Origin: Pseudomonadota bacterium
Lineage (GTDB): Bacteria; Pseudomonadota; Alphaproteobacteria; Sphingomonadales; SMXR01
Direction: 5' to 3'
NCBI GenBank assembly: GCA_022566215.1
Contig: JADFJJ010000001.1
Span: forward strand, 53,791-117,790
DNA: 64,000 bases
The notes beneath the pieces were generated by a model that worked only from the letters and a program-made list of their open reading frames with translations, was not told the origin of the DNA and did no database searches. This document shows, piece after piece, positions 1 to 64,000 of the stretch (positions are counted from its first letter, which is position 1; every line of letters starts with the position of its first letter). A program made the position numbers and the translations under genes.

Positions 1-495
1 AGGAAAAGCCGGGATCATATTAAAAACCGCAAGTATAGCATTAATCAGGCCAAGATATTTAAGGACACCGTAAACTGGCATGCTAACCCCGGCCCCTTCC
101 AGCAAGGTTCCGATAATCCAGAAGACAATCCCCAGAAACAGGCTGGCGATAGGTCCGGCAATTGCCATCAGAAATTCGGCGCGTGGAGTTTTCGGTTCCT
201 TTTCCATTTCGGCGACACCACCGAAAATAAAGAGCGTGATACCCGATATGGGAATGTCGTATTTACGGGCCACCAATGAGTGGGCAAACTCGTGGAAAAT
301 AATTGAAAAAAACAGCCCGAAAGCCCCCAGAACACCCATAGTCCAATAGGTGATCGGCGGCAAATCCGGGTATTGTTCCGGAAACAAGCCAGCGGCCAGG
401 GACCAGGTCACCAAAAGAGCAATAACAATCCAGCTGGCGTCAATCCTGACGGCAAAGCCCAAAAGCCTGAACAGAGTTATGCGTTTCCAGAACAT
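1..495 (-). CDS. M50 (site-2-protease-like) membrane zinc metalloprotease, N-terminal part; the 3' end runs off the window
   Basis: Absent from the ORF track because there is no stop inside the window. My own minus-strand translation from the ATG at 495..493 gives MFWKRITLFRLLGFAVRIDASWIVIALLVTW...FSIIFHEFAHSLVARKYDIPISGITLFIFGGVAEM. An HExxH (HEFAH) in a hydrophobic segment is the M50 signature. The + ORFs 80..349 and 350..622 are its shadow frames. Confidence 0.8.
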   Translation of the reverse strand, partial: MFWKRITLFRLLGFAVRIDASWIVIALLVTWSLAAGLFPEQYPDLPPITYWTMGVLGAFGLFFSIIFHEFAHSLVARKYDIPISGITLFIFGGVAEMEKEPKTPRAEFLMAIAGPIASLFLGIVFWIIGTLLEGAGVSMPVYGVLKYLGLINAILAVFNMIPAFP

Positions 496-594
496 GTTGT
501 CTCCAGACATTACCACGGGACATCTTAAGGGCTATTGTTTTTTTGCCAAACTAAGGGCAGGCTTCTGGAAAACGGCGAATGAAGGGTCTGCGAC

Positions 595-1890
595 GTGTAT
601 CAAAATATCCACCACCTATTGATGGTCAGGAGGTTTCTGCCCTTTTTTATTACCCAATTCCTGAGCGCCTTTAACGACAACCTGTTCAAGTTCGCGCTGG
701 TGTTGTTCCTGAAATATCAAATGACGGATTTGACCATGGAGGAAACAGCGGCCTTGACCACTCTAGCGGCAGGGCTTTTTATCTTGCCGTTTTTCCTGTT
801 TTCCGCCACCGCCGGCCAGCTGGCTGACAAGTTTGAGAAATCAGGCTTGATCCAGATTATCCGTTTTTCAGAAATTCCCCTGATGGTTCTGGCGGCGGTT
901 GGATTTTGGCTGGAAAGCGCCTCATTTCTTTTGATGGTACTGTTCCTTATGGGCTCCAAGTCGGCATTCTTTGGCCCCTTGAAATACAGCATCCTGCCCG
1001 AGCAACTAAAAAAGGACGAGTTAATCGGCGCCAATGGCTTGGTTGAGATGGGAACCTTTGTTTCTATTCTTTTGGGAACCATTTTGGGAGGAACCCTGAT
1101 TGTTGGTGCTGACGGGCGCTGGCAGGTCTCCGCCATGGCGATTACATTGGCGGTCTTGGGGTTTGCGGCAAGCCGGTTTATTCCAAGAAACGTTGCGAAG
1201 TCTCCGAAACTGAAGGTGAATATAAATATTGCCGGGGAAACATTTCATATTCTAAAGGAAGCTTACCAAAGGCGGGCAGTGCTTATATCAATTCTTGGGA
1301 TTTCCTGGTTTTGGCTGTTGGGAGCGACGTTTCTAGCCCAGTTTCCTAATTTTTCAAAAGACGTCATTTTTGGCGCCGAATCGGTGGCCACTTTGTTCCT
1401 GTTTTCTTTATCCCTTGGAATTGGCATTGGCTCGCTGTTGTGCAACAAGGTCCTTAAAAGCCGTATTTCGGCGCGGCTTTCCCCATGGGCGGCGCTGGTC
1501 ATCGGAGTCTTTGCGATCGATATTTATTTTTCCAGCCAGGCCGCGGTCACAGGTGAGGCCGGGGCCCTTTTGTCCTTAGGCGAATTCTTGGCCTACCCGC
1601 AAAACTGGCGAGTGGTTCTGGACCTGGTTATGCTTGCTCTTGCCGGAGGCTTTTTTATTGTCCCCCTTTACACTATTCTGCAAACCAGAAGCCCGGATAA
1701 GGAATGCTCACGAATGATCGCCGCCAATAACGTCACCAACGCCTTCTTTATGGTGATTTCAGCGCTGGCGACGGTCGGGCTTTTCAGGCTTGGTTTTAGT
1801 GTTCTGGATATTTTTCTGGGGCTGGGTGTTGTCACCCTGGCGGTAGGGATTTTGTTTTACCTAAAACGCGGCTGGGAGGATGTGGAATAA
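595..1890 (+). CDS. MFS transporter, LplT-like (lysophospholipid transporter family)
   Basis: 431-aa polytopic ORF. The N-terminus FLPFFITQFLSAFNDNLFKFALVLF resembles LplT/MFS_1. An alternative start is the ATG at 622 (MVRRFL...). Confidence 0.7.
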   Translation: MYQNIHHLLMVRRFLPFFITQFLSAFNDNLFKFALVLFLKYQMTDLTMEETAALTTLAAGLFILPFFLFSATAGQLADKFEKSGLIQIIRFSEIPLMVLAAVGFWLESASFLLMVLFLMGSKSAFFGPLKYSILPEQLKKDELIGANGLVEMGTFVSILLGTILGGTLIVGADGRWQVSAMAITLAVLGFAASRFIPRNVAKSPKLKVNINIAGETFHILKEAYQRRAVLISILGISWFWLLGATFLAQFPNFSKDVIFGAESVATLFLFSLSLGIGIGSLLCNKVLKSRISARLSPWAALVIGVFAIDIYFSSQAAVTGEAGALLSLGEFLAYPQNWRVVLDLVMLALAGGFFIVPLYTILQTRSPDKECSRMIAANNVTNAFFMVISALATVGLFRLGFSVLDIFLGLGVVTLAVGILFYLKRGWEDVE

Positions 1891-1892
1891 AT

Positions 1893-2762
1893 TCAGGTTT
1901 CAGGTTCAGACAGGCATTTTCCCTCCAGAAACCGCATTACTGCGACAATGGTTTTTCGCCTGTTGGCTAATGTAAAATGATCACTTCGGACAACCAGTCT
2001 ATCATTATGGCCTTCCAGCCAAACCTCCTCTACGCCGACAATGCCATCGTCATCGCCCTCGATTACAGGGTTAATCCCCTTGCCCGGATTTGTTGTTCCT
2101 GCAATCAGTCCTGTGCGAACTTTTATGGGGGCTAAGGTTTTGGCATAGCTTTTGGTCAGTTGGTCGCGTACCTTCGGGGCAAAGATATCAAGGGCTTTCA
2201 ACCGTTTGCTGAAATCCGCCATGGCGGCGCCCTGATTGGGGGTGCCAATGAAAATGAGGCCTATTAACTCAATTCTTTGCCGCCAGGGGGCGTTCATTTC
2301 CAACGCTTTTCGAATGACAAGGCCTCCTTGGCTGTGGCCGATCAGAGTGATTTCCTTTACCCTCTCAAGGGTGTTGAGAAAATTAACTAAATCCCGGGCC
2401 TGACTCTCCAGCGTTTCCTTCAGGCTTGGATAATTATAGGCATCTGCAAAATAACCCCTTTTTACCAAGGCCCGTTTCATAAAGAAGAACGTTTCCCTCC
2501 CCCCGGCCATTCCGTGGACCATCAGAACCAGATGAGCATCCGGATTGGAAAGTCTGAATGATTTTTTAAGGCGAGTGAAAACGGCTAGGCAGGCCTTATA
2601 TGACCCCCACGCATAACGGATATTCTTCGGGTTCAATAGCCTGTGGTGTTTCATCAAAATGTTTTTTTGAATGCGCCAGCCGGCAAAAAAATAAACATCC
2701 AACCACAACTGCTGCCCACCCAGAGTGGGGAAGCGGATGTTGGGAAGGATTTTGTGTGCCAT
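1893..2762 (-). CDS. alpha/beta-fold hydrolase (lipase/esterase-like)
   Basis: 289 aa. It has an HG oxyanion motif (LVLMVHGMAGG) and a GHSQGG nucleophile elbow. It is convergent with the MFS gene, with the stops 2 nt apart. Confidence 0.7.
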   Translation of the reverse strand: MAHKILPNIRFPTLGGQQLWLDVYFFAGWRIQKNILMKHHRLLNPKNIRYAWGSYKACLAVFTRLKKSFRLSNPDAHLVLMVHGMAGGRETFFFMKRALVKRGYFADAYNYPSLKETLESQARDLVNFLNTLERVKEITLIGHSQGGLVIRKALEMNAPWRQRIELIGLIFIGTPNQGAAMADFSKRLKALDIFAPKVRDQLTKSYAKTLAPIKVRTGLIAGTTNPGKGINPVIEGDDDGIVGVEEVWLEGHNDRLVVRSDHFTLANRRKTIVAVMRFLEGKCLSEPET

Positions 2763-2810
2763 GCTTTAACGATTTTGGAGGACTGAAAAGAAAAAAAGAA
2801 GGGCCGGCCT

Positions 2811-3350
2811 TTAATTCAGTACCCAAATCTCCCCGTTCAGGATGGTCGCAAATGAAACCCAGAGAGCATATGGATAAAGAAGATAGGATGCCATCTGGTC
2901 AATACGGCGAAAGGCGTAAATCGTTCCAATTATAGCGAACAGCATAAGAATGATGACCATAAAGGAAAGGCCAATGTCACGAATCCTGAAAAAAACAAAA
3001 GGCCAGGCGGCGTTGAGGGCAAGTTGGATAAAAAAGAGCGAGAAAACTCTCTTTTGTTCGGAGATTCTAACCATCATCCACAGCCGCCAGCCGGAAAACG
3101 CCATAGTTGTGTAAAGCAATGTCCACACCGGGCGGAACAATTGGCCATCCGGGGTAAAAACGGGCTTGACCAAATCATTGTACCAGCCCATCAGGCTTGG
3201 CGCTGATGCAATATCGCCTGCCACCGAAGCACTGTAGCAGAGTAGCAGCCACCCGGTCAGTCCCAACCAGAGGTTTTCCCGGCCCTTCATTGGTTTGACC
3301 TCAGATTGGGAAGGTACACTCCTTTGCAATTTGTTGGTCCGTGCTTCCAT
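2811..3350 (-). CDS. tspO: TspO/MBR tryptophan-rich sensory protein
   Basis: 179 aa with five hydrophobic helices. Trp-rich motifs: WYNDLVKPVFTPDGQLFRPVWTLLYTTMAFSGWRLW and LALNAAWPFVFF. The start may be the internal ATG at 3290. Confidence 0.85.
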   Translation of the reverse strand: MEARTNKLQRSVPSQSEVKPMKGRENLWLGLTGWLLLCYSASVAGDIASAPSLMGWYNDLVKPVFTPDGQLFRPVWTLLYTTMAFSGWRLWMMVRISEQKRVFSLFFIQLALNAAWPFVFFRIRDIGLSFMVIILMLFAIIGTIYAFRRIDQMASYLLYPYALWVSFATILNGEIWVLN

Positions 3351-3527
3351 AGTTTTTAGTTCCTCAACGTGTACTTTTCTACCAAAAGGATCTTTTAAAA
3401 TATAGCTTAAGTTTAATTTTCTGAAAAATAGGGGTCAGAATAGTGATGTGCGTCCCACAGGCGTTCTGTGATAACTAGGGTTTTCCGTAAAAGTCTTTGC
3501 AAGTTTTGGTCGTGAAAGGCGCCAGCT

Positions 3528-4793
3528 ATGAAAGAAGAAGCCCGAGTCCAGTATCTTTTTCTGGATATGAACAGTTATTTTGCAAGCGTTGAGCAGCAGG
3601 AAAACCCAAGCCTGTTAGGTCGTCCTGTGGCAGTGGTTCCAATCCTGACCGAAAAGACCTGTGCCATCGCCGCCAGCTACGAGGCCAAGGCCTTCGGCAT
3701 TAAAACCGGCACCATGATTTACGAGGCGAAAAAACTCTGCCCTGATCTGATCATCGTTCCAGCCCGCCATGATGTCTATGTGGAGTATCATCACGCCATT
3801 ATGGAGGAGCTGGAGCGCCATTTGCCGATTGAGACCATCCATTCGGTTGACGAGGCTGTGTGCCGCCTGATCGGTGATGAGTGTCGGCCCGAGCGCGCCA
3901 TCCGCCTGGCACAGGAAATCAAGGCCGGGATATCCAGAAATATCGGGCCCGCGATCAAATGTTCCATCGGTCTTTCGGTCAATACCTATCTGGCGAAGCT
4001 GGCAACCGAGCTGGAAAAACCGGACGGCCTTTTGGTGTTGCATCTGAACCAGTTGCCGGAGCGTATCCTGCACATGAGGTTGTCGGCCCTTCCCTGGATC
4101 GGGCGGCGGATTGAGCGGCGGCTTCAGGCCACCGGCGTTCGTGATGTGGCAACACTGTGGTCTCTCTCTCCCGGACGGCTCAGGCGCATCTGGGGCAGCG
4201 TTATGGGACAGCGCTTTTGGTACATGCTGCACGGAATACAGGTGCCGCCAATCGAGACAAAAAAGCACATGGTCGGACATAGTCATGTTCTGGCCCCGCC
4301 GCTGCGTCTTCCGGAACGGGCGCATCTTGTCGCACGCCGGCTGATAACCAAGGCCGCCAGCCGCATGCGGCGCATGGGGTATTGGTCAACAGAGACGGGG
4401 GTTTCGGTGCGCTTTGTCGGTGGTAACCGCTGGAGGAAATATGCTCCAACCCAAAGCACCCAGGACTCTTTCACCTTGTTGCGCGCACTTGATCGCATGT
4501 GGAAAGAGATGCAAATAATTTACGGCCCGCAATATATCAAACAGGTTTCAATTGTTCTCTCGCGGCTGTCCAATCAGCCGGATTTATGCCCGGATCTTTT
4601 TAGCCGGCTGCCGACAACGGAAGACCGGGCACATTCAAGACGTATTTCACTTTCCCGGGCGCTGGACGGTCTGAACAGGCGCTATGGCCGGGACACCGTC
4701 ACCTTCGGCATACAGCCGCCAGTAAAGGCAAACTACATCGGCGCCAAAATCGCCTTCACCCGCATACCGGAGCGGGAAGAATTCCGTGAATAA
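3528..4793 (+). CDS. Y-family DNA polymerase (DinB/UmuC-like)
   Basis: 421 aa. The N-terminal catalytic motif is YLFLDMNSYFASVEQQENPSLLGRPVAVVP, followed by SVDEAV acidic residues. This is the IMS family pattern. Confidence 0.8.
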   Translation: MKEEARVQYLFLDMNSYFASVEQQENPSLLGRPVAVVPILTEKTCAIAASYEAKAFGIKTGTMIYEAKKLCPDLIIVPARHDVYVEYHHAIMEELERHLPIETIHSVDEAVCRLIGDECRPERAIRLAQEIKAGISRNIGPAIKCSIGLSVNTYLAKLATELEKPDGLLVLHLNQLPERILHMRLSALPWIGRRIERRLQATGVRDVATLWSLSPGRLRRIWGSVMGQRFWYMLHGIQVPPIETKKHMVGHSHVLAPPLRLPERAHLVARRLITKAASRMRRMGYWSTETGVSVRFVGGNRWRKYAPTQSTQDSFTLLRALDRMWKEMQIIYGPQYIKQVSIVLSRLSNQPDLCPDLFSRLPTTEDRAHSRRISLSRALDGLNRRYGRDTVTFGIQPPVKANYIGAKIAFTRIPEREEFRE

Positions 4794-4862
4794 AAACTCT
4801 AAGGCTGGCTGTTTACCCGCTTCTTGGTTAATGTGGGGGAAGGTCTGCAGGAAAGGTGATCC

Positions 4863-5996
4863 ATGACTGCTGTAAAACCCGAAATAGGACTGTCCGGAAG
4901 CGCCGGGAAGATGGCCCTCTCTTTAACTGGGGACTGGTTCATCAGCAATGCGCCGCGAATGGATAAATGTCTGAAAAGCACCCCAAGCCCGGCAGGGAAA
5001 GATGTCACTATAGATGCCTCCGCGATAACCGCCTTTGATACCTTTGGGGCCTGGCTGATTTTCCGCCTTTTAAAACAAATGGAAGCCGGGGCAAAAAGTG
5101 TTTCGGTCATAAAACTGAACCCGCAGCTCCAGCGTCTGGTCAAAAGTATGTCGGCACATGATGTGTCACCACCGGCAAAACCAATCGAGGTCGGATTTGT
5201 TGAAAAACGACTCAAGGCTTTAGGTTGGCTGACCGCTGCTATGTGTTCGCATTACGGGCAACTTTTTGCCTTTATCGGCTTTGTTCTGGTCCGTTCTATT
5301 AAAGCGCTGCGGCACCCGAAGCAGTTTCGTTTGACCTCACTGGTTTTTCACTTGGAAGAGGTTGGCTTTAACGCACTTTTTATCGTTGGCTTGGTGTCAT
5401 TTTTAATCGGGGCGGTTATTGTTAACCAGGGGGCTATCCAACTCAGACAGTTCGGGGCGGAAATTTTTACCGTCGACCTTTTGGCCATATCTCACCTGCG
5501 TGAGATGGGTGTTCTGCTGACAGCTATTTTGATCGCCGGACGCTCGGGCAGCGCCTTTACCGCTGAAATTGGCTCAATGAAAATCAGGGAAGAGGTAGAT
5601 GCCCTACAGGTCATCGGCCTGAACCCCGTTGATGTTCTGGTTCTGCCGCGCTTGATGGCGCTCATTTTTATTATGCCCATTCTGACCTTTTTCGCTGATC
5701 TGATGGGAATCCTGGGCGGGGCTTTAATGGCTTGGAATATGCTCGATCTATCCTTCGAGGCTTTTTTCACCCGTTTCCGCGATGCTACCCTGATGACCAC
5801 ATTTTATATTGGCATGATCAAGGCGCCGTTTTTCGGAGCGATCATCGCCATTAATGGATGTTATGAGGGTTTAAGCGTTACCGGCAGTGCTGAAAACGTC
5901 GGCCAACACACAACCCGGTCAGTGGTCCAGTCAATCTTCATGGTGATTGTCCTTGATGCCTTGTTCGCCATGTTCTTTACGGCTGTGGACTGGTGA
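4863..5996 (+). CDS. MlaE-family ABC permease with an N-terminal STAS-like extension
   Basis: 377 aa. The C-terminal ~250 aa are polytopic with MlaE-like motifs (REMGVLLTAILIAGRSGSAFTAEIGSMKIREEVDAL). The soluble N-terminal ~110 aa looks STAS/MlaB-like. Confidence 0.8.
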   Translation: MTAVKPEIGLSGSAGKMALSLTGDWFISNAPRMDKCLKSTPSPAGKDVTIDASAITAFDTFGAWLIFRLLKQMEAGAKSVSVIKLNPQLQRLVKSMSAHDVSPPAKPIEVGFVEKRLKALGWLTAAMCSHYGQLFAFIGFVLVRSIKALRHPKQFRLTSLVFHLEEVGFNALFIVGLVSFLIGAVIVNQGAIQLRQFGAEIFTVDLLAISHLREMGVLLTAILIAGRSGSAFTAEIGSMKIREEVDALQVIGLNPVDVLVLPRLMALIFIMPILTFFADLMGILGGALMAWNMLDLSFEAFFTRFRDATLMTTFYIGMIKAPFFGAIIAINGCYEGLSVTGSAENVGQHTTRSVVQSIFMVIVLDALFAMFFTAVDW

Positions 5997-6000
5997 TAAA

Positions 6001-6771
6001 ATGAAATCTGTAGCCAACAATATTGCAATTCGCATCAGGGGTCTGATGACGGGCTTCGACGACCACATTGTCCACAACAATCTGGACCTGGACGTTTACA
6101 AGGGTGAGATTTTGGGCGTAGTAGGCGGCTCCGGCTCTGGCAAGTCGGTTTTGCTGAAAGCGATTATTGGCCTGATAGTACCGCGCGCCGGAACGATAGA
6201 GGTTCTGGATCAGGATATGTCAAAAATTTCCTTGGAAAAACAGGGAGAATTTGGTAGCCGCTGGGGGGTTTTGTTCCAGGACGGTGCGCTTTTTTCATCG
6301 CTTACGGTGGGTGAAAATATTCAAGTGCCGATACGCGAAAATATGAAACTATCCCGGGAAATTATGGATGAGGTAACGTTTCTCAAGCTGTCCTTCGTGG
6401 GGTTAAAACCAGAAGTGGCGTTTAAATATCCGTCAGACCTGTCCGGGGGTATGCGAAAACGGGCGGGCCTTGCCCGGGCTCTTGTCCTTGATCCGGAATT
6501 GCTGTTCCTGGATGAACCGACCGCCGGTCTTGACCCTATAGGCGCCGCCCGTTTTGATGCCCTGATTAGGGAATTGAAAGAGGCTTTGGGCCTGACGGTC
6601 TTTCTTGTTACCCATGACCTGGATACCCTTCATGCGGTTTGTGACCGGGTCGCAGTGCTGTATGATGGCAGAATAGTTGTTGCAGGGCCCCTAAAGGATG
6701 TGAAAAGATTTGACCATCCCTGGGTGCAGGACTATTTCAACGGCCCACGGGGCAGGGTTTTGGCGGATTAA
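6001..6771 (+). CDS. ABC transporter ATP-binding protein (MlaF-like)
   Basis: Walker A is GGSGSGKS, the ABC signature is LSGGMRKR, and Walker B is LLFLDEPTAGLD. I chose the ATG at 6001, just after the permease stop at 5996. The track ORF begins at 5947, inside the permease. Confidence 0.9.
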   Translation: MKSVANNIAIRIRGLMTGFDDHIVHNNLDLDVYKGEILGVVGGSGSGKSVLLKAIIGLIVPRAGTIEVLDQDMSKISLEKQGEFGSRWGVLFQDGALFSSLTVGENIQVPIRENMKLSREIMDEVTFLKLSFVGLKPEVAFKYPSDLSGGMRKRAGLARALVLDPELLFLDEPTAGLDPIGAARFDALIRELKEALGLTVFLVTHDLDTLHAVCDRVAVLYDGRIVVAGPLKDVKRFDHPWVQDYFNGPRGRVLAD

Positions 6772-6795
6772 GAAATCCATAGGGAGTTTAATCAA

Positions 6796-7701
6796 GTGGA
6801 AAACAAAGCAAATTATCATTTGATCGGCGCGTTTATGATCATTTCCCTGATCTCTCTTTTTGCTTTTCTGATCTGGATTGCCAAAATAGATTTTGACCAA
6901 GAATACAAAGAATTTGATATCTACTTTTCGGAATCCGTATTTGGCCTGACCAAAGCCAGCCAGGTAACCTACAACGGCATACCAGTCGGCGATATCCGCA
7001 ACATTACGATTGCCAAGGATGATCCCAGCAAGGTGATGGTCCGGATCAGAATCAAGGAAGAAATTCCCATTCTCCAAGATACTATGGCCACGCTTGGCAT
7101 GCAGGGCATAACAGGGGTTTTGTTCGTTCAGATCATCGGCGGCCAGCCGGGCAGCCTCCCACTGGTTTCCAAGGAAGGACAGGAACGTCCTGTAATCCCG
7201 TCACGGCCCTCTACACTGGAAGAGTTTTTTGGTGGTGGTGGCGACCTGATCAACCGGGCCATGCAGACCTTTGAGCGCCTGAACCTTTTGTTCAGCACCG
7301 AAAATATTGAGAGTTTCACGCAAACCCTGAACAATATCGAAAGCCTGTCCGGAGATCTGGCCGAAGAAGGGGAAACCATCCAGCAGACCCTGCAAGGCCT
7401 GCGTGATACCATCAAAACCGCTGAACGCCTATTTCAACAGGATATCAAACCGGCGGCAGAAGAGTTTCGACAGCTCTCCCAAAAGGCTAACCAGCTGGTA
7501 AACAATCTGGATCAACTGGTTGCGGAAAACCGGGAAAATATTTCCAGGTTTACCGGGGCCACAATGTCGGAACTTAACCTTCTGATCAGTGACATGAGAG
7601 AATTATCACAAGCTATAACGGCCCTGGCGGAACGCTTGGAGGAAAACCCTTCCGATATCATAATCACCAGACCTGAGCCGGAATACGAAGTGGAGAAATA
7701 A
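6796..7701 (+). CDS. MlaD/MCE-domain substrate-binding protein
   Basis: 301 aa. An N-terminal TM anchor is followed by an MCE-like beta region (VTYNGIPVGDIRNITI...) and a coiled-coil C-terminus. GTG start with a GGGAG upstream. Confidence 0.8.
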   Translation: MENKANYHLIGAFMIISLISLFAFLIWIAKIDFDQEYKEFDIYFSESVFGLTKASQVTYNGIPVGDIRNITIAKDDPSKVMVRIRIKEEIPILQDTMATLGMQGITGVLFVQIIGGQPGSLPLVSKEGQERPVIPSRPSTLEEFFGGGGDLINRAMQTFERLNLLFSTENIESFTQTLNNIESLSGDLAEEGETIQQTLQGLRDTIKTAERLFQQDIKPAAEEFRQLSQKANQLVNNLDQLVAENRENISRFTGATMSELNLLISDMRELSQAITALAERLEENPSDIIITRPEPEYEVEK

Positions 7702-7703
7702 AA

Positions 7704-8321
7704 ATGAAACCTGATGTTTTGAGAATTTTTGCCCTCTTGATATTCCTGGCCCTGGGGGGATGCGGCTCCCTGGTGGATTTGGGTCAGGACCAGGTCCCTG
7801 ACAATATTTACAACCTTTCCCCGCCTGACCAGCTGCAGGCCGTGATGGCAGGAGAGGAAAAAGTCTTGCTTTTGGGGCAAATGACTTACCCCGCCTATGT
7901 GGAGACGGAGAAAATAGCCGTTAAGCCAAGCGACCATGAGATTCTGTTTTTGGCCAATTCCAGATGGAGCGATAAAGCCTCCACCCTTTTGACTGATTAC
8001 TTAAGGATTAGCCTGGACCAGGAAGAAGGCTGGATGGTAATTGACCGAAAGCACACGGCGCTGACCCATGACTACCGGCTGGAAATTGATGTACGTGATT
8101 TCAGCATGCATGTCAGGGAGGGGAGCGTTCCGGAAATTGTTTTCCAGATTGCCGTGGATCTTTTTCAAACCGGTCCGCTGGAGGTGATTGCCAGAAAAGG
8201 TTTTACCGCTCGGGTTATGGCGCGGGAAAATACCAAAGAAGCTATCATAGCCGCATTTAATGACGTTGCGGATGAAATCTCCCGCAAGTTGAAAGTTTGG
8301 TTAACCCAAACCGTTGAGTAA
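7704..8321 (+). CDS. ABC-type transport auxiliary lipoprotein (DUF330/LptE-like family)
   Basis: 205 aa. It has a lipobox (FLALGGC). It starts 2 nt after the MCE gene stop and is the fourth gene of the Mla/Mce-type operon. Confidence 0.7.
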   Translation: MKPDVLRIFALLIFLALGGCGSLVDLGQDQVPDNIYNLSPPDQLQAVMAGEEKVLLLGQMTYPAYVETEKIAVKPSDHEILFLANSRWSDKASTLLTDYLRISLDQEEGWMVIDRKHTALTHDYRLEIDVRDFSMHVREGSVPEIVFQIAVDLFQTGPLEVIARKGFTARVMARENTKEAIIAAFNDVADEISRKLKVWLTQTVE

Positions 8322-8323
8322 GT

Positions 8324-9103
8324 ATGGCCGGGCAGTCTCAGAAAGGAAAGAATGCAGGGGAGGGACCTTCAGCCCCATCTTCGAAAAAGTTGAACGCTTT
8401 CTATCAGGCGTCCACGGGAAAATACCTCAGCAACGAGATTGAAAATTGTCTGACCAGTAGCTGGCCTCGTGAAGAGCTGAAGGAGTGTCATTTGCTTTGC
8501 GTCGGCTTCCCGCCACCGGGAATAATGGAAACCTGCCTCCAAGGTAAATCTTTCGCTCTTTTAAGCCCCTCTTTCTTGGGTTCCAAAAAAATTGTTCGAA
8601 AAGGTCGAAACATGTCGGCGGTGGGGGACGAAACCCATCTTCCGTTCAGGGAGGGAAGTTATGACCGGATTTTAGTTTTTCATGCTCTCGAATATACCCA
8701 GGATACTGTTTCTTTCATTGAGGGCCTGTGGAAAGTCCTGTCGCCGGGGGGGCGGATTTTCCTGATGGTGCCGAATAAGAAGGGTGCTTGGAAAAAATCC
8801 GGTTTGCCATATCCAGACCTGGCAAAACCTTTTCTTTTCCGGGAAGTAAGGTCTTTTCTGGAAAAAAATGGATTTACCCTCATTAATAATTATGGAATCT
8901 GGTACGGGTTGCCAGTTGATTTTTTTGGCACCATTTTGTTCTCAGGCCTTCTCAAGCGGTTGTCGGGTGGAGGCTCTGTCGGGTTCCCCGGTTTCCTGAT
9001 TTTTGAAGCAGAGAAAAAAATCATATCACCAATATGCAAGCCAACTAGGACTTTCAAGAAGGTGCCGGCAAATCCTGCAGTTTCAGGAATTATTCCTGAA
9101 TAA
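8324..9103 (+). CDS. class I SAM-dependent methyltransferase (Methyltransf_11-like)
   Basis: 259 aa. The motifs RILVFHALEYTQD...LWKVLSPGGRIFLMVPN are typical of the type-11 methyltransferase fold. Confidence 0.65.
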   Translation: MAGQSQKGKNAGEGPSAPSSKKLNAFYQASTGKYLSNEIENCLTSSWPREELKECHLLCVGFPPPGIMETCLQGKSFALLSPSFLGSKKIVRKGRNMSAVGDETHLPFREGSYDRILVFHALEYTQDTVSFIEGLWKVLSPGGRIFLMVPNKKGAWKKSGLPYPDLAKPFLFREVRSFLEKNGFTLINNYGIWYGLPVDFFGTILFSGLLKRLSGGGSVGFPGFLIFEAEKKIISPICKPTRTFKKVPANPAVSGIIPE

Positions 9104-10088
9104 CCGGTTTAATATCACTTAGCCGGGCCGGCCCCAGGTAAAATGAACCGTCCTGCAGGATTAGCGCCAAAGGAAGGCGTTGGTCACCATCAGGTTCCGG
9201 CAGGATTGCCAAATATTCGCTAACCAATGTTGCCCCCGCCTCGTCAAGCCAGTTATTGGCCCGGAAAAAAGCAAGTATATCCTCCCATTCTTTACCGGCA
9301 AGACTGATAGCTCCAAGGGGACGCAGTTCGTTATCAAGGGTCAGACTTCCTGAACCTTCCAGCGAGGAGTTTGCATCAGTTATTTGCAGCAAATCCACCT
9401 CCAGCGTGCCGCCCTGGACACGCCATTTTGTCAACCCTTGGTATGTTATTTCGGGAATATCCTGGCCACGAAACGAAATATTGATCTGAAATGACAATTG
9501 CGTATGAGTATTTCCTTTAAGGGCCAGCTCCAGCAGTTTGGGTTCAAACAAACCCGCTTCACCAGCCCTGGTTTCCGGTTTTTTTCGCAAATGAAATGAA
9601 AAGTCCGTGAATTCCGCCGGCAGCTTCAGGTCAGGATTAGAGGTTATGCTAACTTCTTTCATTTCCGCCGACAGCCGATAGTTTCCTTCCCCGAGTGTAT
9701 TGATGCTAAAGCCAATCGTGGCCGGTTTTAGGGTCACTTCAATTTGATCTTTGAAAGTATAACTAAGGCGCAACAGAGCCTCTTCTGGAAAAATGATAAA
9801 GTGATCAAAATTCCAGGGTTGGGCAATAACTTCCATCTGGTGTGCCGTAAGTTCAAAACTCAAGGGTCCATTTTGGTATGTAAAAACGGGATTTTGAAAA
9901 ACCAGAACCAGACGATAGGGGAAGCCGGAAACCTCATAAGAGGAATATTTGAAAGTCACCCCATGGGCAGCCAGGTCCTCATGTGCTTTTTCCAGAAACA
10001 CGTCGGTGTTTTGCGAAATATAGAACCAGTAGACGCTGTACCCGAAAAGACCGGATAACAGGATAAACACAATCAGTTTCAGTCTCAT
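9090..10088 (-). CDS. membrane-anchored hypothetical protein, DUF2125-like
   Basis: 332 aa with an N-terminal TM segment. The SGFPYRLVL motif and overall layout resemble my memory of the alphaproteobacterial DUF2125 family. Not verified. Confidence 0.5.
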   Translation of the reverse strand: MRLKLIVFILLSGLFGYSVYWFYISQNTDVFLEKAHEDLAAHGVTFKYSSYEVSGFPYRLVLVFQNPVFTYQNGPLSFELTAHQMEVIAQPWNFDHFIIFPEEALLRLSYTFKDQIEVTLKPATIGFSINTLGEGNYRLSAEMKEVSITSNPDLKLPAEFTDFSFHLRKKPETRAGEAGLFEPKLLELALKGNTHTQLSFQINISFRGQDIPEITYQGLTKWRVQGGTLEVDLLQITDANSSLEGSGSLTLDNELRPLGAISLAGKEWEDILAFFRANNWLDEAGATLVSEYLAILPEPDGDQRLPLALILQDGSFYLGPARLSDIKPVIQE

Positions 10089-10810
10089 GCGTTGTGCCTG
10101 GCTTCCTTAAGGAGTTTTTCCGTTGCTCGGTTCATTTCGCCTTCCAGCTTTTTCATAAAGTCTTCCCTGGTCATTTTTCCACTGATTGGGGGAAGAAATT
10201 CCAAAATCATGGTGCCCGGTTTTCTGATATGAGTATCCCGGGGCCAAAAATATCCAGAGTTTAGGGCCACCGGCACAACCGGGACATTCAGCATGCTGTA
10301 AAGGGCGTAAACACCCGGTTGAAAGTTTTTCTTGTGGTTAATATTGACCCGGGTTCCTTCCGGGAAAATAATAATATAGCGTCCCTTGCTTAGGGCCACC
10401 TTGCTGGCCCTAACCATTACCCGAAGTGCCCCCCCGCCGGCCGAACGGTCGATTGGGATTTCCTCCAGCTTTTTCATGTACCAGCCGAAAATTGGCAGCT
10501 TGAGCATTTCCTTCTTTGCGACTATTGCGGCCTTGGGGATAATAGAGAAGAAAACCGTCGTATCCCATGCTGATTGATGTTTGCTGGCAATCAGGCATGG
10601 AGTAGGGGGGATGTTTTCTAACCCTCTGAATTCCACCTTAATACCCGCAACCTTTAGTAAAAAGGTTGTTCCCTTGGCCCATAAAGTTTGAGGGAAGAAA
10701 GCCATGCGCAGAGGAAGCGGGATCGTCAGCAACCCCATTAGGGCGCAAATAGCGGTCCATGCATAAAAGCCGGCATTGAACAGAAAGGAGCGAATATAAA
10801 TCATACCCAA
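10085..10810 (-). CDS. plsC: 1-acyl-sn-glycerol-3-phosphate acyltransferase
   Basis: 241 aa with the HxxxxD motif (KHQSAWDT) and an FPEGTR motif. Confidence 0.85.
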   Translation of the reverse strand: MGMIYIRSFLFNAGFYAWTAICALMGLLTIPLPLRMAFFPQTLWAKGTTFLLKVAGIKVEFRGLENIPPTPCLIASKHQSAWDTTVFFSIIPKAAIVAKKEMLKLPIFGWYMKKLEEIPIDRSAGGGALRVMVRASKVALSKGRYIIIFPEGTRVNINHKKNFQPGVYALYSMLNVPVVPVALNSGYFWPRDTHIRKPGTMILEFLPPISGKMTREDFMKKLEGEMNRATEKLLKEARHNA

Positions 10811-10813
10811 GAT

Positions 10814-11386
10814 TTAGTTTTTCAAATCAATGTGCACAAGGCTTAAAAGGTACTTATCATATTCGAGGGCAAGGACGAGGGGAGAAACGTCTGCCTTTAC
10901 CGGGTGGGGAATTATAGTCAGGTTATCGGCGTAATCCTGAAAAGTATTCAGGCTTCTGGGCATGTGATAATCAGAAGTAATGAGGATCAGCGAGGCATAA
11001 CCCTTGTTTTTTGCCCAAGCGGAAGCTTCCAGGGCATTGGTCCTGGTGTTGGTAGCCTGTCTTCCTGTATCGACACAGCAGTCCCATAGGGCTTGGTCTT
11101 GGCCGAAAACCGCAAGGATGGTTTCATTGTTAATTTTTTGGTCAACCCCGGAAATCAGCAACCTGTTTCCACGCCCGGCAATCAAAACTTTAAAACCTTC
11201 ATCAATGCGGCCTGGTCCGCCGGTCAAGACCACTATTCCATCTGCACGGCTTACCGTTTGTTCAATGCCCCTGACGGACACAACAAATCCAGCAAACCCG
11301 AAAGCCCAAACGATTGTCAGGAAGAAAACAAGATAAAAGGCCCTAAGCAGCAAGAGCCCGGATTTAGAATACATGTAAAGCATCAC
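10814..11386 (-). CDS. YdcF/ElyC (DUF218) family protein
   Basis: 190 aa with an N-terminal TM segment. It has the motifs VVLTGGPGRIDEG, LISGV and ITSDYHMPRS. Confidence 0.7.
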   Translation of the reverse strand: MMLYMYSKSGLLLLRAFYLVFFLTIVWAFGFAGFVVSVRGIEQTVSRADGIVVLTGGPGRIDEGFKVLIAGRGNRLLISGVDQKINNETILAVFGQDQALWDCCVDTGRQATNTRTNALEASAWAKNKGYASLILITSDYHMPRSLNTFQDYADNLTIIPHPVKADVSPLVLALEYDKYLLSLVHIDLKN

Positions 11387-11400
11387 TACCGCCCTTTACA

Positions 11401-12351
11401 TCAGACCATTTTGCCCAAAGCATGACGGACCGTCATGTCAGCAGTCCACATGCTAAGCAAAGATGTCAAGAATGGGACCAGGCCAAGAAGGGTCATTTGC
11501 CCGGCAGTCAGATACAGTCGCGGCAACAGCCCCCCGCCAATGCGGGCCGCCAAATACAGAATTAGGGTTATCGTCAACATAGCCGCTATCAGACCAATTA
11601 ACCCTCCCTTGAAACCATGCAACATAAACAATTTCCGAAATTCACTGGCAATAAGCGAATCCTTGGCGCCAATCAGGTGCATAATTTCCACTGTTTCACG
11701 GTGGGCCGCCAAGGCCGATTTAGTGGCAAATACCACCATGGCAACCGTGGTCAGCACGATCAGTGCGATGCTGACAAAGACCGCCACTTGAACCATATTT
11801 GAAAGAGAGGTCAACCGACCTATCCATTGCTGGTGATCATCTAGGCTGGCGTCGGGAGCCCTGACCCGAAGGCGGGCATTCAGGGCCGCTGTATCAATCT
11901 GGGAGCCTTGCCGGATGGTCACGGATACCATGGCCGGAACAGGAAGGTCATCGGTGACATTTCCTACCCCAAGCCAGGGCTCAAGCAGGGCTTCTAGCTC
12001 GTTTTCCGGGATTGCACGGGCCTCGATCACACCGGCAGTATCTTCGAGAACTTCCATTACAGCCCGGGTTTGGCGTTCACGTTCCCGGGCCTCTGGGTGA
12101 ACTATTTGGACGGTCAAAACCTGTGACAAATTCGTTGACCAGGCATTGGTGGCATTAAAGATAGCCAACCCTGTTGCCGACCCCAGAAGCGTTAAATATG
12201 CCATAACGGCAATGATTAAAGGCAGGAAACGATTACTCTTTTCCTTCGGCGGAAGAAAATAAAAGGTCTTCAGCCGGCCCAGAAATGAAACCTCCAGAAA
12301 GCTGGTCCGGGTTTTTTTGTCTTCAGCGGCCATAAGATAATCTTCCCTCAT
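11401..12351 (-). CDS. ftsX: cell-division ABC transporter permease FtsX
   Basis: It lies immediately downstream of ftsE, with four TM segments and a large periplasmic loop. The track ORF starts at 12399. In-frame ATGs at 12351 or 12333 give the usual short overlap with ftsE. Confidence 0.8.
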   Translation of the reverse strand: MREDYLMAAEDKKTRTSFLEVSFLGRLKTFYFLPPKEKSNRFLPLIIAVMAYLTLLGSATGLAIFNATNAWSTNLSQVLTVQIVHPEARERERQTRAVMEVLEDTAGVIEARAIPENELEALLEPWLGVGNVTDDLPVPAMVSVTIRQGSQIDTAALNARLRVRAPDASLDDHQQWIGRLTSLSNMVQVAVFVSIALIVLTTVAMVVFATKSALAAHRETVEIMHLIGAKDSLIASEFRKLFMLHGFKGGLIGLIAAMLTITLILYLAARIGGGLLPRLYLTAGQMTLLGLVPFLTSLLSMWTADMTVRHALGKMV

Positions 12352-12982
12352 GAAGTTTGAGTATCGGCACATGGTAGCGGGCCACCAACTGTGGATCATG
12401 AGTTGCGATCAGCAACGTTGTCCCCATTTTGTTCAGCTCGACAAAAAGCTTCATTATCCGCTCAGCCATATCCGGGTCGACATTACCGGTTGGCTCATCC
12501 GCCAGCAGCAATTGGGGTTTTGTTACCACCGCTCTGGCAATGGCCACCCTTTGTTTTTCTCCGCCGGAAAGAGTTGGCGGCAAAGCGTTGGTTTTGTGTC
12601 CCAAGCCAACCCATTCCAGTATTTCCTCGGCGTTTGACTGAACCTCTTTTCGTTTCACCCCCATTATGTGCAGGGGCAGGGCAACGTTTTCCAGCGCCGT
12701 CAAATGATCCAATAGGCGAAATTCCTGGAAAACTATGCCGATCCTTCGGCGCAATTTGATCAGACCACTGCGCTGGGCCTCGCCGATATCTTTCTCAAAA
12801 CAGGTCAGCCTTCCACGCGAATGGCGGTGAGATAAAGACAACAGTTTTAAAAGTGATGATTTTCCCGCGCCGCTGGGCCCGGTTAAAAAATGAAACGAAC
12901 CGGCCTCCAGTTCAAAATTTATGTCGGTCAGAATTTCTTCTTCGCCGCCATACCGCATTCCGACATTTTCAAAGCGGATCAA
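12323..12982 (-). CDS. ftsE: cell-division ATP-binding protein FtsE
   Basis: 219 aa. Walker A is GPSGAGKSS, the signature is LSGGEKQR, and Walker B is LLLADEPTGNVD. Confidence 0.9.
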   Translation of the reverse strand: MIRFENVGMRYGGEEEILTDINFELEAGSFHFLTGPSGAGKSSLLKLLSLSHRHSRGRLTCFEKDIGEAQRSGLIKLRRRIGIVFQEFRLLDHLTALENVALPLHIMGVKRKEVQSNAEEILEWVGLGHKTNALPPTLSGGEKQRVAIARAVVTKPQLLLADEPTGNVDPDMAERIMKLFVELNKMGTTLLIATHDPQLVARYHVPILKLHEGRLSYGR

Positions 12983-13183
12983 ATAAACCTCCGGCTCAAA
13001 ACTCTTGTGTTGTTTTAGATTTACACGTCAGGTTTCTGGCCGTCCAGACTAATCAGGGTTTTTCATTTGTTGATTAAGGCGGCCACCTGAGATAGGGATA
13101 AACTGTTTTGAACCCAAGCAGGTTTATAGGTTAAGACCAACGCTTTCCAGTGCCATGATTTTGGTCTTTAAGGAAAACAACCA

Positions 13184-13963
13184 ATGATTATCAGCTGCAC
13201 TGAATGTGGAACGCGATATGTTGTCGCACCTCAGGCCATCGGCAAGGACGGGCGCCTGGTAAAGTGTTCCAAATGTGCACATACATGGTTCGAGGAACCG
13301 CCGGAGGGGGATTTGGAAATTGTACCGGGACAGGTTTTAGCCGGGGAACAAAATCCAAGCACCAAAATGGAGGAAGATATGAAACCCAAGCCCGAAAAAA
13401 ATGATCCCGTAATGGGAAAGGAAGACCCGCAAGGTTCAGAGATCAGGCGCAATGTACCAGCCGTGATAAAAGAGAAATCCCACGGGGTAACAATAGGCTG
13501 GGTAGTCCTTGTAGTTTTTTTGTTGGGCCTGACCTTTTCCCTTAATTATTTTCGCCAGCCTCTAGAGGATGAGTACCCGGTAGCCGAAGTTCTTTACCAA
13601 AAATGGGATTTTCTGGTCATGGGAAAAAATCCGCCAGCCCAACCCGTGCCGCTGCCGATCGTGGAAACCAAAGCACATCCGGCATCGTTCCTGGCCATAC
13701 GTCAAAGCGCAGAGGTCCGGTTCATTGAAGGTTCGCCCAGCCTGGCCTTGGCTCTTGAGATCACCAACACAGGGAGAGATGACGTAGAGCTCCCCATTTT
13801 GACTGGGATTATTAATAATGCGGAAGAGGTGGAAGTTTTTACCTGGGTGATGAAACTGGATCCTTCCCTCATCCCGGCTGGCGGGTTCCAGCAATATAAT
13901 ATTGATGTAGATAATATCCCGGCGGATTCTGCCACGGCAGAAGTGTTTTTCGACTGGAACTAA
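13184..13963 (+). CDS. MJ0042-type zinc-ribbon protein with a DUF3426-like C-terminal domain
   Basis: The N-terminus MIISCTECGTRYVVAPQAIGKDGRLVKCSKCAHTWF has two CxxC pairs. A central TM segment and a beta-rich C-terminus follow. Confidence 0.75.
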   Translation: MIISCTECGTRYVVAPQAIGKDGRLVKCSKCAHTWFEEPPEGDLEIVPGQVLAGEQNPSTKMEEDMKPKPEKNDPVMGKEDPQGSEIRRNVPAVIKEKSHGVTIGWVVLVVFLLGLTFSLNYFRQPLEDEYPVAEVLYQKWDFLVMGKNPPAQPVPLPIVETKAHPASFLAIRQSAEVRFIEGSPSLALALEITNTGRDDVELPILTGIINNAEEVEVFTWVMKLDPSLIPAGGFQQYNIDVDNIPADSATAEVFFDWN

Positions 13964-13988
13964 ATGCCTTCCTGGTTTCCAGGTTTTT

Positions 13989-15590
13989 TCAGGAAACCAT
14001 TACCGGGCGTTGCTCAAATAAAGCCCGGAACGCCAAAAGCGTTTTAAGGGCTTCCCCGGTTTCACCCCTGCTGACTTGGTTCCGCATCTGAGAGATCAGG
14101 TTTTTAAATGAAGAAAACCCCGGCATCGCTATCCGCCCGGAATTTTCATTCAGGCTGAGCCGGCGTGAAAGTAACATAAATTCGGCGTCGAACATGACTT
14201 CCATTCGGGCCTGAAGATTACCCGCCAAATGGTCAAATTCTTCCAGGTCCTGTTCCTTTGCCAACATCTGGACCATGCGTTCCATAAGCGCTTGTACGCC
14301 TTGTTCTTCAAAGGAACCGTTATCCTCCAGCCGGAGAGCTGTTTGCCATAAGTATCTGGAAACCTCTTCAAAATCTTCCGGGGTTTCCGCCGAACGAAGT
14401 TTCCAGTAGGCGGACCTGAGCGCCAGATAAATTCCGGTATTGTATTGAAAAGCAGCTTTTTCATTGGTCAGGGTATTCAGGCGCTGGATCTGGGCGCCTT
14501 TCCGGCCCGGTGTAATGAGCAGGGCTTTCCGGATAGAGACCAGTGTTTGCGCTACCGGGTTCTGAAAGGATTCTTCAGGGAGCAGAAGGGTTACAGGTTC
14601 ACCGGCGCTGATTTGACCCAAACCATCCACGGCCTTGATAACAGCTCTAACGGTGGTCCCCGCCCAAGGGTGGCTTAATAGGTTGGTGTGATAAGTCAGG
14701 GTCGTTTGGTCATCAGGGGCTGCAAGCACCGGAAGAAAAATTATTTTAGTCTCGGTACCTGTTATTCCCCGGCGGCTCAGTTCCAGAAAAACCTCTTCCA
14801 CACCGTGATCATCCCAAAGAGTATATTTTAATTCATAGGATTTTCTTTTGGTCAGGATGGGCTTGGCAACCAATGCCACCCTGGGGGCCTCATCCGGAAT
14901 GACCTCGAAAGCTTGCCGTATGGAAACATATGGACCGACCCTGATATCCAGCGTCGTTTCTTCATTCAGGATATGCTTCGAAAGATAAACACCCTTGCTG
15001 GTTTTGTAACTTTGGCCAAGAGAATTTCCGAGCGAAATAAAAGGTGAAAAATCTTCGGTGTTTTTAATCTCAATCGTCAGGATACTTCCTTCCGGTAGGA
15101 AAATAATGTCATTTCCATCGTAACGGCCATAAGGTCCATCCTTCTCAGACAAAAGGAGGACTTCCTGCTGATTCAAATAAGATGGGGGAGTAATGGTCAG
15201 GTTCAGCAAAACTTCCGTCGGCGGTTGCTTCAGGGAAAAAGTCATGGCCTGAAGGATGCGGCCCGGAATTCCAGACCCTGTATAGGAAACCCCAAGAATC
15301 AGTCCTCCAAGCACAGCGAAAGAAAGGGCGTGTAACCTCCACGCCGGTTGTAGGTCCAACAATTTAACCTCAGCCGGACTTTGGTAATGTTTAAGCCTAC
15401 TGTAAGCCCGGAGGTTCTTGCGAGTATTCCAATAGACGGCGCCAAGGCAGCCCACCAGGGCAATATTCTTTAACCAGTAGGGCAGGTAAGCCCAAACCTC
15501 GAATAGGGAAGCAGAAACATATGCCCCAAAAATCACCAGCGCATACTGAACAATCCTAAAGAGCGTTTTCGTTTTCGACATTTGCCGCAA
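13989..15590 (-). CDS. membrane protein, DUF4175/TIGR02302-like
   Basis: 533 aa with N-terminal TM helices, an ITPPSY motif and a helical C-terminus. It resembles the alphaproteobacterial DUF4175 family as I remember it, but is shorter than I recall for that family. Confidence 0.45.
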   Translation of the reverse strand: MRQMSKTKTLFRIVQYALVIFGAYVSASLFEVWAYLPYWLKNIALVGCLGAVYWNTRKNLRAYSRLKHYQSPAEVKLLDLQPAWRLHALSFAVLGGLILGVSYTGSGIPGRILQAMTFSLKQPPTEVLLNLTITPPSYLNQQEVLLLSEKDGPYGRYDGNDIIFLPEGSILTIEIKNTEDFSPFISLGNSLGQSYKTSKGVYLSKHILNEETTLDIRVGPYVSIRQAFEVIPDEAPRVALVAKPILTKRKSYELKYTLWDDHGVEEVFLELSRRGITGTETKIIFLPVLAAPDDQTTLTYHTNLLSHPWAGTTVRAVIKAVDGLGQISAGEPVTLLLPEESFQNPVAQTLVSIRKALLITPGRKGAQIQRLNTLTNEKAAFQYNTGIYLALRSAYWKLRSAETPEDFEEVSRYLWQTALRLEDNGSFEEQGVQALMERMVQMLAKEQDLEEFDHLAGNLQARMEVMFDAEFMLLSRRLSLNENSGRIAMPGFSSFKNLISQMRNQVSRGETGEALKTLLAFRALFEQRPVMVS

Positions 15591-15592
15591 AT

Positions 15593-15730
15593 TTAATTCT
15601 CCACAGCTTGAATTAGGACAATGGCCGTGTCTTTATATTTATCCGGGGCTTCCAATTCCCCTTTTTTGCCGCAGGCGCCAAGGCCAAGAGCGAAAAGCAA
15701 AAGAAAAGTAGTCAAGGTAGCTGTTTTCAT
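15593..15730 (-). CDS. small lipoprotein (45 aa), LptM/YifL-like
   Basis: Not in the ORF track. My own translation is MKTATLTTFLLLFALGLGACGKKGELEAPDKYKDTAIVLIQAVEN. It has a signal peptide, an LGAC lipobox and a CGKKG-type start of the mature protein. Its stop is 2 nt before the ATG (15590) of the next gene. Confidence 0.55.
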   Translation of the reverse strand: MKTATLTTFLLLFALGLGACGKKGELEAPDKYKDTAIVLIQAVEN

Positions 15731-15857
15731 ATCCAGTCCTCAAAATTACTGTTGGAAATGCTCTCTTAATCTACATTTGTCCCAAAGGTCAAATCAAGCC
15801 AACAAAATGTGAGATTGAAGCGGTGGAAAAAAAAATGCAAACCCACTAAAAGAAGGC

Positions 15858-16427
15858 ATGAAAAAAATACTTCCCATCCTGATCATCGCCACAGCAGCCA
15901 GCGGGTGGTTTTTGTTCCTGCTTTACCAGGATTGGACCTCCCTGGCCCACTTGGAGCACGAGACTCGGGGAGCTATGTCTGAGTTCATTATCTTTGACAG
16001 AAAAAAAGACATGCCCCAAACCCCGGTTTTTGACCGGGATGGAAATACTCTCAGTTTTAAGGATTTCAAGGGCACGGCACTTCTGGTTAATTTATGGGCG
16101 ACCTGGTGCGAGCCGTGCCGTGAGGAAATGCCGACCCTTTTGGATTTACAAAAAGTAATGAAAGGGGAAAATTTCCGGGTTCTTACAATTTCCATTGACT
16201 GGCAAGGATATCAGGTCATTGACCCGTTTCTGGAAGAATATCAGGTTGCTGACCTGACTGTTTACTGGGATAAATCAAACCGGCTTCCAAATCAGCTGGC
16301 TGTCAAGGGATTGCCATTGACGATTTTGATTAACAAGGACGGAGACTGGGTCGGCCGCTTTGATGGCCCTGCGGAATGGAACAGCGTTGACGCCATCCGC
16401 TTAATGCGGGCTGCGGCAAGGGAATAA
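15858..16427 (+). CDS. TlpA-family periplasmic thiol:disulfide oxidoreductase
   Basis: 189 aa with an N-terminal TM anchor and a thioredoxin CxxC site (WATWCEPCREEMP). Confidence 0.85.
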   Translation: MKKILPILIIATAASGWFLFLLYQDWTSLAHLEHETRGAMSEFIIFDRKKDMPQTPVFDRDGNTLSFKDFKGTALLVNLWATWCEPCREEMPTLLDLQKVMKGENFRVLTISIDWQGYQVIDPFLEEYQVADLTVYWDKSNRLPNQLAVKGLPLTILINKDGDWVGRFDGPAEWNSVDAIRLMRAAARE

Positions 16428-16428
16428 T

Positions 16429-17301
16429 CTAGCGGGTTGGCACCGGGTCATCCCCCGAATAATCATAAAAACCCTTGCCGGATTTTCGGCCCAGCCAACC
16501 GGCCTCAACATATTTTACCAACAACGGGCAGGGGCGGTATTTGGAATCCGAAAACCCGTCATAAAGCACTTGCATAATGGCAAGGCAAGTATCAAGGCCG
16601 ATGAAGTCCGCCAAGGTCAGTGGACCCATCGGTTGATTGGTCCCAAGCCTCATGGTGGTATCAATCGCCTCCACAGTACCGACCCCCTCGTAGAGGGTGT
16701 AAATCGCCTCGTTGATCATCGGCATCAGGATACGGTTGGCGAGAAAACCCGGAACATCATTTGAAACAGTGGGGGTTTTTCCCATTTTTTCGGCCAGTGA
16801 CTTAACGGTCTCAAATGTTTCTTTATCTGTGGCGATGCCGGGGATCAACTCCACCAGTTTCATGATCGGCACCGGGTTCATGAAATGCATGCCCATAAAC
16901 TTTTCCGGGCGATCAGTCACCGCCCCCAGACGGGTAATGGAAATTGAAGAGGTGTTGGATGCCAACAAGGTTTCCTTTGGCAAAACCTTGCAAACTTCGG
17001 CCAGTATCTTCAGCTTAAGTTCCAGGTTTTCGGTTGCAGCTTCAATAACAATATCACAGTCCTTGAAGTTCTGATTGTCAGCGGTGGTTAAAACGCGTCC
17101 CAAAGCAGCATCACGATCGGCCTCAGAAATAGTTTCTTTCTTGACCTGGCGATCCATATTCTTTGCAATGACTGCTTTTCCAGCCTCGGCCAGCTTGGTA
17201 GTGATATCAGAGAGGACAACATCAAATCCGGCCAGCGCCGCAACATGGGCAATCCCTGCACCCATCTGGCCGGCTCCGATAACTCCGATTTTTTTAATCA
17301 T
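16429..17301 (-). CDS. hbd: 3-hydroxybutyryl-CoA dehydrogenase
   Basis: The Rossmann motif IGVIGAGQMGAGIA starts at MIKKIGV (ATG at 17301). The track's longer start at 17346 would overlap etfA. 3HCDH N- and C-terminal patterns are present throughout. Confidence 0.9.
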   Translation of the reverse strand: MIKKIGVIGAGQMGAGIAHVAALAGFDVVLSDITTKLAEAGKAVIAKNMDRQVKKETISEADRDAALGRVLTTADNQNFKDCDIVIEAATENLELKLKILAEVCKVLPKETLLASNTSSISITRLGAVTDRPEKFMGMHFMNPVPIMKLVELIPGIATDKETFETVKSLAEKMGKTPTVSNDVPGFLANRILMPMINEAIYTLYEGVGTVEAIDTTMRLGTNQPMGPLTLADFIGLDTCLAIMQVLYDGFSDSKYRPCPLLVKYVEAGWLGRKSGKGFYDYSGDDPVPTR

Positions 17302-17311
17302 TACGGGCTTC

Positions 17312-18241
17312 CTAAAGGGCCTTTTCCAATTGCGGCAGGGCTTCAAACAAATCCATTACTAGCCCGTAATCAGCAACCTGGAATATCGGCGCTTCCTCGT
17401 CCTTATTGATGGCAACAATAATTTTGCTGTCTTTCATCCCGGCCAGATGCTGGATCGCCCCGGAAATGCCGACCGCGATATAAAGATCGGGGGCGACAAT
17501 CTTGCCGGTTTGACCAACTTGGAAATCATTAGGAACAAACCCGGCATCAACCGCGGCGCGGCTGGCGCCAATGGCCGCACCCAGCTTATCGGCAACCGCT
17601 TCAATCAGCTTGAAATTCTCTCTGCTGCCCATGCCACGGCCGCCCGAGATCACTATTTTCGCCGAGGTCAGTTCGGGCCGGTCGGATTTGGAAAGCTCCG
17701 CCTTGATGAACTTCGATTGGCTTTGAGCGCCGTTAGCTTTTACCGCTTCAATGAGGGCTGAGCCACCCTTTGGAGCAGCTGGCTCGAAAGCCGTGGTTCT
17801 GACAGTGATTACCTTGATATTATCAGTGGTTTGTACCGTTTGAATGGCATTCCCGGCATAAATAGGGCGTTTAAAAGTGTCCGCAGATTCTACCGAAATG
17901 ATATCCGATATCTGCATCACATCAAGGGTGGCGGCAACCCGTGGCAAAATATTTTTCCCGGTCGTAGTGGCCGGGGCCAGGATGGCACTGTAACCATTGG
18001 CAAGATTCTTCACCAAAGGGGCCAACCCTTCCGCCAGCGGGTGATCATAGGCGGCATCGTCGCATACTAAAACCTTGGTGACCCCTTTGATTCTGGCCGC
18101 GGCCTCGGCAACGCCCTTACAGCCCTTGCCGGCGACCAAAACATGGACCTCTTTGTCAAGTTTCATGGCCGCCGTAACGGTATTCAAAGTCCCGTCCTTC
18201 AGAGACGTATTGTCATGTTCTGCAAGCACCAGAGCGGTCAT
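17312..18241 (-). CDS. etfA: electron transfer flavoprotein alpha subunit
   Basis: 309 aa. It has the C-terminal FAD-binding pattern ([11 protein letters not shown]...[19 protein letters not shown]). Confidence 0.95.
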
Positions 18242-18987
18242 CAGATTACTCCCTCTTGTTTGAGCTTGCCGACAAGTTCTTCAACGCTCTCCACTTTTAT
18301 CCCAGCTTCACGTTTGGCAGGTTCCTCAACCTTGAGGGATTTCAGGCGCGGGGAAATGTCCACCCCCAGATCTTCCGGGGTTTTTTCATCGATGGGTTTT
18401 TGCTTGGCTTTCATGATGTTGGGGAGAGAGGCATAACGCGGTTCGTTTAACCTGAGGTCGGTAGTAATCACCGCAGGGATAGTTATCTTTATGGTTTCAA
18501 GCCCGCCGTCAATTTCGCGGGTGACCTGAACGGCCCCGTTTTCCAATCTAACTTCAGAGGCAAATGTGCCCTGCGGCCAGCCAAGCAGGGCCGCCAGCAT
18601 CTGGCCGGTCTGGTTGCAATCATCATCGATTGCCTGTTTGCCCATGATAACGAGGTCCAGGTTTTCATCGCCGACAATTTTCTGCAACAACTTGGCCACT
18701 GCCAAGGGCTCAACCAGTTGGTCGGTCTTGACCAGGATACCCCGGTCAGCTCCCATCGCAAGAGCGGTTCGGATGGTTTCCTGAGCCTGCTGTGGACCGA
18801 TGGAAACAGCGACAATTTCCGAGATTTTTCCGGCTTCTTTCAAGCGCACAGCTTCTTCAACCGCGATTTCATCGAACGGGTTCATCGACATCTTGACATT
18901 TTGCAATTCCACCCCGGAATTATCCGCCTTGACGCGGACTTTGACGTTGAAATCGACAACCCGTTTGACAGGTACGAGAACTTTCAT
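18241..18987 (-). CDS. etfB: electron transfer flavoprotein beta subunit
   Basis: 248 aa beginning [20 protein letters not shown]..., the typical EtfB N-terminus. It overlaps the etfA start by 1 nt. Confidence 0.95.
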
Positions 18988-19083
18988 GAAAAACCCCTGT
19001 AATCAGTCGGTTGGCCAAAATTTATGGCCCAGCGATAGCCGATGTATAAACGTAAGTCAATGGACGGAAGGCGGCAGAATTTT

Positions 19084-19650
19084 TCAGTTTTTTCGGTTTT
19101 TGCCCGGCACCCAAAGGACGTCTTTTGCGCCCTTTTGGTTGAGAAACCTGGCCAGCACAAAAAGATAATCCGAAAGGCGGTTGAGATATTTCAGAACCTC
19201 CTCATTTACGGCTTCACTGGCGGCCAAGGTAACGGCCAGGCTTTCCGCCCGCCTGACAATCGCCCGGGCCAGGTGAAGATGGCCTGAAGCCGCGCTGCCG
19301 CCCGGAAGAATAAAACTGTTCAAGGGAGAAAGTTCGGTATTCATCAGGTCTATTTCCCTCTCCAGCCAGGTCACCTGAGAAGCGGTTATCCTGAGCGCCT
19401 TTTTTTCCGGCTTCCCTTCCGGGGTAGCAATATCCGCTCCAAGATCAAAAAGGTCATTCTGAATTCTGGAAAGGGATTTATCAGCCTGGTCCTGGGCATG
19501 AAGCCGGGCCAGACCGATCGCTGAATTTGCCTCATCCACGGCACCGATTGCCATTATTCTTGGGGTATCCTTCCTGACCCGGCTGCCGTCACTGAGGGAG
19601 GTTTTACCCCGATCACCGGCCCCGGTATAAATCTTTGTCAGCTTAACCAC
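19084..19650 (-). CDS. ATP:cob(I)alamin adenosyltransferase, PduO type
   Basis: It carries the motif KIYTGAGDRGKTSL. I chose the GTG at 19650 (VKLTKIYT), which has a GGAGA upstream and lies just after the preceding gene's stop. The track's TTG at 19683 would overlap that gene. Confidence 0.85.
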   Translation of the reverse strand: MVKLTKIYTGAGDRGKTSLSDGSRVRKDTPRIMAIGAVDEANSAIGLARLHAQDQADKSLSRIQNDLFDLGADIATPEGKPEKKALRITASQVTWLEREIDLMNTELSPLNSFILPGGSAASGHLHLARAIVRRAESLAVTLAASEAVNEEVLKYLNRLSDYLFVLARFLNQKGAKDVLWVPGKNRKN

Positions 19651-19651
19651 C

Positions 19652-19846
19652 TCAGTCTCCGGAAAGAAAAGCAAAAATTGCAATCAGGATAAGCGCGGTA
19701 AGTTGGGAGATAATCCGCATGCGCATAAGTTTGTTACCGTATTTTTCATTAAATTCGCCGCCCCGCGCCATGCTAATTACCCCGGTCAGTAAAATGCCAA
19801 GGGTGACCATCAGCGCTATCAGGACGACGATTTGGGCAAATGACAT
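19652..19846 (-). CDS. twin-transmembrane-helix small protein (HIG1-domain-like)
   Basis: 64 aa with two TM helices separated by RGGEFNEKYGNKLMRMR. This matches the HIG_1_N-like alphaproteobacterial family. Confidence 0.75.
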   Translation of the reverse strand: MSFAQIVVLIALMVTLGILLTGVISMARGGEFNEKYGNKLMRMRIISQLTALILIAIFAFLSGD

Positions 19847-19876
19847 AATTTCTTATAGCGGAGTTTCCACTAAACC

Positions 19877-20752
19877 TCAAAACGGAAGTTCAGCCTCAAG
19901 GTCACCGCCGTGATCCTTTATCAAGGCAAACACATCCGGGAGGGTTTTGCCCCCTTCCCTGAGGGCTTTTATGGTCATGGACCGGTCACGTTTTGCAAAA
20001 CGCCTGCCATCAGCCCCAACCAGCAGGCCATGGTGGTGATATTGTGGCGGCTGAATCCTGAGCAATTCCTGCAAAAGCCTATGAATGTGGGTGGCGTGAA
20101 AGAGGTCTTGGCCGCGAATCACATGGGTGATGCCCTGCAGATGATCATCAACCACTACCGAAAGGTGATAGCTTGTCATCACATCTTTTCTGGCAACCAC
20201 GATATCACCTAAACTAGCTAGATCGGCAGCAATCTCTATCTCATTTTCCTTAAATGTAAGCGGGATTTTAATCATCGAAAGCGCCTTGCCAACATCCAGC
20301 CGAAGCGCGAACGGCAGACCTTTCTCTATTTTCTCTGTTTGAATATCAGGATCTAAAACCCGGCAGGTTCCTGGATACAAAGGACCATCAGGTCCATGCG
20401 GGGCATGGGCGCTGTTCCGAATTTCTTTCCCTATGTTTTTGCGCGTACAAAAACATGGGTATAACAGCTCTTTTTCCTGCAGAACATTTATTGCCGCCAG
20501 GTAATCATCAAAATAGTTGGACTGGCGGCGCACCGGATGTTCCCAATCCAGACCCAGCCAGCCAAGGTCTTCATAAATGGCTTCTTCAAATTCCAGCTTG
20601 CAGCGGGTTTTATCGATATCCTCGATTCTGAGCAGAAACCGCCCCTGGTTTTTTTCAGCCGCCCTGAAGGCTAAAAGTCCCGAGTAGGCGTGCCCAAGAT
20701 GCAGATAGCCAGAGGGGGAGGGGGCGAATCGTGTGACAAAAGACTTGGTCAT
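19877..20752 (-). CDS. gluQ: tRNA glutamyl-Q(34) synthetase
   Basis: 291 aa. The motif RFAPSPSGYLHLGH is a class I HIGH-type motif. It is the truncated GluRS-like length with no anticodon-binding domain. Confidence 0.9.
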   Translation of the reverse strand: MTKSFVTRFAPSPSGYLHLGHAYSGLLAFRAAEKNQGRFLLRIEDIDKTRCKLEFEEAIYEDLGWLGLDWEHPVRRQSNYFDDYLAAINVLQEKELLYPCFCTRKNIGKEIRNSAHAPHGPDGPLYPGTCRVLDPDIQTEKIEKGLPFALRLDVGKALSMIKIPLTFKENEIEIAADLASLGDIVVARKDVMTSYHLSVVVDDHLQGITHVIRGQDLFHATHIHRLLQELLRIQPPQYHHHGLLVGADGRRFAKRDRSMTIKALREGGKTLPDVFALIKDHGGDLEAELPF

Positions 20753-20828
20753 AAAAGGCTAAGCCGCTAGTGTTCCCTGCAAGATTAAATTGGAATGAAC
20801 CTTAGAAAATTTTTGGGAAAAAGGAAAC

Positions 20829-21467
20829 ATGTTAAGCGGACCGGTTCAGGAACCTGAAAGCGGGAAGGCGGACAGCCTGGTGATATTTTGCCACGGTTAT
20901 GGGTCGAATGGAGATGATCTTATCTCTCTCGGGACAAAGTGGCGGGGATTGCTTCAGGGAGCTGTTTTTGTTGCCCCCAACGCCCCGGAAAAAAGTCCGC
21001 ACCCGGGTGGTTATCAATGGTTTCCCATTACCGATTTTTCCAAGGAGGAGCGTATTAAAGGCGCCTATACCGCCGCCCCGGGCCTGGATGAATTTATAGA
21101 TGCAAACCTTGATAAATATGGGATTAAACCAAACCGCCTGGCATTGGTAGGGTTCAGCCAGGGGACCATGATGGCGCTTCACGTAGGTCTTCGCCGGAAA
21201 GCTGGCCTGGCCGGAATATTGGGCTACTCGGGCGCCCTTGCAGCCCCGGCAAATTTAATCTCAGAAATGAAATGCAAACCGCCTATTTTACTAGTCCACG
21301 GAGCGCAGGACAATGTCATTCCCTTCCCAGCCCTGTTTGAAGCCATCGGCGCTCTGGAAGCTGCCGGACTGAGCGTTGAAAAACACCTTAGCTATAACGC
21401 CAGCCATTCAATCGCCCCGGATGGCCAGGAGAAAGGCGGTGCTTTTCTGACCCGGATTTTAGGCTGA
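20829..21467 (+). CDS. phospholipase/carboxylesterase-family alpha/beta hydrolase
   Basis: 212 aa. It has VIFCHGYGSNGDDL and the nucleophile motif GFSQGTMMAL, plus a C-terminal His region. Confidence 0.75.
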   Translation: MLSGPVQEPESGKADSLVIFCHGYGSNGDDLISLGTKWRGLLQGAVFVAPNAPEKSPHPGGYQWFPITDFSKEERIKGAYTAAPGLDEFIDANLDKYGIKPNRLALVGFSQGTMMALHVGLRRKAGLAGILGYSGALAAPANLISEMKCKPPILLVHGAQDNVIPFPALFEAIGALEAAGLSVEKHLSYNASHSIAPDGQEKGGAFLTRILG

Positions 21468-21558
21468 ATATTGAAGGGCTTGTCATATTCCATAAACTCA
21501 ATATGCTTAGCAGGACTTAAACGTGAGGAGATAAGAACCGTATTCGGGAGTTGATGAT

Positions 21559-22128
21559 ATGCTGATCAGGAATTTAGAAACAGCGTCGCCTGAGGCCTTT
21601 CCGGCCCTGGTCCTGAATGCCGATTATCGACCCTTGAGTTATTTTCCGCTGTCCCTGTGGGGATGGCAAACCTCGGTCAAGGCGGTTTTTCTTGACCGGG
21701 TCAATATCGTTTCCGAATACGAAAAAGTCATTCATTCACCCTCCACAGAGTTTCGTCTGCCGTCGGTCCTTTGCCTGAAAAAATACATCAGGCCCACGCG
21801 CTGGCCGGCTTTTACCCGGTTTAATCTGTTTCTGAGAGATGGCTTTACCTGTCAGTATTGTCATGACGGAGAGGAATTGACGTTTGATCACCTGGTTCCT
21901 CGTTCCAAGGGCGGGCGCACCACCTGGGACAATGTCACTACTGCATGTATGCCCTGCAATTTGAAAAAAGGAGGGCGTTTGCCTAATGAATCACATATGT
22001 GGCCGGCAATCAGGCCTTACAAACCGTCTACCCAGAAGCTGATCCAGATGGGTAGGAAATTCCCGCCTAATTTCCTGCATGAAAGCTGGCGCGACTATCT
22101 TTATTGGGATGTCGAACTGGAGGCTTAG
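21559..22128 (+). CDS. HNH endonuclease
   Basis: 189 aa with the motif CQYCHDGEELTFDHLVPRSKGGRTTWDNVTTACMPCNLKKG. Confidence 0.8.
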   Translation: MLIRNLETASPEAFPALVLNADYRPLSYFPLSLWGWQTSVKAVFLDRVNIVSEYEKVIHSPSTEFRLPSVLCLKKYIRPTRWPAFTRFNLFLRDGFTCQYCHDGEELTFDHLVPRSKGGRTTWDNVTTACMPCNLKKGGRLPNESHMWPAIRPYKPSTQKLIQMGRKFPPNFLHESWRDYLYWDVELEA

Positions 22129-22131
22129 GGT

Positions 22132-22710
22132 CTAAATTCTCTTGCTCAGCCAGATGGCGGTGCGGCAACCGGCCTTGATGGCCCCGGACAGTAGTTTGTA
22201 GCCGGGGGTCTCTCTGGCGCCATGATTGTAGGCGGTATCGCGGTGCTCCACTTCATCGGCCTGGAATTGGGCGATGGTTGCCTCGAACTTCTTTTCTACG
22301 CCCCAGCGTTTAAGTTTTTCACGCTGGCTTTCGTAGTGTTCCTCAATTACCTCTTCAACTGCGGCGGTGCAGGCCATGGCCGCTTTCTCTCCCATCAGAG
22401 CCGTGACCGCCCCCATGGCGAAACCAGCCGCATGCCAGACCGGATTAAGGACCGTTGGCCGAACCTGGCGTTCTATAATCAAATCGTCGAAGGTATCCAG
22501 ATGTGCCTGTTCCTGATCCTTCATTCTGCTGATGGTGGGATAGAGCGGATGTTTTTTGCCCAGCACCGCCAGCTGGCCGTCATAAATCCGCGCCGCCCCG
22601 AGTTCACCGGCGTGATCGACCCGAATCATACGCTTAATTTCATCGCTGATCGAACGTTCCCCTGGAAGCGGCAGGGGCGGGTTTTTTCTGGTGTTCTGTT
22701 TTTCAGGCAT
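22132..22710 (-). CDS. coq7: demethoxyubiquinone hydroxylase (Coq7 family di-iron protein)
   Basis: 192 aa. It has repeated ExxH-type di-iron ligand regions (VDHAGELGAARIY, DQEQAHL, EEVIEEHY, ADEVEHRD). Confidence 0.85.
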   Translation of the reverse strand: MPEKQNTRKNPPLPLPGERSISDEIKRMIRVDHAGELGAARIYDGQLAVLGKKHPLYPTISRMKDQEQAHLDTFDDLIIERQVRPTVLNPVWHAAGFAMGAVTALMGEKAAMACTAAVEEVIEEHYESQREKLKRWGVEKKFEATIAQFQADEVEHRDTAYNHGARETPGYKLLSGAIKAGCRTAIWLSKRI

Positions 22711-22718
22711 TGGCCAGC

Positions 22719-23237
22719 CTACTTGGTCCGGTTGTAGGTATAGATCCCAAAGGCCGTCAAGAACGTAGCAATAACAATGTTGTATTCAGCAAAGGAAATG
22801 CCGAGGAAAGTACGCCGCTGGTCACACGCAATGACCTGTATTTCGCTCAGGAGACGCAAATATTCTTCGGTCGTGGCGCTCGGGTCTATGTCGATGCCCG
22901 CGCATGCCGTAAAGGCCTGCCAGAATCCTTGCTCCACACCAATGTGATGAGCGGCAAGAAAAACCTCGAGAAACAATAGCATGATTATAATAATCAAAAA
23001 GCCGCGGGCGGCTCGTTTCAGGCCGATGTCATGACGATGGCGGGTGACATAAGCGATCAGCGCCACCACAGCAATAATCATATAAGGGTAACGCTGATAA
23101 AGGCAAAGTTCACAGGGCTGGTAGCCAAGCACAAATTGAAAGAAATAGGCGGCGCCTAAAATAGCAGTCGAAGCCCCGAGGAAGAAAAGTCCCCAATTGG
23201 CGACAAACAAATCCAGAGTTTTTTTCATCGCGGTCAT
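22719..23237 (-). CDS. dsbB: disulfide bond formation protein B family
   Basis: 172 aa with four TM helices, a CELCLYQRYPY motif and a second Cys pair in the periplasmic loop. Confidence 0.8.
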   Translation of the reverse strand: MTAMKKTLDLFVANWGLFFLGASTAILGAAYFFQFVLGYQPCELCLYQRYPYMIIAVVALIAYVTRHRHDIGLKRAARGFLIIIIMLLFLEVFLAAHHIGVEQGFWQAFTACAGIDIDPSATTEEYLRLLSEIQVIACDQRRTFLGISFAEYNIVIATFLTAFGIYTYNRTK

Positions 23238-23818
23238 CCTTTAAAAATTTTATAACCAATCACTACAAGTACAACAAGCAAAACCGCTACGCTGACACTG
23301 AGCGCCAGGCGCTTTTCCACAAAGGCTCTGATTTTTTCACCATATTTCCACAACAGGCCGGCCTCGATGTAAAACCGCAAACCCCGTGAGGCGGCCGAGG
23401 CCATGACGAATAACAAAGGGTTCATCCCGACCAGGCCGCTGGCGATGGTGATGACCTTGTAGGGAAGAAAGGTAAGGCCAAAGATAAACACGATCCAAAA
23501 ACCATATTCCGCGTATTGGGTCTGAAAAATGACAAATTCATCCTGCAGGCCATAAAAGACCATCAGCGGGTCACCAAAAATCACCCAGAAAAATCTGCCG
23601 ATAATATATCCTAATATCCCACCCAAAACCGAAGCAATGGTGCAAAGTCCGGCGTAGTAAAAAGCTTTTGCCTTTTTTTCCAGGCACATGGGAATCAGCA
23701 AGATGTCAGGCGGGATGGGAAAGATGGAACTTTCAATAAAAGAAACCCCAAACAGCCACTGGTCAGCCTTAGAGTGGCCGGCAAGTTCAAGGGTTTTATC
23801 GTAAATCCGCTTTAGCAA
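23234..23818 (-). CDS. YqaA/DedA-related (VTT-domain) membrane protein
   Basis: The conserved core starts at LLKRIYDKTLELAGHSKADQWLFGVSFIESSIFPIPPDILLIPM. The track start at 23968 would run across the tRNA-Leu gene, so I use the TTG at 23818. The start is uncertain. Confidence 0.7.
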   Translation of the reverse strand: MLKRIYDKTLELAGHSKADQWLFGVSFIESSIFPIPPDILLIPMCLEKKAKAFYYAGLCTIASVLGGILGYIIGRFFWVIFGDPLMVFYGLQDEFVIFQTQYAEYGFWIVFIFGLTFLPYKVITIASGLVGMNPLLFVMASAASRGLRFYIEAGLLWKYGEKIRAFVEKRLALSVSVAVLLVVLVVIGYKIFKG

Positions 23819-23931
23819 TTTCTGTTCTTCCCGATTTTTAAGTTTTGCGTTACCTAATCGGTGAAAGCAAGGAAACAAATATTGATATTTAAAAAAAGGC
23901 GGGTATGATGCCGGAACCTTTTTTGGGTGAA

Positions 23932-24018
23932 GCCCCCGTGGCGGAATTGGTAGACGCGCCAGACTCAAAATCTGGTGGCCTTCGGGCCGTGTCTGTTCGA
24001 GTCAGACCGGGGGCACCA
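23932..24018 (+). tRNA. tRNA-Leu (anticodon CAA), class II with a long variable arm, encoded CCA
   Basis: Hand-folded. The acceptor stem is GCCCCCG/CGGGGGC. The anticodon arm is CCAGA-CTCAAAA-TCTGG. The variable arm is TGGCCTTCGGGCCGTG. The T arm is GTCTG-TTCGAGT-CAGAC. It ends in ACCA. Confidence 0.9.
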
Positions 24019-24034
24019 TTCAAAAAAACAAAAT

Positions 24035-24065
24035 AAAAAGGCGCCCGTTTTGAGCGCCTTTTTTA
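24035..24065. terminator. bidirectional rho-independent terminator between tRNA-Leu and the TPR gene
   Basis: The sequence is aaaaAGGCGCccgttttgaGCGCCTtttt. A 6-bp GC stem is flanked by an A-run and a T-run. Confidence 0.6.
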
Positions 24066-24082
24066 ATGGAAAAAGGGGTTTT

Positions 24083-25468
24083 TTATCTCAGGCCGGCCGC
24101 GGCAAGACGTTTTAGGCGGGCTTTTTCAGCAACAATATACTCTATCCAGCCTTTTGCATTTTTGCGGACTTTTGGGAACCGGCGGGCGGCTTTAAATGCG
24201 TCTTCCGCCTTTTTAAACTGTTCCATATTGAAATAGACTGATCCAAGGCGAAGATAAGCTTCGCCCTCCTGCTTTAAGTCACCCTTTTTAATAGCTTTCT
24301 GGAGGGTATCTTCTGCTTTTTCCCATTCTTCAATAGACATGTAGACAACACCAAGCTGGAAATACAGTTCACCATTTTCTTCTTCTGCTGCGGCCAATGA
24401 GAGGGGTTTTCCGGCCTTGGCAAAATCCTTGGCATTAAGGTGGGCCTGGCCAAGTAACTTTTGGTTTCTGGCTTTCTCTTTATCAATGCATGCGTCACCA
24501 CAATCATCCCTCATTCCTTTTTCCAGGACCTTGGCGGAAAGATAAGGCGCGGAAATCATATATAACTGCGCAACAGTAACCAAATTAGTCTCTGCAGTTA
24601 TGAAACCCAGGCGGTATCCCACATCCATAACGGCCAATTGTTTTTCATCCTCCCTAAGTTCGCTGTACATAGCGGACAATTGGACCCAGTATCGGGGACG
24701 GGGCCATTTAACGATTATGATTTCCAGAATGTCACGGACTTTAGAATAATTGCTCAGCTCATAGTACAGAACAAACTGGAGTTCGTACAAGTTTTCCCGT
24801 ACTTGAGTTGTTGGGTTGGCCTTGGCGATGTCGATTGCGGTTTCGATCAGTGGAATTCCCTTCCGGTAAGATTCCAAAGCCCGGTTTTTATTGGTTTTAT
24901 CTTGCTGCAAGCCCAGTTGGTAATAAGTCTGCGCTATATAATGCCATTGCGAAGACCTAGGATCAAGCTGGTATGACAGCCAGTCCAGCAAAATATCCAG
25001 GCTTTTTTGGTAATTGCCTTCAATGGCATAAAATTGCGCCAGGGTGTATTTGATGTTGTCAGTAAAACGATATGGAAGATTCGGTAAGGCCAGCACAGCT
25101 TCATACTCGCGGATGGCCCACGGAAAGTTGTCCTGCTCATAGTAGATCAAACCCCTCAGTTGCACGGCTATTGACCTTTCATAGTCATTGATACCACGAC
25201 GGTTAGCCATTTTATTAATGACCTCCAGGGCTTCTACATAATTCTCCTCTGCTATGAGTTCCTGAGCCGTTTCATAACGTTTGAAAAATTCAGGGGAAAC
25301 CTGGGGGGCAACCCTTTGTCGCGGGCGTTGCTTAACAACCCGGTCTTGCTGGGCAAAAGCAGATGAATCGAAAGACCCAAGATCAACAGCCGGCGCTGCC
25401 ACAAGGCCACCCGCCGCCAAAGCCAAAGCTAAACTGGTTGTCTTAAGAAAAGTCTTGAAGGGTCGCAT
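24083..25468 (-). CDS. TPR-repeat periplasmic protein (TtpD-like, last gene of the TonB2-type cluster)
   Basis: The signal peptide starts at MRPFKTFLKTTSLALALAAGGLVAAPA (ATG at 25468). TPR-like repeats run throughout. Confidence 0.7.
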   Translation of the reverse strand: MRPFKTFLKTTSLALALAAGGLVAAPAVDLGSFDSSAFAQQDRVVKQRPRQRVAPQVSPEFFKRYETAQELIAEENYVEALEVINKMANRRGINDYERSIAVQLRGLIYYEQDNFPWAIREYEAVLALPNLPYRFTDNIKYTLAQFYAIEGNYQKSLDILLDWLSYQLDPRSSQWHYIAQTYYQLGLQQDKTNKNRALESYRKGIPLIETAIDIAKANPTTQVRENLYELQFVLYYELSNYSKVRDILEIIIVKWPRPRYWVQLSAMYSELREDEKQLAVMDVGYRLGFITAETNLVTVAQLYMISAPYLSAKVLEKGMRDDCGDACIDKEKARNQKLLGQAHLNAKDFAKAGKPLSLAAAEEENGELYFQLGVVYMSIEEWEKAEDTLQKAIKKGDLKQEGEAYLRLGSVYFNMEQFKKAEDAFKAARRFPKVRKNAKGWIEYIVAEKARLKRLAAAGLR

Positions 25469-25487
25469 TTGTCTCTCTCTTTTCCTA

Positions 25488-26087
25488 TTAGTCTTCCAGT
25501 TCGAATGTAATTCTGGTTCTAACACCGTGAACCTCAACCGGAGTTCCATCGATCACCCGGGGTTTGTAAATATACTTCTGAGCGGCGGAAACCGCCGCCC
25601 GGTTGAAAACCCCGGGCGGTTCAGCATCAATTATAACCACGTCCCTGACGGTCCCGTCCCGGTTCACTATATATTCAACCACGACGTATCCCTCAATCCC
25701 CCGCCCGGCGGCCCTTGGCGGGTAAATTGGATTCACTTTAACGATCGGCAAATAATCACCATCGCCGGCGTTAATCCCGGATCCTAGTATGGTCTGGGGA
25801 CCAGTGGGAAGGTCAAAATTAAAAACAGTTTTAGAGGGGCCTGTAGTGGTTACTTTAGGCACTTCAAGCTCAGGCGGTTTTATCTGTTCCGGTGGGCGTT
25901 CGATCCGTTCTTTGCGTTGAACGGTTTCTTCCCGGTCAACCTTAATCATTTCAATATTGCGCCGGGTCTGATCATCCGGGATTTTTTTATCGCCACTTTC
26001 AATCAGGGCTAGCATCAGGAAAAACAGGCCCAATGTAACGGCTGTTGCCACAATGGCGGAACTGCCATAGCGTGCTATCCGTTGCAT
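25488..26087 (-). CDS. tonB: energy transducer TonB
   Basis: An N-terminal TM anchor is followed by a Pro/Glu-rich spacer (RPPEQIKPPELEVPK). The C-terminal TonB domain reads PIYPPRAAGRGIEGYVVVEYIVNRDGTVRDVVII. I chose the ATG at 26087 (MQRIARY). Confidence 0.8.
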   Translation of the reverse strand: MQRIARYGSSAIVATAVTLGLFFLMLALIESGDKKIPDDQTRRNIEMIKVDREETVQRKERIERPPEQIKPPELEVPKVTTTGPSKTVFNFDLPTGPQTILGSGINAGDGDYLPIVKVNPIYPPRAAGRGIEGYVVVEYIVNRDGTVRDVVIIDAEPPGVFNRAAVSAAQKYIYKPRVIDGTPVEVHGVRTRITFELED

Positions 26088-26088
26088 T

Positions 26089-26490
26089 TTATTTATCCTC
26101 CAGGGCGGAAATCGAAACGTTGGGAGCGCCGGCAAGGCGGGCGGCTTCCATTACTTCAAGGGTTATTCCGGCCTTGGCTTTCCGGTCCGCCTGGACAGAG
26201 ACTGTCCCTTTTGGGTTTTCAGAGCGCAGTTTTTCAATAATGCTTCTAACTGCTTTGATTTCCACTTGTTTGCGGTTTATCCAAACCTCATTACTGGCTG
26301 TAATTGCAACAAGGATACTAACCAGGTCCTGTTTAGTGGCGGCTGCAGCAGTCGGTTTATCAACTTCAACCCCGGCCTCTTTCACAAAAACAGCAGTCAC
26401 TATAAAGAAAATCAACATGATGAACACGATGTCAAGCATCGGCGTCAAATTGATTTCCAGTTCTTCTTCCTTTTGTGAATGTTCGCGCAT
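26089..26490 (-). CDS. exbD: biopolymer transport protein ExbD/TolR (paralogue 2)
   Basis: 133 aa with the motif EINLTPMLDIVFIMLIFFIVTA and a periplasmic domain. Confidence 0.85.
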   Translation of the reverse strand: MREHSQKEEELEINLTPMLDIVFIMLIFFIVTAVFVKEAGVEVDKPTAAAATKQDLVSILVAITASNEVWINRKQVEIKAVRSIIEKLRSENPKGTVSVQADRKAKAGITLEVMEAARLAGAPNVSISALEDK

Positions 26491-26553
26491 GGTAATTTTC
26501 CATTCTGCCTATAGGATCATACTAGATCTTTTCTTAACCAGCAATGAACCCCC

Positions 26554-26961
26554 TTAGGTTGGTTCAGCTATGGCAATCTGAATGTCATCTGCTACCTTCA
26601 GGGCGGCATCATAAATTTCAACAAGCAAACCAGTTTGCGAGTCTCCATCCGGCTGAATGACAACTATGCCTTCGGGGTTTTCAGCATGTAACCGTGCAAT
26701 ATTTGCGGTAATCTGGGCAATATCGACGCGCCTAAGGTTGATAAAAATCCTGTTGTTGCTATCAATCTGAATTAGAATATTCTTTTTATCTTCTTCCGGC
26801 GGAGGCGGGGTTTGATTGTCATCCGGTTTATTGATATCCAGCCCCGATTCCTTGATAAAGGTTGCAGTAACAATGAAAAAGATCAGCATGATGAACACAA
26901 TATCCAACAAAGGCGTCAGGTTGATTTCGGCTTCTTCCTGTTTTGATGCAAACTTTCTCAT
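26554..26961 (-). CDS. exbD: biopolymer transport protein ExbD/TolR (paralogue 1)
   Basis: 135 aa with the motif EINLTPLLDIVFIMLIFFIVTA. Its N-terminus is almost identical to the neighbouring paralogue. Confidence 0.85.
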   Translation of the reverse strand: MRKFASKQEEAEINLTPLLDIVFIMLIFFIVTATFIKESGLDINKPDDNQTPPPPEEDKKNILIQIDSNNRIFINLRRVDIAQITANIARLHAENPEGIVVIQPDGDSQTGLLVEIYDAALKVADDIQIAIAEPT

Positions 26962-26978
26962 TTTGTTTCCAGCTTCCT

Positions 26979-27506
26979 TTAGTGGTCCATAACCAGACTG
27001 TCTTCAAGGATGTAGGAGCCTCTGGCGATCCTTTTTTCCAGATAAGTGGCAATAAAAATACCGGACAAAGCCGCAACCATCCCGGCCATGGTCGGGATGG
27101 TAGCCTTGGAAACACCATCGGCCATGGCCCGGGCATTCCCGCTGCCCAAAATAGCCATGATTTCAAAAACCTCAATCATGCCTGTAACAGTTCCCAGCAA
27201 GCCTACCAGCGGACACAGCGCCACAAGGGTTTTGATAATGTTCATTCCCTGGGTCAGACGTCCTGATGCTTTGGAAATCAAGGCAGCCCTGATCTTGTGT
27301 GCATACCAGGATTTGCGCTCTTTCCGATTTTCCCAGATTATTTGAATTCTCTGTTGGTCACTCTTGAAAATGAATTTGAGGTACCAGAGCCTTTCAATAA
27401 TCAAAACCCACATCAGGAAAGTGACGAGCATGATCCAGTACAGAATCGGCCCGCCCTTATCCATGAAAACCGTAAGGGTTTCATAAGATTGGACGAAAAA
27501 ATCCAC
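26979..27506 (-). CDS. exbB: MotA/TolQ/ExbB proton-channel protein (short ExbB)
   Basis: 175 aa with three TM helices and the motif LVGLLGTVTGMIEVF. Confidence 0.85.
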   Translation of the reverse strand: MDFFVQSYETLTVFMDKGGPILYWIMLVTFLMWVLIIERLWYLKFIFKSDQQRIQIIWENRKERKSWYAHKIRAALISKASGRLTQGMNIIKTLVALCPLVGLLGTVTGMIEVFEIMAILGSGNARAMADGVSKATIPTMAGMVAALSGIFIATYLEKRIARGSYILEDSLVMDH

Positions 27507-27508
27507 TC

Positions 27509-28942
27509 TTAGCCCTCCTTCTCGGCGTGTTCAGCAATCCTACCGGCGCTTTGTTCTTCAAGGACATGAACAATGCTTTTGCTCATGCCGGCCACAACGC
27601 TGTAGAGCAGCAATGTCGGGATAGCGACCACAAGACCGAGAACCGTGGTTACCAACGCTTGCGAAATACCACCGGCCATCAATTTTGGATCACCGGTCCC
27701 AAACAGGGTAATCGCCTGGAAGGTCACAATCATGCCGGTAACCGTACCCAGCAGACCGAGCAAGGGGGCCACCGCCGAGATCAATTTGATTGGCGTGAGA
27801 AGCCTTTCGAGCGCTGGAGTTTCCTTCAGGATTGCTTCATCCAGTTTGAGTTCCAGGGTTTCCACGTCCACATCCTGGTTTTCATGGTAAACCAGTAGCA
27901 CACGGCCGAGCGGGTTGTCCGGATTGGGTGTTTCTTCTTTGGCTTGTTTCCGAACCTTTGCGCCGACGCGAAGGAAGTAAAGAATACGCTCCGCACCCAA
28001 CAGGACGCCAACAGCGCCCATGAATAAAGTAATATATCCAATTAAGCGGCCCTGATGTATACGGTCCATCAGGCTTGGAGTGTCAACATAAATGCTCAAC
28101 AGCTGGCCGCGGGAGGGATCCATCCCGAAGTAAATAATTTCACCACTGCCGGCTTCGATCAGGTCGTCTATCGTTGAAGTAAAACGGCCCGGAGGCTGCT
28201 TGGCCAATTCGGTAATTTTTCCGTTTTCGTCGTAGGTGAAATATCTGCCGTCTGAAACAATATTAAAATCACCAATCCGGGTTAATTGAATTGTTTCAGG
28301 AGTTCCGTCAGGCCTTAAGATTTCAGCTGAAAAGGATGTGATTTTTCTGGATTCATTCATTTCATCCATTATCGCCAGCCACAAACCGGAAATTTCCTCA
28401 ATGGTTGGAAGGTCGGTTCCTGTAGCTGCTTTTTCGATAAGGCTACTTAGTGAAGCTTCCCGGCCTGGAAATTCAACGCTGATGAAAGAATCCTGAAAAT
28501 TACTCCTCGTATCACCGGCAACAGTTTGGAGAACTCCGAACACTTCACTCAGGTTTCCAAGTTTTTGCCTGAGTTGTGTCGTTAACGTGGTGATCCGCTG
28601 TTCGTTAGTATTATACTGAGCTTCCAGACGGTCGCTCCGGCGCTCTTCGTTGGTGCGGGTTTGGCGAGCTTGGTTCAAGAGTTGTCGCTGGTTGTTTCTG
28701 GAAGCCAGAAATTCAGCCTCACGGATCCTAAACTCCTCTGTCTGGTTCTGAATGCCTTGTCTTACCTTTTCCAAAAGCTCATCAAGATCAATAACAGCCT
28801 CTTCTTCTGTTGTATCAGTTGGAATTTCTTGAGCCTGCACTGAGGCAAGACCAACAAAAGCAGCGAATAAAGCTGAAATGAAGATCGAAAAAATATTTTT
28901 GAGTAAATAATTCATTGTTTTACTCCGTATCAACTTTAACAA
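27509..28942 (-). CDS. long MotA/TolQ/ExbB-family protein (TtpC-like)
   Basis: 477 aa. A signal/TM segment and a ~300-aa coiled-coil/periplasmic region precede a C-terminal ExbB-type channel (PLLGLLGTVTGMIVTF). An alternative start is the ATG at 28915. Confidence 0.8.
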   Translation of the reverse strand: MLKLIRSKTMNYLLKNIFSIFISALFAAFVGLASVQAQEIPTDTTEEEAVIDLDELLEKVRQGIQNQTEEFRIREAEFLASRNNQRQLLNQARQTRTNEERRSDRLEAQYNTNEQRITTLTTQLRQKLGNLSEVFGVLQTVAGDTRSNFQDSFISVEFPGREASLSSLIEKAATGTDLPTIEEISGLWLAIMDEMNESRKITSFSAEILRPDGTPETIQLTRIGDFNIVSDGRYFTYDENGKITELAKQPPGRFTSTIDDLIEAGSGEIIYFGMDPSRGQLLSIYVDTPSLMDRIHQGRLIGYITLFMGAVGVLLGAERILYFLRVGAKVRKQAKEETPNPDNPLGRVLLVYHENQDVDVETLELKLDEAILKETPALERLLTPIKLISAVAPLLGLLGTVTGMIVTFQAITLFGTGDPKLMAGGISQALVTTVLGLVVAIPTLLLYSVVAGMSKSIVHVLEEQSAGRIAEHAEKEG

Positions 28943-29708
28943 TTGGCAGCCTGATCAAATCCGGCGGAATTTGGTCTTCAGCAATCTTGATGCCCTGGTT
29001 AACAGCTCTTGTATAGGAACTGTCCAGGGTTTGCCATTGCCTGGTTATAGGATTGTAAATAGCGGTTACCGACTGATCCCCCGTCTGAAAGTAAAGACCA
29101 ACCCGTCCAATATGCAGAAGTTTACCCCCCAGTTCCTGCCCGTTAAGGGTAATGGAATCTTTTTCAACTTCCAACGCCCGGCCATAACTATGCTCTTGTT
29201 GATAGGCCTGGAAAACCAGCCGGAATTTTTCAGATGTGGTAATTGCTGATTCGTCCATGTAATCCCGAAGCCGGAGAACCACCTCCTGGCGTTCTTCTAT
29301 AAAAAAGGGCAGATCATTGTTAACAAATGTTTCCAGGCTATTGATCATTTTCTCAATCAGGGGAATAATCTGGCGGTCAATCATTGTCGCCCGTTCAATT
29401 GAAGAGGTAAGTTTGACAATTTCCTGCTTTTGGTCAACAATTTCTCGCTCTTTTTGAATATTATAGGCCTGAAGGTCTTCAATGGCCCGAAGTAGCGAAC
29501 GGTATTCGAACAACATTGATTGAGTTTCAGTTGAAAGGGCGTCTACCCTCTCTTGTGAAGCCTGTGCTATCCGGGTGCCTTCAGCACTTAACTCGAATAT
29601 GTCTTGCAGGGTGGCTGCCGATGCGTTTGCGCCCAACAAAGCAAAAGTACCTACCGATGCCGCCAGAACCATCCGTTTAAAATGTTTTTTAAGCATTTGT
29701 CCGTCCAT
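28920..29708 (-). CDS. DUF3450-like periplasmic coiled-coil protein (TtpB-like)
   Basis: 262 aa with a signal peptide (AASVGTFALLGANASA) and a long coiled coil. It is the first gene of the TonB2-type cluster. Confidence 0.7.
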   Translation of the reverse strand: MDGQMLKKHFKRMVLAASVGTFALLGANASAATLQDIFELSAEGTRIAQASQERVDALSTETQSMLFEYRSLLRAIEDLQAYNIQKEREIVDQKQEIVKLTSSIERATMIDRQIIPLIEKMINSLETFVNNDLPFFIEERQEVVLRLRDYMDESAITTSEKFRLVFQAYQQEHSYGRALEVEKDSITLNGQELGGKLLHIGRVGLYFQTGDQSVTAIYNPITRQWQTLDSSYTRAVNQGIKIAEDQIPPDLIRLPIVKVDTE

Positions 29709-30121
29709 TTTTGGTTAAACCGCTTTCATTTCCTGGGGTGCTCCGTCCCCTTTCATTTCTCTTTTAAAAAGAAAGGCTGGGAGCGGTTATCGAACTCACT
29801 TTGCGGGAAAATTAAGCCCTAAATCAAAAACACAATAACCTGTGCTTAATATTTAAAGCCCAAACCTGTTTTCCCCCTTGAGACGAGTCACTTGCTCCCA
29901 ACGCGGGGCATAAAGCCACAAAGTTAAAAGCATTTCAACCCATTAATTTAGATAGATAATTAACATTTATATTCTTAACCTCAGATGAAATATTATGACT
30001 GCAATTTTCCTAATAATTTTTAGGGATACTCATAACAGCCTAATACAATTTTTTTAGTCGAGAATAATGTCTAAATAACAAAATGTTAAATTATCTAATG
30101 TGGCAATTATCCAGAACTTTC

Positions 30122-31936
30122 TTAATTGCCTAGGGTGGTTTTAACAAGACCCCTTACAGAATTGGCAAGATAGATATTTTTTGCATTCACCAGATCTTCA
30201 AAAGTTAGAGAGGTTTCTTTTGCCCTTCCGGATTCTAAAAGTTTTGCTCTGTATATCCCGGGCAACAAGCCAGCGCTTATAGGGGGCGTTAACAGTTTGG
30301 GGTCATTCTTTTCAATGAAAATATTATTGAATGTCCCCTCGGTAATCTCATTTTTTTCATTTTGGAAGATTACGTCATAAATTTTTTCAGCTTCAGCATT
30401 TTTTGTTATCGCCTCATTGTATATGGGACGGTAAGTGGTTTTGTGGAACAGGAATATATCGTTACTGCTTACTTTATTTTTACTGAGGTGGATGATTGGG
30501 GGCTGAGTTTTGTTTGTTTTTAACAATGTTTCGTGGGTCAATATATAATGACCTCTCCTGTCCAGAACCAGGCGGACTTTATGACCGGCAGAAATGATGA
30601 TTGTACCCGCCAGATTTCTCAACGAATCCCTGATTTTATCAATCGGACACACAAAATTAAAATAAGCGGCGGATTGGACAAGACGCTCAAGATGATCTTC
30701 CAGATAACTAAACCCCTTTTCTTTGGACCAGAGCATGGTCTCCACCAGGGCGAAGTTTGCCGGTGTATTATACAGAAAACGGGATTTCAACAAACATTCC
30801 CTGTATTCCATCCTAACTGTGCTGTCGGCAACTATCCCGCTTCCAATTCCAAGCCACCCCTTCCCCTTGGCGTCCATAACCGCGGTGCGAATTGGAACAT
30901 TAAAGGAAAAATCCCCGTCTGGGGCCAGAAAGCCAATGGCCCCGGTGTAGATACCCCTTGGCCCTTTTTCGGTTTCATGAATGATTTCCATCGCCCGGAC
31001 CTTAGGCGCCCCGGTAATAGAACCACAGGGAAAAAGAGCTTTGTAAATATCTCCGAAACTTGTTTCTTCTCTTAATTCTCCCGTCACTTCGGATGACATC
31101 TGCAGGACCGAGGCAAAGCTCTCCACCTCGAACAGTTTGTTTACCTTTACCGTTCCAGGTTTACAGATCCTGCTGAAATCATTGCGTATCAAATCGGCAA
31201 TCATCAGGTTTTCGGCCCGGTTTTTTTCATCCCGCTCCAGAACTTCCATGCGGCGCTGGTTTTCCTCCAGAGTTTTGCCGGGTTTTGCCGTTCCCTTCAT
31301 GGGTCTGGATATAAGACGACCATTTCGCCTGGTTATAAACAGTTCAGGAGATAGAGAGAGGACGCGCCACTCCCCGGTTTCGATGAGGGCGCTGAAAGGG
31401 GTTGGTTGAGCCCTTCTTAAATTGCCATAAAGGGCCTTCGCCGCCCCTGTACTTTTAAGACCGAGGCGAAAAGTATGGTTGATCTGATAAACATCACCTT
31501 TGGAAATATAATCCTGTATTTTACTGAAAATACTTTCAAACTCTTTAGAGGTTTCATTCGGGTCAGCACTTTTTGAAAATCCCCATGTATTATTTTGGCC
31601 TTCGGATTCAGTGAACAGATTTTCCAGAGAAGAAGCGGACAAGACCTCAGGTTTTTTAAAAACACCCATCCAGATCAACGGCTCGTTGCTCAAGACCGTT
31701 TTTTTCCTTTTCAGGGTAGGATGAAAAGGAAGTGCGCATTCATAGGACAACCAGCCGGCAAGGAAATTACCCTTAGTTAGGAAAGTTTCTATTTCAACAA
31801 GGGTGGCCAGGACACCTTCCAGACTAACGCATTCCAGAACCTCAATCGGATTCTGGAACAACAGCCCGGCATCGGGCCGGTTGCTTGATTTGCTGTCTTC
31901 CAGCAAAACATAAGGAGATTTGGGGAATTCTGGCAT
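30122..31936 (-). CDS. pabB: fused aminodeoxychorismate synthase component I / aminodeoxychorismate lyase (PabB-PabC)
   Basis: 604 aa. The N-terminal ~400 aa form a chorismate-binding domain (SPELFI..., PCGSITGAPK, GIYTGAIGF). The C-terminal ~200 aa have a class-IV aminotransferase fold (FHKTTYRPIY, GLLPGIYR). Confidence 0.85.
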   Translation of the reverse strand: MPEFPKSPYVLLEDSKSSNRPDAGLLFQNPIEVLECVSLEGVLATLVEIETFLTKGNFLAGWLSYECALPFHPTLKRKKTVLSNEPLIWMGVFKKPEVLSASSLENLFTESEGQNNTWGFSKSADPNETSKEFESIFSKIQDYISKGDVYQINHTFRLGLKSTGAAKALYGNLRRAQPTPFSALIETGEWRVLSLSPELFITRRNGRLISRPMKGTAKPGKTLEENQRRMEVLERDEKNRAENLMIADLIRNDFSRICKPGTVKVNKLFEVESFASVLQMSSEVTGELREETSFGDIYKALFPCGSITGAPKVRAMEIIHETEKGPRGIYTGAIGFLAPDGDFSFNVPIRTAVMDAKGKGWLGIGSGIVADSTVRMEYRECLLKSRFLYNTPANFALVETMLWSKEKGFSYLEDHLERLVQSAAYFNFVCPIDKIRDSLRNLAGTIIISAGHKVRLVLDRRGHYILTHETLLKTNKTQPPIIHLSKNKVSSNDIFLFHKTTYRPIYNEAITKNAEAEKIYDVIFQNEKNEITEGTFNNIFIEKNDPKLLTPPISAGLLPGIYRAKLLESGRAKETSLTFEDLVNAKNIYLANSVRGLVKTTLGN

Positions 31937-31962
31937 TATTTCACATTGTAAAATTCCGAACC

Positions 31963-32532
31963 TTAAACCTCGAAAGTCCGAACTAGGGTTACAACCGGTG
32001 CGGCAAATATGACCTTGCAGTCTTTTGCCAGTGTACCGGCTTTGCCGATTGGAAACAGGGTATAGGTATTTTTCCTTGAACCGTTGACAAGTTTTGCAAA
32101 ACAGCGTTCACCGCCTTCCAGTTCAATCAGGCAATCATGGCCAACGGCCTTTTCAACAGCTTGTGCTGATTGACCCTCACAGATGACCGAATCTCCCTGC
32201 CGGTATTCCCCCATGTTGGCTTTTATTTTCAGGGCTATTGGCTTGGTCCCCATCAGGCGTAAGGAGACAGTCCCGAAATTAATGGGTGAAACAGAACCCA
32301 TCCTGCCCACTTCTCCCAAAATTTCTATATCACCGTACTCTGGTAAGATTAAAAGCATTGAAGACTCTACCACAAGGGCCTTGGCGATACGGTTGACCCA
32401 ATTCAGGGAAAGCGTCCGCATCCCGGTTTCCAGCCGTCCGATGGTCTGGGCGGTGGTTCCGCACCGCCCGGCAACTTGTTGTAAAGTCAGGCCTTTTTGC
32501 CTCCTGATTTCCCTGATGCGTGAATGGACCAT
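31963..32532 (-). CDS. XRE-family HTH regulator with a CI/LexA-like C-terminal beta domain lacking the obvious Ser nucleophile motif
   Basis: The HTH is IREIRRQKGLTLQQVAGRCGTTAQTIGRLETGMRTLSLNWVNRIAKAL, from the ATG at 32532 with a GGAAGGGGG upstream. I see no GDSM-type motif in the C-terminal domain. Confidence 0.75.
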   Translation of the reverse strand: MVHSRIREIRRQKGLTLQQVAGRCGTTAQTIGRLETGMRTLSLNWVNRIAKALVVESSMLLILPEYGDIEILGEVGRMGSVSPINFGTVSLRLMGTKPIALKIKANMGEYRQGDSVICEGQSAQAVEKAVGHDCLIELEGGERCFAKLVNGSRKNTYTLFPIGKAGTLAKDCKVIFAAPVVTLVRTFEV

Positions 32533-32603
32533 GGCGAGCCCCCTTCCTGTGGGGTCAGGATAACACAAAAATGTTCCAAAACAAAAAATAAATTTACCTC
32601 TTT

Positions 32604-32644
32604 GGTTATTTATGATATAACCTTTCCGGTTAATAACGGGTTAA
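32604..32644. promoter_or_regulatory. candidate operator region: GGTTAT-N7-ATAACC inverted repeat, further GGTTA half-sites, and one exact TTAA-N7-TTAA (CtrA-type) word
   Basis: Read directly from the sequence. GGTTAT is at 32604..32609 and ATAACC at 32617..32622. GGTTA recurs at 32628 and 32639. TTAAtaacgggTTAA spans 32630..32644. All lie in the 125-bp divergent intergenic region. Confidence 0.3.
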
Positions 32645-32657
32645 GGAGAGTTGTACC

Positions 32658-33419
32658 GTGAAAGAGGTGTGTGTTTCTTCGTTCGGACTAAGGATACTGC
32701 AAAAAATGGACCCCGGCAATAATGCCCGGCTATTGCCAAACGGCGGCTTGCGGGTCGGCAGCATAGAGGCCCCTCGCTCTCTGGTGAAGGATCTGGCCAG
32801 ACGGGATTTTATTACATTTCCCGCCAACGGCAGGGTCGCCCTGTCCGAAGCCGGCGCGATGTACTTGAGGCGCACCAAAACGGCCCGCAAATTCGCCCGC
32901 TCGGGAAAACTGCAGAGCGGCGGCAATATCTACCGGGCGCAGCACAGCTGTTTGAGAACAGAACAAATCAGGGCCGGACAGAAGCGTGAGAAAATGACCC
33001 GGAATATAGGGGAAACGCCGCTTGGCTGGCTGTTGCGGCGCAAGGACCGGGACGGCAAACCCTATATAACCGAGGATCAGTTTAATGCCGGCGAAAGGCT
33101 GGCGGCGGATTACGAATATGCCGGGCTGATGCCCCGCACGGTCAGCTACTATGACGGCGTGCCGGTCTCCGGTAAAAAATATTATTCCAGCGTCCGGGAC
33201 GATCCAAGCCTGACCCAGATGGCCGCCAAGCAAAGGGTAAACGCGGCCCTGGATTCCATCGGTCCCGGCCTGGCCGATGTTTTGATCCGGGTGTGCTGTT
33301 TTCATGAGGGGCTGGAACAGGCGGAGAAAAACCTGGCGTGGCCGACCCGGTCCGCCAAACTGGTCCTGAAAATTGCCCTGGAGCGTTTGGCGGATTATTA
33401 CCAGCCAGGTAAAAAATAA
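32658..33419 (+). CDS. DUF6456-like putative DNA-binding protein
   Basis: 253 aa with a GTG start preceded by AAGGAGA. The C-terminal half (NIGETPLGWLLRRKDRDGKPYITEDQFNAGERL...VCCFHEGLEQAEKNLAWPTRSAKLVLKIALERLADYY) matches my recollection of the alphaproteobacterial DUF6456 family. Not verified. Confidence 0.55.
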   Translation: MKEVCVSSFGLRILQKMDPGNNARLLPNGGLRVGSIEAPRSLVKDLARRDFITFPANGRVALSEAGAMYLRRTKTARKFARSGKLQSGGNIYRAQHSCLRTEQIRAGQKREKMTRNIGETPLGWLLRRKDRDGKPYITEDQFNAGERLAADYEYAGLMPRTVSYYDGVPVSGKKYYSSVRDDPSLTQMAAKQRVNAALDSIGPGLADVLIRVCCFHEGLEQAEKNLAWPTRSAKLVLKIALERLADYYQPGKK

Positions 33420-33438
33420 CCAAATAGGTAAAAATTGG

Positions 33439-33467
33439 TTGACAGCGTCGCGCTCTTTTGGTACAAC
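33439..33467 (+). promoter_or_regulatory. candidate sigma70-type promoter upstream of the TerS-like gene
   Basis: TTGACA (33439..33444), a 17-nt spacer, then TACAAC (33462..33467). It lies about 95 nt upstream of the ATG at 33561. Confidence 0.3.
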
Positions 33468-33560
33468 AATAACAAGCTTCCAAAAGGCCCGGAACACAAA
33501 CCCGGGCCTGATACTTTCCGGATAAAAAACCAGACATTATTCACACAATATTTCCCACCC

Positions 33561-34019
33561 ATGCCCCGAAAACAAAGATGGTCAAGGGAGGTGCGCGAGA
33601 CCTTTTTTAAGGTTCTGAAGGCCACCGGAAACGTCAGCGCGGCGGCCCGGGGCGCCGGGGTTTCTCTTCACAACGCCTATTTAAAAAAGACCTCCGAAGT
33701 AAAATTTTCCCGTGAATGGGAAGCCGCCATTGAAGAAGCGCTGGATGACCTGGAGGGAGAGTTACGGCGCCGCGCCCTGGAGGGAACAGAAAAAGCGGTC
33801 TATTACGCCGGCAAGGAAATCGGCTCAATCACGTCCTACAATGACAACCTGGCAATGTTTTTGCTGAAATCCCGGCGCGGCCATATCTATGGCGAAGTGG
33901 ACCTGATGGGTTATAAAGGCTCTGGTAAAAAGAACTTTGACAGCCCCCGTGAAAAGCTGCTCGCCAAATTAAAAAATATGAAATCCAAAGCCGGCCCAAC
34001 CCCTGGAAACAAAAAATAA
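33561..34019 (+). CDS. terminase small-subunit-like HTH protein
   Basis: 152 aa from the ATG at 33561: MPRKQRWSREVRETFFKVLKATGNVSAAARGAGVSLHNAYLKK...FSREWEAAIEEALDDLEGELRRRALEG...YNDNLAMFLLKSRR. It has the phage TerS-like pattern and sits directly before TerL. Confidence 0.6.
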   Translation: MPRKQRWSREVRETFFKVLKATGNVSAAARGAGVSLHNAYLKKTSEVKFSREWEAAIEEALDDLEGELRRRALEGTEKAVYYAGKEIGSITSYNDNLAMFLLKSRRGHIYGEVDLMGYKGSGKKNFDSPREKLLAKLKNMKSKAGPTPGNKK

Positions 34020-34034
34020 GGCTGGCCGGATCCC

Positions 34035-35381
34035 GTGTTGTCTTTTGTCAAACAAGGAGGGATCAAATCCCCGGCCGAGAAACTGCTGGGGCTCGATGAT
34101 CAAAACTTCAGTGAATTTTTCAAGGATCTGGGGAACCAGGAATGCCAGTCACTTTGGTACGACTGGAAATTCTGGGCCCGGCCCAACCAACTGGCGCCGG
34201 GCGGCGACTGGTTCTGCTGGCTGGTTCTGGCCAGCCGGGGCTTTGGCAAAACCCGGATGGGAGCGGAGTGGGTCCGTTGGCACGTCGAGGGGACAACGCC
34301 TCTTAGCGCCCCCCCGGGAGGGTTGGAGCGGATAGCCCTTGTTTCCCAAACACTGGCCGACGGCCGGGACGTGATGGTCGAGGGCGAAAGCGGTATTCTG
34401 GCAATATCCCCGCCGGATTTCCGTCCCCATTATGAATCAGCCCGGCGCCGCCTGATATGGCCGAATGGCGCCCAGGCGGCCCTTTATTCATCGGAAGAGC
34501 CCGACCAGCTTCGCGGCCCCCAGCACCATCTGGCCTGGGGGGACGAATTGGCGAAATGGCGCCATCAAAGAACCTGCTGGGCCAATCTTCTTCTGGGCCT
34601 GAGATTGGGGGAGGCACCAAAGGTCATGGCCACCACCACGCCCAAGCCAACCCCTTTGATCAAACAATTGAGGGATGACCCGACCGTGGCCATAACCCAT
34701 GGCGCGACCTTTGATAACCGGGCCCATCTTTCCGGCGATTTTATTTATCATATCAAGCGCCTCTACGAGGGCACCCGGCTGGGCCGTCAGGAACTTTACG
34801 GTGAAATCCTGGAGGATTTTCCGGGGGCTCTGTGGAACCGGGACGGGATTGATGACACAAGGGTTAAAAAAGCCCCGCCATTGACAAGAATTGTTGTCGC
34901 CGTAGACCCGCCAGTCACCCATGGAGAGAACGCCGATGCCTGTGGCATCGTGGTCGCCGGCATATCCAGTGAGGGCCATACCTATGTCCTGGCCGACCTG
35001 ACGGCCCAGGGCCTGAGCCCCCATCAGTGGTGTAAAAAAGCGCTTTTGGCTTATGAGACTTTTGAGGCCGACCGGCTGGTGGCCGAGATCAACCAGGGCG
35101 GCGACCTGGTGGAAACCCTGATCCGGCAAATCTCGCCCGGGGTCAGCTACCGGGGCGTGAGGGCCAGCCGCGGCAAAATCGCCCGGGCCGAACCGGTCGC
35201 CGCCCTTTATGAACGGGGCCTGGTTCACCATGTCGGCGGATTGAACCAGCTGGAAGACCAGCTGTGCAGCTATACCGGCGAAAAAGGCGAGAAAAGTCCC
35301 GACCGTCTGGACGCGCTGGTCTGGGCTATCACCGACCTGGCGCTGGGAAACCATTTCAGCCCGCGAATTCGGAGCCTTTAG
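34035..35381 (+). CDS. terminase large subunit, GTA/HK97-type
   Basis: 448 aa. The N-terminal region is WKFWARPNQLAPGGDWFCWLVLASRGFGKTRMGAEWVRW, including the Walker A. The C-terminal nuclease region includes IVVAVDPPVTHGENADACGIVVAG and the end motif DRLDALVWAITDL. Confidence 0.85.
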   Translation: MLSFVKQGGIKSPAEKLLGLDDQNFSEFFKDLGNQECQSLWYDWKFWARPNQLAPGGDWFCWLVLASRGFGKTRMGAEWVRWHVEGTTPLSAPPGGLERIALVSQTLADGRDVMVEGESGILAISPPDFRPHYESARRRLIWPNGAQAALYSSEEPDQLRGPQHHLAWGDELAKWRHQRTCWANLLLGLRLGEAPKVMATTTPKPTPLIKQLRDDPTVAITHGATFDNRAHLSGDFIYHIKRLYEGTRLGRQELYGEILEDFPGALWNRDGIDDTRVKKAPPLTRIVVAVDPPVTHGENADACGIVVAGISSEGHTYVLADLTAQGLSPHQWCKKALLAYETFEADRLVAEINQGGDLVETLIRQISPGVSYRGVRASRGKIARAEPVAALYERGLVHHVGGLNQLEDQLCSYTGEKGEKSPDRLDALVWAITDLALGNHFSPRIRSL

Positions 35382-35734
35382 GACCTGGAGTTGAAAATCG
35401 CGATTTGCTCGTTAAGTGAGCTTTCCAGATCAGTCAGGTGATCGGCCAGGGTATTGAAATCCTCGGCCCAGCGTTCGCGCTGGTCCTCGGTCATATTCAG
35501 GAAAAAGTTTTCCTTATTCAACTGCAAGCAGCCGGTAAAAGCCTGGACTTCAAAACCATAATCCTGGACCGCCCGGATGGCGATGCCAATTTCCTCATTG
35601 GTGGCGGTTACGCCATCAGGGATAACCGGCCCGTCCCCGGGCATCATGCCGCAATCCTTGGCCAGGGCGCCGGGGGGTTGGGAGGCAAGTAAAACGCCTG
35701 TCAGGGCGATTGCAATCAGGGCAGGGGCGCGCAT
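35378..35734 (-). CDS. secreted hypothetical protein (118 aa)
   Basis: The signal peptide is MRAPALIAIALTGVLLASQPPGALA. The mature part is helical with two Cys. It lies antisense between TerL and the portal, and its stop overlaps the TerL stop by 4 nt. Confidence 0.6.
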   Translation of the reverse strand: MRAPALIAIALTGVLLASQPPGALAKDCGMMPGDGPVIPDGVTATNEEIGIAIRAVQDYGFEVQAFTGCLQLNKENFFLNMTEDQRERWAEDFNTLADHLTDLESSLNEQIAIFNSRS

Positions 35735-35861
35735 TTTTTAACCTTCAGTTTTGACCATTTGAATTTTCTTTAACCTATTTTCCTTGCCAAGGCCAGCCGT
35801 TCTGAACGGCCTGGGGCATTTCCATCACTATTTTGCAATTACCGCAAAAAGGAGAAACTTT

Positions 35862-36959
35862 ATGAATAACTGGGGCCAGAAGGTCAGCCAGTGGATCGGT
35901 CTTGGCCTGAACAAAAAGAGCAGCGCCGTCGGAAGCCTGATCAGCGGCGCCTCAAAGGCCGCCTTCATAAGTTTCGCCGCTCCGCGCTGGACCGGCCGCA
36001 CCTATGAACAGCTGGTCCGCGAAGGCTACCGCAAAAACGTCGTGGTTCACCGCTGTGTCCGCATTATTGCCGAAAGCGCGGCCTCGGTGCCGTTTCTTCT
36101 TTACCGCGGCGACAAAAGGCTTGCAGGCCATCCCATCCTGGACCTGCTGGCCCGGCCCAACCCGCTGCAATCGGGCAAGGAGCTGATGGCCAGCTATTAC
36201 GCTTTCCTCGAGATCGCCGGAAATGCCTATATGGAAGTGGCGGAGGGGGCCGACGGCAAGGCCGGCGAGCTTTATGTACTGCGCCCAGAGCGGATGCGGA
36301 TCATCCCCGGGGCCAAAGGCTGGCCAGCCGGCTATACCTACAAGGTAGGCGGCAAAAGCCATACCTTCAAGGTCGAACCGCGCACCGGCAAATCGCCGAT
36401 CATGCATCTCCGCACCTTTCACCCGGAGGATGACTATTACGGGCTGTCCCCGCTGGAGGCGGCGGCTTTTGCCATTGATATCCACAATTCCTCGCAAAAC
36501 TGGAACAAGGCTTTATTGGATAATTCCGCCCGGCCATCGGGGGCCCTGGTGTTCGAGCCCTCCGAGGGCGCGCCGGGCCACCTGAGCGACGAACAGTTCA
36601 AGCGCCTCAAGGAAGAGCTGGAAGAAAACTACCAGGGGGCGGTCAACGCCGGGCGGCCATTCTTGCTGGAAGGCGGCCTGAAATGGCACCTGAGTGCTTC
36701 AATTTGTGACGAAAAGGGCAGGGCAATTCCCAGGGAAGATGGGAAATATTGTATTCTGCCCCACACCATTACAATTCAGGTTACGGATCTGAACGTTAAT
36801 GATCATACAATTAAAGGGGGACTGGAAGATATTCTCAAATCTCTCATCGAGCAGACTGTGAACTGGCATAAAACATTGGCCAGTATGGATATTTTATTAA
36901 CTGACTGGAAAAATTCCAGTCTCAGTGCACCACCCAAAAAAGAATCTAAAAAAAATTAG
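35862..36959 (+). pseudogene. HK97/GTA-type portal protein, C-terminally truncated and fused to unrelated AT-rich sequence
   Basis: The ATG at 35862 has an AGGAGA upstream. Portal-like sequence (VVHRCVRIIAESAASVPFLLY, NPLQSG, AGNAYMEV, GRPFLLEGGLKW) runs to about 36,700. After that come ~85 codons of low-GC sequence that I do not recognise as portal. Confidence 0.7.
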
Positions 36960-37576
36960 TGTTTTGTTTCTGATTTTTTTTGAGTGTCTTCGGCAGACTT
37001 TTCACCTTTCGTAGCCCCTTCTGGCTGATCAGCAGCTTCATGATGATCCGGGAACATTTGGCGATGAACCGTAAGCACCCTTGAATAAATTTCAGAAATG
37101 GCATCGGCAATAGCCTGCATTTTATACCCGTCCCCGCGGTAATAAAACGTCATGGTGGTCGGGTCATAAAGCCTGAATATATTTCCCTCCACAATCGGAA
37201 TCTGTTTGCTCAATTCTTCAAGCGAGCCAACGTGATCAAAGACCACTTTCTCACCTTTGGAAGCTCCAATCCAATCCTCAAGTTTCTCATCTCCATGTTC
37301 CCATAGCGCTGACAGCCGTGGGTCATTCAACGGATGTTTTTCACTCAGTTGCAGAACGTCTCTCAGTTCCTCCCCCCGCTTTTGTACTCTGGTCCGGGAT
37401 GGCCATAACAATGACGAGACCTGACTGGCGCAAAGCAGTGTTGACTGGGCGGCAAAAAATATACCTGCTGGAATGTTTTGCTGTACCGACTGGTTGAAAA
37501 CCCGAAAAGCAGCTTCGGTATAAACACACTGGTTGTGAAGTTCGTGAATAAAGATGGCTAATGATGCGCGATCCAT
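36956..37576 (-). CDS. orphan hypothetical protein (~206 aa)
   Basis: It sits in the AT-rich segment. The ATG at 37576 (MDRASLAIFIHELHNQ...) has an AAGGGA upstream, whereas the track start at 37660 lacks an RBS. It has a helical N-terminus and an acidic/lysine tail. I recognise no family. Confidence 0.5.
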   Translation of the reverse strand: MDRASLAIFIHELHNQCVYTEAAFRVFNQSVQQNIPAGIFFAAQSTLLCASQVSSLLWPSRTRVQKRGEELRDVLQLSEKHPLNDPRLSALWEHGDEKLEDWIGASKGEKVVFDHVGSLEELSKQIPIVEGNIFRLYDPTTMTFYYRGDGYKMQAIADAISEIYSRVLTVHRQMFPDHHEAADQPEGATKGEKSAEDTQKKSETKH

Positions 37577-37956
37577 TTTGAAATCCCTTTTATAATCCTT
37601 AGTAGAGAGTCCTGAAAAATCGGCGAAGTGATAGCACAGGCTCGTGCTTTTTGGCCACATAAACTTTGCTTAAAAGTCATAATAAGTGTCAAAAACCAGA
37701 ATAAAACAGAATCTTCCGCAAATTGGCCTTAATTTGAGGAAAATTATTACATTAAATACAAGTTCAATATCTGGATGAGGGCGTTATGAAACTTTTATCG
37801 GCAAGACCCCGTAAGAAAAAAGCCTGCGAAATCTATGAGAGAACATTTATAATTATTTGCTTGGCCAACGCAAAAAACACCCTTGATCAGGCAGAGAGAT
37901 AGGTTGGGTTTGCCAGGTATATAATCGCCAGTATTTTTGAAATTTAAAATCTTAAA

Positions 37957-37987
37957 ACCCGCATTCGCAAGGGTGCGAGGTTTTTTT
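37957..37987. terminator. hairpin plus T-run, a possible bidirectional terminator
   Basis: The sequence is aaaaCCCGCAttcgcaagggTGCGaGGttttttt. The stem is imperfect (one bulge), with T7 on the + strand and T4 on the - strand. Confidence 0.45.
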
Positions 37988-38534
37988 ATTCAAAATCCAA
38001 TGTGCCGAGCCATCTGTTAACCCGGTTTTTATTGGTGTTGTTCCTATCCTCCCCTTTCAGGGTTCTGCTTAAAACAGCCAGGCTGGAGCGGTTTCCGCCA
38101 AGATCATAAAACTGAATGGTGACAACATCAGGAAACGGGTTGGGCCCGCTATAGGCCAGATATTCAAACTGCCGGTTGGGAATATCCCATCGCTTGATAT
38201 TTTTTTCCAGCCGCGGCCGGGCATCGATAAAATCTAAAAAGCGCCGGCTCAGGACATCAACGGTCACCGGATAAACAATGGTAATCTGGTCCGGGGTGGC
38301 GAGGGGGCAATAATCCTCGGGGCAGGAAAGGTAATGATTCTGGTCTGGAACAACGTCCAGAGTTTCAAAATCGATTATTTCCATTTTACTGGAACCAAAA
38401 ATCCCCTCCAGAGACAATTCCTCGGAAAACAGGATTAACAGTAAACCACCCGCGACAATCAGGACACTAAGAGAAATTGAAATATATGTCAGCTTGTCGA
38501 GAAAGTAGTTTTTTTTTGATTGATTAGTAGACAT
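37986..38534 (-). CDS. membrane-anchored protein, DUF1499-like
   Basis: 182 aa with an N-terminal TM segment. The C-terminal pattern SSLAVLSRTLKGEDRNNTNKNRVNRWL resembles the DUF1499 ...S..G.SD.G.NR.R... motif from memory. Confidence 0.5.
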   Translation of the reverse strand: MSTNQSKKNYFLDKLTYISISLSVLIVAGGLLLILFSEELSLEGIFGSSKMEIIDFETLDVVPDQNHYLSCPEDYCPLATPDQITIVYPVTVDVLSRRFLDFIDARPRLEKNIKRWDIPNRQFEYLAYSGPNPFPDVVTIQFYDLGGNRSSLAVLSRTLKGEDRNNTNKNRVNRWLGTLDFE

Positions 38535-38573
38535 CAGGGCTGCCTTTTAAACGTGTTTTTATTGATTAAATAT

Positions 38574-38876
38574 TCAGTTCCGAAGGACACTGGCCAGGTT
38601 CATGGCGATGCCCATATTGCCGTCAATGGATAGCTTTCCGGACATAAAGGCCATTTGCGAATCCAGGTTTCCATCCAGCATTTCATTAAAATCTTCCAGT
38701 GAAATAGAAATTGTGCAATCGCTGTCGATATCACCATTGGTCACTTCCGGTGGCGATTTAGCACCATCCACGGAAATTTTTCCATCATCACCGAAATCAA
38801 AAGTAAGGGTATCGGAAAAATCTGCCGCTTTGGCAAAAAGCTCCTTTACCCTCTTTGTGGTTGTTTCCAGGCTCAT
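38574..38876 (-). CDS. SCP2 sterol-carrier-like domain protein
   Basis: 100 aa. The C-terminal MSGKLSIDGNMGIAMNLASVL is the typical SCP2 signature. Confidence 0.8.
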   Translation of the reverse strand: MSLETTTKRVKELFAKAADFSDTLTFDFGDDGKISVDGAKSPPEVTNGDIDSDCTISISLEDFNEMLDGNLDSQMAFMSGKLSIDGNMGIAMNLASVLRN

Positions 38877-38891
38877 TTTGTTTCCTTTCTT

Positions 38892-39638
38892 TTAGTTCCC
38901 GTCCTCATCTTCTTCTTCATCGTCTCTCCCTCCGAACAGACCCTTGAATTTGTTTTTAAGGGTTTCTTTTCCTTTCTCAAGAAAACCCTTCACTCTTGCA
39001 TCAGCCAGAACGGTTATCACCGCCGCAGTCACCGCGGCCATTGTTTCCTGTGAAGCCTCTGCAAAGCTGGCGCCTTCCTCGTCTCCTCCCTCATTTCCTA
39101 TATTGGCCAAATGTATATCGGGAAGCATAAGAGTCTGCTCTCCGGAATCGAGCGGTAACCCTAAAACGGTTACTTTGGCGCCGGTAATATAGAGATCGTC
39201 AATGATAACGTTGGGGGTCAATGCCTCGCTTTCCCCACTTGTATATTCCTCCATGCTATCCATCAGGGCGTTAATATTCAGCCTGTTTCCTTGGAATTCG
39301 ACAATTATTTCCGGGTCGATAATACGGATTTCGGTGATATGGACGGTATCGGAGAAAAGGGTTGAAGTTTCCATAGTGATGCTGATGTCAGCCAGGCTGA
39401 AGGTTTTTTCCGCCTCAAATCCCTCCGGGCTTCCGATCACCAGCCCGGACAGGCCGGCGGTTCCGGACATGGGTGAAAAACTGACGTCTGCTAGGGAGAC
39501 CGATGTCCCAGTATACTCAGGGCCGTATTTTTCCACCGATCCCTTCACGGCCGCTCCTCCATAAAACATGATGAACAAAAAACCAACGACCAGAACCCCA
39601 CCCAAAACAAAAAATATTTTTTTCAACATTCCCAACAT
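38892..39638 (-). CDS. membrane-anchored protein with an AsmA/DUF748-like N-terminal region and an acidic tail
   Basis: The ATG at 39638 is preceded by AAGGAGG. A TM anchor is followed by VEKYGPEYTGTSVSLADVSFSPMSGTAGLSGLVIGSPEGF...FSLADISI. The C-terminus is DDEEEDEDGN. Confidence 0.5.
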   Translation of the reverse strand: MLGMLKKIFFVLGGVLVVGFLFIMFYGGAAVKGSVEKYGPEYTGTSVSLADVSFSPMSGTAGLSGLVIGSPEGFEAEKTFSLADISITMETSTLFSDTVHITEIRIIDPEIIVEFQGNRLNINALMDSMEEYTSGESEALTPNVIIDDLYITGAKVTVLGLPLDSGEQTLMLPDIHLANIGNEGGDEEGASFAEASQETMAAVTAAVITVLADARVKGFLEKGKETLKNKFKGLFGGRDDEEEDEDGN

Positions 39639-39834
39639 TTTGCCCTCCTTCAAAGACCTTCGGCTCAAGCTGAATGTTTCCCCTTATATTCCATAACTTC
39701 CATTTCGTTTTTATTAAATGCCGGACAGCGTTATTCATCAAGGTTTTTTTCTCTTAAGTCCCGGTATAAAAGCTTTGCTTGAATATTTCTTTCAGTATCG
39801 TACCTCTAGTGCGGAAAGGAGCATTTTTGGGCAC

Positions 39835-40680
39835 ATGATAGAAATTGGCGGACTCAAGGAACATGTTGTGGGTCTAAAGGGTGTTCTCTGTGACCTTTGG
39901 GGGGTAGTACACAATGGCAGGGCCGCGTTCCCGGAGGCCGTGGAAGCCCTGCAGGCACTCCGAAAAAAAGGCCTTTTCCTTGTGCTTCTTTCCAACTCTC
40001 CTCGGCCCTCGATTTCTGTACGCGCCCAATTAAAAGACATCGGGGTTCCCGGGAATTGCTATGATGCGATCATCACCTCGGGCGATATCTCAAGGGAATT
40101 CCTGATCGGGGAGGGAGCTGACAAAACCTTCTTTCATCTTGGGCCTGAGCGTGACCAGCCAACCATCGAGGGCCTTCCCAATCCCGAAACTGATGACCTC
40201 AGGAGGGCGGATTACATCCTGTGTACGGGTTTTTTTGAGGACTGGAGCATGGACCCAAAAAGCTATGAAGCCTTGTTCGCCGCCGGTGTTCAGAACCAAA
40301 TCCCCATGATTTGCGCCAATCCCGACAAGGAAGCTGAAATTGACAATAAAAGAGTTCTTTGTGCCGGGACCCTGGCAAGTCTTTATGAAAGGATGGGAGG
40401 CAAAATCCACTGGTTTGGAAAACCCGATGAAATTGCTTACCAGAAGTGCTTCGATATCATGAAACTACAGATGAAAGACGAATTTAAACCCGCCGATTTA
40501 CTGGCCATTGGCGATAATCTGGAGACTGACATAAGGGGCGGGAAAGCCCAGGGTTTAAAAACCTTATTTATTGCTGAAGGCCTACATGGCAAACACGGAA
40601 CAACGCAGGAAGAGCTTGAACCTTTCATGAAAAAGCTGGACATTTTTCCCGATATGTTCATGAAAAGGCTAAAGTGGTGA
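39835..40680 (+). CDS. HAD-superfamily hydrolase, TIGR01459-like (subfamily IIA)
   Basis: It has the motif GVLCDLWGVVHNG and, later, AIGDNLETDIRGG. The ATG at 39835 has an AAGGAG upstream. It lies directly upstream of ribF, as is common in Alphaproteobacteria. Confidence 0.75.
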   Translation: MIEIGGLKEHVVGLKGVLCDLWGVVHNGRAAFPEAVEALQALRKKGLFLVLLSNSPRPSISVRAQLKDIGVPGNCYDAIITSGDISREFLIGEGADKTFFHLGPERDQPTIEGLPNPETDDLRRADYILCTGFFEDWSMDPKSYEALFAAGVQNQIPMICANPDKEAEIDNKRVLCAGTLASLYERMGGKIHWFGKPDEIAYQKCFDIMKLQMKDEFKPADLLAIGDNLETDIRGGKAQGLKTLFIAEGLHGKHGTTQEELEPFMKKLDIFPDMFMKRLKW

Positions 40681-40683
40681 AAA

Positions 40684-41706
40684 ATGGAAATTATCCGCCA
40701 TATCAATGACTTACCGAAATCAATGGCAGGCGCCGTTGCCGCCCTTGGTAATTTTGATGGTTTTCACCGCGGCCATCAGGTGGTGGTGGGCGAAGCCGGC
40801 CGTCTGGCAAAAAAAGCCGGCGTACCTCTAATGGTGGGCATGACTGAACCCCACCCCCGAAGCTTTTTTAACCCCAAGGGAGAACCTTTCCGCCTGACGC
40901 CATTCCGGGAACGCCTGGCGCTTTTGAAAAACTTTGGTGTTGATATTGCGGTGGTTCTTCCCTTCACGAAGGATTTGGCCAGCCTGACACCGGAACAATT
41001 TACCGGTGATGTCCTGAAGAAAGGACTTCATGTTTCCGGAGTGGTGGTCGGCTACGACTACCGCTTTGGCAAGGGCCGCGCCGGGGATGCGGGCGTTCTC
41101 AAAGACCTCGGCAAGAAATTCAACTTTAATGTCACGGAAATTCCCCAAGTCCATTTCGGGGTCGAGGGTGCAGCGGGAGAGCCCTATTCATCGACCCTGG
41201 TGCGCGTTGCCCTGAAAGAGGGGAAAGCCAGGAAAGCCGCCGCCCTTCTTGGCCACTGGTGGACAGTCAATGGGCCCATTATTGACGGTGAGAAACGCGG
41301 CCGCAGAATTGGTTTTCCGACCGCCAACATCGAATTTCACGATTCGATTGTGCCGCGCCTGGGCGTTTATGCCGTTCGCGCCTGGGTCGAAGGGGCAGGG
41401 GACCGGCTTTTTGATGGGGTCGCCAATATTGGGGTACGGCCAACTTTTGGCGAAAGCAAGGTCCTTCTGGAAGCGCACCTTTTTGACTTTGGGGGTGATC
41501 ATTACGGCCGCCATATCCGGCTGCATTTCATTGGCGGGATCAGGCCGGAGCGAAAGTTTGACAATGTTGACCAGTTAGTCAGGCAAATCGAACACGATAT
41601 CGAAGCCGCACACGACCTTTTGGCCGACCCTGAAAACGCCCACCAACTTCACCAGCCCCCAACACTTGAAGAGTACCTGAAAACCCACCCTAATCCCCCG
41701 TACTGA
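40684..41706 (+). CDS. ribF: bifunctional riboflavin kinase / FMN adenylyltransferase
   Basis: 340 aa with the motifs GNFDGFHRGHQ, GFPTANI and the C-terminal kinase motif LEAHLFDF. Confidence 0.95.
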   Translation: MEIIRHINDLPKSMAGAVAALGNFDGFHRGHQVVVGEAGRLAKKAGVPLMVGMTEPHPRSFFNPKGEPFRLTPFRERLALLKNFGVDIAVVLPFTKDLASLTPEQFTGDVLKKGLHVSGVVVGYDYRFGKGRAGDAGVLKDLGKKFNFNVTEIPQVHFGVEGAAGEPYSSTLVRVALKEGKARKAAALLGHWWTVNGPIIDGEKRGRRIGFPTANIEFHDSIVPRLGVYAVRAWVEGAGDRLFDGVANIGVRPTFGESKVLLEAHLFDFGGDHYGRHIRLHFIGGIRPERKFDNVDQLVRQIEHDIEAAHDLLADPENAHQLHQPPTLEEYLKTHPNPPY

Positions 41707-41797
41707 GCGCTCCTTTCCTCTCGACTTAGCAAAGTACCCTTGTTACAAGCAACAACCGAAAACCGGACCCGAAAAGTTAGAGTGAAAAGCGCCCACG

Positions 41798-44629
41798 ATG
41801 GCCAACGATTACAGGCATACGATCCTGCTGCCAAGAACCGATTTCCCGATGAAGGCGAACCTGCCCGGGAGGGAGCCGGAAATCGAGGCCGCATGGGATA
41901 AGCAGGACCTTTACAGGCGCCTTCGGGAAACCTCAAAGGATCGCAAAAAATTTATCCTTCACGACGGGCCCCCCTATGCCAATGGCGATATCCACATTGG
42001 CCATGCCATGAACAAGATCTTGAAGGATTTTATTGTCCGTTCGCGTCAGATGATGGGCTTTAACGCGCCTTACGTTCCGGGCTGGGACTGCCACGGGCTT
42101 CCGATCGAGTGGAAGATTGAGGAAAAATACCGCAAGAAAAAGAAAAACAAGGACGAAGTTCCGCCGGCCGAATTTCGCCAGGAATGCCGCGACTTTGCCG
42201 CTCACTGGATCGAGGTGCAAAAAAAGGAATTTAAACGCCTCGGGATTATTGGCGATTGGGACAATCCCTATACCACAATGGCCTTTGAGGCGGAGGCCAC
42301 AATTGTATCCGAGCTGTTGAAATTTGCCACCCAGGGAAGCCTCTACCGTGGTTCAAGGCCGGTGATGTGGTCGCCGGTGGAAAAAACCGCGCTGGCCGAG
42401 GCCGAGATCGAATACCACGACCATACCTCGACCACCATCGATGTTGCTTTTCCGGTTATTAAAACCGGGCATAAAGAACTGGAAGGAACCCACTTTACCA
42501 TTTGGACGACAACCCCCTGGACAATTCCCGGCAACCGCGGGATTTGCTATGGGAATGACCTGGACTACCTTTTGATAGAGGTTGAAAAGGTTGCAGAGGG
42601 AAGCCTGGTTCCGGTTGGCATTCGCCTGGTTTTGGCGGAGGGTTTGTTAGCGGAATTTTGCCAGCGGGTCGGTATCGAAAAATCCACAACCCAGGCCAGG
42701 TTCAAGGGAAGGGATTTTCAGGGAACCCTCTGCGCCCACCCGTGGCGGGGTAAAGGTTATGACTTTGATGTCCCGCTGATCCCGGCCGGCCACGTTACTC
42801 TTGAACAGGGCACCGGCTTTGTCCATACCGCGCCAGGGCACGGCGCCGAGGACTATGAGGCCTGGCTGGCCGCCGGCCACCAGGACATCCCATTCACCGT
42901 TGCTGGAGATGGGCGGTTTTATGATCAAGTGCCGCTGGTGGCTGGTGAGCATGTCTATAAAGTCGCGGACCATATCGTCGATCTTTTAAAAGAAGCCCGG
43001 GCGCTCCTTCACACCGACAAGTTAACCCATAGCTATCCTCATTCGTGGCGCTCCAAGGCTCCGCTGATTTTCCGCAACACCCCACAGTGGTTTATCAGCA
43101 TGGAAAAAAACGATCTGAAAGTAAAATCACTGAAGGCCATTGATGATGTGCGCTGGGTTCCGCCGCGAACCAAAAACCGCATCAAGGCGATGGTCGAGAC
43201 CAAACCCGACTGGGTGATCTCACGCCAGCGTGCCTGGGGGGTGCCGATCACGGTCTTCACCCATAAAGAAACCGGAGAACTTTTGAACGATAAAGCGGTC
43301 AACAAAAGGATTGTCGAAGCGGTCAAAAAAGAAGGCGCCGATGCCTGGTTCCTGACCGATGCCCAGGAGTTTTTGGGCAACGAACACAAGGCTGAGGATT
43401 ATGAGAAATGCACTGACATCCTGGATGTCTGGTTCGATTCCGGCTCAACCCATGCCTTTGTCACCGAGGTTCGCGAAGATTTGGGGGAGAAGGCGGATGT
43501 TTATGTGGAGGGGTCCGATCAGCACCGCGGCTGGTTCCAGTCGAGCCTGATTGAAAGCTGCGGCACCCGTGGCGAAGCCCCCTATAAGGAAGTTGTCACC
43601 CACGGCTTTGTCATGGATGGTGCGGGCAAAAAGATGTCAAAATCGCTTGGCAATGTAATCTCGCCCCTGAAGGTGATTGAACAGAACGGCGCTGACATTT
43701 TGCGCCTTTGGGTCGCCTCCACCGATTATTTCGAGGATGTCCGGATCGGCCCGCAGATCCTCCAGGGCCAAATTGATTCGTACCGGAAAATCAGGAACAC
43801 ATTCCGCTTTTTGCTCGGTAATCTGGGCGATTTTGAAGAAAGTGAAGTTTTGCCGGTCGAGCAAATGCCGGAACTGGAGCGCTGGGTCCTGAACCGGCTT
43901 TTCGATCTAGATCAGCTGATCCGCGGCAAAGCGAACGACTATGATTTTAATGCCATCTATCAGGCGCTTTACAATTTCTGTGTTCTGGATTTGTCATCAT
44001 TTTATTTCGATATCCGCAAAGACTGTCTTTATTGCGATGCCAGAAATTCAACCAAGCGCCGGGCCGCCCGGACCGTCCTGAATCATTTGTTTAACTGCCT
44101 GACCGCCTGGTTTGCTCCGATCCTGGCTTTCACTGCCGAAGAGGTTTGGAAAACCCGCATGGGGGAAGACGCCGGCAGCGTCCACGAACGCCTGTTCCCG
44201 GAAATCCCGCAAACCTGGCACAATGCGGACCTGGCCGGGCGCTGGCAGACAATCCGCAAGGTCCGCAGGGTTGTCACCGGCGCGCTTGAAGTGGACCGGC
44301 GTAACAAGGCAATCGGCTCCAGCCTCGAGGCGGCGGTCATTATTTATGTTGAGGATGAAGGGTTCAAGGCCGCTCTGGAGGGTGTTGATTTCATGGAAAT
44401 TTCCATTACTTCCGGCGCCGGGTTTCGCTTTGGGAAGGCCCCCAAGAATGCTTTCCGCCTGGCAGAGGTCAAGGAGGTTGCGGTGGTCACAGCCAGGGCC
44501 AAAGGCGGCAAATGCGGGCGCTGCTGGATGGTTCTTGAGGAAGTTGGCGGAGGTAAAAAATATAAAGATCTTTGCAAACGCTGCGCTGATGTGGTGGCCG
44601 CTCTTCCTGACGCCCGGGAGAGAACATGA
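41798..44629 (+). CDS. ileS: isoleucine--tRNA ligase
   Basis: 943 aa with HIGH (PPYANGDIHIGHA), KMSKS (KKMSKSLGN) and a C-terminal zinc-finger Cys cluster. Confidence 0.97.
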   Translation: MANDYRHTILLPRTDFPMKANLPGREPEIEAAWDKQDLYRRLRETSKDRKKFILHDGPPYANGDIHIGHAMNKILKDFIVRSRQMMGFNAPYVPGWDCHGLPIEWKIEEKYRKKKKNKDEVPPAEFRQECRDFAAHWIEVQKKEFKRLGIIGDWDNPYTTMAFEAEATIVSELLKFATQGSLYRGSRPVMWSPVEKTALAEAEIEYHDHTSTTIDVAFPVIKTGHKELEGTHFTIWTTTPWTIPGNRGICYGNDLDYLLIEVEKVAEGSLVPVGIRLVLAEGLLAEFCQRVGIEKSTTQARFKGRDFQGTLCAHPWRGKGYDFDVPLIPAGHVTLEQGTGFVHTAPGHGAEDYEAWLAAGHQDIPFTVAGDGRFYDQVPLVAGEHVYKVADHIVDLLKEARALLHTDKLTHSYPHSWRSKAPLIFRNTPQWFISMEKNDLKVKSLKAIDDVRWVPPRTKNRIKAMVETKPDWVISRQRAWGVPITVFTHKETGELLNDKAVNKRIVEAVKKEGADAWFLTDAQEFLGNEHKAEDYEKCTDILDVWFDSGSTHAFVTEVREDLGEKADVYVEGSDQHRGWFQSSLIESCGTRGEAPYKEVVTHGFVMDGAGKKMSKSLGNVISPLKVIEQNGADILRLWVASTDYFEDVRIGPQILQGQIDSYRKIRNTFRFLLGNLGDFEESEVLPVEQMPELERWVLNRLFDLDQLIRGKANDYDFNAIYQALYNFCVLDLSSFYFDIRKDCLYCDARNSTKRRAARTVLNHLFNCLTAWFAPILAFTAEEVWKTRMGEDAGSVHERLFPEIPQTWHNADLAGRWQTIRKVRRVVTGALEVDRRNKAIGSSLEAAVIIYVEDEGFKAALEGVDFMEISITSGAGFRFGKAPKNAFRLAEVKEVAVVTARAKGGKCGRCWMVLEEVGGGKKYKDLCKRCADVVAALPDARERT

Positions 44630-45102
44630 AAAAGCATTTTGGTTACCTTATTGCGCTGGCTGTTTTTGGTTTGGACCGGTTGTCAAAATGGTGGATTGTT
44701 GAGGTCTTGAACCTTGAAAAAAGTGGTCCGATAGACCTGCTTCCGTTTTTAGATTTAAGCTTGGTCTGGAACAGGGGAATTTCCCTTGGCCTTTTCCAGA
44801 TGGACGGGGATGTTGGGCGTTATGTGCTAATCGCACTGACCAGCGCTATAACCCTGGTTGTTGCCTGGTGGTTATTTCGTGTCCATGAGAAATGGGTCAA
44901 AATCGGCCTTGGGCTGGTGCTCGGCGGGGCGGTTGGCAATATCTGGGACCGGTTTGAATATGGGGCCGTCGCGGATTTTTTCCATTTCTTTATCGGCAAC
45001 TGGTCATTTTATACCTTCAATGTTGCCGATGCCGCGATTTCAGTGGGTGTTGTTCTTCTTTTGTGGGATGCCTTGCTCTTGTCAAAAAAAAAGAATACAT
45101 AG
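44626..45102 (+). CDS. lspA: lipoprotein signal peptidase II
   Basis: 158 aa with four TM helices. It has the motifs VWNRGISLG and GNIWDR...VADFF...FNVADAAI. It overlaps the ileS stop by 4 nt. Confidence 0.9.
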   Translation: MKKHFGYLIALAVFGLDRLSKWWIVEVLNLEKSGPIDLLPFLDLSLVWNRGISLGLFQMDGDVGRYVLIALTSAITLVVAWWLFRVHEKWVKIGLGLVLGGAVGNIWDRFEYGAVADFFHFFIGNWSFYTFNVADAAISVGVVLLLWDALLLSKKKNT

Positions 45103-45151
45103 GAAATCATTCGTAAAATGCCGGAATCTTATATTAGAAATTTAAGGAACT

Positions 45152-45622
45152 ATGATGACTGGTAAATTCAGGACCGTGCTAATCTTAACTGCAGTTGTTC
45201 CCTTGCTTGCCCTTGGCGGGTGCGGGACGCTGAAAAAAATTGCCGGCAAGGACAAAAATGCTCCCGATGAGTTTGCGGTGGTTACCCGGCCTCCTTTGAT
45301 AATACCGCCGGAATATAGCCTCACTCCGCCCGAACCGGGCGAAGCCACCACGCAGAATCTGGCCTCTTCTGCTGAAACCCTGCGCGCTCTTTTCCCGGAC
45401 AGTGAAAATATCAGGCCCCAGGTTTCGCTCGGTGAAGAGGCCCTGTTGCGTTCTATTGAAGCCCGGCCCCTTTCCGATATCCGCCCCAGTGTCGGCAGTG
45501 ATACCGAGGTGACGGAAAAAGGAACGCTGGTGGAAGATATTGTCACCATCGACGAGCGTGAGGGCAGCCCCGATGGTTCCAGCATTGATCATGTCAGTTC
45601 CGAACCGGACGGGAATAGTTAA
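45152..45622 (+). CDS. DUF3035-like lipoprotein
   Basis: 156 aa with the lipobox LLALGGC, then [24 protein letters not shown]. Its position after lspA is typical for Alphaproteobacteria. Confidence 0.65.
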
Positions 45623-45714
45623 AAAACCGGCCAATTTGTCAAAAAGGGCGTAGCCAAAAATCACCTGAATGTTTATCTTCTAGCCCTTCACTGGATTTGA
45701 AGGGGAGAACTTCC

Positions 45715-47472
45715 TTGACCATCAGGCGTTTGCCAGAAAAACTCATCAACCGGATCGCCGCCGGCGAGGTGATTGAGCGTCCGGCCAACGTGGTCAAGGA
45801 GCTGGTTGAAAATTCGCTCGATGCCAGCGCTGGCAAAATTGATGTCTGGATTGAAACCGGCGGCAAAGCCTTGATCGTGGTTGCCGACGATGGTTCTGGT
45901 ATGTCCAGGGATGAACTTCTCTTAAGCCTTGAGCGGCACGCTACCTCGAAATTGCCTGAGGATGATCTTGAGCATATCGAGACCCTGGGGTTTCGGGGTG
46001 AGGCTTTGCCCTCGATTGCCTCGGTCAGCCGCCTCTGCATAACCAGCCGCGCAAAAGCTGGAAAGGAAGCATGGTCAATCAAGGTGGCGGGAGGAAAAAT
46101 GTTTGCTCCCAAGCCGGCGGCTCTGGCCCACGGCACCCGGGTTGAGGTCCGGGACCTTTTTTACGCAACCCCGGCCCGGCTGAAGTTTCTGAAAACCGAC
46201 CGGACCGAAGTTGGACGGATCCAGGAAGCCCTGAAACAGCTGGCCATGGCTTATCCTGAAGTGGGCTTTACCCTCAAGAGCGATGGCCGGACCTTGTTCC
46301 AGGTGAGCGCCTTGAAAGGGGACCCGGTTGAAATCAGGCTCAAGCGTCTTGGCGCCGTTCTTGGGGAAGATTTCATCAAGAACGCATTTTCTATCCGCGC
46401 CGAGCGGGAAGGGCATACCTTAAGCGGTTTTGCCGCGGTCCCGACCTATAACCGGGGCAATGCCCAACACCAGTTTTTGTTTGTTGGCGGCCGTCCGGTC
46501 CGGGACCGGTTGCTGCTGGGCGCGGTCAGGGGAGCTTACAGGGATTACCTTGCCCGGTCCCGCCACCCTGTTCTGGCGCTGTTTCTGGATGTTCCTCCGG
46601 AGTTCCTCGATGTCAACGTTCACCCGGCCAAGGCCGAGGTCCGTTTTCGCGATGCCGCCCTGGTGCGGGGCCTGATTGTCAGCTCCTTGCGTCAGGCCCT
46701 GCAGGCGGCCGGCCACAAAGCCTCCACAACGATTGCTGATCAGGTACTGGAAAAAGCGCTTCCCCGCTTCTATCCCCAGGGCGGCAACAGGCCCTCGCAT
46801 GGGGCTTTTTCCGGTCTGCAAGAACCGCTGTTTTCAGGGACCGCCCCCACGGCCAGGGTGGAAATGGAGGAAGAGGATCAGCACCTGGAACAGTTTCCGC
46901 TCGGCGCTGCCCGCGCCCAGTTGCACGAGACCTACATCATCGCCCAGACCAGGGATGGTCTGGTCGTGGTCGACCAGCACGCCGCCCATGAACGCTTGGT
47001 TTACGAAAAAATGAAAAAAATGCTCAGCAAACGCGGGATTGAACGCCAGGGACTTTTAATGCCCGAGGTGGTGGAACTGGATGAGGCGCTGGTTCATAAA
47101 CTGCTGAAGAGGAGCGATGAACTGGCTGAACTGGGACTGGTGATAGAGCCGTTCGGGGAGGGGGCGGTGGTGATCCGTGAAACCCCGGCGCTGCTTGGGG
47201 AAGTAGACGTCAAAGGTTTGATCCTGGATATAGCGGATGACCTGGCGGATATGGACGAATCGCTGAAACTTAAGGAGAAACTTGAGGACGTCTGCTCCAC
47301 CATGGCATGCCACGGCAGCGTGCGTGCCGGCCGCCGTCTGACGCGGGAGGAGATGAACGCCCTGCTGCGTGAAATGGAAGCCACCCCCCATTCAGGTCAA
47401 TGCAGTCATGGCCGTCCGACCTATGTGGAACTGAAACTGGCTGATATAGAGCGGCTGTTCGGCCGCCGGTAA
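45715..47472 (+). CDS. mutL: DNA mismatch repair protein MutL
   Basis: It begins [36 protein letters not shown] (GHKL ATPase). I chose the TTG at 45715 with an AAGGGGAG upstream. The track start is the TTG at 45697. Confidence 0.95.
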
Positions 47473-47480
47473 AAACCTCT

Positions 47481-48026
47481 TTAGACCGGGGTCAGGATAT
47501 GGGCTCTTCTTTTTCCCTGCCTGATACACTTTAACTCTTCAAACCTCAAAGGGATGTCAAAGCCATCCTTTTCTTCCCGCTCGACAACAATCAACCCCGC
47601 CGGGGCGACCCATTTGGCGGCGATCAGGCTTTCCAGGGTTGGACCGGTCAAACCCCGGCCATAAGGCGGGTCCATAAAGATCAGGCCGTAGGGTTTATCC
47701 GCCTCCGGCAGGTTCCGGGCGTCCGCAGTCAAAACTTCCGCCCGCCCGCCCATGTCAAAGCGGTCGATGTTCTGGCGAATGAGGTCAAGCGATTGCCGGT
47801 GCTTTTCAACAAAACAGGCGAATGCCGCCCCCCGTGATAGCGCTTCCAGACCGAAGGCTCCGGTACCAGCGAATATATCGGCCACCCGCACCCCCTCAAA
47901 ACTCCCCAAACGGTGGGCCAGGGCATTAAATATGCTTTCCCTCAGGCGGTCGGCGGTGGGCCGGATGGCGCTGTCTTTCGGGGTCAGAAGGCGTCTCCCC
48001 CGGAATTCTCCCGCGATAATTCTCAT
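47481..48026 (-). CDS. rsmD: 16S rRNA (guanine966-N2)-methyltransferase
   Basis: It begins [13 protein letters not shown] and carries [18 protein letters not shown] and FMDPPY motifs. Confidence 0.85.
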
Positions 48027-48754
48027 TTTTTCCTTTTCCATATTTCCCGGATGCGATCCGCGCTAATTTCGCGGATTCCCTCGCGGTTCAGGTTTCCCAA
48101 CGCAAACGGGCCGAAATGAGTTCTGATCAGGTGGGTCACTTTCAGACCCAAATGTCCCAGAACCCTTTTCACTTCCCGGTTTTTCCCTTCCTTGAGGAAC
48201 AGGGTCAGCCAGGTATTGGTTCCCTGCACCTTTTCCACCTCGGCCCGGATCGGGCCATAATTAACCCCTTCGACCGTAATTCCTTTTTCCAGTTTTTTCA
48301 GCTTTTCCCGATCGACCTTGCCATGAACCCGGACCCGGTATTTCCGGCGGATGCCGGAGGATGGGTGTTCCAGATAGCGCGCCAGTTCCCCGTCATTGGT
48401 CAACAGCAGCAGCCCCTCGGTATTGATATCAAGCCGTCCGACCGAGATCACCCGGGGCAAGGTTTTCGGCAAGGCATCAAACAGGGTGGCCCGGCCAGCC
48501 TCGTCCCTGTGACTGGTCACCAGGCCCCGCGGCTTATGATACAGCCACAGCCGCGTTTCCTCTTTTCCGGCCACCGCTTCACCGTCAACTTTTACCTCAC
48601 AGGCGCTGCTGATAAAGGTGGCGGGAGAAGTAACAACCTTTCCTTCAAGCGTTATGCGCCCGGCCTTGATCATCTTTTCCACCTCGCGGCGCGAGGCCAC
48701 CCCGGCCCGGGCCAGCACCTTGGCGATTCGTTCTTTATTTTGACTTGTTTCCAT
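48023..48754 (-). CDS. RsuA/RluB-family rRNA pseudouridine synthase
   Basis: An S4 domain ([32 protein letters not shown]) is followed by the catalytic motif [18 protein letters not shown] chose the ATG at 48754. The track's upstream extension looks non-coding. Confidence 0.85.
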
Positions 48755-48838
48755 TTCTCCAACATAAAGGAGCGGCAGCCCGCCAGCAATCGGGTTTTGT
48801 GAAAACGGATGGGGATAAACTTGAAATTCAACAACCAC

Positions 48839-49273
48839 ATGATCGAAGCCTTTCACCAGGCGGAGCTGGCCCTGAATAGAGGGGAGGTTCCGGTCGGCGC
48901 GGTTCTGGTTGAGCCGAACACAAAGAAAATTCTGTCCGCCGATGGCAATCGCACGATTGAATTGAAAGACCCCAGCGCCCACGCCGAAATGCTGGTGATC
49001 CGGAAAGGCTGCCAGGTGCAGGGCAGCGAACGGCTGGAAGGCTGTGATCTTTATGTGACGATCGAGCCGTGTCCAATGTGCGCCGCCGCCATTTCATTCG
49101 CCCGGATACGGCGGCTTTATTTTGGCGCCGAGGATGAAAAAATGGGCGGAGTTATGAACGGTCCGCGTATTTTCACCAGCACCAGCTGTCATCACCAGCC
49201 GGAGGTTTTTGATGGCATAGGGGCTGGCAGAGCGAAAAAAATTATGCAAGAATTCTTTCGGCAAAAACGCTAA
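48839..49273 (+). CDS. tadA: tRNA adenosine(34) deaminase
   Basis: It has the CDA motifs HAEMLVIR and PCPMCAAA. The start is the ATG at 48839 (MIEAFHQAE). Confidence 0.9.
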
Positions 49274-49294
49274 TAGCCTTGCCCAAGGGGGCTT

Positions 49295-50593
49295 ATGGAA
49301 AAACTGCAGCAAATGGCATCTGATTTCTGGACTTGGCTCCAGACCCAGGTTTTGATTCCTGATGCTCTGATCCAGATTGTGCTGGTTATTGGATTTGCAA
49401 TCCTCGCACACTTTGCGGCCAAGTTGATTAACAGGAAAATCACGGCGATATCACAAAGGGGCAAACTGCTGTCCAAGATTGAGGATTTTATCGATCCGCT
49501 TTATTTTCCAGCTGTCCTGCTGATATTCATTGTTATTGCCCAGGTGGCGGGAAAACTTCTGGGCTACCCGGTTGAGGTTCTCATTATCGCTGGAAACCTG
49601 GCCACGGCCTGGATCGTAATCAGGCTTCTGACCCGCTTTATAACCAATCAACAGCTGGCCAGGACTGTCGCGCTTCTGATCTGGGTCATCGCCGCACTCA
49701 ATATTTTTAATTTGCTGAAACCCCTGATACAAATTCTGGAAAGCGCTGCAATCCAGATCGGGGACACCACCGTAAGCGCCTATAATATTATCTGGGGTTT
49801 GCTGACGTTAATTTTTTTCGTCTGGGTGGCGGTGGCCCTGTCCAAGATCATTGAGGCCCAGCTTAAGACCATACGGGGGGTTACCCCGTCGGTGCGGGTA
49901 TTGCTGGTCAAAGTCAGTAAGATTTTTCTGATCACCATTGCCTTTTTGGTCGGTCTGAACACCATGGGAATCGACCTGACGGCGCTGGCGGTCTTTGGTG
50001 GGGCGCTTGGCGTCGGGCTTGGGTTTGGCCTGCAGAAAGTGGTCTCCAACTTTATCTCAGGGGTCGTGCTGGTGATGGACAAGTCAATCAAACCCGGCGA
50101 TGTTATCGAGATTCAGGACACCTTCGGCACAATCAACAAAATGGCCGCCCGCTATACTTCGGTGATAACCCGGGATGGCACCGAATACCTGATCCCCAAC
50201 GAGGATATGGTCACCCAGCCGGTGATCAACTGGTCACACACCAACCGGGTGGTACGGCGTAAAATTCCAGTCACCGTGGCTTACAAGACAGACCTTTACC
50301 GAGCCCGGGAGATCATGAATGAAGCCGCCGCCGCACACGAACGGGCGCTGGAGGACCCAAAACCGATTACCCACGTCCTCGGTTTCGGCGATAGCGGGGT
50401 TGAACTTCAGCTTCGTTTCTGGATCAACGATCCCGAGAACGGCGTCACCAATGTTTCAAGCGAGGTAATGCTGTTCATCTGGGATAAATTCCAAGAAGAG
50501 GGAATTGAATTTCCCTACCCGCAACGGGTTATTCATTTTGCCGGGGATACACCATCAAAGAAGCGGAAGCTTAAGAAGAAAAAATCCAGGTAG
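49295..50593 (+). CDS. mechanosensitive ion channel, MscS family
   Basis: 432 aa. Several TM helices precede an MscS pore/beta-domain pattern (GVGLGFGLQKVVSNFISGVVLVMDKSIKPGDVIEI). Confidence 0.85.
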   Translation: MEKLQQMASDFWTWLQTQVLIPDALIQIVLVIGFAILAHFAAKLINRKITAISQRGKLLSKIEDFIDPLYFPAVLLIFIVIAQVAGKLLGYPVEVLIIAGNLATAWIVIRLLTRFITNQQLARTVALLIWVIAALNIFNLLKPLIQILESAAIQIGDTTVSAYNIIWGLLTLIFFVWVAVALSKIIEAQLKTIRGVTPSVRVLLVKVSKIFLITIAFLVGLNTMGIDLTALAVFGGALGVGLGFGLQKVVSNFISGVVLVMDKSIKPGDVIEIQDTFGTINKMAARYTSVITRDGTEYLIPNEDMVTQPVINWSHTNRVVRRKIPVTVAYKTDLYRAREIMNEAAAAHERALEDPKPITHVLGFGDSGVELQLRFWINDPENGVTNVSSEVMLFIWDKFQEEGIEFPYPQRVIHFAGDTPSKKRKLKKKKSR

Positions 50594-50603
50594 AGAAACT
50601 GCT

Positions 50604-51893
50604 CTAACCGTTTTCCCGCTCAATCGCCCGCCAGCCGATATCGGACCTGCAAAACCCCTCCGGCCAGTCAATCTTTTCAATCGCACCGTAAGCCCTGTCA
50701 CGTGCTTCGGTGACAGTCTTTCCCAAGGCGGTCACATTCAGAACCCGCCCCCCGGTGGCAAGAATTTCCCCATCTTTTCTAGCGGTTCCAGCATGGAATA
50801 TAAACACATCATCCGGCTTTCCGGCGGCCCGAAGGCCCCGGATCACTGTTCCTTTTTGATAAGAGGCGGGATAACCTTTGGCCGCCATCACCACCGCCAT
50901 CGCCACCCCGGGAGACCATTTGAATTTTATTTTATCGAGCGTACCGTCGATTACCGCCAGCATTGCCGGGACCAGGTCGGATTCCAGACGGAACAGAATC
51001 ACCTGGCATTCCGGGTCGCCGAAACGGCAATTGAATTCGATCAACTGAGGGCCGCTATCGGTGATCATCAACCCGGCGTAGAGAACGCCCTTATAAGAGT
51101 ACCCTTCCGCATCCATGGCGGCCACGGCCGGTTGGATAATCTCTTCCATCACCTGGTTACACATCGCCTTGGTCATCACCGGCGCTGGGGAATAGGCCCC
51201 CATACCGCCGGTGTTCGGCCCCTGGTCATTGTCATAGGCGCGCTTGTGGTCCTGGGAGGTAGCCAGCGGTACAATATTCTTGCCATCGATCAGCGCCAGG
51301 TAGCTGGCCTCTTCCCCGACCAGCATTTCTTCAATCACCACGCTGTTTCCGGCCTCGCCGAACCGGCCGCCAAAAATATCGGCATTGGCCGCCCGGGCCT
51401 GCTCTTTGGTTTCGGCTATGATGACCCCCTTGCCGGCCGCCAGGCCATCGGCCTTGATAACAATCGGCGCTCCCGTTGCTTCAATATAGGCGTTGGCTTC
51501 ATCAAGAGAATAGCATCTTTTATAGGCGGCGGTCGGAATACTGTATTTGGCGCAAATATCCTTGGTATACCCTTTGGACCCTTCCAGTTGGGCGGCCCCA
51601 GCCGAGGGGCCGAAGGCCTTGATGCCTTGCTTTTCCAGGTCGTCAACCAGGCCGTTCACCAGCGGCGCCTCGGGACCGACGACAACCAGGCCGATATCCT
51701 TTTCCCGGCAAAAGTCAGCAACCACACCGTGATCGGCTGAATCCAGCGGGAGGCAAATAGCCTCTCCCTCAATCCCGCCGTTGCCGGGGGCGCAATAGAG
51801 GGTATCCACCATCCCGGACTGTCTGATTTTCCAGCACAGCGCGTGTTCACGCCCGCCCCCGCCTATCACCAAAACATTCACGTTTTTCCCCAC
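50604..51893 (-). CDS. purD: phosphoribosylamine--glycine ligase
   Basis: 429 aa starting NVLVIGGGGREHALCWK. ATP-grasp motifs run throughout. Confidence 0.97.
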   Translation of the reverse strand: MGKNVNVLVIGGGGREHALCWKIRQSGMVDTLYCAPGNGGIEGEAICLPLDSADHGVVADFCREKDIGLVVVGPEAPLVNGLVDDLEKQGIKAFGPSAGAAQLEGSKGYTKDICAKYSIPTAAYKRCYSLDEANAYIEATGAPIVIKADGLAAGKGVIIAETKEQARAANADIFGGRFGEAGNSVVIEEMLVGEEASYLALIDGKNIVPLATSQDHKRAYDNDQGPNTGGMGAYSPAPVMTKAMCNQVMEEIIQPAVAAMDAEGYSYKGVLYAGLMITDSGPQLIEFNCRFGDPECQVILFRLESDLVPAMLAVIDGTLDKIKFKWSPGVAMAVVMAAKGYPASYQKGTVIRGLRAAGKPDDVFIFHAGTARKDGEILATGGRVLNVTALGKTVTEARDRAYGAIEKIDWPEGFCRSDIGWRAIERENG

Positions 51894-52015
51894 GGTTTCC
51901 GCTCCATGGTTTCTCTAGCACAAGGCATGCCAGGCTAGATACCGCAAAGTTGCAGGTTGCCGTATGCTTCTTACTTTGGCATGCTAGCGCTTTGAATGAG
52001 GCTTGAAAAAATACC

Positions 52016-53374
52016 GTGACGGATAAACAAAACAACCTCCCCGAATTCAGCGTCAGTGAGCTGTCCCAGGCCCTGAAACGCTCGATCGAGAAAACCTTTT
52101 CCTATGTCCGTGTTCGCGGGGAAATTTCCGGATGTACGCGCCCGGCCTCGGGCCATTTGTATCTTTCCCTGAAGGATGAAAAAGCCGTTCTGGAAGCTGT
52201 GTGCTGGCGCGGGGTTGCACAAAAGATCCCGTTCAAGCCGGAAGACGGCCTTGAAGTGGTGGCGGAAGGAAAACTCAGCACTTACCCGCAGCGTTCAAAA
52301 TACCAGTTGATCATCAGCCGGATGGAGCTGGCGGGCGAGGGCGCCCTGATGGCGCTTCTGGAAGAGCGCAAGAAAAAACTGGCTGCTGAAGGGTTGTTTG
52401 CCGAAGAGCGCAAAAAACCACTGCCCCATATTCCTACCGTTATCGGCGTGGTTACATCCCCCACCGGGGCCGTGATCCAGGATATTCTGCACCGCTTGTC
52501 GGATCGCTTTCCGCGTCATGTGTTGGTGTGGCCGGTCCAGGTTCAGGGGGAGGCCGCCGCCGGCCAGATCGCCCGGGCGATAGCAGGCTTCAACGCCTTG
52601 GAGCCGGGAGGAAAAATTCCCAGGCCGGACCTTCTGATTGTCGCCCGCGGCGGCGGTTCAATGGAAGACCTGTGGCCCTTCAATGAAGAAGTGGTGGTGC
52701 GCGCCGCGGCGGCCAGTGAAATTCCCCTGGTTTCAGCGGTTGGGCATGAAACCGATACCACCCTGATTGATTATGCCGCCGACCGGCGGGCCCCGACGCC
52801 TACCGCGGCCGCTGAGCTGGCCGTGCCGGTGCGCAGCGAATTGCAGTTCAGGACCGCTGACCTGGCCCGCCGGCTTGAGAAAGCGCGGCGGCGCTACATT
52901 GATTTCCTGGTGGATAAAATCAGGGGCCTGGGCCGTGGCATCCCATCACCAAGGGATATACTCGGCCTTGCCGGCCAAAGGCTGGATGATTTGGCGGCCC
53001 GGCTTCCACGCTCCTTGTTTTCACATCTGCAGGGCCAGACCATCCGGTTAGGCAGGGTGTCCCCGGGTTTGAGCGCCGCCGCTATTTGGCAAACCTTTGA
53101 CGTGAAGAAGACACGGTTTTCAGGACTGGCAAGGGTTTTAGAAACATTGAGCTACCACTCTGTCCTGCAAAGGGGATATGCGGTTGTCCGTGATACCGCA
53201 GGACAGGCGGTCACCGAGGCAAGAAGGGTCAGGCCCGGCAATGCGCTTGACATCGAATTTAAAGACGGGCATGTGCCGGTGGTGGCGAAAGGCGGTGCCA
53301 AACCTAGAGAAAAGCCCAAGCCCGGCCACAAAAAAACCACAACTTCGAAAAAAGATCAGGGGAGCTTGTTTTGA
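52016..53374 (+). CDS. xseA: exodeoxyribonuclease VII large subunit
   Basis: 452 aa with a GTG start. An OB-fold N-terminus ([24 protein letters not shown]) is followed by [15 protein letters not shown] and VGHETDTTL. Confidence 0.9.
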
Positions 53375-53571
53375 AAGGTTTTACAAAACTAGCGAAGGTT
53401 AGGTATGAGGCCGGGAATTTTGAGATTCTTGAGGCCGGGGATTATGTCCTGTGCGCGGTTACCGGGGAAAAAATACCTCTGGCCCGCCTGAGATACTGGT
53501 CGGTGGAGCGGCAGGAAGCCTATGCCACACCACAAGCCGCCATGAAACGCCACCAGGAAGTTGCGACATGA
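53371..53571 (+). CDS. DUF2093-like small protein
   Basis: 66 aa with the pattern [40 protein letters not shown]. It overlaps the xseA stop by 4 nt. Confidence 0.6.
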
Positions 53572-54419
53572 ATAAAAACCGACAGATTTTTTCCTATTTT
53601 CTGCTTCCCATCACGTGCTTTTTGTTGGTCTTGACCTTAGGTTTCGCCACCCCTGCCCCGGCCCTCGAACTTTATGGAAACTTCAAACAGGGGGGACTGG
53701 TAATCGGCCACGAAGATCCCGGATTTGAGGCCTTTCTTGATAATATCCCGCTGAAAGTTGGCCCGGATGGGCGTTTTGTGTTCGGCTTTGGGCGTGAGGC
53801 CGGACCGGTTGTAACTTTAAGGATTGTTTACGCCGACGGAAAGGTTTCCGAGCAGACCTTCGATATTGAGGCGCGGGTCTATGATATTGAGCGCATCGAC
53901 GGCCTGCCGCCTAAAACCGTTATTATCCCGGAGGAGGAAAAAATCCGCCGTGAAAAAGAAACCGCCATGGTCAGGACCGCCCGCGCGGGGTCAAGCAATG
54001 ATCTGGATTGGGCTGAGGGATTTATTTTTCCGGCGGAGGGACGCATCAGCGGCGTTTACGGGTCGCAAAGGATTTTAAACGGGGAGCCGCGCTGGCCCCA
54101 TTTCGGTCTGGATATTGCCGCCCCGGTGGGAACCCCGGTAATGGCTCCGGCCGGGGGTGTGGTGCGCCTGGCGGAAGAGGATTTTTTGCTGGAAGGGGGC
54201 ATCATTATTATCGATCATGGTTTTGGGGTCACCTCGACCCTGATGCACCTTTCCTCGGTGGAGGTCACGACCGGTCAGCGGGTGGAACGCGGCGAGGTGA
54301 TCGCTGGGCTGGGGGCCACCGGACGGGTTTCGGGGCCGCATGTGGACTGGCGCATAAACTGGGGGCCGGTCCGCCTTGACCCGGCCCTGGCGCTCGATAT
54401 GGATGCTCTGGAATTTTAG
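53568..54419 (+). CDS. M23-family metallopeptidase
   Basis: The signal peptide starts at MNKNRQIF (ATG at 53568). It has the motifs HFGLDIAAPVGTPVMAPAGGVV and HLS...GATGRVSGPHVDW. Confidence 0.85.
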   Translation: MNKNRQIFSYFLLPITCFLLVLTLGFATPAPALELYGNFKQGGLVIGHEDPGFEAFLDNIPLKVGPDGRFVFGFGREAGPVVTLRIVYADGKVSEQTFDIEARVYDIERIDGLPPKTVIIPEEEKIRREKETAMVRTARAGSSNDLDWAEGFIFPAEGRISGVYGSQRILNGEPRWPHFGLDIAAPVGTPVMAPAGGVVRLAEEDFLLEGGIIIIDHGFGVTSTLMHLSSVEVTTGQRVERGEVIAGLGATGRVSGPHVDWRINWGPVRLDPALALDMDALEF

Positions 54420-54426
54420 GTAGGAA

Positions 54427-55137
54427 TTGGTTGTGAAGCAAAGTTTGATCTATTTTACCAGCTCTCTATTACTTTCAGGCCTTTTGCTCCTGGCCGAAGG
54501 GCAGCGCGCCCTGGCCGGGGATATCAAGCTGGAAGGAGAAGTGACTTTCATGTCGGACCGGATTTTCCGCGGCCTTTCCCGTACCGGCGGCAATGTTGCC
54601 GGCTCCGGCATTCTGGACCTGGTTCATACCAACGGCTTTTATGCTGGGGTTTTTGTCGCCAATTTCAGTGATTCCTTCGGGCACGATGTGGAAACCGATT
54701 TTTATATCGGCTACACCACCTCCAGCGGAGCTTACGATTTCAACTTCGCTCTCTCTTATGATTCCTTCCATGGCGGCGGGGACAGCACCGGGTATTTTGA
54801 GTTTAGGGGATCAGTCGCCCGCGATTTCGGCTTGGCTTACCTGACCGCCGGGTTTGCCGTCACCCCGGACAAAAGAGAGTTTGGCGGCGGGCGCTCTATC
54901 TACACCTATATGGGTGCTGAAATTCCGCTGCCGTTTCCAAGTTTGCCGCCGATGTCGATCGATTTGAATGTCGGTTATGAGGATTTCGCCGGTGGTTTTA
55001 ACAAATGGGACTGGAGCGCCGGACTGTTTGTCGACTACAAAGGGCTGGAATGGGGCATCAGGTACAAGGAGACCAACCTGAAGGGCGTCCCGGGTTCAGG
55101 AGCCAAGGCGCTGGTTACCATCAGGAAGTATTTTTAG
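54427..55137 (+). CDS. TorF-family (TIGR02001-like) outer-membrane beta-barrel protein
   Basis: 236 aa with a signal peptide, alternating beta-strand pattern and a terminal aromatic residue (RKYF). The start may be the TTG at 54427 or the GTG at 54433. Confidence 0.6.
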   Translation: MVVKQSLIYFTSSLLLSGLLLLAEGQRALAGDIKLEGEVTFMSDRIFRGLSRTGGNVAGSGILDLVHTNGFYAGVFVANFSDSFGHDVETDFYIGYTTSSGAYDFNFALSYDSFHGGGDSTGYFEFRGSVARDFGLAYLTAGFAVTPDKREFGGGRSIYTYMGAEIPLPFPSLPPMSIDLNVGYEDFAGGFNKWDWSAGLFVDYKGLEWGIRYKETNLKGVPGSGAKALVTIRKYF

Positions 55138-55936
55138 GGATTCGCCCTTTTAGTTTTTCAAGGATTTGATCCTTTAGCGCGGGATTGGTTGCCACAATGC
55201 GGGCGATCCGTGTGTTTTCATTATTATAGGTAAACGGCCCGCCATCCGAGCCGCAACAAATGCCGCCGGCTTCGGTCACGATCAGGTCCGCAGCGGCAAG
55301 GTCCCACTCACTTTTTGGCCGGGCCGAAATGGCCGCATCAAATTCGCCGGCGGCGACAGAAACAACGCGGAGAGCAAATGACTGGTATTTGCTGTAAGTG
55401 ACATTCCGCCAGGGACTTTGCCAGCGCTTAGGGCGGTCAAAATAGTCTTCGTCCCCCTGAAGTTTCATGCCCTCCACAACTCTGGCCCCACTGACCTGGA
55501 TTAGTTTGCCATTCAGTGTTGCGCCCGCCCCCTCAAGCGCCAAATAAAGTTCCTTCCGGGCCGGAGAAAATATCGCGCCGACGACCGGTTTGCCATCCTT
55601 CACCAGTGCGGCGCAAATGGTAAAATCATCCCTTCCCTTGATCAGGGCTCTGGTGCCGTCAATGGGATCCACCACCCAAACATACTTTAAGTTCAGTCTT
55701 TCCCGGTCATCGACGCTTTCCTCGGAAAGCCACCCGTAGCCCGGCCTGGCTTTTGTCAACGCCTGTTTCAGATATTCGTTTACCTTAAGGTCAATTTCCG
55801 TGACCGGCTCATAACCTCCTTTCAGCCAGGTTTTGAAATCCTTTGTTTGCAGGCCTTTCAAGGCGATCTCTCCGGCTTTCAGGACCGCTTCCCGGGCGAG
55901 ATCAAAATTCTCCTTCAATGTGAATTTTCCTGTCAT
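55121..55936 (-). CDS. inositol monophosphatase / CysQ-family phosphatase
   Basis: 271 aa with the motifs WLSEES, WVVDPIDGT and WDLAAADLIV. Confidence 0.8.
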   Translation of the reverse strand: MTGKFTLKENFDLAREAVLKAGEIALKGLQTKDFKTWLKGGYEPVTEIDLKVNEYLKQALTKARPGYGWLSEESVDDRERLNLKYVWVVDPIDGTRALIKGRDDFTICAALVKDGKPVVGAIFSPARKELYLALEGAGATLNGKLIQVSGARVVEGMKLQGDEDYFDRPKRWQSPWRNVTYSKYQSFALRVVSVAAGEFDAAISARPKSEWDLAAADLIVTEAGGICCGSDGGPFTYNNENTRIARIVATNPALKDQILEKLKGRIPKNTS

Positions 55937-57279
55937 GCGCCGGCCACCATCATTTCCCCCAGCAGGACTGTTGGGGCATTAATGGCATTTTTAAATTCCA
56001 GGTCGCTGGCAGGGGTCAGGTTCAGGAACATGTCTTTCAGGTTTCCGGCGATCGTGACCTCGTTGACCGGATGGGCGATCTCACCCCCCTCAATCCAGAA
56101 TCCGGTGGCGCCACGGCTGTAATCCCCGGTTACCAGATTGACCCCCATGCCGATCAGTTCGGTCACCAGGAATACGGACCCAATCTCCTTCAGCATTCCC
56201 GGGGCGGAAAGGGTTCCATTTTCCATATAAAAATTGGTCGGCGCCGGATAGGGGGGAGAAGCCAGTCCCCGTGCCGCATGGCCAGTGGTTTTCAGTTTCA
56301 ACTCCCGCGCCGACGGCGCATCCAGCAGCCAGGATTGCAAAATCCCATCCCGGACCATCACCAGGGGTTCAGCGGCAACCCCTTCGGCATCAAATGGGCG
56401 CGAGGCCAGGCCGCGTTTCCTTAAGGGGTCATCAATAATCCGGATGCCCCTGGAAAAAACCTGGCCTTCCATCGCATCCTTCAAAAAGGACGTTCCTCTG
56501 GCAATTGCCTGGCCGTTGATGGCGCCGCTGAAATGGCCCAGCAGGCTGGCGGAAATCCGCCGTGAGAAAATGACCGGAACCGGCCCGGTTTTGATCTTCC
56601 TGGGGTTTAATCTTTTTACGGTCCGCTCGGCAGCTTTTCTTCCGATCTCCTCCGGGGTTTTCAGGTCAGCCAAAAAGCGGGTGGTGGAATATTCATAATC
56701 CCGCTCCATCCCGGCCCCCTGACCAGCGATTACCGCCACTGACAGGGAAAAACTTGAGGACGAATAACTGCCGCGAAACCCTTTTGAGGTCAGAAAGTAT
56801 ATTGTCTTTTTAGACCATCCCGCTCCGGCCCCTTCGGAATTGGTGATGGCCTTTTCCTCAAGGGCCGCGATTTCGGCCCGGAGCGCCATTTCCTTCAGGT
56901 CATCTGCCGGGGGCTGGGCGCTGTCAAAAATCTCGAGGTCTTTATGTGAATTTGAGGCCAGTTCATCCCCTTCGATTAAACCGCAATAAGGGTCTTCCGG
57001 GGAAACCTTGGCGATTTGCACCGCTTCGCTGACCAGCTTTTTCAGGGCCTTCCCGGAAAGGTCGGAGGTCGAAAGCGAGGTTTGGCGCTTGCCGCAAAAC
57101 GCCCGTAATCCCAAAGCGGTTCCCGAGGGACGTTCAATATGTTCCAGCCGCCCATGCCGGACACTGGCGGAAACCCCATCATGGCTGACAAAAACGGCTT
57201 CTGCGGCATCACACCCCGCCTTCAGGGTTTGCTTGATAAGATCGTCCAGAAGATTGAAAGTATTGTCCAGATTGCTCAT
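55933..57279 (-). CDS. pmbA: TldD/PmbA-family metalloprotease, PmbA-like
   Basis: 448 aa with the C-terminal pattern GDYSRGATGFWIEGGEIAHPVNEVTIAGNL. Confidence 0.85.
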   Translation of the reverse strand: MSNLDNTFNLLDDLIKQTLKAGCDAAEAVFVSHDGVSASVRHGRLEHIERPSGTALGLRAFCGKRQTSLSTSDLSGKALKKLVSEAVQIAKVSPEDPYCGLIEGDELASNSHKDLEIFDSAQPPADDLKEMALRAEIAALEEKAITNSEGAGAGWSKKTIYFLTSKGFRGSYSSSSFSLSVAVIAGQGAGMERDYEYSTTRFLADLKTPEEIGRKAAERTVKRLNPRKIKTGPVPVIFSRRISASLLGHFSGAINGQAIARGTSFLKDAMEGQVFSRGIRIIDDPLRKRGLASRPFDAEGVAAEPLVMVRDGILQSWLLDAPSARELKLKTTGHAARGLASPPYPAPTNFYMENGTLSAPGMLKEIGSVFLVTELIGMGVNLVTGDYSRGATGFWIEGGEIAHPVNEVTIAGNLKDMFLNLTPASDLEFKNAINAPTVLLGEMMVAGA

Positions 57280-57344
57280 GCCGGGGCTGCCGTTGATTGT
57301 TCGCCAGGTTAGCCCAGTTGATTAGCACACTTTTCCCTGGGCGA

Positions 57345-57380
57345 CATAAAAAAGACCCCCGCTTTTTGAGGGCGGGGGCC
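57345..57380 (-). terminator. rho-independent terminator closing the ubiA-ubiD transcription unit
   Basis: The minus strand reads GGCCCCCGCcctcaaaaaGCGGGGGtcttttttat. It is a 7-bp GC stem followed by a T-run. Confidence 0.65.
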
Positions 57381-57535
57381 TTGAGGAGGTGCAAGGGAAT
57401 TGAATAAATCAATTCAACCTACGTACCGTTGGCTCTCGCCCGGTACGCCCTAATCTTATGTCCGCGGCAGGACAACTGGAAATCATATTTTTGTGATGTT
57501 TACCGGGCTTGGCCCGGGAATGAATTTCAGCGGAC

Positions 57536-59047
57536 TCAATCTTTTTTCCAGATCGGCGCGCCGCTTCCGGGAAGCCCTAGTTTTGGCCATTTTTTGGTGA
57601 CCAAATCGATAATTTCATCGCTCATTTTAATCTTGGCGCCCCATTCTCGGCTGGTTTCGGAACCGATTTTAGTAGTGGCGTCCAGGCCCATTTTTCCGCC
57701 CAGACTGGGAAGCGGTGAGGCAAAGTCCAGGTAATCGATCGGTGTATTTTCAACCAGCATGGTATCGCGCACCGGATCCATGCGGGTGGAGATTGCCCAG
57801 ATGACCTCCGGCCAACTTCTGATATCAATATCATCATCGACGACAATGATGAATTTTGTATAGATAAACTGGCGAAGATAGGACCAGATACCCATCATGA
57901 TGCGCCGGGCATGGCCGGGGTAAGCCTTTTTAATGCTGACCACCGCAATCCGGTAGGAACATCCCTCGGGCGGCAGCCAGAAATCAACTATTTCCGGAAA
58001 CTGGGCTTGAAGCAGCGGGACAAAAATTTCGTTCAGGGCCTCTCCCAGAACGCTTGGCTCATCGGGCGCCCGCCCGGTGTAGGTGGATAGATAAATCGGG
58101 TCCTTGCGCATGGTAATGGCGGAAACGGTAAAGACCGGAAATTTTTCAACCGCGTTATAATACCCGGTGTGGTCTCCATAGGGGCCTTCGTCATGAATGT
58201 CATCAAGTGACACGTGACCCTCAAGGACAATCTCGGCCTCGGCCGGAACCTTCAAGGGGATGGTTTTGCATTCCACCAGTTCAACCCGCTTTTTACGCAG
58301 CAGCCCGGCGAAATGGTATTCTGACATGGTGTCAGGGACCGGGGTGACAGCGGCGAGGATGGTTGCCGGATCGGCCCCGAGCACAGCGGCCACCGGCATT
58401 GGTTCACGCTTTTTGCTTTGCCAGTCGCGCAGGTGCTGGGCGCCGCCGCGGTGTTTTAGCCAGCGCATGCAGGTTTTGGTCTTGCCCAGCTTTTGCATGC
58501 GGTAAATGCCAAGATTAAAATTTTCCTTTTTATCACCGGACCCCTTGGTGACCACCAGCGGCCAAGTGATCAGGGGCGCCGGCTCGCCCGGCCAGCAGGT
58601 CTGTATCGGCAATAAATCCAGGTTAATGTCCTGGCCCTTGAGGACCACCTCGTGGACCGGGGCTTTTTTCAGCGTCTTGGGCCGCATCGCCAGGACATCC
58701 TTGGCCAGGGGCAGCAGCGACAAGGCGCTTTTTAAACTTTCCGGCGGGGCCGGTTTTTGCAAAAAGGCCAGCGCTTCGCCAATTTCCCTCAAACCCTCAG
58801 GCTTGGTATTCAGCGCCGCCGCAATTCGCCCGACACTGCCAAACAGGTTCACCAGAACCGGCATCCCGGCCTTCTTGCCTTGTTCGTTAATAACGTTTTC
58901 AAACAGTATCGCCGGGCCCCGTTCAGCAATAATGCGGGTCTGGATTTCAGTCATTTCAAGGTTGGTTGAAACCGGCTCGGTGACCCGGACCAGATCGCCG
59001 GATTGTTCCAGGGCTTTAATAAAGTCTCTGAGAGAGGTAAATGCCAT
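57536..59047 (-). CDS. ubiD: UbiD-family decarboxylase (4-hydroxy-3-polyprenylbenzoate decarboxylase)
   Basis: 503 aa starting [20 protein letters not shown]. UbiD patterns run throughout. Confidence 0.95.
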
Positions 59048-59057
59048 CAGCCGTTCC

Positions 59058-59981
59058 TTACATAATGCTCAGCTTGCTGGCGGCGATACCCAAGAACAGC
59101 AACAGTCCAACAATCATGTTTGATTTGAAAATCCTGAGACAATTCACCGGGTCATGAATGTCCAGCTTTTCTATTTGGTTCTTGAAATGAAACAGCAGCG
59201 CAATTATCCCAAAATAGTAAATCACCATCAGATCCCCCTTAATGCCAACCAGAACAAGGAAACCAATCGTCAACCCGTAAAATATGAACAGCCAGGCGCG
59301 GGTGTTTTCCCCAAGCCTGATGGCGGTTGATTTCACCCCGACCAGAATGTCATCGTTTTTATCCATGTGGGCATAAATGGTATCATAACCGAGCGTCCAG
59401 AACACACCGGCTATATAAAGAAGAACCGGTTCCAGGCTGAGTGACCCGGTCACCGCGGTCCAGCCCATCAGCGCCCCCCAGTTAAAAGTCAGGCCAAGAA
59501 ACAGCTGCGGCCAGTAGGTAATCCGTTTCATAAAGGGGTAAATTGCCACCAGCACCAGCGAGGCCACGCCAAGGATTATGGTATATTTATTGAACTGCAT
59601 CAGGACCACCAGGCCCAGCAGACACATCAGTATAAGAAAAAGAATCGCTTCTCTCAGCGATATTTGCCCGCTGGCCAGGGGGCGCGCCTCGGTCCGGTCT
59701 ACCCGGTTGTCATAATCCCTGTCGACAATGTCATTGAAAGCACATCCGGCACTGCGCATGGCGAAGGCCCCAAGGGCAAAAAGGCCAAGCAAACGAAAAT
59801 CCGGATAAGTACCCTGCGGGGCGGCAAGGGCAACCCCCCACCAGCACGGCCACAACAAAAGCCAGGCGCCAATCGGCCGGTCAAACCGGCCCAGTTTCAG
59901 GAGCGGGCGTAAAAACAGCGGTGACCAGCGGTCAACCCAGTTGGTGGTCATGGCGTCGGCAATGATCTTGCTTTTAATCAT
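59058..59981 (-). CDS. ubiA: 4-hydroxybenzoate polyprenyltransferase
   Basis: It is polytopic, with NDIVDRDYD and [13 protein letters not shown] Asp-rich motifs. I chose the ATG at 59981. The track start is 60026. Confidence 0.9.
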
Positions 59982-60099
59982 TTTTCCCTGTCCCCAAGAA
60001 TGAATTGGTTGTTTTCCCCTGTTCAATTATTAGGGTAAGACTTTAAACTCAAGATTAAAGGATGTCATCCGGGGGATATTATTTTCCTGAAATATTTTT

Positions 60100-60852
60100 A
60101 TGGCCATGAAACAATTAAAACCAAAAGCCCGCCTGTTTGTACCCGGCCCTTTATCGCAGGGAGAGGTCATAACCCTGGCCGGCCAGCAAGTTCATTATAT
60201 TTCAAACCTCATCCGTTTGCAGGCAGGGGAGGCCCTGGCCCTCTTTAACGGCTGTGACGGGGAATGGCGGGCAGCCGTTGTCGCCTGCTCGAAAAAGGAA
60301 GTCACTTTGAAAGTGAGCCAATGTACGCGCAAGCAAACCCCAGAGCCGGACTTGTGGCTGGCTTTTGCACCGATCAAGCGTCCCGGGATTGATTACATGG
60401 CGCAAAAAGCGACTGAGCTGGGGGTCTCAAAACTGATTCCGGTCAGAACAATGCGGACCGTGGTTACCCGTGTCAAAACCGAACACCTGGCCGCCAGCGC
60501 CCGTGAGGCAGCCGAACAGTGCGAGCGCCTGACTATCCCCGAGGTTGTCGATATGGCCAAACTTGAGACCGTTCTGGGCAACTGGCCCGGCGAGCGATGG
60601 CTGCTTTTTTGTGATGAGGAAAAGGGCGATCCCCTGGTTGTGGAGGCTCTCCTGGCGGTGTCTCAAAAACCCGCTAAAAGTCCGTGGGGAATCCTGATCG
60701 GGCCGGAAGAGGGGTTTAGCTCAAAAGAACGTGAACTTATCCGCTCATATTCCTATTGCATTCCGGCATCATTAGGCCCACGTGTACTGAGGGCCGACAC
60801 CGCGGCCCTGGCCGCACTCAGCCTGTGGCAGGCGGCGATCGGGGATTGGTAA
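60100..60852 (+). CDS. rsmE: 16S rRNA (uracil1498-N3)-methyltransferase
   Basis: 250 aa with a PUA-like N-terminus and a SPOUT C-terminus (ILIGPEEGFSSKE...LGPRVLRADTAALAAL). Confidence 0.85.
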   Translation: MAMKQLKPKARLFVPGPLSQGEVITLAGQQVHYISNLIRLQAGEALALFNGCDGEWRAAVVACSKKEVTLKVSQCTRKQTPEPDLWLAFAPIKRPGIDYMAQKATELGVSKLIPVRTMRTVVTRVKTEHLAASAREAAEQCERLTIPEVVDMAKLETVLGNWPGERWLLFCDEEKGDPLVVEALLAVSQKPAKSPWGILIGPEEGFSSKERELIRSYSYCIPASLGPRVLRADTAALAALSLWQAAIGDW

Positions 60853-60865
60853 CAAGAGGGGTTTT

Positions 60866-62212
60866 GTGGAAAATAACCCGGCCATAGAAAACAAGGTCCA
60901 GTTGATGGAATTCCTGGCGAGCGGAATTAAACCGGTTGCTGACTGGCGCATTGGCATCGAGCATGAAAAATTTTGCTTTGACCTCAAGACCAAGGCCCCG
61001 CTTCCCTATCAAGGAAAAAAGGGAATCAAAGCGGTCCTGGAAGGATTTCAGAAGTTCGGCTGGAAAGGGATTAAGGAACAGGGAAAACTGATCGCGCTGG
61101 AAAAGGACGGCGCTTCGGTGACGCTGGAACCGGCCGGCCAGTTGGAGTTGTCCGGTGCGCCATTGGAAACTATCCACCAGACTTGCGATGAGGTGACTTT
61201 CCATCTTTACCAGGCCAAGGAAATTGGCAATGTCCTTGGGGTTGGGTTTATCGGCCTTGGCTTTCACCCGACGATGTCGAGAGAGGAAGCTCCGGCCATG
61301 CCCAAGGCGCGCTATGAAATTATGCGGAACTATATGCCGCAGGTTGGCGCCCTTGGTCTTGACATGATGCTGCGCACCACCACTGTCCAGGTCAATCTGG
61401 ATTTCGGCAGCGAGGCCGACATGGTAAAAAAATTCCGGGTCGGTCTGGCGCTGCAGCCCCTCGCCACTGCATTATTCGCCAACTCTCCCTTTAGCGAGGG
61501 AAAGCCAAACGGGTTTAAATCCTACCGCAGCCATATTTGGCTCGATACCGACCCGGCCCGGACCGGGATGCTACCGTTTGTGTTCGAGGATGGTTTCGGG
61601 TTTGAGCGCTATGTCGATTACGTTCTCGATGTGCCGATGTATTTTGTCTACCGCGATGGCTACATTAACGCCGCCGGCCAATCGTTCCGTGATTTCATGA
61701 AAGGGGAGCTTGGGGCATATCCCGGGCACAAACCAAAAATGTCCGACTGGACTGATCACCTGACCACGGTCTTCCCTGAAGTCAGATTGAAAACCTACCT
61801 CGAGATGCGCGGCGCCGATGGCGGAACCTGGAGCCGGCTGTGTGCCCTGCCGGCGTTTTGGGTTGGCCTTCTTTATGACCAAAGCGCGCTTGATGCCGCC
61901 TGGGATCTGGTCAAGGGCTGGAGCACCGGGGAGCGTCAGGAAATGCGGAACAATGTTCCGATGATGGCCCTTGAAACCCCTTGGGGAAAAAGGACGTTCC
62001 TGGATCTAGCCCGTGAGGTTTTGGATATTTCTGATCATGGTCTGAATAACAGAGCCCGGCTGTCCAACAGCGGGGAAAGCGAACAGGGGTTTTTGCAGAT
62101 CCTGAAGACCAGCGTGGAGCAGGGCAAGTGCCCGGCCGATGAAATTCTTGAGGCTTATTCCGGCCCATGGAATCAAAATATAGATAAAATTTTTGATGAA
62201 TTGAGTTACTGA
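60866..62212 (+). CDS. gshA: glutamate--cysteine ligase, plant/alphaproteobacterial (GCS2) type
   Basis: 448 aa with a GTG start. It has the patterns IGIEHEKF, LEPAGQLELSGAP, VQVNLDF and FPEVRLKTYLEMRGAD. Confidence 0.85.
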   Translation: MENNPAIENKVQLMEFLASGIKPVADWRIGIEHEKFCFDLKTKAPLPYQGKKGIKAVLEGFQKFGWKGIKEQGKLIALEKDGASVTLEPAGQLELSGAPLETIHQTCDEVTFHLYQAKEIGNVLGVGFIGLGFHPTMSREEAPAMPKARYEIMRNYMPQVGALGLDMMLRTTTVQVNLDFGSEADMVKKFRVGLALQPLATALFANSPFSEGKPNGFKSYRSHIWLDTDPARTGMLPFVFEDGFGFERYVDYVLDVPMYFVYRDGYINAAGQSFRDFMKGELGAYPGHKPKMSDWTDHLTTVFPEVRLKTYLEMRGADGGTWSRLCALPAFWVGLLYDQSALDAAWDLVKGWSTGERQEMRNNVPMMALETPWGKRTFLDLAREVLDISDHGLNNRARLSNSGESEQGFLQILKTSVEQGKCPADEILEAYSGPWNQNIDKIFDELSY

Positions 62213-62490
62213 GATTCGGTTTTTTCAAATTTTCATTTTAGAATAATATTGCTAATTAAATTCACTCTATAAAATTAAATAATTGCACAGATAAAATTTC
62301 AGCACTATTGCTATAAAATCGATTTCGTCATTTGACCTTAACTTTAATCCTTTAGTAGGCTCTTTGGGTTTGGTGAGTCGTGAACATGAGGCAGATACGA
62401 ATTCACTCTCACCGGGCCAACATAAATCTATGACTAGTTGTCTGCCTCAAAACTAGCTAGTTAACAAACAACCTTACCTAGGGGGGTAAT

Positions 62491-62652
62491 ATGGTAAATA
62501 CTCTAACTAATGGAGCACTGCTTGGTGTCTTCGGATATCTCTGGTACTGGCTGGCTACAGCTGCACCGTATATTGGTAGCGGCGGTGATGTAGTAGGCTC
62601 AGGCTATATATTCTTCACAATTCTGGCGGCAGCAATGCTGGCCGGCAAATAA
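62491..62652 (+). CDS. small hydrophobic peptide (53 aa)
   Basis: Not in the ORF track. The ATG at 62491 is preceded by GGGGGG. The product is MVNTLTNGALLGVFGYLWYWLATAAPYIGSGGDVVGSGYIFFTILAAAMLAGK, with two hydrophobic Gly-rich segments. Confidence 0.4.
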   Translation: MVNTLTNGALLGVFGYLWYWLATAAPYIGSGGDVVGSGYIFFTILAAAMLAGK

Positions 62653-62666
62653 GGGGAGAAAAAGAG

Positions 62667-62867
62667 ATGTTTGATAATATCATTAATAACGCAAAAGGCT
62701 CAGTGAACATGATGCTCATGTTCTTTGTCGCCGGTATAATTGGCATGGTCATTGGTACGCTGGTCGACGGCGGCACCTTTGATATCCGGGCCATTCTGAC
62801 ATTTGCTGTAAGCGCTGCAGTGGCTGGCTTTGCCACGTCACTCGTAATGGGTTGCATCAAAGGCTAA
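62667..62867 (+). CDS. small membrane protein (66 aa)
   Basis: The ATG is preceded by AAGGGGAG. It has two TM-like segments with small-xxx-small motifs (GIIGMVIG, AVAGFATS). It starts 14 nt after the upstream peptide ORF and is followed by a strong terminator. Confidence 0.5.
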   Translation: MFDNIINNAKGSVNMMLMFFVAGIIGMVIGTLVDGGTFDIRAILTFAVSAAVAGFATSLVMGCIKG

Positions 62868-62886
62868 GCCAAAATATTAAAAATTT

Positions 62887-62923
62887 AATTGGGCGCGGGA
62901 GATTTCTTCCGCGCCCAATTTTT
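62887..62923. terminator. strong bidirectional rho-independent terminator
   Basis: AATTGGGCGCGG-gagatttctt-CCGCGCCCAATT forms a perfect 12-bp stem followed by a T-run. It sits between the small-peptide pair (+) and the tldD stop (-). Confidence 0.8.
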
Positions 62924-64000
62924 ATGCTCCGGTGCCGCCGACCGTCAGGCCATCGACCAGAAGGGTTGGCTGGCCGACCCCTACCGGGATGCTTTGGCCC
63001 TCCTTGCCGCAGGTTCCGATCCCGAGGTCCAGCTCCAGGTCATTTCCCACCATGGTGACTTTTTTCAAAACCTCTGGCCCGCTGCCGATCAGGGTGGCTC
63101 CTTTCAGGGCTTTGCCAACCTTGCCGTCCTTGATCCGATAGGCCTCGGTACAGGAAAAGACGAATTTGCCGTTGGTGATGTCGACCTGGCCGCCACCGAA
63201 ACTGGTGGCATAGATGCCATCCTTGACGCTTTTCAAAATTTCCTCTGGCGGGTACTTTCCGGCCAGCATGAAAGTATTGGTCATTCTTGGCATTGGCGCA
63301 TGGGCGTAAGATTCGCGCCGGCCATTTCCAGTCGGCTTCATACCCATCAACCTGGCGTTCTGCCGGTCCTGAATATATCCTTTTAGTATCCCATCTTCGA
63401 TCAGCACCGTCTCGGACGCCGGGGTTCCCTCGTCATCAATGGTCAGCGACCCGCGCCGCCCCTCCAGCGTACCGTCATCAACCACCGTAATGCCCCTGGC
63501 CGCCACCTGTTGGCCCATCAGTCCGGCAAAGGCGGAGGTTTTTTTGCGGTTGAAATCCCCCTCCAGGCCGTGGCCGACCGCTTCGTGCAGCAACACCCCC
63601 GGCCAGCCGGGGCCCAGCACCACCTGCATTTCACCGGCCGGGGCCGGGACCGAGGTCATGTTAACGGCAGCCTGGCGCAGGGCCTCGTCCGCCTGGGCCT
63701 TCCAGTTTTTGGTTTTGAACAGGCGGGAGTACCCATGGCGCCCACCGGTCCCGGAGACCCCGGTCTCCATCCTGCCGTCCTGTTCCAGGACAACACTGAT
63801 GTTCAACCTGACCAATGGGCGGATATCGCTGGCCGAGGCGCCGCCGGCGCGCATGATATGGATCAGGTTCCAGGCGCCAGCCAGCGAAGCGCTGACCTGG
63901 CGCACCCGCTCATCCTTTGCTCTAAGGTAAGCATCAATTTCCTCAAGCAGCTTGACCTTGGCCTGGAACTCATAATCCTCCAGCGGGTTGTCGGGGGGAT
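62922..64000 (-). CDS. tldD: metalloprotease TldD, C-terminal part; the 5' end lies beyond the window
   Basis: It has the motifs [32 protein letters not shown] and [13 protein letters not shown]. The reading frame stays open to position 64000. Confidence 0.9.

Follow-up and report, generated by a model that had tools for sequence, protein, structure and literature searches.

The terminase and portal block in the 64-kb stretch of DNA analyzed here (64,000 nucleotides, hereafter the window) is, judged from its sequence, the 5' end of a gene transfer agent (GTA) cluster of the RcGTA type, RcGTA being the agent of Rhodobacter capsulatus. We hold it somewhat better than an even bet that the block is an old GTA front end whose interior has been deleted, with the remaining stump under selection and still a regulated operon. 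The stump has been inherited vertically and is constrained as tightly as housekeeping genes and intact GTA portals; since selection has kept it intact across related bacteria, it is probably still in use rather than dead. Its parts are a RogA-like repressor, a GafA activator, a promoter with palindromic sites, terS, terL, an antisense small gene and portal codons 1–275 (Table 1). The open reading frames agree in their coordinates with those of the first-pass annotation of this DNA, and the peptides quoted there are found in the sequence. The terminase and portal block described there is real, but the true left end of the unit lies at 31,963, as two regulator genes had been overlooked.

Table 1. 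Features of the block and its right border, with positions in the window.
Feature	Position	Strand	Basis or remark
RogA-like repressor gene	31963..32532	-	XRE-type helix-turn-helix and ~120-aa C-terminal domain; divergent from gafA
Two operator-like palindromes, TWACC-N5-GGTWA	32594-32608, 32618-32632	.	Divergent repressor/gafA promoter region
GafA-family activator gene (DUF6456), 253 aa	32658..33419	+	PF20057, E 2e-48
Two further TWACC-N5-GGTWA sites	33398-33412, 33417-33431	+	Upstream of terS promoter
Predicted terS promoter	-35 TTGACA 33439-33444, 17-nt spacer, -10 TACAAC 33462-33467	+	Conserved
Small terminase (g1 position), 152 aa	33561..34019	+	phrog_4044, E 3e-24; ATG 33561
Large terminase (g2), 448 aa, full length	34035..35381	+	Terminase_6N and Terminase_6C
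p118, small signal-peptide protein gene between terL and portal	35378..35734	-	Positional conservation; antisense
Portal (g3), N-terminal 275 residues: N-terminal arm, wing, first stem helix, clip	35862..36688	+	RcGTA portal match
In-frame tail: last 89 codons of the cluster's terminal small gene (124-134 aa when intact)	36689..36959	+	Homology in relatives
p234 (206 aa in PGAP call), right border	36956..37660	-	Overlaps portal-fusion stop codon by 4 nt

The assignment to the GTA type, already made in the first-pass annotation, holds: the solved protein nearest to the portal is the RcGTA portal (6TBA/6TE8, E 3e-70, query residues 19–276 aligning to chain residues 22–271 of 396), a GafA-family gene precedes terS, and a more distant relative (L010) has the RcGTA gene order, with protease, capsid, gp8-type connector, gp10 and a TP901-1 tail. 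The left flank of L010 is also partly like that of the window, with DUF3450/ExbB homologues ~3 kb upstream of its HTH gene. The Pfam Phage_portal profile is covered over positions 2–205 of 321 and TIGR01537 over 4–219 of 343, the latter scoring 130 bits vs. a cut-off of 112. The block is indeed GC-rich, as had been noticed, with 57.3% GC between 32,658 and 36,688 vs. 43.8 and 44.6% in the flanks and a window mean of 51.2%; no other 4-kb stretch of the window is as high, and GC3 falls from 0.76 to 0.40 exactly at the portal junction. That the block is instead the remnant of an ordinary temperate phage strikes us as very improbable. The TerS would suit such an origin, being longer than RcGTA gp1 (152 vs. 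107 aa; PMC6854486) and having an N-terminal HTH-like segment (residues 43–79 of the long ORF, a weak HTH_Tnp_1 match, E 0.075), and so would the portal-MuF(-lysozyme) fusions of the nearest intact relatives, which are absent from RcGTA; yet no integrase, att site, replication or lysis gene lies near the block, the chromosomal site is stable and syntenic across deep divergence, GC is enriched rather than depleted, and no relative sits on a phage-sized contig, quite apart from the GafA activator and the best solved match being the RcGTA portal. The best IMG/VR relatives, 50–59% identical, are all on contigs of at most 23 kb, and no long flanking repeats were found around the block.

The gene first called TerS-like is confirmed as such by its phrog_4044 match, but its start is most likely the ATG at 33561 and not the TTG at 33435 that had been listed, because the conserved promoter falls inside the longer, TTG-start ORF. 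The orthologues in relatives are called at 142–148 aa, a BLAST comparison with Rhodobacterales g1 gave no similarity, and dN/dS for terS is 0.15–0.24. TerL has all of its motifs (Walker A, Walker B, the TTT coupling motif and three nuclease acidic motifs), and it is 47% identical to the TerL of a Rhodobacterales locus and 59% identical to that of RcGTA-ordered L010. Purifying selection on TerL, which had been put forward as a dN/dS check, is evident at an omega of 0.05–0.07, with 0.073 in the ATPase half and 0.052 in the nuclease half.

The truncation of the portal, first placed near 36.70 kb, can be located exactly, between nucleotides 36,688 and 36,689 (...CTG AAA TGG CA/C CTG AGT, with the slash at the break), which is W275/H276 of the ATG-start protein (35862–36959, 365 aa) and W301/H302 of the 391-codon ORF. 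The conserved C-terminal third is missing, as had been claimed, the break corresponding to RcGTA residue 271 of 396 with ~125 residues lost. In the AF2 model the wing is confident and the last strand is LEGGL. Of the positions with at least 95% conservation among 230 intact portals, the fragment retains 91–97%, and its omega of 0.04–0.07 overall falls to 0.008–0.03 in the last 85 residues, the clip region being its most constrained part. The clip is the terminase docking region in tailed phages. Judged from the RcGTA match and the model, a portal that has lost its second stem helix, tunnel loop and crown is not expected to make a working channel alone. The AT-rich extension after the break is, as suspected, not portal: its 89 codons give an hhalign probability of 0.1% vs. 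portal C-termini, and they are homologous to the ORF that, in L002 and L089, follows what remains of the tail-tip gene, with distant homologues directly after gpJ-class genes in the viral contigs L253 and L258. This tail has 40% GC and an AF2 pLDDT below 50, and compared with L091 it shows 24–37% nucleotide divergence at an omega of 0.32, which is near-neutral and almost unconstrained.

As had also been reported, no protease, capsid or tail genes follow the portal; a homologue search of the whole 64-kb window found no head or tail gene, and the full head-tail set (protease, capsid, connectors, tail tube, tape measure, hub and g15) is absent from it. Two relatives, L002 and L089, represent an older state in which the N-terminal part of the portal is joined in frame to ~145 codons from the 3' end of the tail-tip gene: the portal runs straight into ...AW(V/T)PA(N/T)DE.DIP, which aligns to ...DAIYAW.. 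of proteins with viral tail-tip relatives (769 to 1676 aa), one such relative carrying Phage-tail_3 and Ig_J domains. From this older fusion it follows that a deletion removed the interior, g3' to g15', and that further trimming came later. The relatives show the steps: a first, old deletion extended from portal codon 276 into the gpJ/g15-class tail-tip gene, leaving its last ~145 codons, and a second deletion, starting at the same left nucleotide and reaching into the small gene, produced the window form. Every later deletion re-uses the same 3-nt left endpoint. In the distant relative L096, which has the same right-hand neighbors, the portal is cut 8–9 codons further on; the structural genes may have been lost more than once. 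Nested deletions from one left endpoint offer a natural series for the study of how GTA clusters are dismantled.

These deletions bear directly on whether the locus is one part of a split but complete GTA, with regulators and terminase here, a full portal, capsid and tail genes elsewhere, and particles still made. We regard this as unlikely, since the in-frame portal/tail-tip join in relatives means that the missing genes were deleted in place and not moved. The missing genes are found neither in the window nor in the 17- and 26-kb contigs of relatives, none of the top 120 capsid relatives is traceable to the window's MAG family (a weak test), and a second, full portal would leave the fragment redundant. 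In favor of a split GTA, multi-locus systems under GafA/GafY control are known (PMC11150451; PMC5721377), the two halves of TerL and the clip are all constrained as a working packaging motor requires, and the GC signature is that of “large clusters.”

At least nine related assemblies carry the stump at this chromosomal site, with flanks visible to differing extent. L002, L003 and L087 match on both sides, having pabB to the left and p234 ... SCP2-DUF748-HAD-ribF-ileS to the right. Of the flanking genes, p234 on the right is the only one visible in the shorter contigs L001, L088, L089 and L091, and none is visible in L090. To the left of the stump in the window are TonB-ExbBD, DsbB, COQ7 and pabB, and to its right SCP2, DUF748, ribF and ileS. 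The 365-aa fusion protein is present in 14 cluster members, from at least five NCBI MAGs and from ENA and Logan assemblies, and all sequences compared are metagenome assemblies. p118 lies between terL and portal in all clade members and in the intact relatives L005, L006, L007, L008 and L097, with a dN/dS of 0.07 in L002-L003 but about 0.35–1.0 in the closest pairs, while p234 has orthologues immediately to the right of every truncated portal, distant L096 included, at a dN/dS of 0.04–0.19. Neither p118 nor p234 has a family match.

The first-pass annotation described the module as decayed and raised the prospect of a dead remnant, a description that these comparisons do not support: the same site is kept across deep divergence, dS equals that of the housekeeping neighbors, and dN/dS is equally low. 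Between the truncated loci L002 and L003, module dS is 0.69–1.05 and host-gene dS 0.54–1.32, and omega is 0.067 for TerL, 0.071 for the portal N-terminus, 0.10 for gafA and 0.15 for terS next to 0.079 for ribF and 0.12 for pabB (all p < 1e-10 against neutrality). For the portal N-terminus of the window, omega is 0.043 against L001 and 0.069 against L091, at a dS of 0.37 and with the same junction, and intact GTA portals have a median of 0.09 (214 pairs). A pseudogenised leftover whose decay is not yet visible is an improbable account of such values. In its favor are the truncation of the portal, the loss of every structural gene, the almost neutral tail, the frequent view of “small clusters” as decaying (PMC5721377) and a 1-nt frameshift that the near-identical assembly L087 carries in its portal fragment, but five genes and the fragment remain open across a dS of about 0.9 to > 1.5, with omega at 0.04–0.15, the regulatory sites conserved and the invariant portal positions largely kept. 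The L087 indel is the exception among relatives, in almost all of which the ORFs are intact.

The low dN/dS could also be borrowed: related strains with intact, functional GTA clusters would have overwritten the truncated alleles repeatedly through homologous recombination, and the conservation would reflect selection elsewhere. Two members of the clade, L004 and L005, run on into intact portal sequence, over just 24 nt in L004, and nest among the truncated alleles, so gene flow from intact alleles could help to hold omega low, and a 4.3-kb tract of 97% identity between L004 and the window stops exactly at the junction. Both are poor contigs, however, L004 having a chimera at its opposite end and L005 coming from an untidy 2x assembly that contains duplications, and module dS matches the dS of flanking host genes in both L002-L003 and window-L001, which favors co-divergence over repeated import. 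We therefore give repeated overwriting little credence.

The regulatory half of the stump is conserved as well. The repressor gene, with a Pfam HTH_31/HTH_3 match, has full-length orthologues in the truncated loci L002 and L003 and in the intact clusters L006, L007 and L010, and a dN/dS of 0.10 (L002-L003). We call it RogA-like from its architecture and its position beside gafA. Its size (189 aa vs. 213 aa for RogA; PMC9632790) and its divergent position next to gafA are consistent with the family, and its C-terminal domain has no Pfam or PDB match. gafA, whose product PGAP names “DNA replication protein,” belongs to a family whose homologues carry the annotation DUF6456 (PMC9638019; PMC9765227); it occupies the same position in L002, L003, L006, L007 and L010 and has a dN/dS of 0.10–0.12. 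The palindrome pair at the repressor/gafA promoter is conserved in L002, L003 and L004, with related sites in L007, and the layout of sites and promoter upstream of terS is conserved in L002, L003, L004, L006, L007 and L010. Strict matches to TWACC-N5-GGTWA number 5 in 64 kb vs. ~0.24 expected by our own estimate, and with up to two mismatches shuffled sequence gives a mean of 0.51. If these putative operators and the predicted terS promoter function as such, the repressor would hold gafA silent, and once repression is relieved GafA would act at the predicted sites before gafA and before the terS promoter. The induced cell would then make a full ATPase-nuclease motor from TerS and TerL and, alongside it, the clip-bearing portal fragment.

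What such a module would act on can be framed only tentatively. One possibility, for which we see well under an even chance, is that the GafA/RogA-controlled terminase and the clip-bearing fragment form a stand-alone cellular device kept by selection after the structural genes were lost. If so, the portal wing-stem-clip and TerL would function without a capsid of their own, for example by poisoning or misrouting packaging in related phages or GTAs, or in regulated DNA cleavage, and the narrow clustering of breakpoints after the clip strand would reflect selection for a cut at a domain boundary. No less tentative is an exapted role in which the complex acts on DNA or on related phages as they come in, interfering with packaging, for instance, or cleaving in a regulated way. 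Slightly more doubtful is that TerS, TerL and the portal fragment act on heads from another source, either a resident phage or GTA genes not linked to the block. Incomplete GTA clusters, which are common in Alphaproteobacteria, tend usually to be dismissed as debris or as miscalled prophages. Here a three-gene stump is old, vertically inherited and constrained like working GTAs, with its regulators and promoter architecture intact, and it offers a concrete case in which to ask what terminase and a portal fragment might do without a capsid.

Compared with RcGTA, whose g3 is Rcc01684, the block shares a portal N-terminus aligning to residues 22–271, a Terminase_6-type TerL, a GafA-family activator and GC above the host background, and its dN/dS is within the range reported for Rhodobacterales GTAs (0.06–0.08; PMC9254644). 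It differs from RcGTA in keeping only g1, g2 and two thirds of g3, with g3.5 to g15 absent, in having gafA directly upstream of g1 where that of RcGTA lies elsewhere in the genome, and in its longer TerS and the antisense gene between g2 and g3. In Caulobacter crescentus, GTA control comprises the repressor RogA and an activator and anti-terminator, GafY/GafZ (PMC9632790; PMC11150451), RogA-family proteins having an N-terminal HTH and an S24-like C-terminal domain without catalytic residues and repressing gafA/gafYZ (PMC9632790). The block resembles this circuit in that an HTH repressor of LexA/cI-like layout adjoins a GafA-family gene, and in the palindrome shared by its regulator and cluster promoters, a likeness of sequence motif only to the reported binding of GafY at both promoters; unlike Caulobacter, it has a single 253-aa GafA-like protein in place of split GafY and GafZ, and its regulators are physically attached to the cluster.

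Reduced GTA clusters held by purifying selection are known from Rickettsiales and Holosporaceae endosymbionts, where the incomplete sets have no known function (PMC9254644). The block is like them in this respect, but those sets keep the full portal, capsid and protease and have lost the tails, whereas here only the regulators, the terminase and a portal fragment are kept. With three RcGTA homologues the block would also count among the “small clusters” (fewer than nine genes), a class with, on average, a GC content close to the host's and faster evolution than that of large clusters (Shakya et al., 2017; PMC5721377). Gene count alone is a poor guide to function, and unlike those small clusters the block in the window has a GC content about 12% higher, in relative terms, than the window mean and evolves as slowly as the large clusters do.

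The packaging genes of the window form a compact unit between pabB on the left and a housekeeping run (SCP2, DUF748, HAD, ribF, ileS) on the right, and this unit is larger than the first-pass annotation had listed, with two regulator genes preceding terS. The packaging module proposed in that annotation was correctly observed, and in agreement with it a tblastn search with all ORFs of six related clusters gave no match in the 64 kb outside the module and hence no head or tail homologue elsewhere in the window. Its claim of a GC-rich block also holds, with 57.3 % GC over the module (the richest 4-kb stretch in the window) against 44 % in the flanks and a window mean of 51.2 %; at the portal junction GC3 drops from 0.76 to 0.40. 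The 12 kb to the left of the module contain no integrase, replication or lysis genes. The antisense gene p118 is kept at its position in the truncated loci as well as in the relatives L005, L006, L007, L008 and L097 (L numbers denote loci on contigs of relatives), which are intact at this point. The right-border gene p234 converges on the portal fusion, overlapping its stop codon by 4 nt, and is the constant right neighbour even in the distant locus L096, with an ω (dN/dS) of 0.04 between the truncated loci L002 and L003.

Features of the packaging unit and its surroundings in the window
Feature	Position	Strand	Remarks
HNH endonuclease gene	21559-22128	+	189 aa; PF01844, PF14279; amid housekeeping genes, 12 kb left of module
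tRNA-Leu(CAA)	23932-24018	+	sole RNA family match in window (Rfam); integrase absent beside it
pabB	30122-31936	-	left flank
XRE-type regulator gene	31963-32532	-	divergent from gafA
Palindrome pair, regulator-gafA gap	32594-32632		TWACC-N5-GGTWA at 32594 and 32618
gafA	32658-33419	+	DUF6456 (GafA family), by family match
Palindrome pair, upstream of terS promoter	33398-33431		TWACC-N5-GGTWA
Putative terS promoter	33439-33467		TTGACA-17 nt-TACAAC
terS	start most likely ATG 33561	+	phrog_4044, E 3e-24
terL		+	448 aa; Terminase_6N and 6C
p118	35378-35734	-	signal-peptide gene, 118 aa; antisense between terL and portal; no family hit
Portal N-terminal fragment (portalN)	35862-36688	+	codons 1-275; junction after W275
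Stretch of raised synonymous divergence	36430-36690		last ~250 nt before junction
p234	36956-37660	-	234-aa ORF (206 aa in PGAP); conserved, no known family

By homology the module is of GTA type. The best solved relative of its portal is the RcGTA portal Rcc01684 (6TBA/6TE8, E 3e-70), and the gene order regulator-gafA-terS-terL-(antisense gene)-portal also opens the intact clusters of relatives. Downstream of this shared order, L007 continues with a portal-MuF-lysozyme fusion followed by an S78 protease and an HK97 capsid, and L010 with an HK97 protease, capsid, gp8-type connector, gp10 and TP901-1 tail protein, which is the RcGTA order; in addition, L010 has DUF3450/ExbB homologues in its left flank, roughly 3 kb before the HTH gene, a partial match to the left flank of the window. 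The fusion of L007, the closest relative among the genome-collection matches listed, has 793 aa (3892-6273 of that contig); portal-MuF occurs in L005 and L006 too, and the MuF domain is absent from RcGTA. A 691-aa ORF without an NCBIfam match lies between capsid and head-tail connector in L010 (14218-16293). The best 80 IMG/VR relatives show 48-59 % identity, every one on a contig of at most 23 kb, while top identities were 64 % among the at least 600 matches listed in a scan of a genome collection and 62 % among the 332 stretches matched in a metagenome collection, where L096 and L097 were found as more distant relatives of the window locus. The window's own clade was absent among the matches listed from the former and among the 332 stretches of the latter. 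In tracing a GTA capsid to the MAG family of the window via protein accessions, an MCH76-83 accession was found on none of the 10 NCBI-sourced top matches.

The first-pass annotation had further claimed that the C-terminal third of the portal is lost and that the frame past about codon 280 is not recognisable as portal, and both statements are borne out. The alignment to the RcGTA portal pairs query residues 19-276 with chain residues 22-271 of 396, leaving about 125 C-terminal residues missing, and the matches to Pfam Phage_portal (profile positions 2-205 of 321 only) and TIGR01537 (4-219 of 343 only) likewise stop early. A diverged portal C-terminus past W275 was rejected by profile-profile comparison (hhalign probability of 0.1 %). 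The relatives illustrate where the AT-rich tail comes from. In L002 and L089 the portal N-terminus ends at the same nucleotide (..CTGAAATGGCA|) and enters approximately 145 codons starting H-AW(V/T)PA(N/T)DE.DIP, which align with ..DAIYAW.. of proteins related to the last large tail-tip proteins of viruses (one has 1676 aa and carries Phage-tail_3 and Ig_J domains, another has 769 aa and is encoded a few genes after a tape-measure gene); judged by homology, these belong to the same class as RcGTA g15. Behind the tail-tip fragment both loci have an intact small gene (124-134 aa), distant homologues of which immediately follow tail-tip genes in viral contigs. The tail in the window is the last 89 codons of this terminal small gene of the cluster. 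AF2 models only the wing of the fusion with confidence and predicts a tail that is disordered or poorly supported (pLDDT <50).

The fusion states of the relatives thus show a history of deletion in place followed by further deletion. A primary deletion began at portal codon 276 and stopped close to the 3' end of the tail-tip gene (type A), and a later one, which started at that same position and reached into the small gene, produced type B, the form found in the window. This origin of the stump, which comparison of the loci firmly supports, argues against the missing genes having moved elsewhere. It therefore weighs on the possibility of a split GTA, in which the terminase and portal fragment act on heads encoded elsewhere, and which we consider unlikely.

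At the sequence level, the stump is clearly orthologous, old and constrained. Both flanks are present in L087 (99.6 % nucleotide identity to the window) and, in syntenic order, in L002 and L003; p234 is the only flanking gene visible in L001 (91 %), L091 (87.5 %), L088 and L089, and no flanking genes are visible in L090. At least five NCBI MAGs contribute an identical 365-aa fusion protein, the window copy being MCH8080844.1 (locus-tag set IID52), and L087 has a 1-nt indel (at ~7250-7330) that shifts the frame of its portal fragment (P0006, 282 aa). Across 4316 bp L004 and the window share 97 % identity, after which L004 has 24 nt of intact-type portal up to its contig end at 4677. In L004 the HTH regulator (20-499, minus strand) is fused to PaaI-like hotdog sequence replacing the usual C-terminal domain, a join that could be either chimeric or real. 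L005, of the same clade, has intact portal C-terminal sequence, and two copies of portal C-terminus plus MuF (86 % nucleotide identity) surround an AT-rich hicA/hicB-like insert at 1900-5450. This duplication, together with the frameshifts of a 2x long-read assembly, led us to reject L005 as a clean intact relative and to use it solely as evidence for intact portal C-termini within the clade. L006 is intact and about equally distant from both truncated subclades, outside of which it may branch.

The left endpoint of every junction type falls within the same 3 nt, and the right endpoints vary. Type A (L002, L089) is joined to the last ~145 codons of the tail-tip gene with microhomology of at most 1 nt, type B (window, L087, L001, L091) to codon ~48 of the small gene with 2-3 nt (GCA), a B-like form (L090) 3-4 codons further in with 2-3 nt (CACC), type C (L003) to codon ~70 with 2-3 nt (CAT), and type D (L088) to the small-gene C-terminus (GAAaTGGCA / GAAcTGGCA). 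Since portalN is 90 % identical between L002 and L003, type C arose from type A after these two split. The portals of two independent lineages, L096 (334-1296; portalN 52 % identical, with p234-p182-SCP2 neighbours as in the window) and the protein P0063, are cut 8-9 codons past the window breakpoint (..QSVGFSPI| and ..QQMAFSPA|), which is likewise where the L004 contig ends, and at the breakpoint approximately 230 further loci are intact. The re-use of the left endpoint is explained neither by hairpins nor by restriction-site avoidance. A junction hairpin as deletion hot spot was rejected on folding z-scores of -1.2 to +0.7, and restriction cutting at GCATGC, the palindrome made by the type A junction, was rejected as the site is not avoided (15 observed vs. 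11.6 expected; CATG 227 vs. 226). Candidate explanations are selection for a fragment that stops in the linker following the clip strand, homology-facilitated illegitimate recombination involving DNA of intact alleles, which match a truncated recipient exactly up to the junction, and, for singleton cases only, assembly chimeras at a very conserved stretch.

The reading as a dead remnant, which the first-pass annotation had set beside the split GTA, is not supported by an orthologous, old stump with low ω. Among 14 syntenic genes compared between L002 and L003, both truncated, dS is 0.69-1.05 for module genes and 0.54-1.32 for host genes, with ω of 0.067 (terL), 0.071 (portalN), 0.10 (gafA and the regulator) and 0.15 (terS) in the module and of 0.079 (ribF) and 0.12 (pabB) in the host genes. 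The dN/dS check on TerL that had been proposed thus indicates purifying selection, also between the window and L001 (0.052 at dS 0.21). PortalN of the window gives 0.043 against L001 and 0.069 against L091, which have the type B junction in common with it (dS ~0.37), compared with a median of 0.09 for the corresponding 230 codons across 214 intact GTA portal pairs and a reported 0.06-0.08 for Rhodobacterales GTAs (PMC9254644). Constraint within the fragment peaks in its final 85 residues, which comprise stem helix and clip (0.008-0.03). Of the positions with at least 95 % conservation in 230 intact portals, 91-97 % are retained in the fragments; two changes common to all fragments also occur in the intact portals of L005 and L006. 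In TerL, constraint extends over the ATPase half as well as the nuclease half, and the Walker A and Walker B motifs are retained along with those for coupling and nuclease activity. The appended tail diverges at about the neutral rate (24-37 % vs. L091). The low ω may be owed in part to gene flow from intact alleles, of which L004 and L005 carry sequence within the clade, but dS is equal in the module and its flanks, which speaks against this as the main cause. Synonymous divergence just before the junction is 1.5-3 times that in the rest of portalN and terL (dS of 0.72-0.76 vs. 0.23-0.27 for the window against L001/L091, and 1.30 vs. 0.82-0.89 for L002-L003).

GafA, the direct activator of RcGTA, carries the annotation DUF6456 (PMC9638019, PMC9765227), which places the activator gene of the module in the GafA family; its NCBI pipeline label, “DNA replication protein” (MCH8080840.1), could mislead GTA surveys that rely on annotation. 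The divergent HTH gene resembles in size and layout RogA, a LexA-like protein that represses gafYZ in Caulobacter (PMC9632790), a likeness by architecture only; the C-terminal domain of the HTH gene product matches neither a known family nor a PDB entry. Strict matches to the palindrome found in pairs before gafA and terS number five in the 64 kb vs. approximately 0.24 expected by our own estimate, and with up to two mismatches shuffles averaged 0.51; the fifth match, at 8203, falls within coding sequence and could be due to chance. The four palindromes and the terS promoter are kept in both truncated and intact relatives. As this promoter falls within the TTG-start ORF, the downstream ATG is the most likely start of terS. 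GafY of Caulobacter binds its own promoter and the cluster promoter (PMC11150451), to which the palindromes at the gafA and terS promoters suggest a parallel.

A putative repressor/activator switch would turn on an operon of terS, terL and the portal fragment, whose products would be a complete terminase motor and a clip-bearing portal piece. A capsid-independent role for these, for example in interfering with phages or GTAs of related type or in the regulated cleavage of DNA, seems possible, and we propose it tentatively. By gene count the block belongs to the “small clusters” of Shakya et al. 2017 (PMC5721377), but in GC excess and slow evolution it resembles their “large clusters”. The reduced but selected GTA gene sets of endosymbionts (PMC9254644) provide a precedent, which the block in the window extends, being far more extremely reduced.
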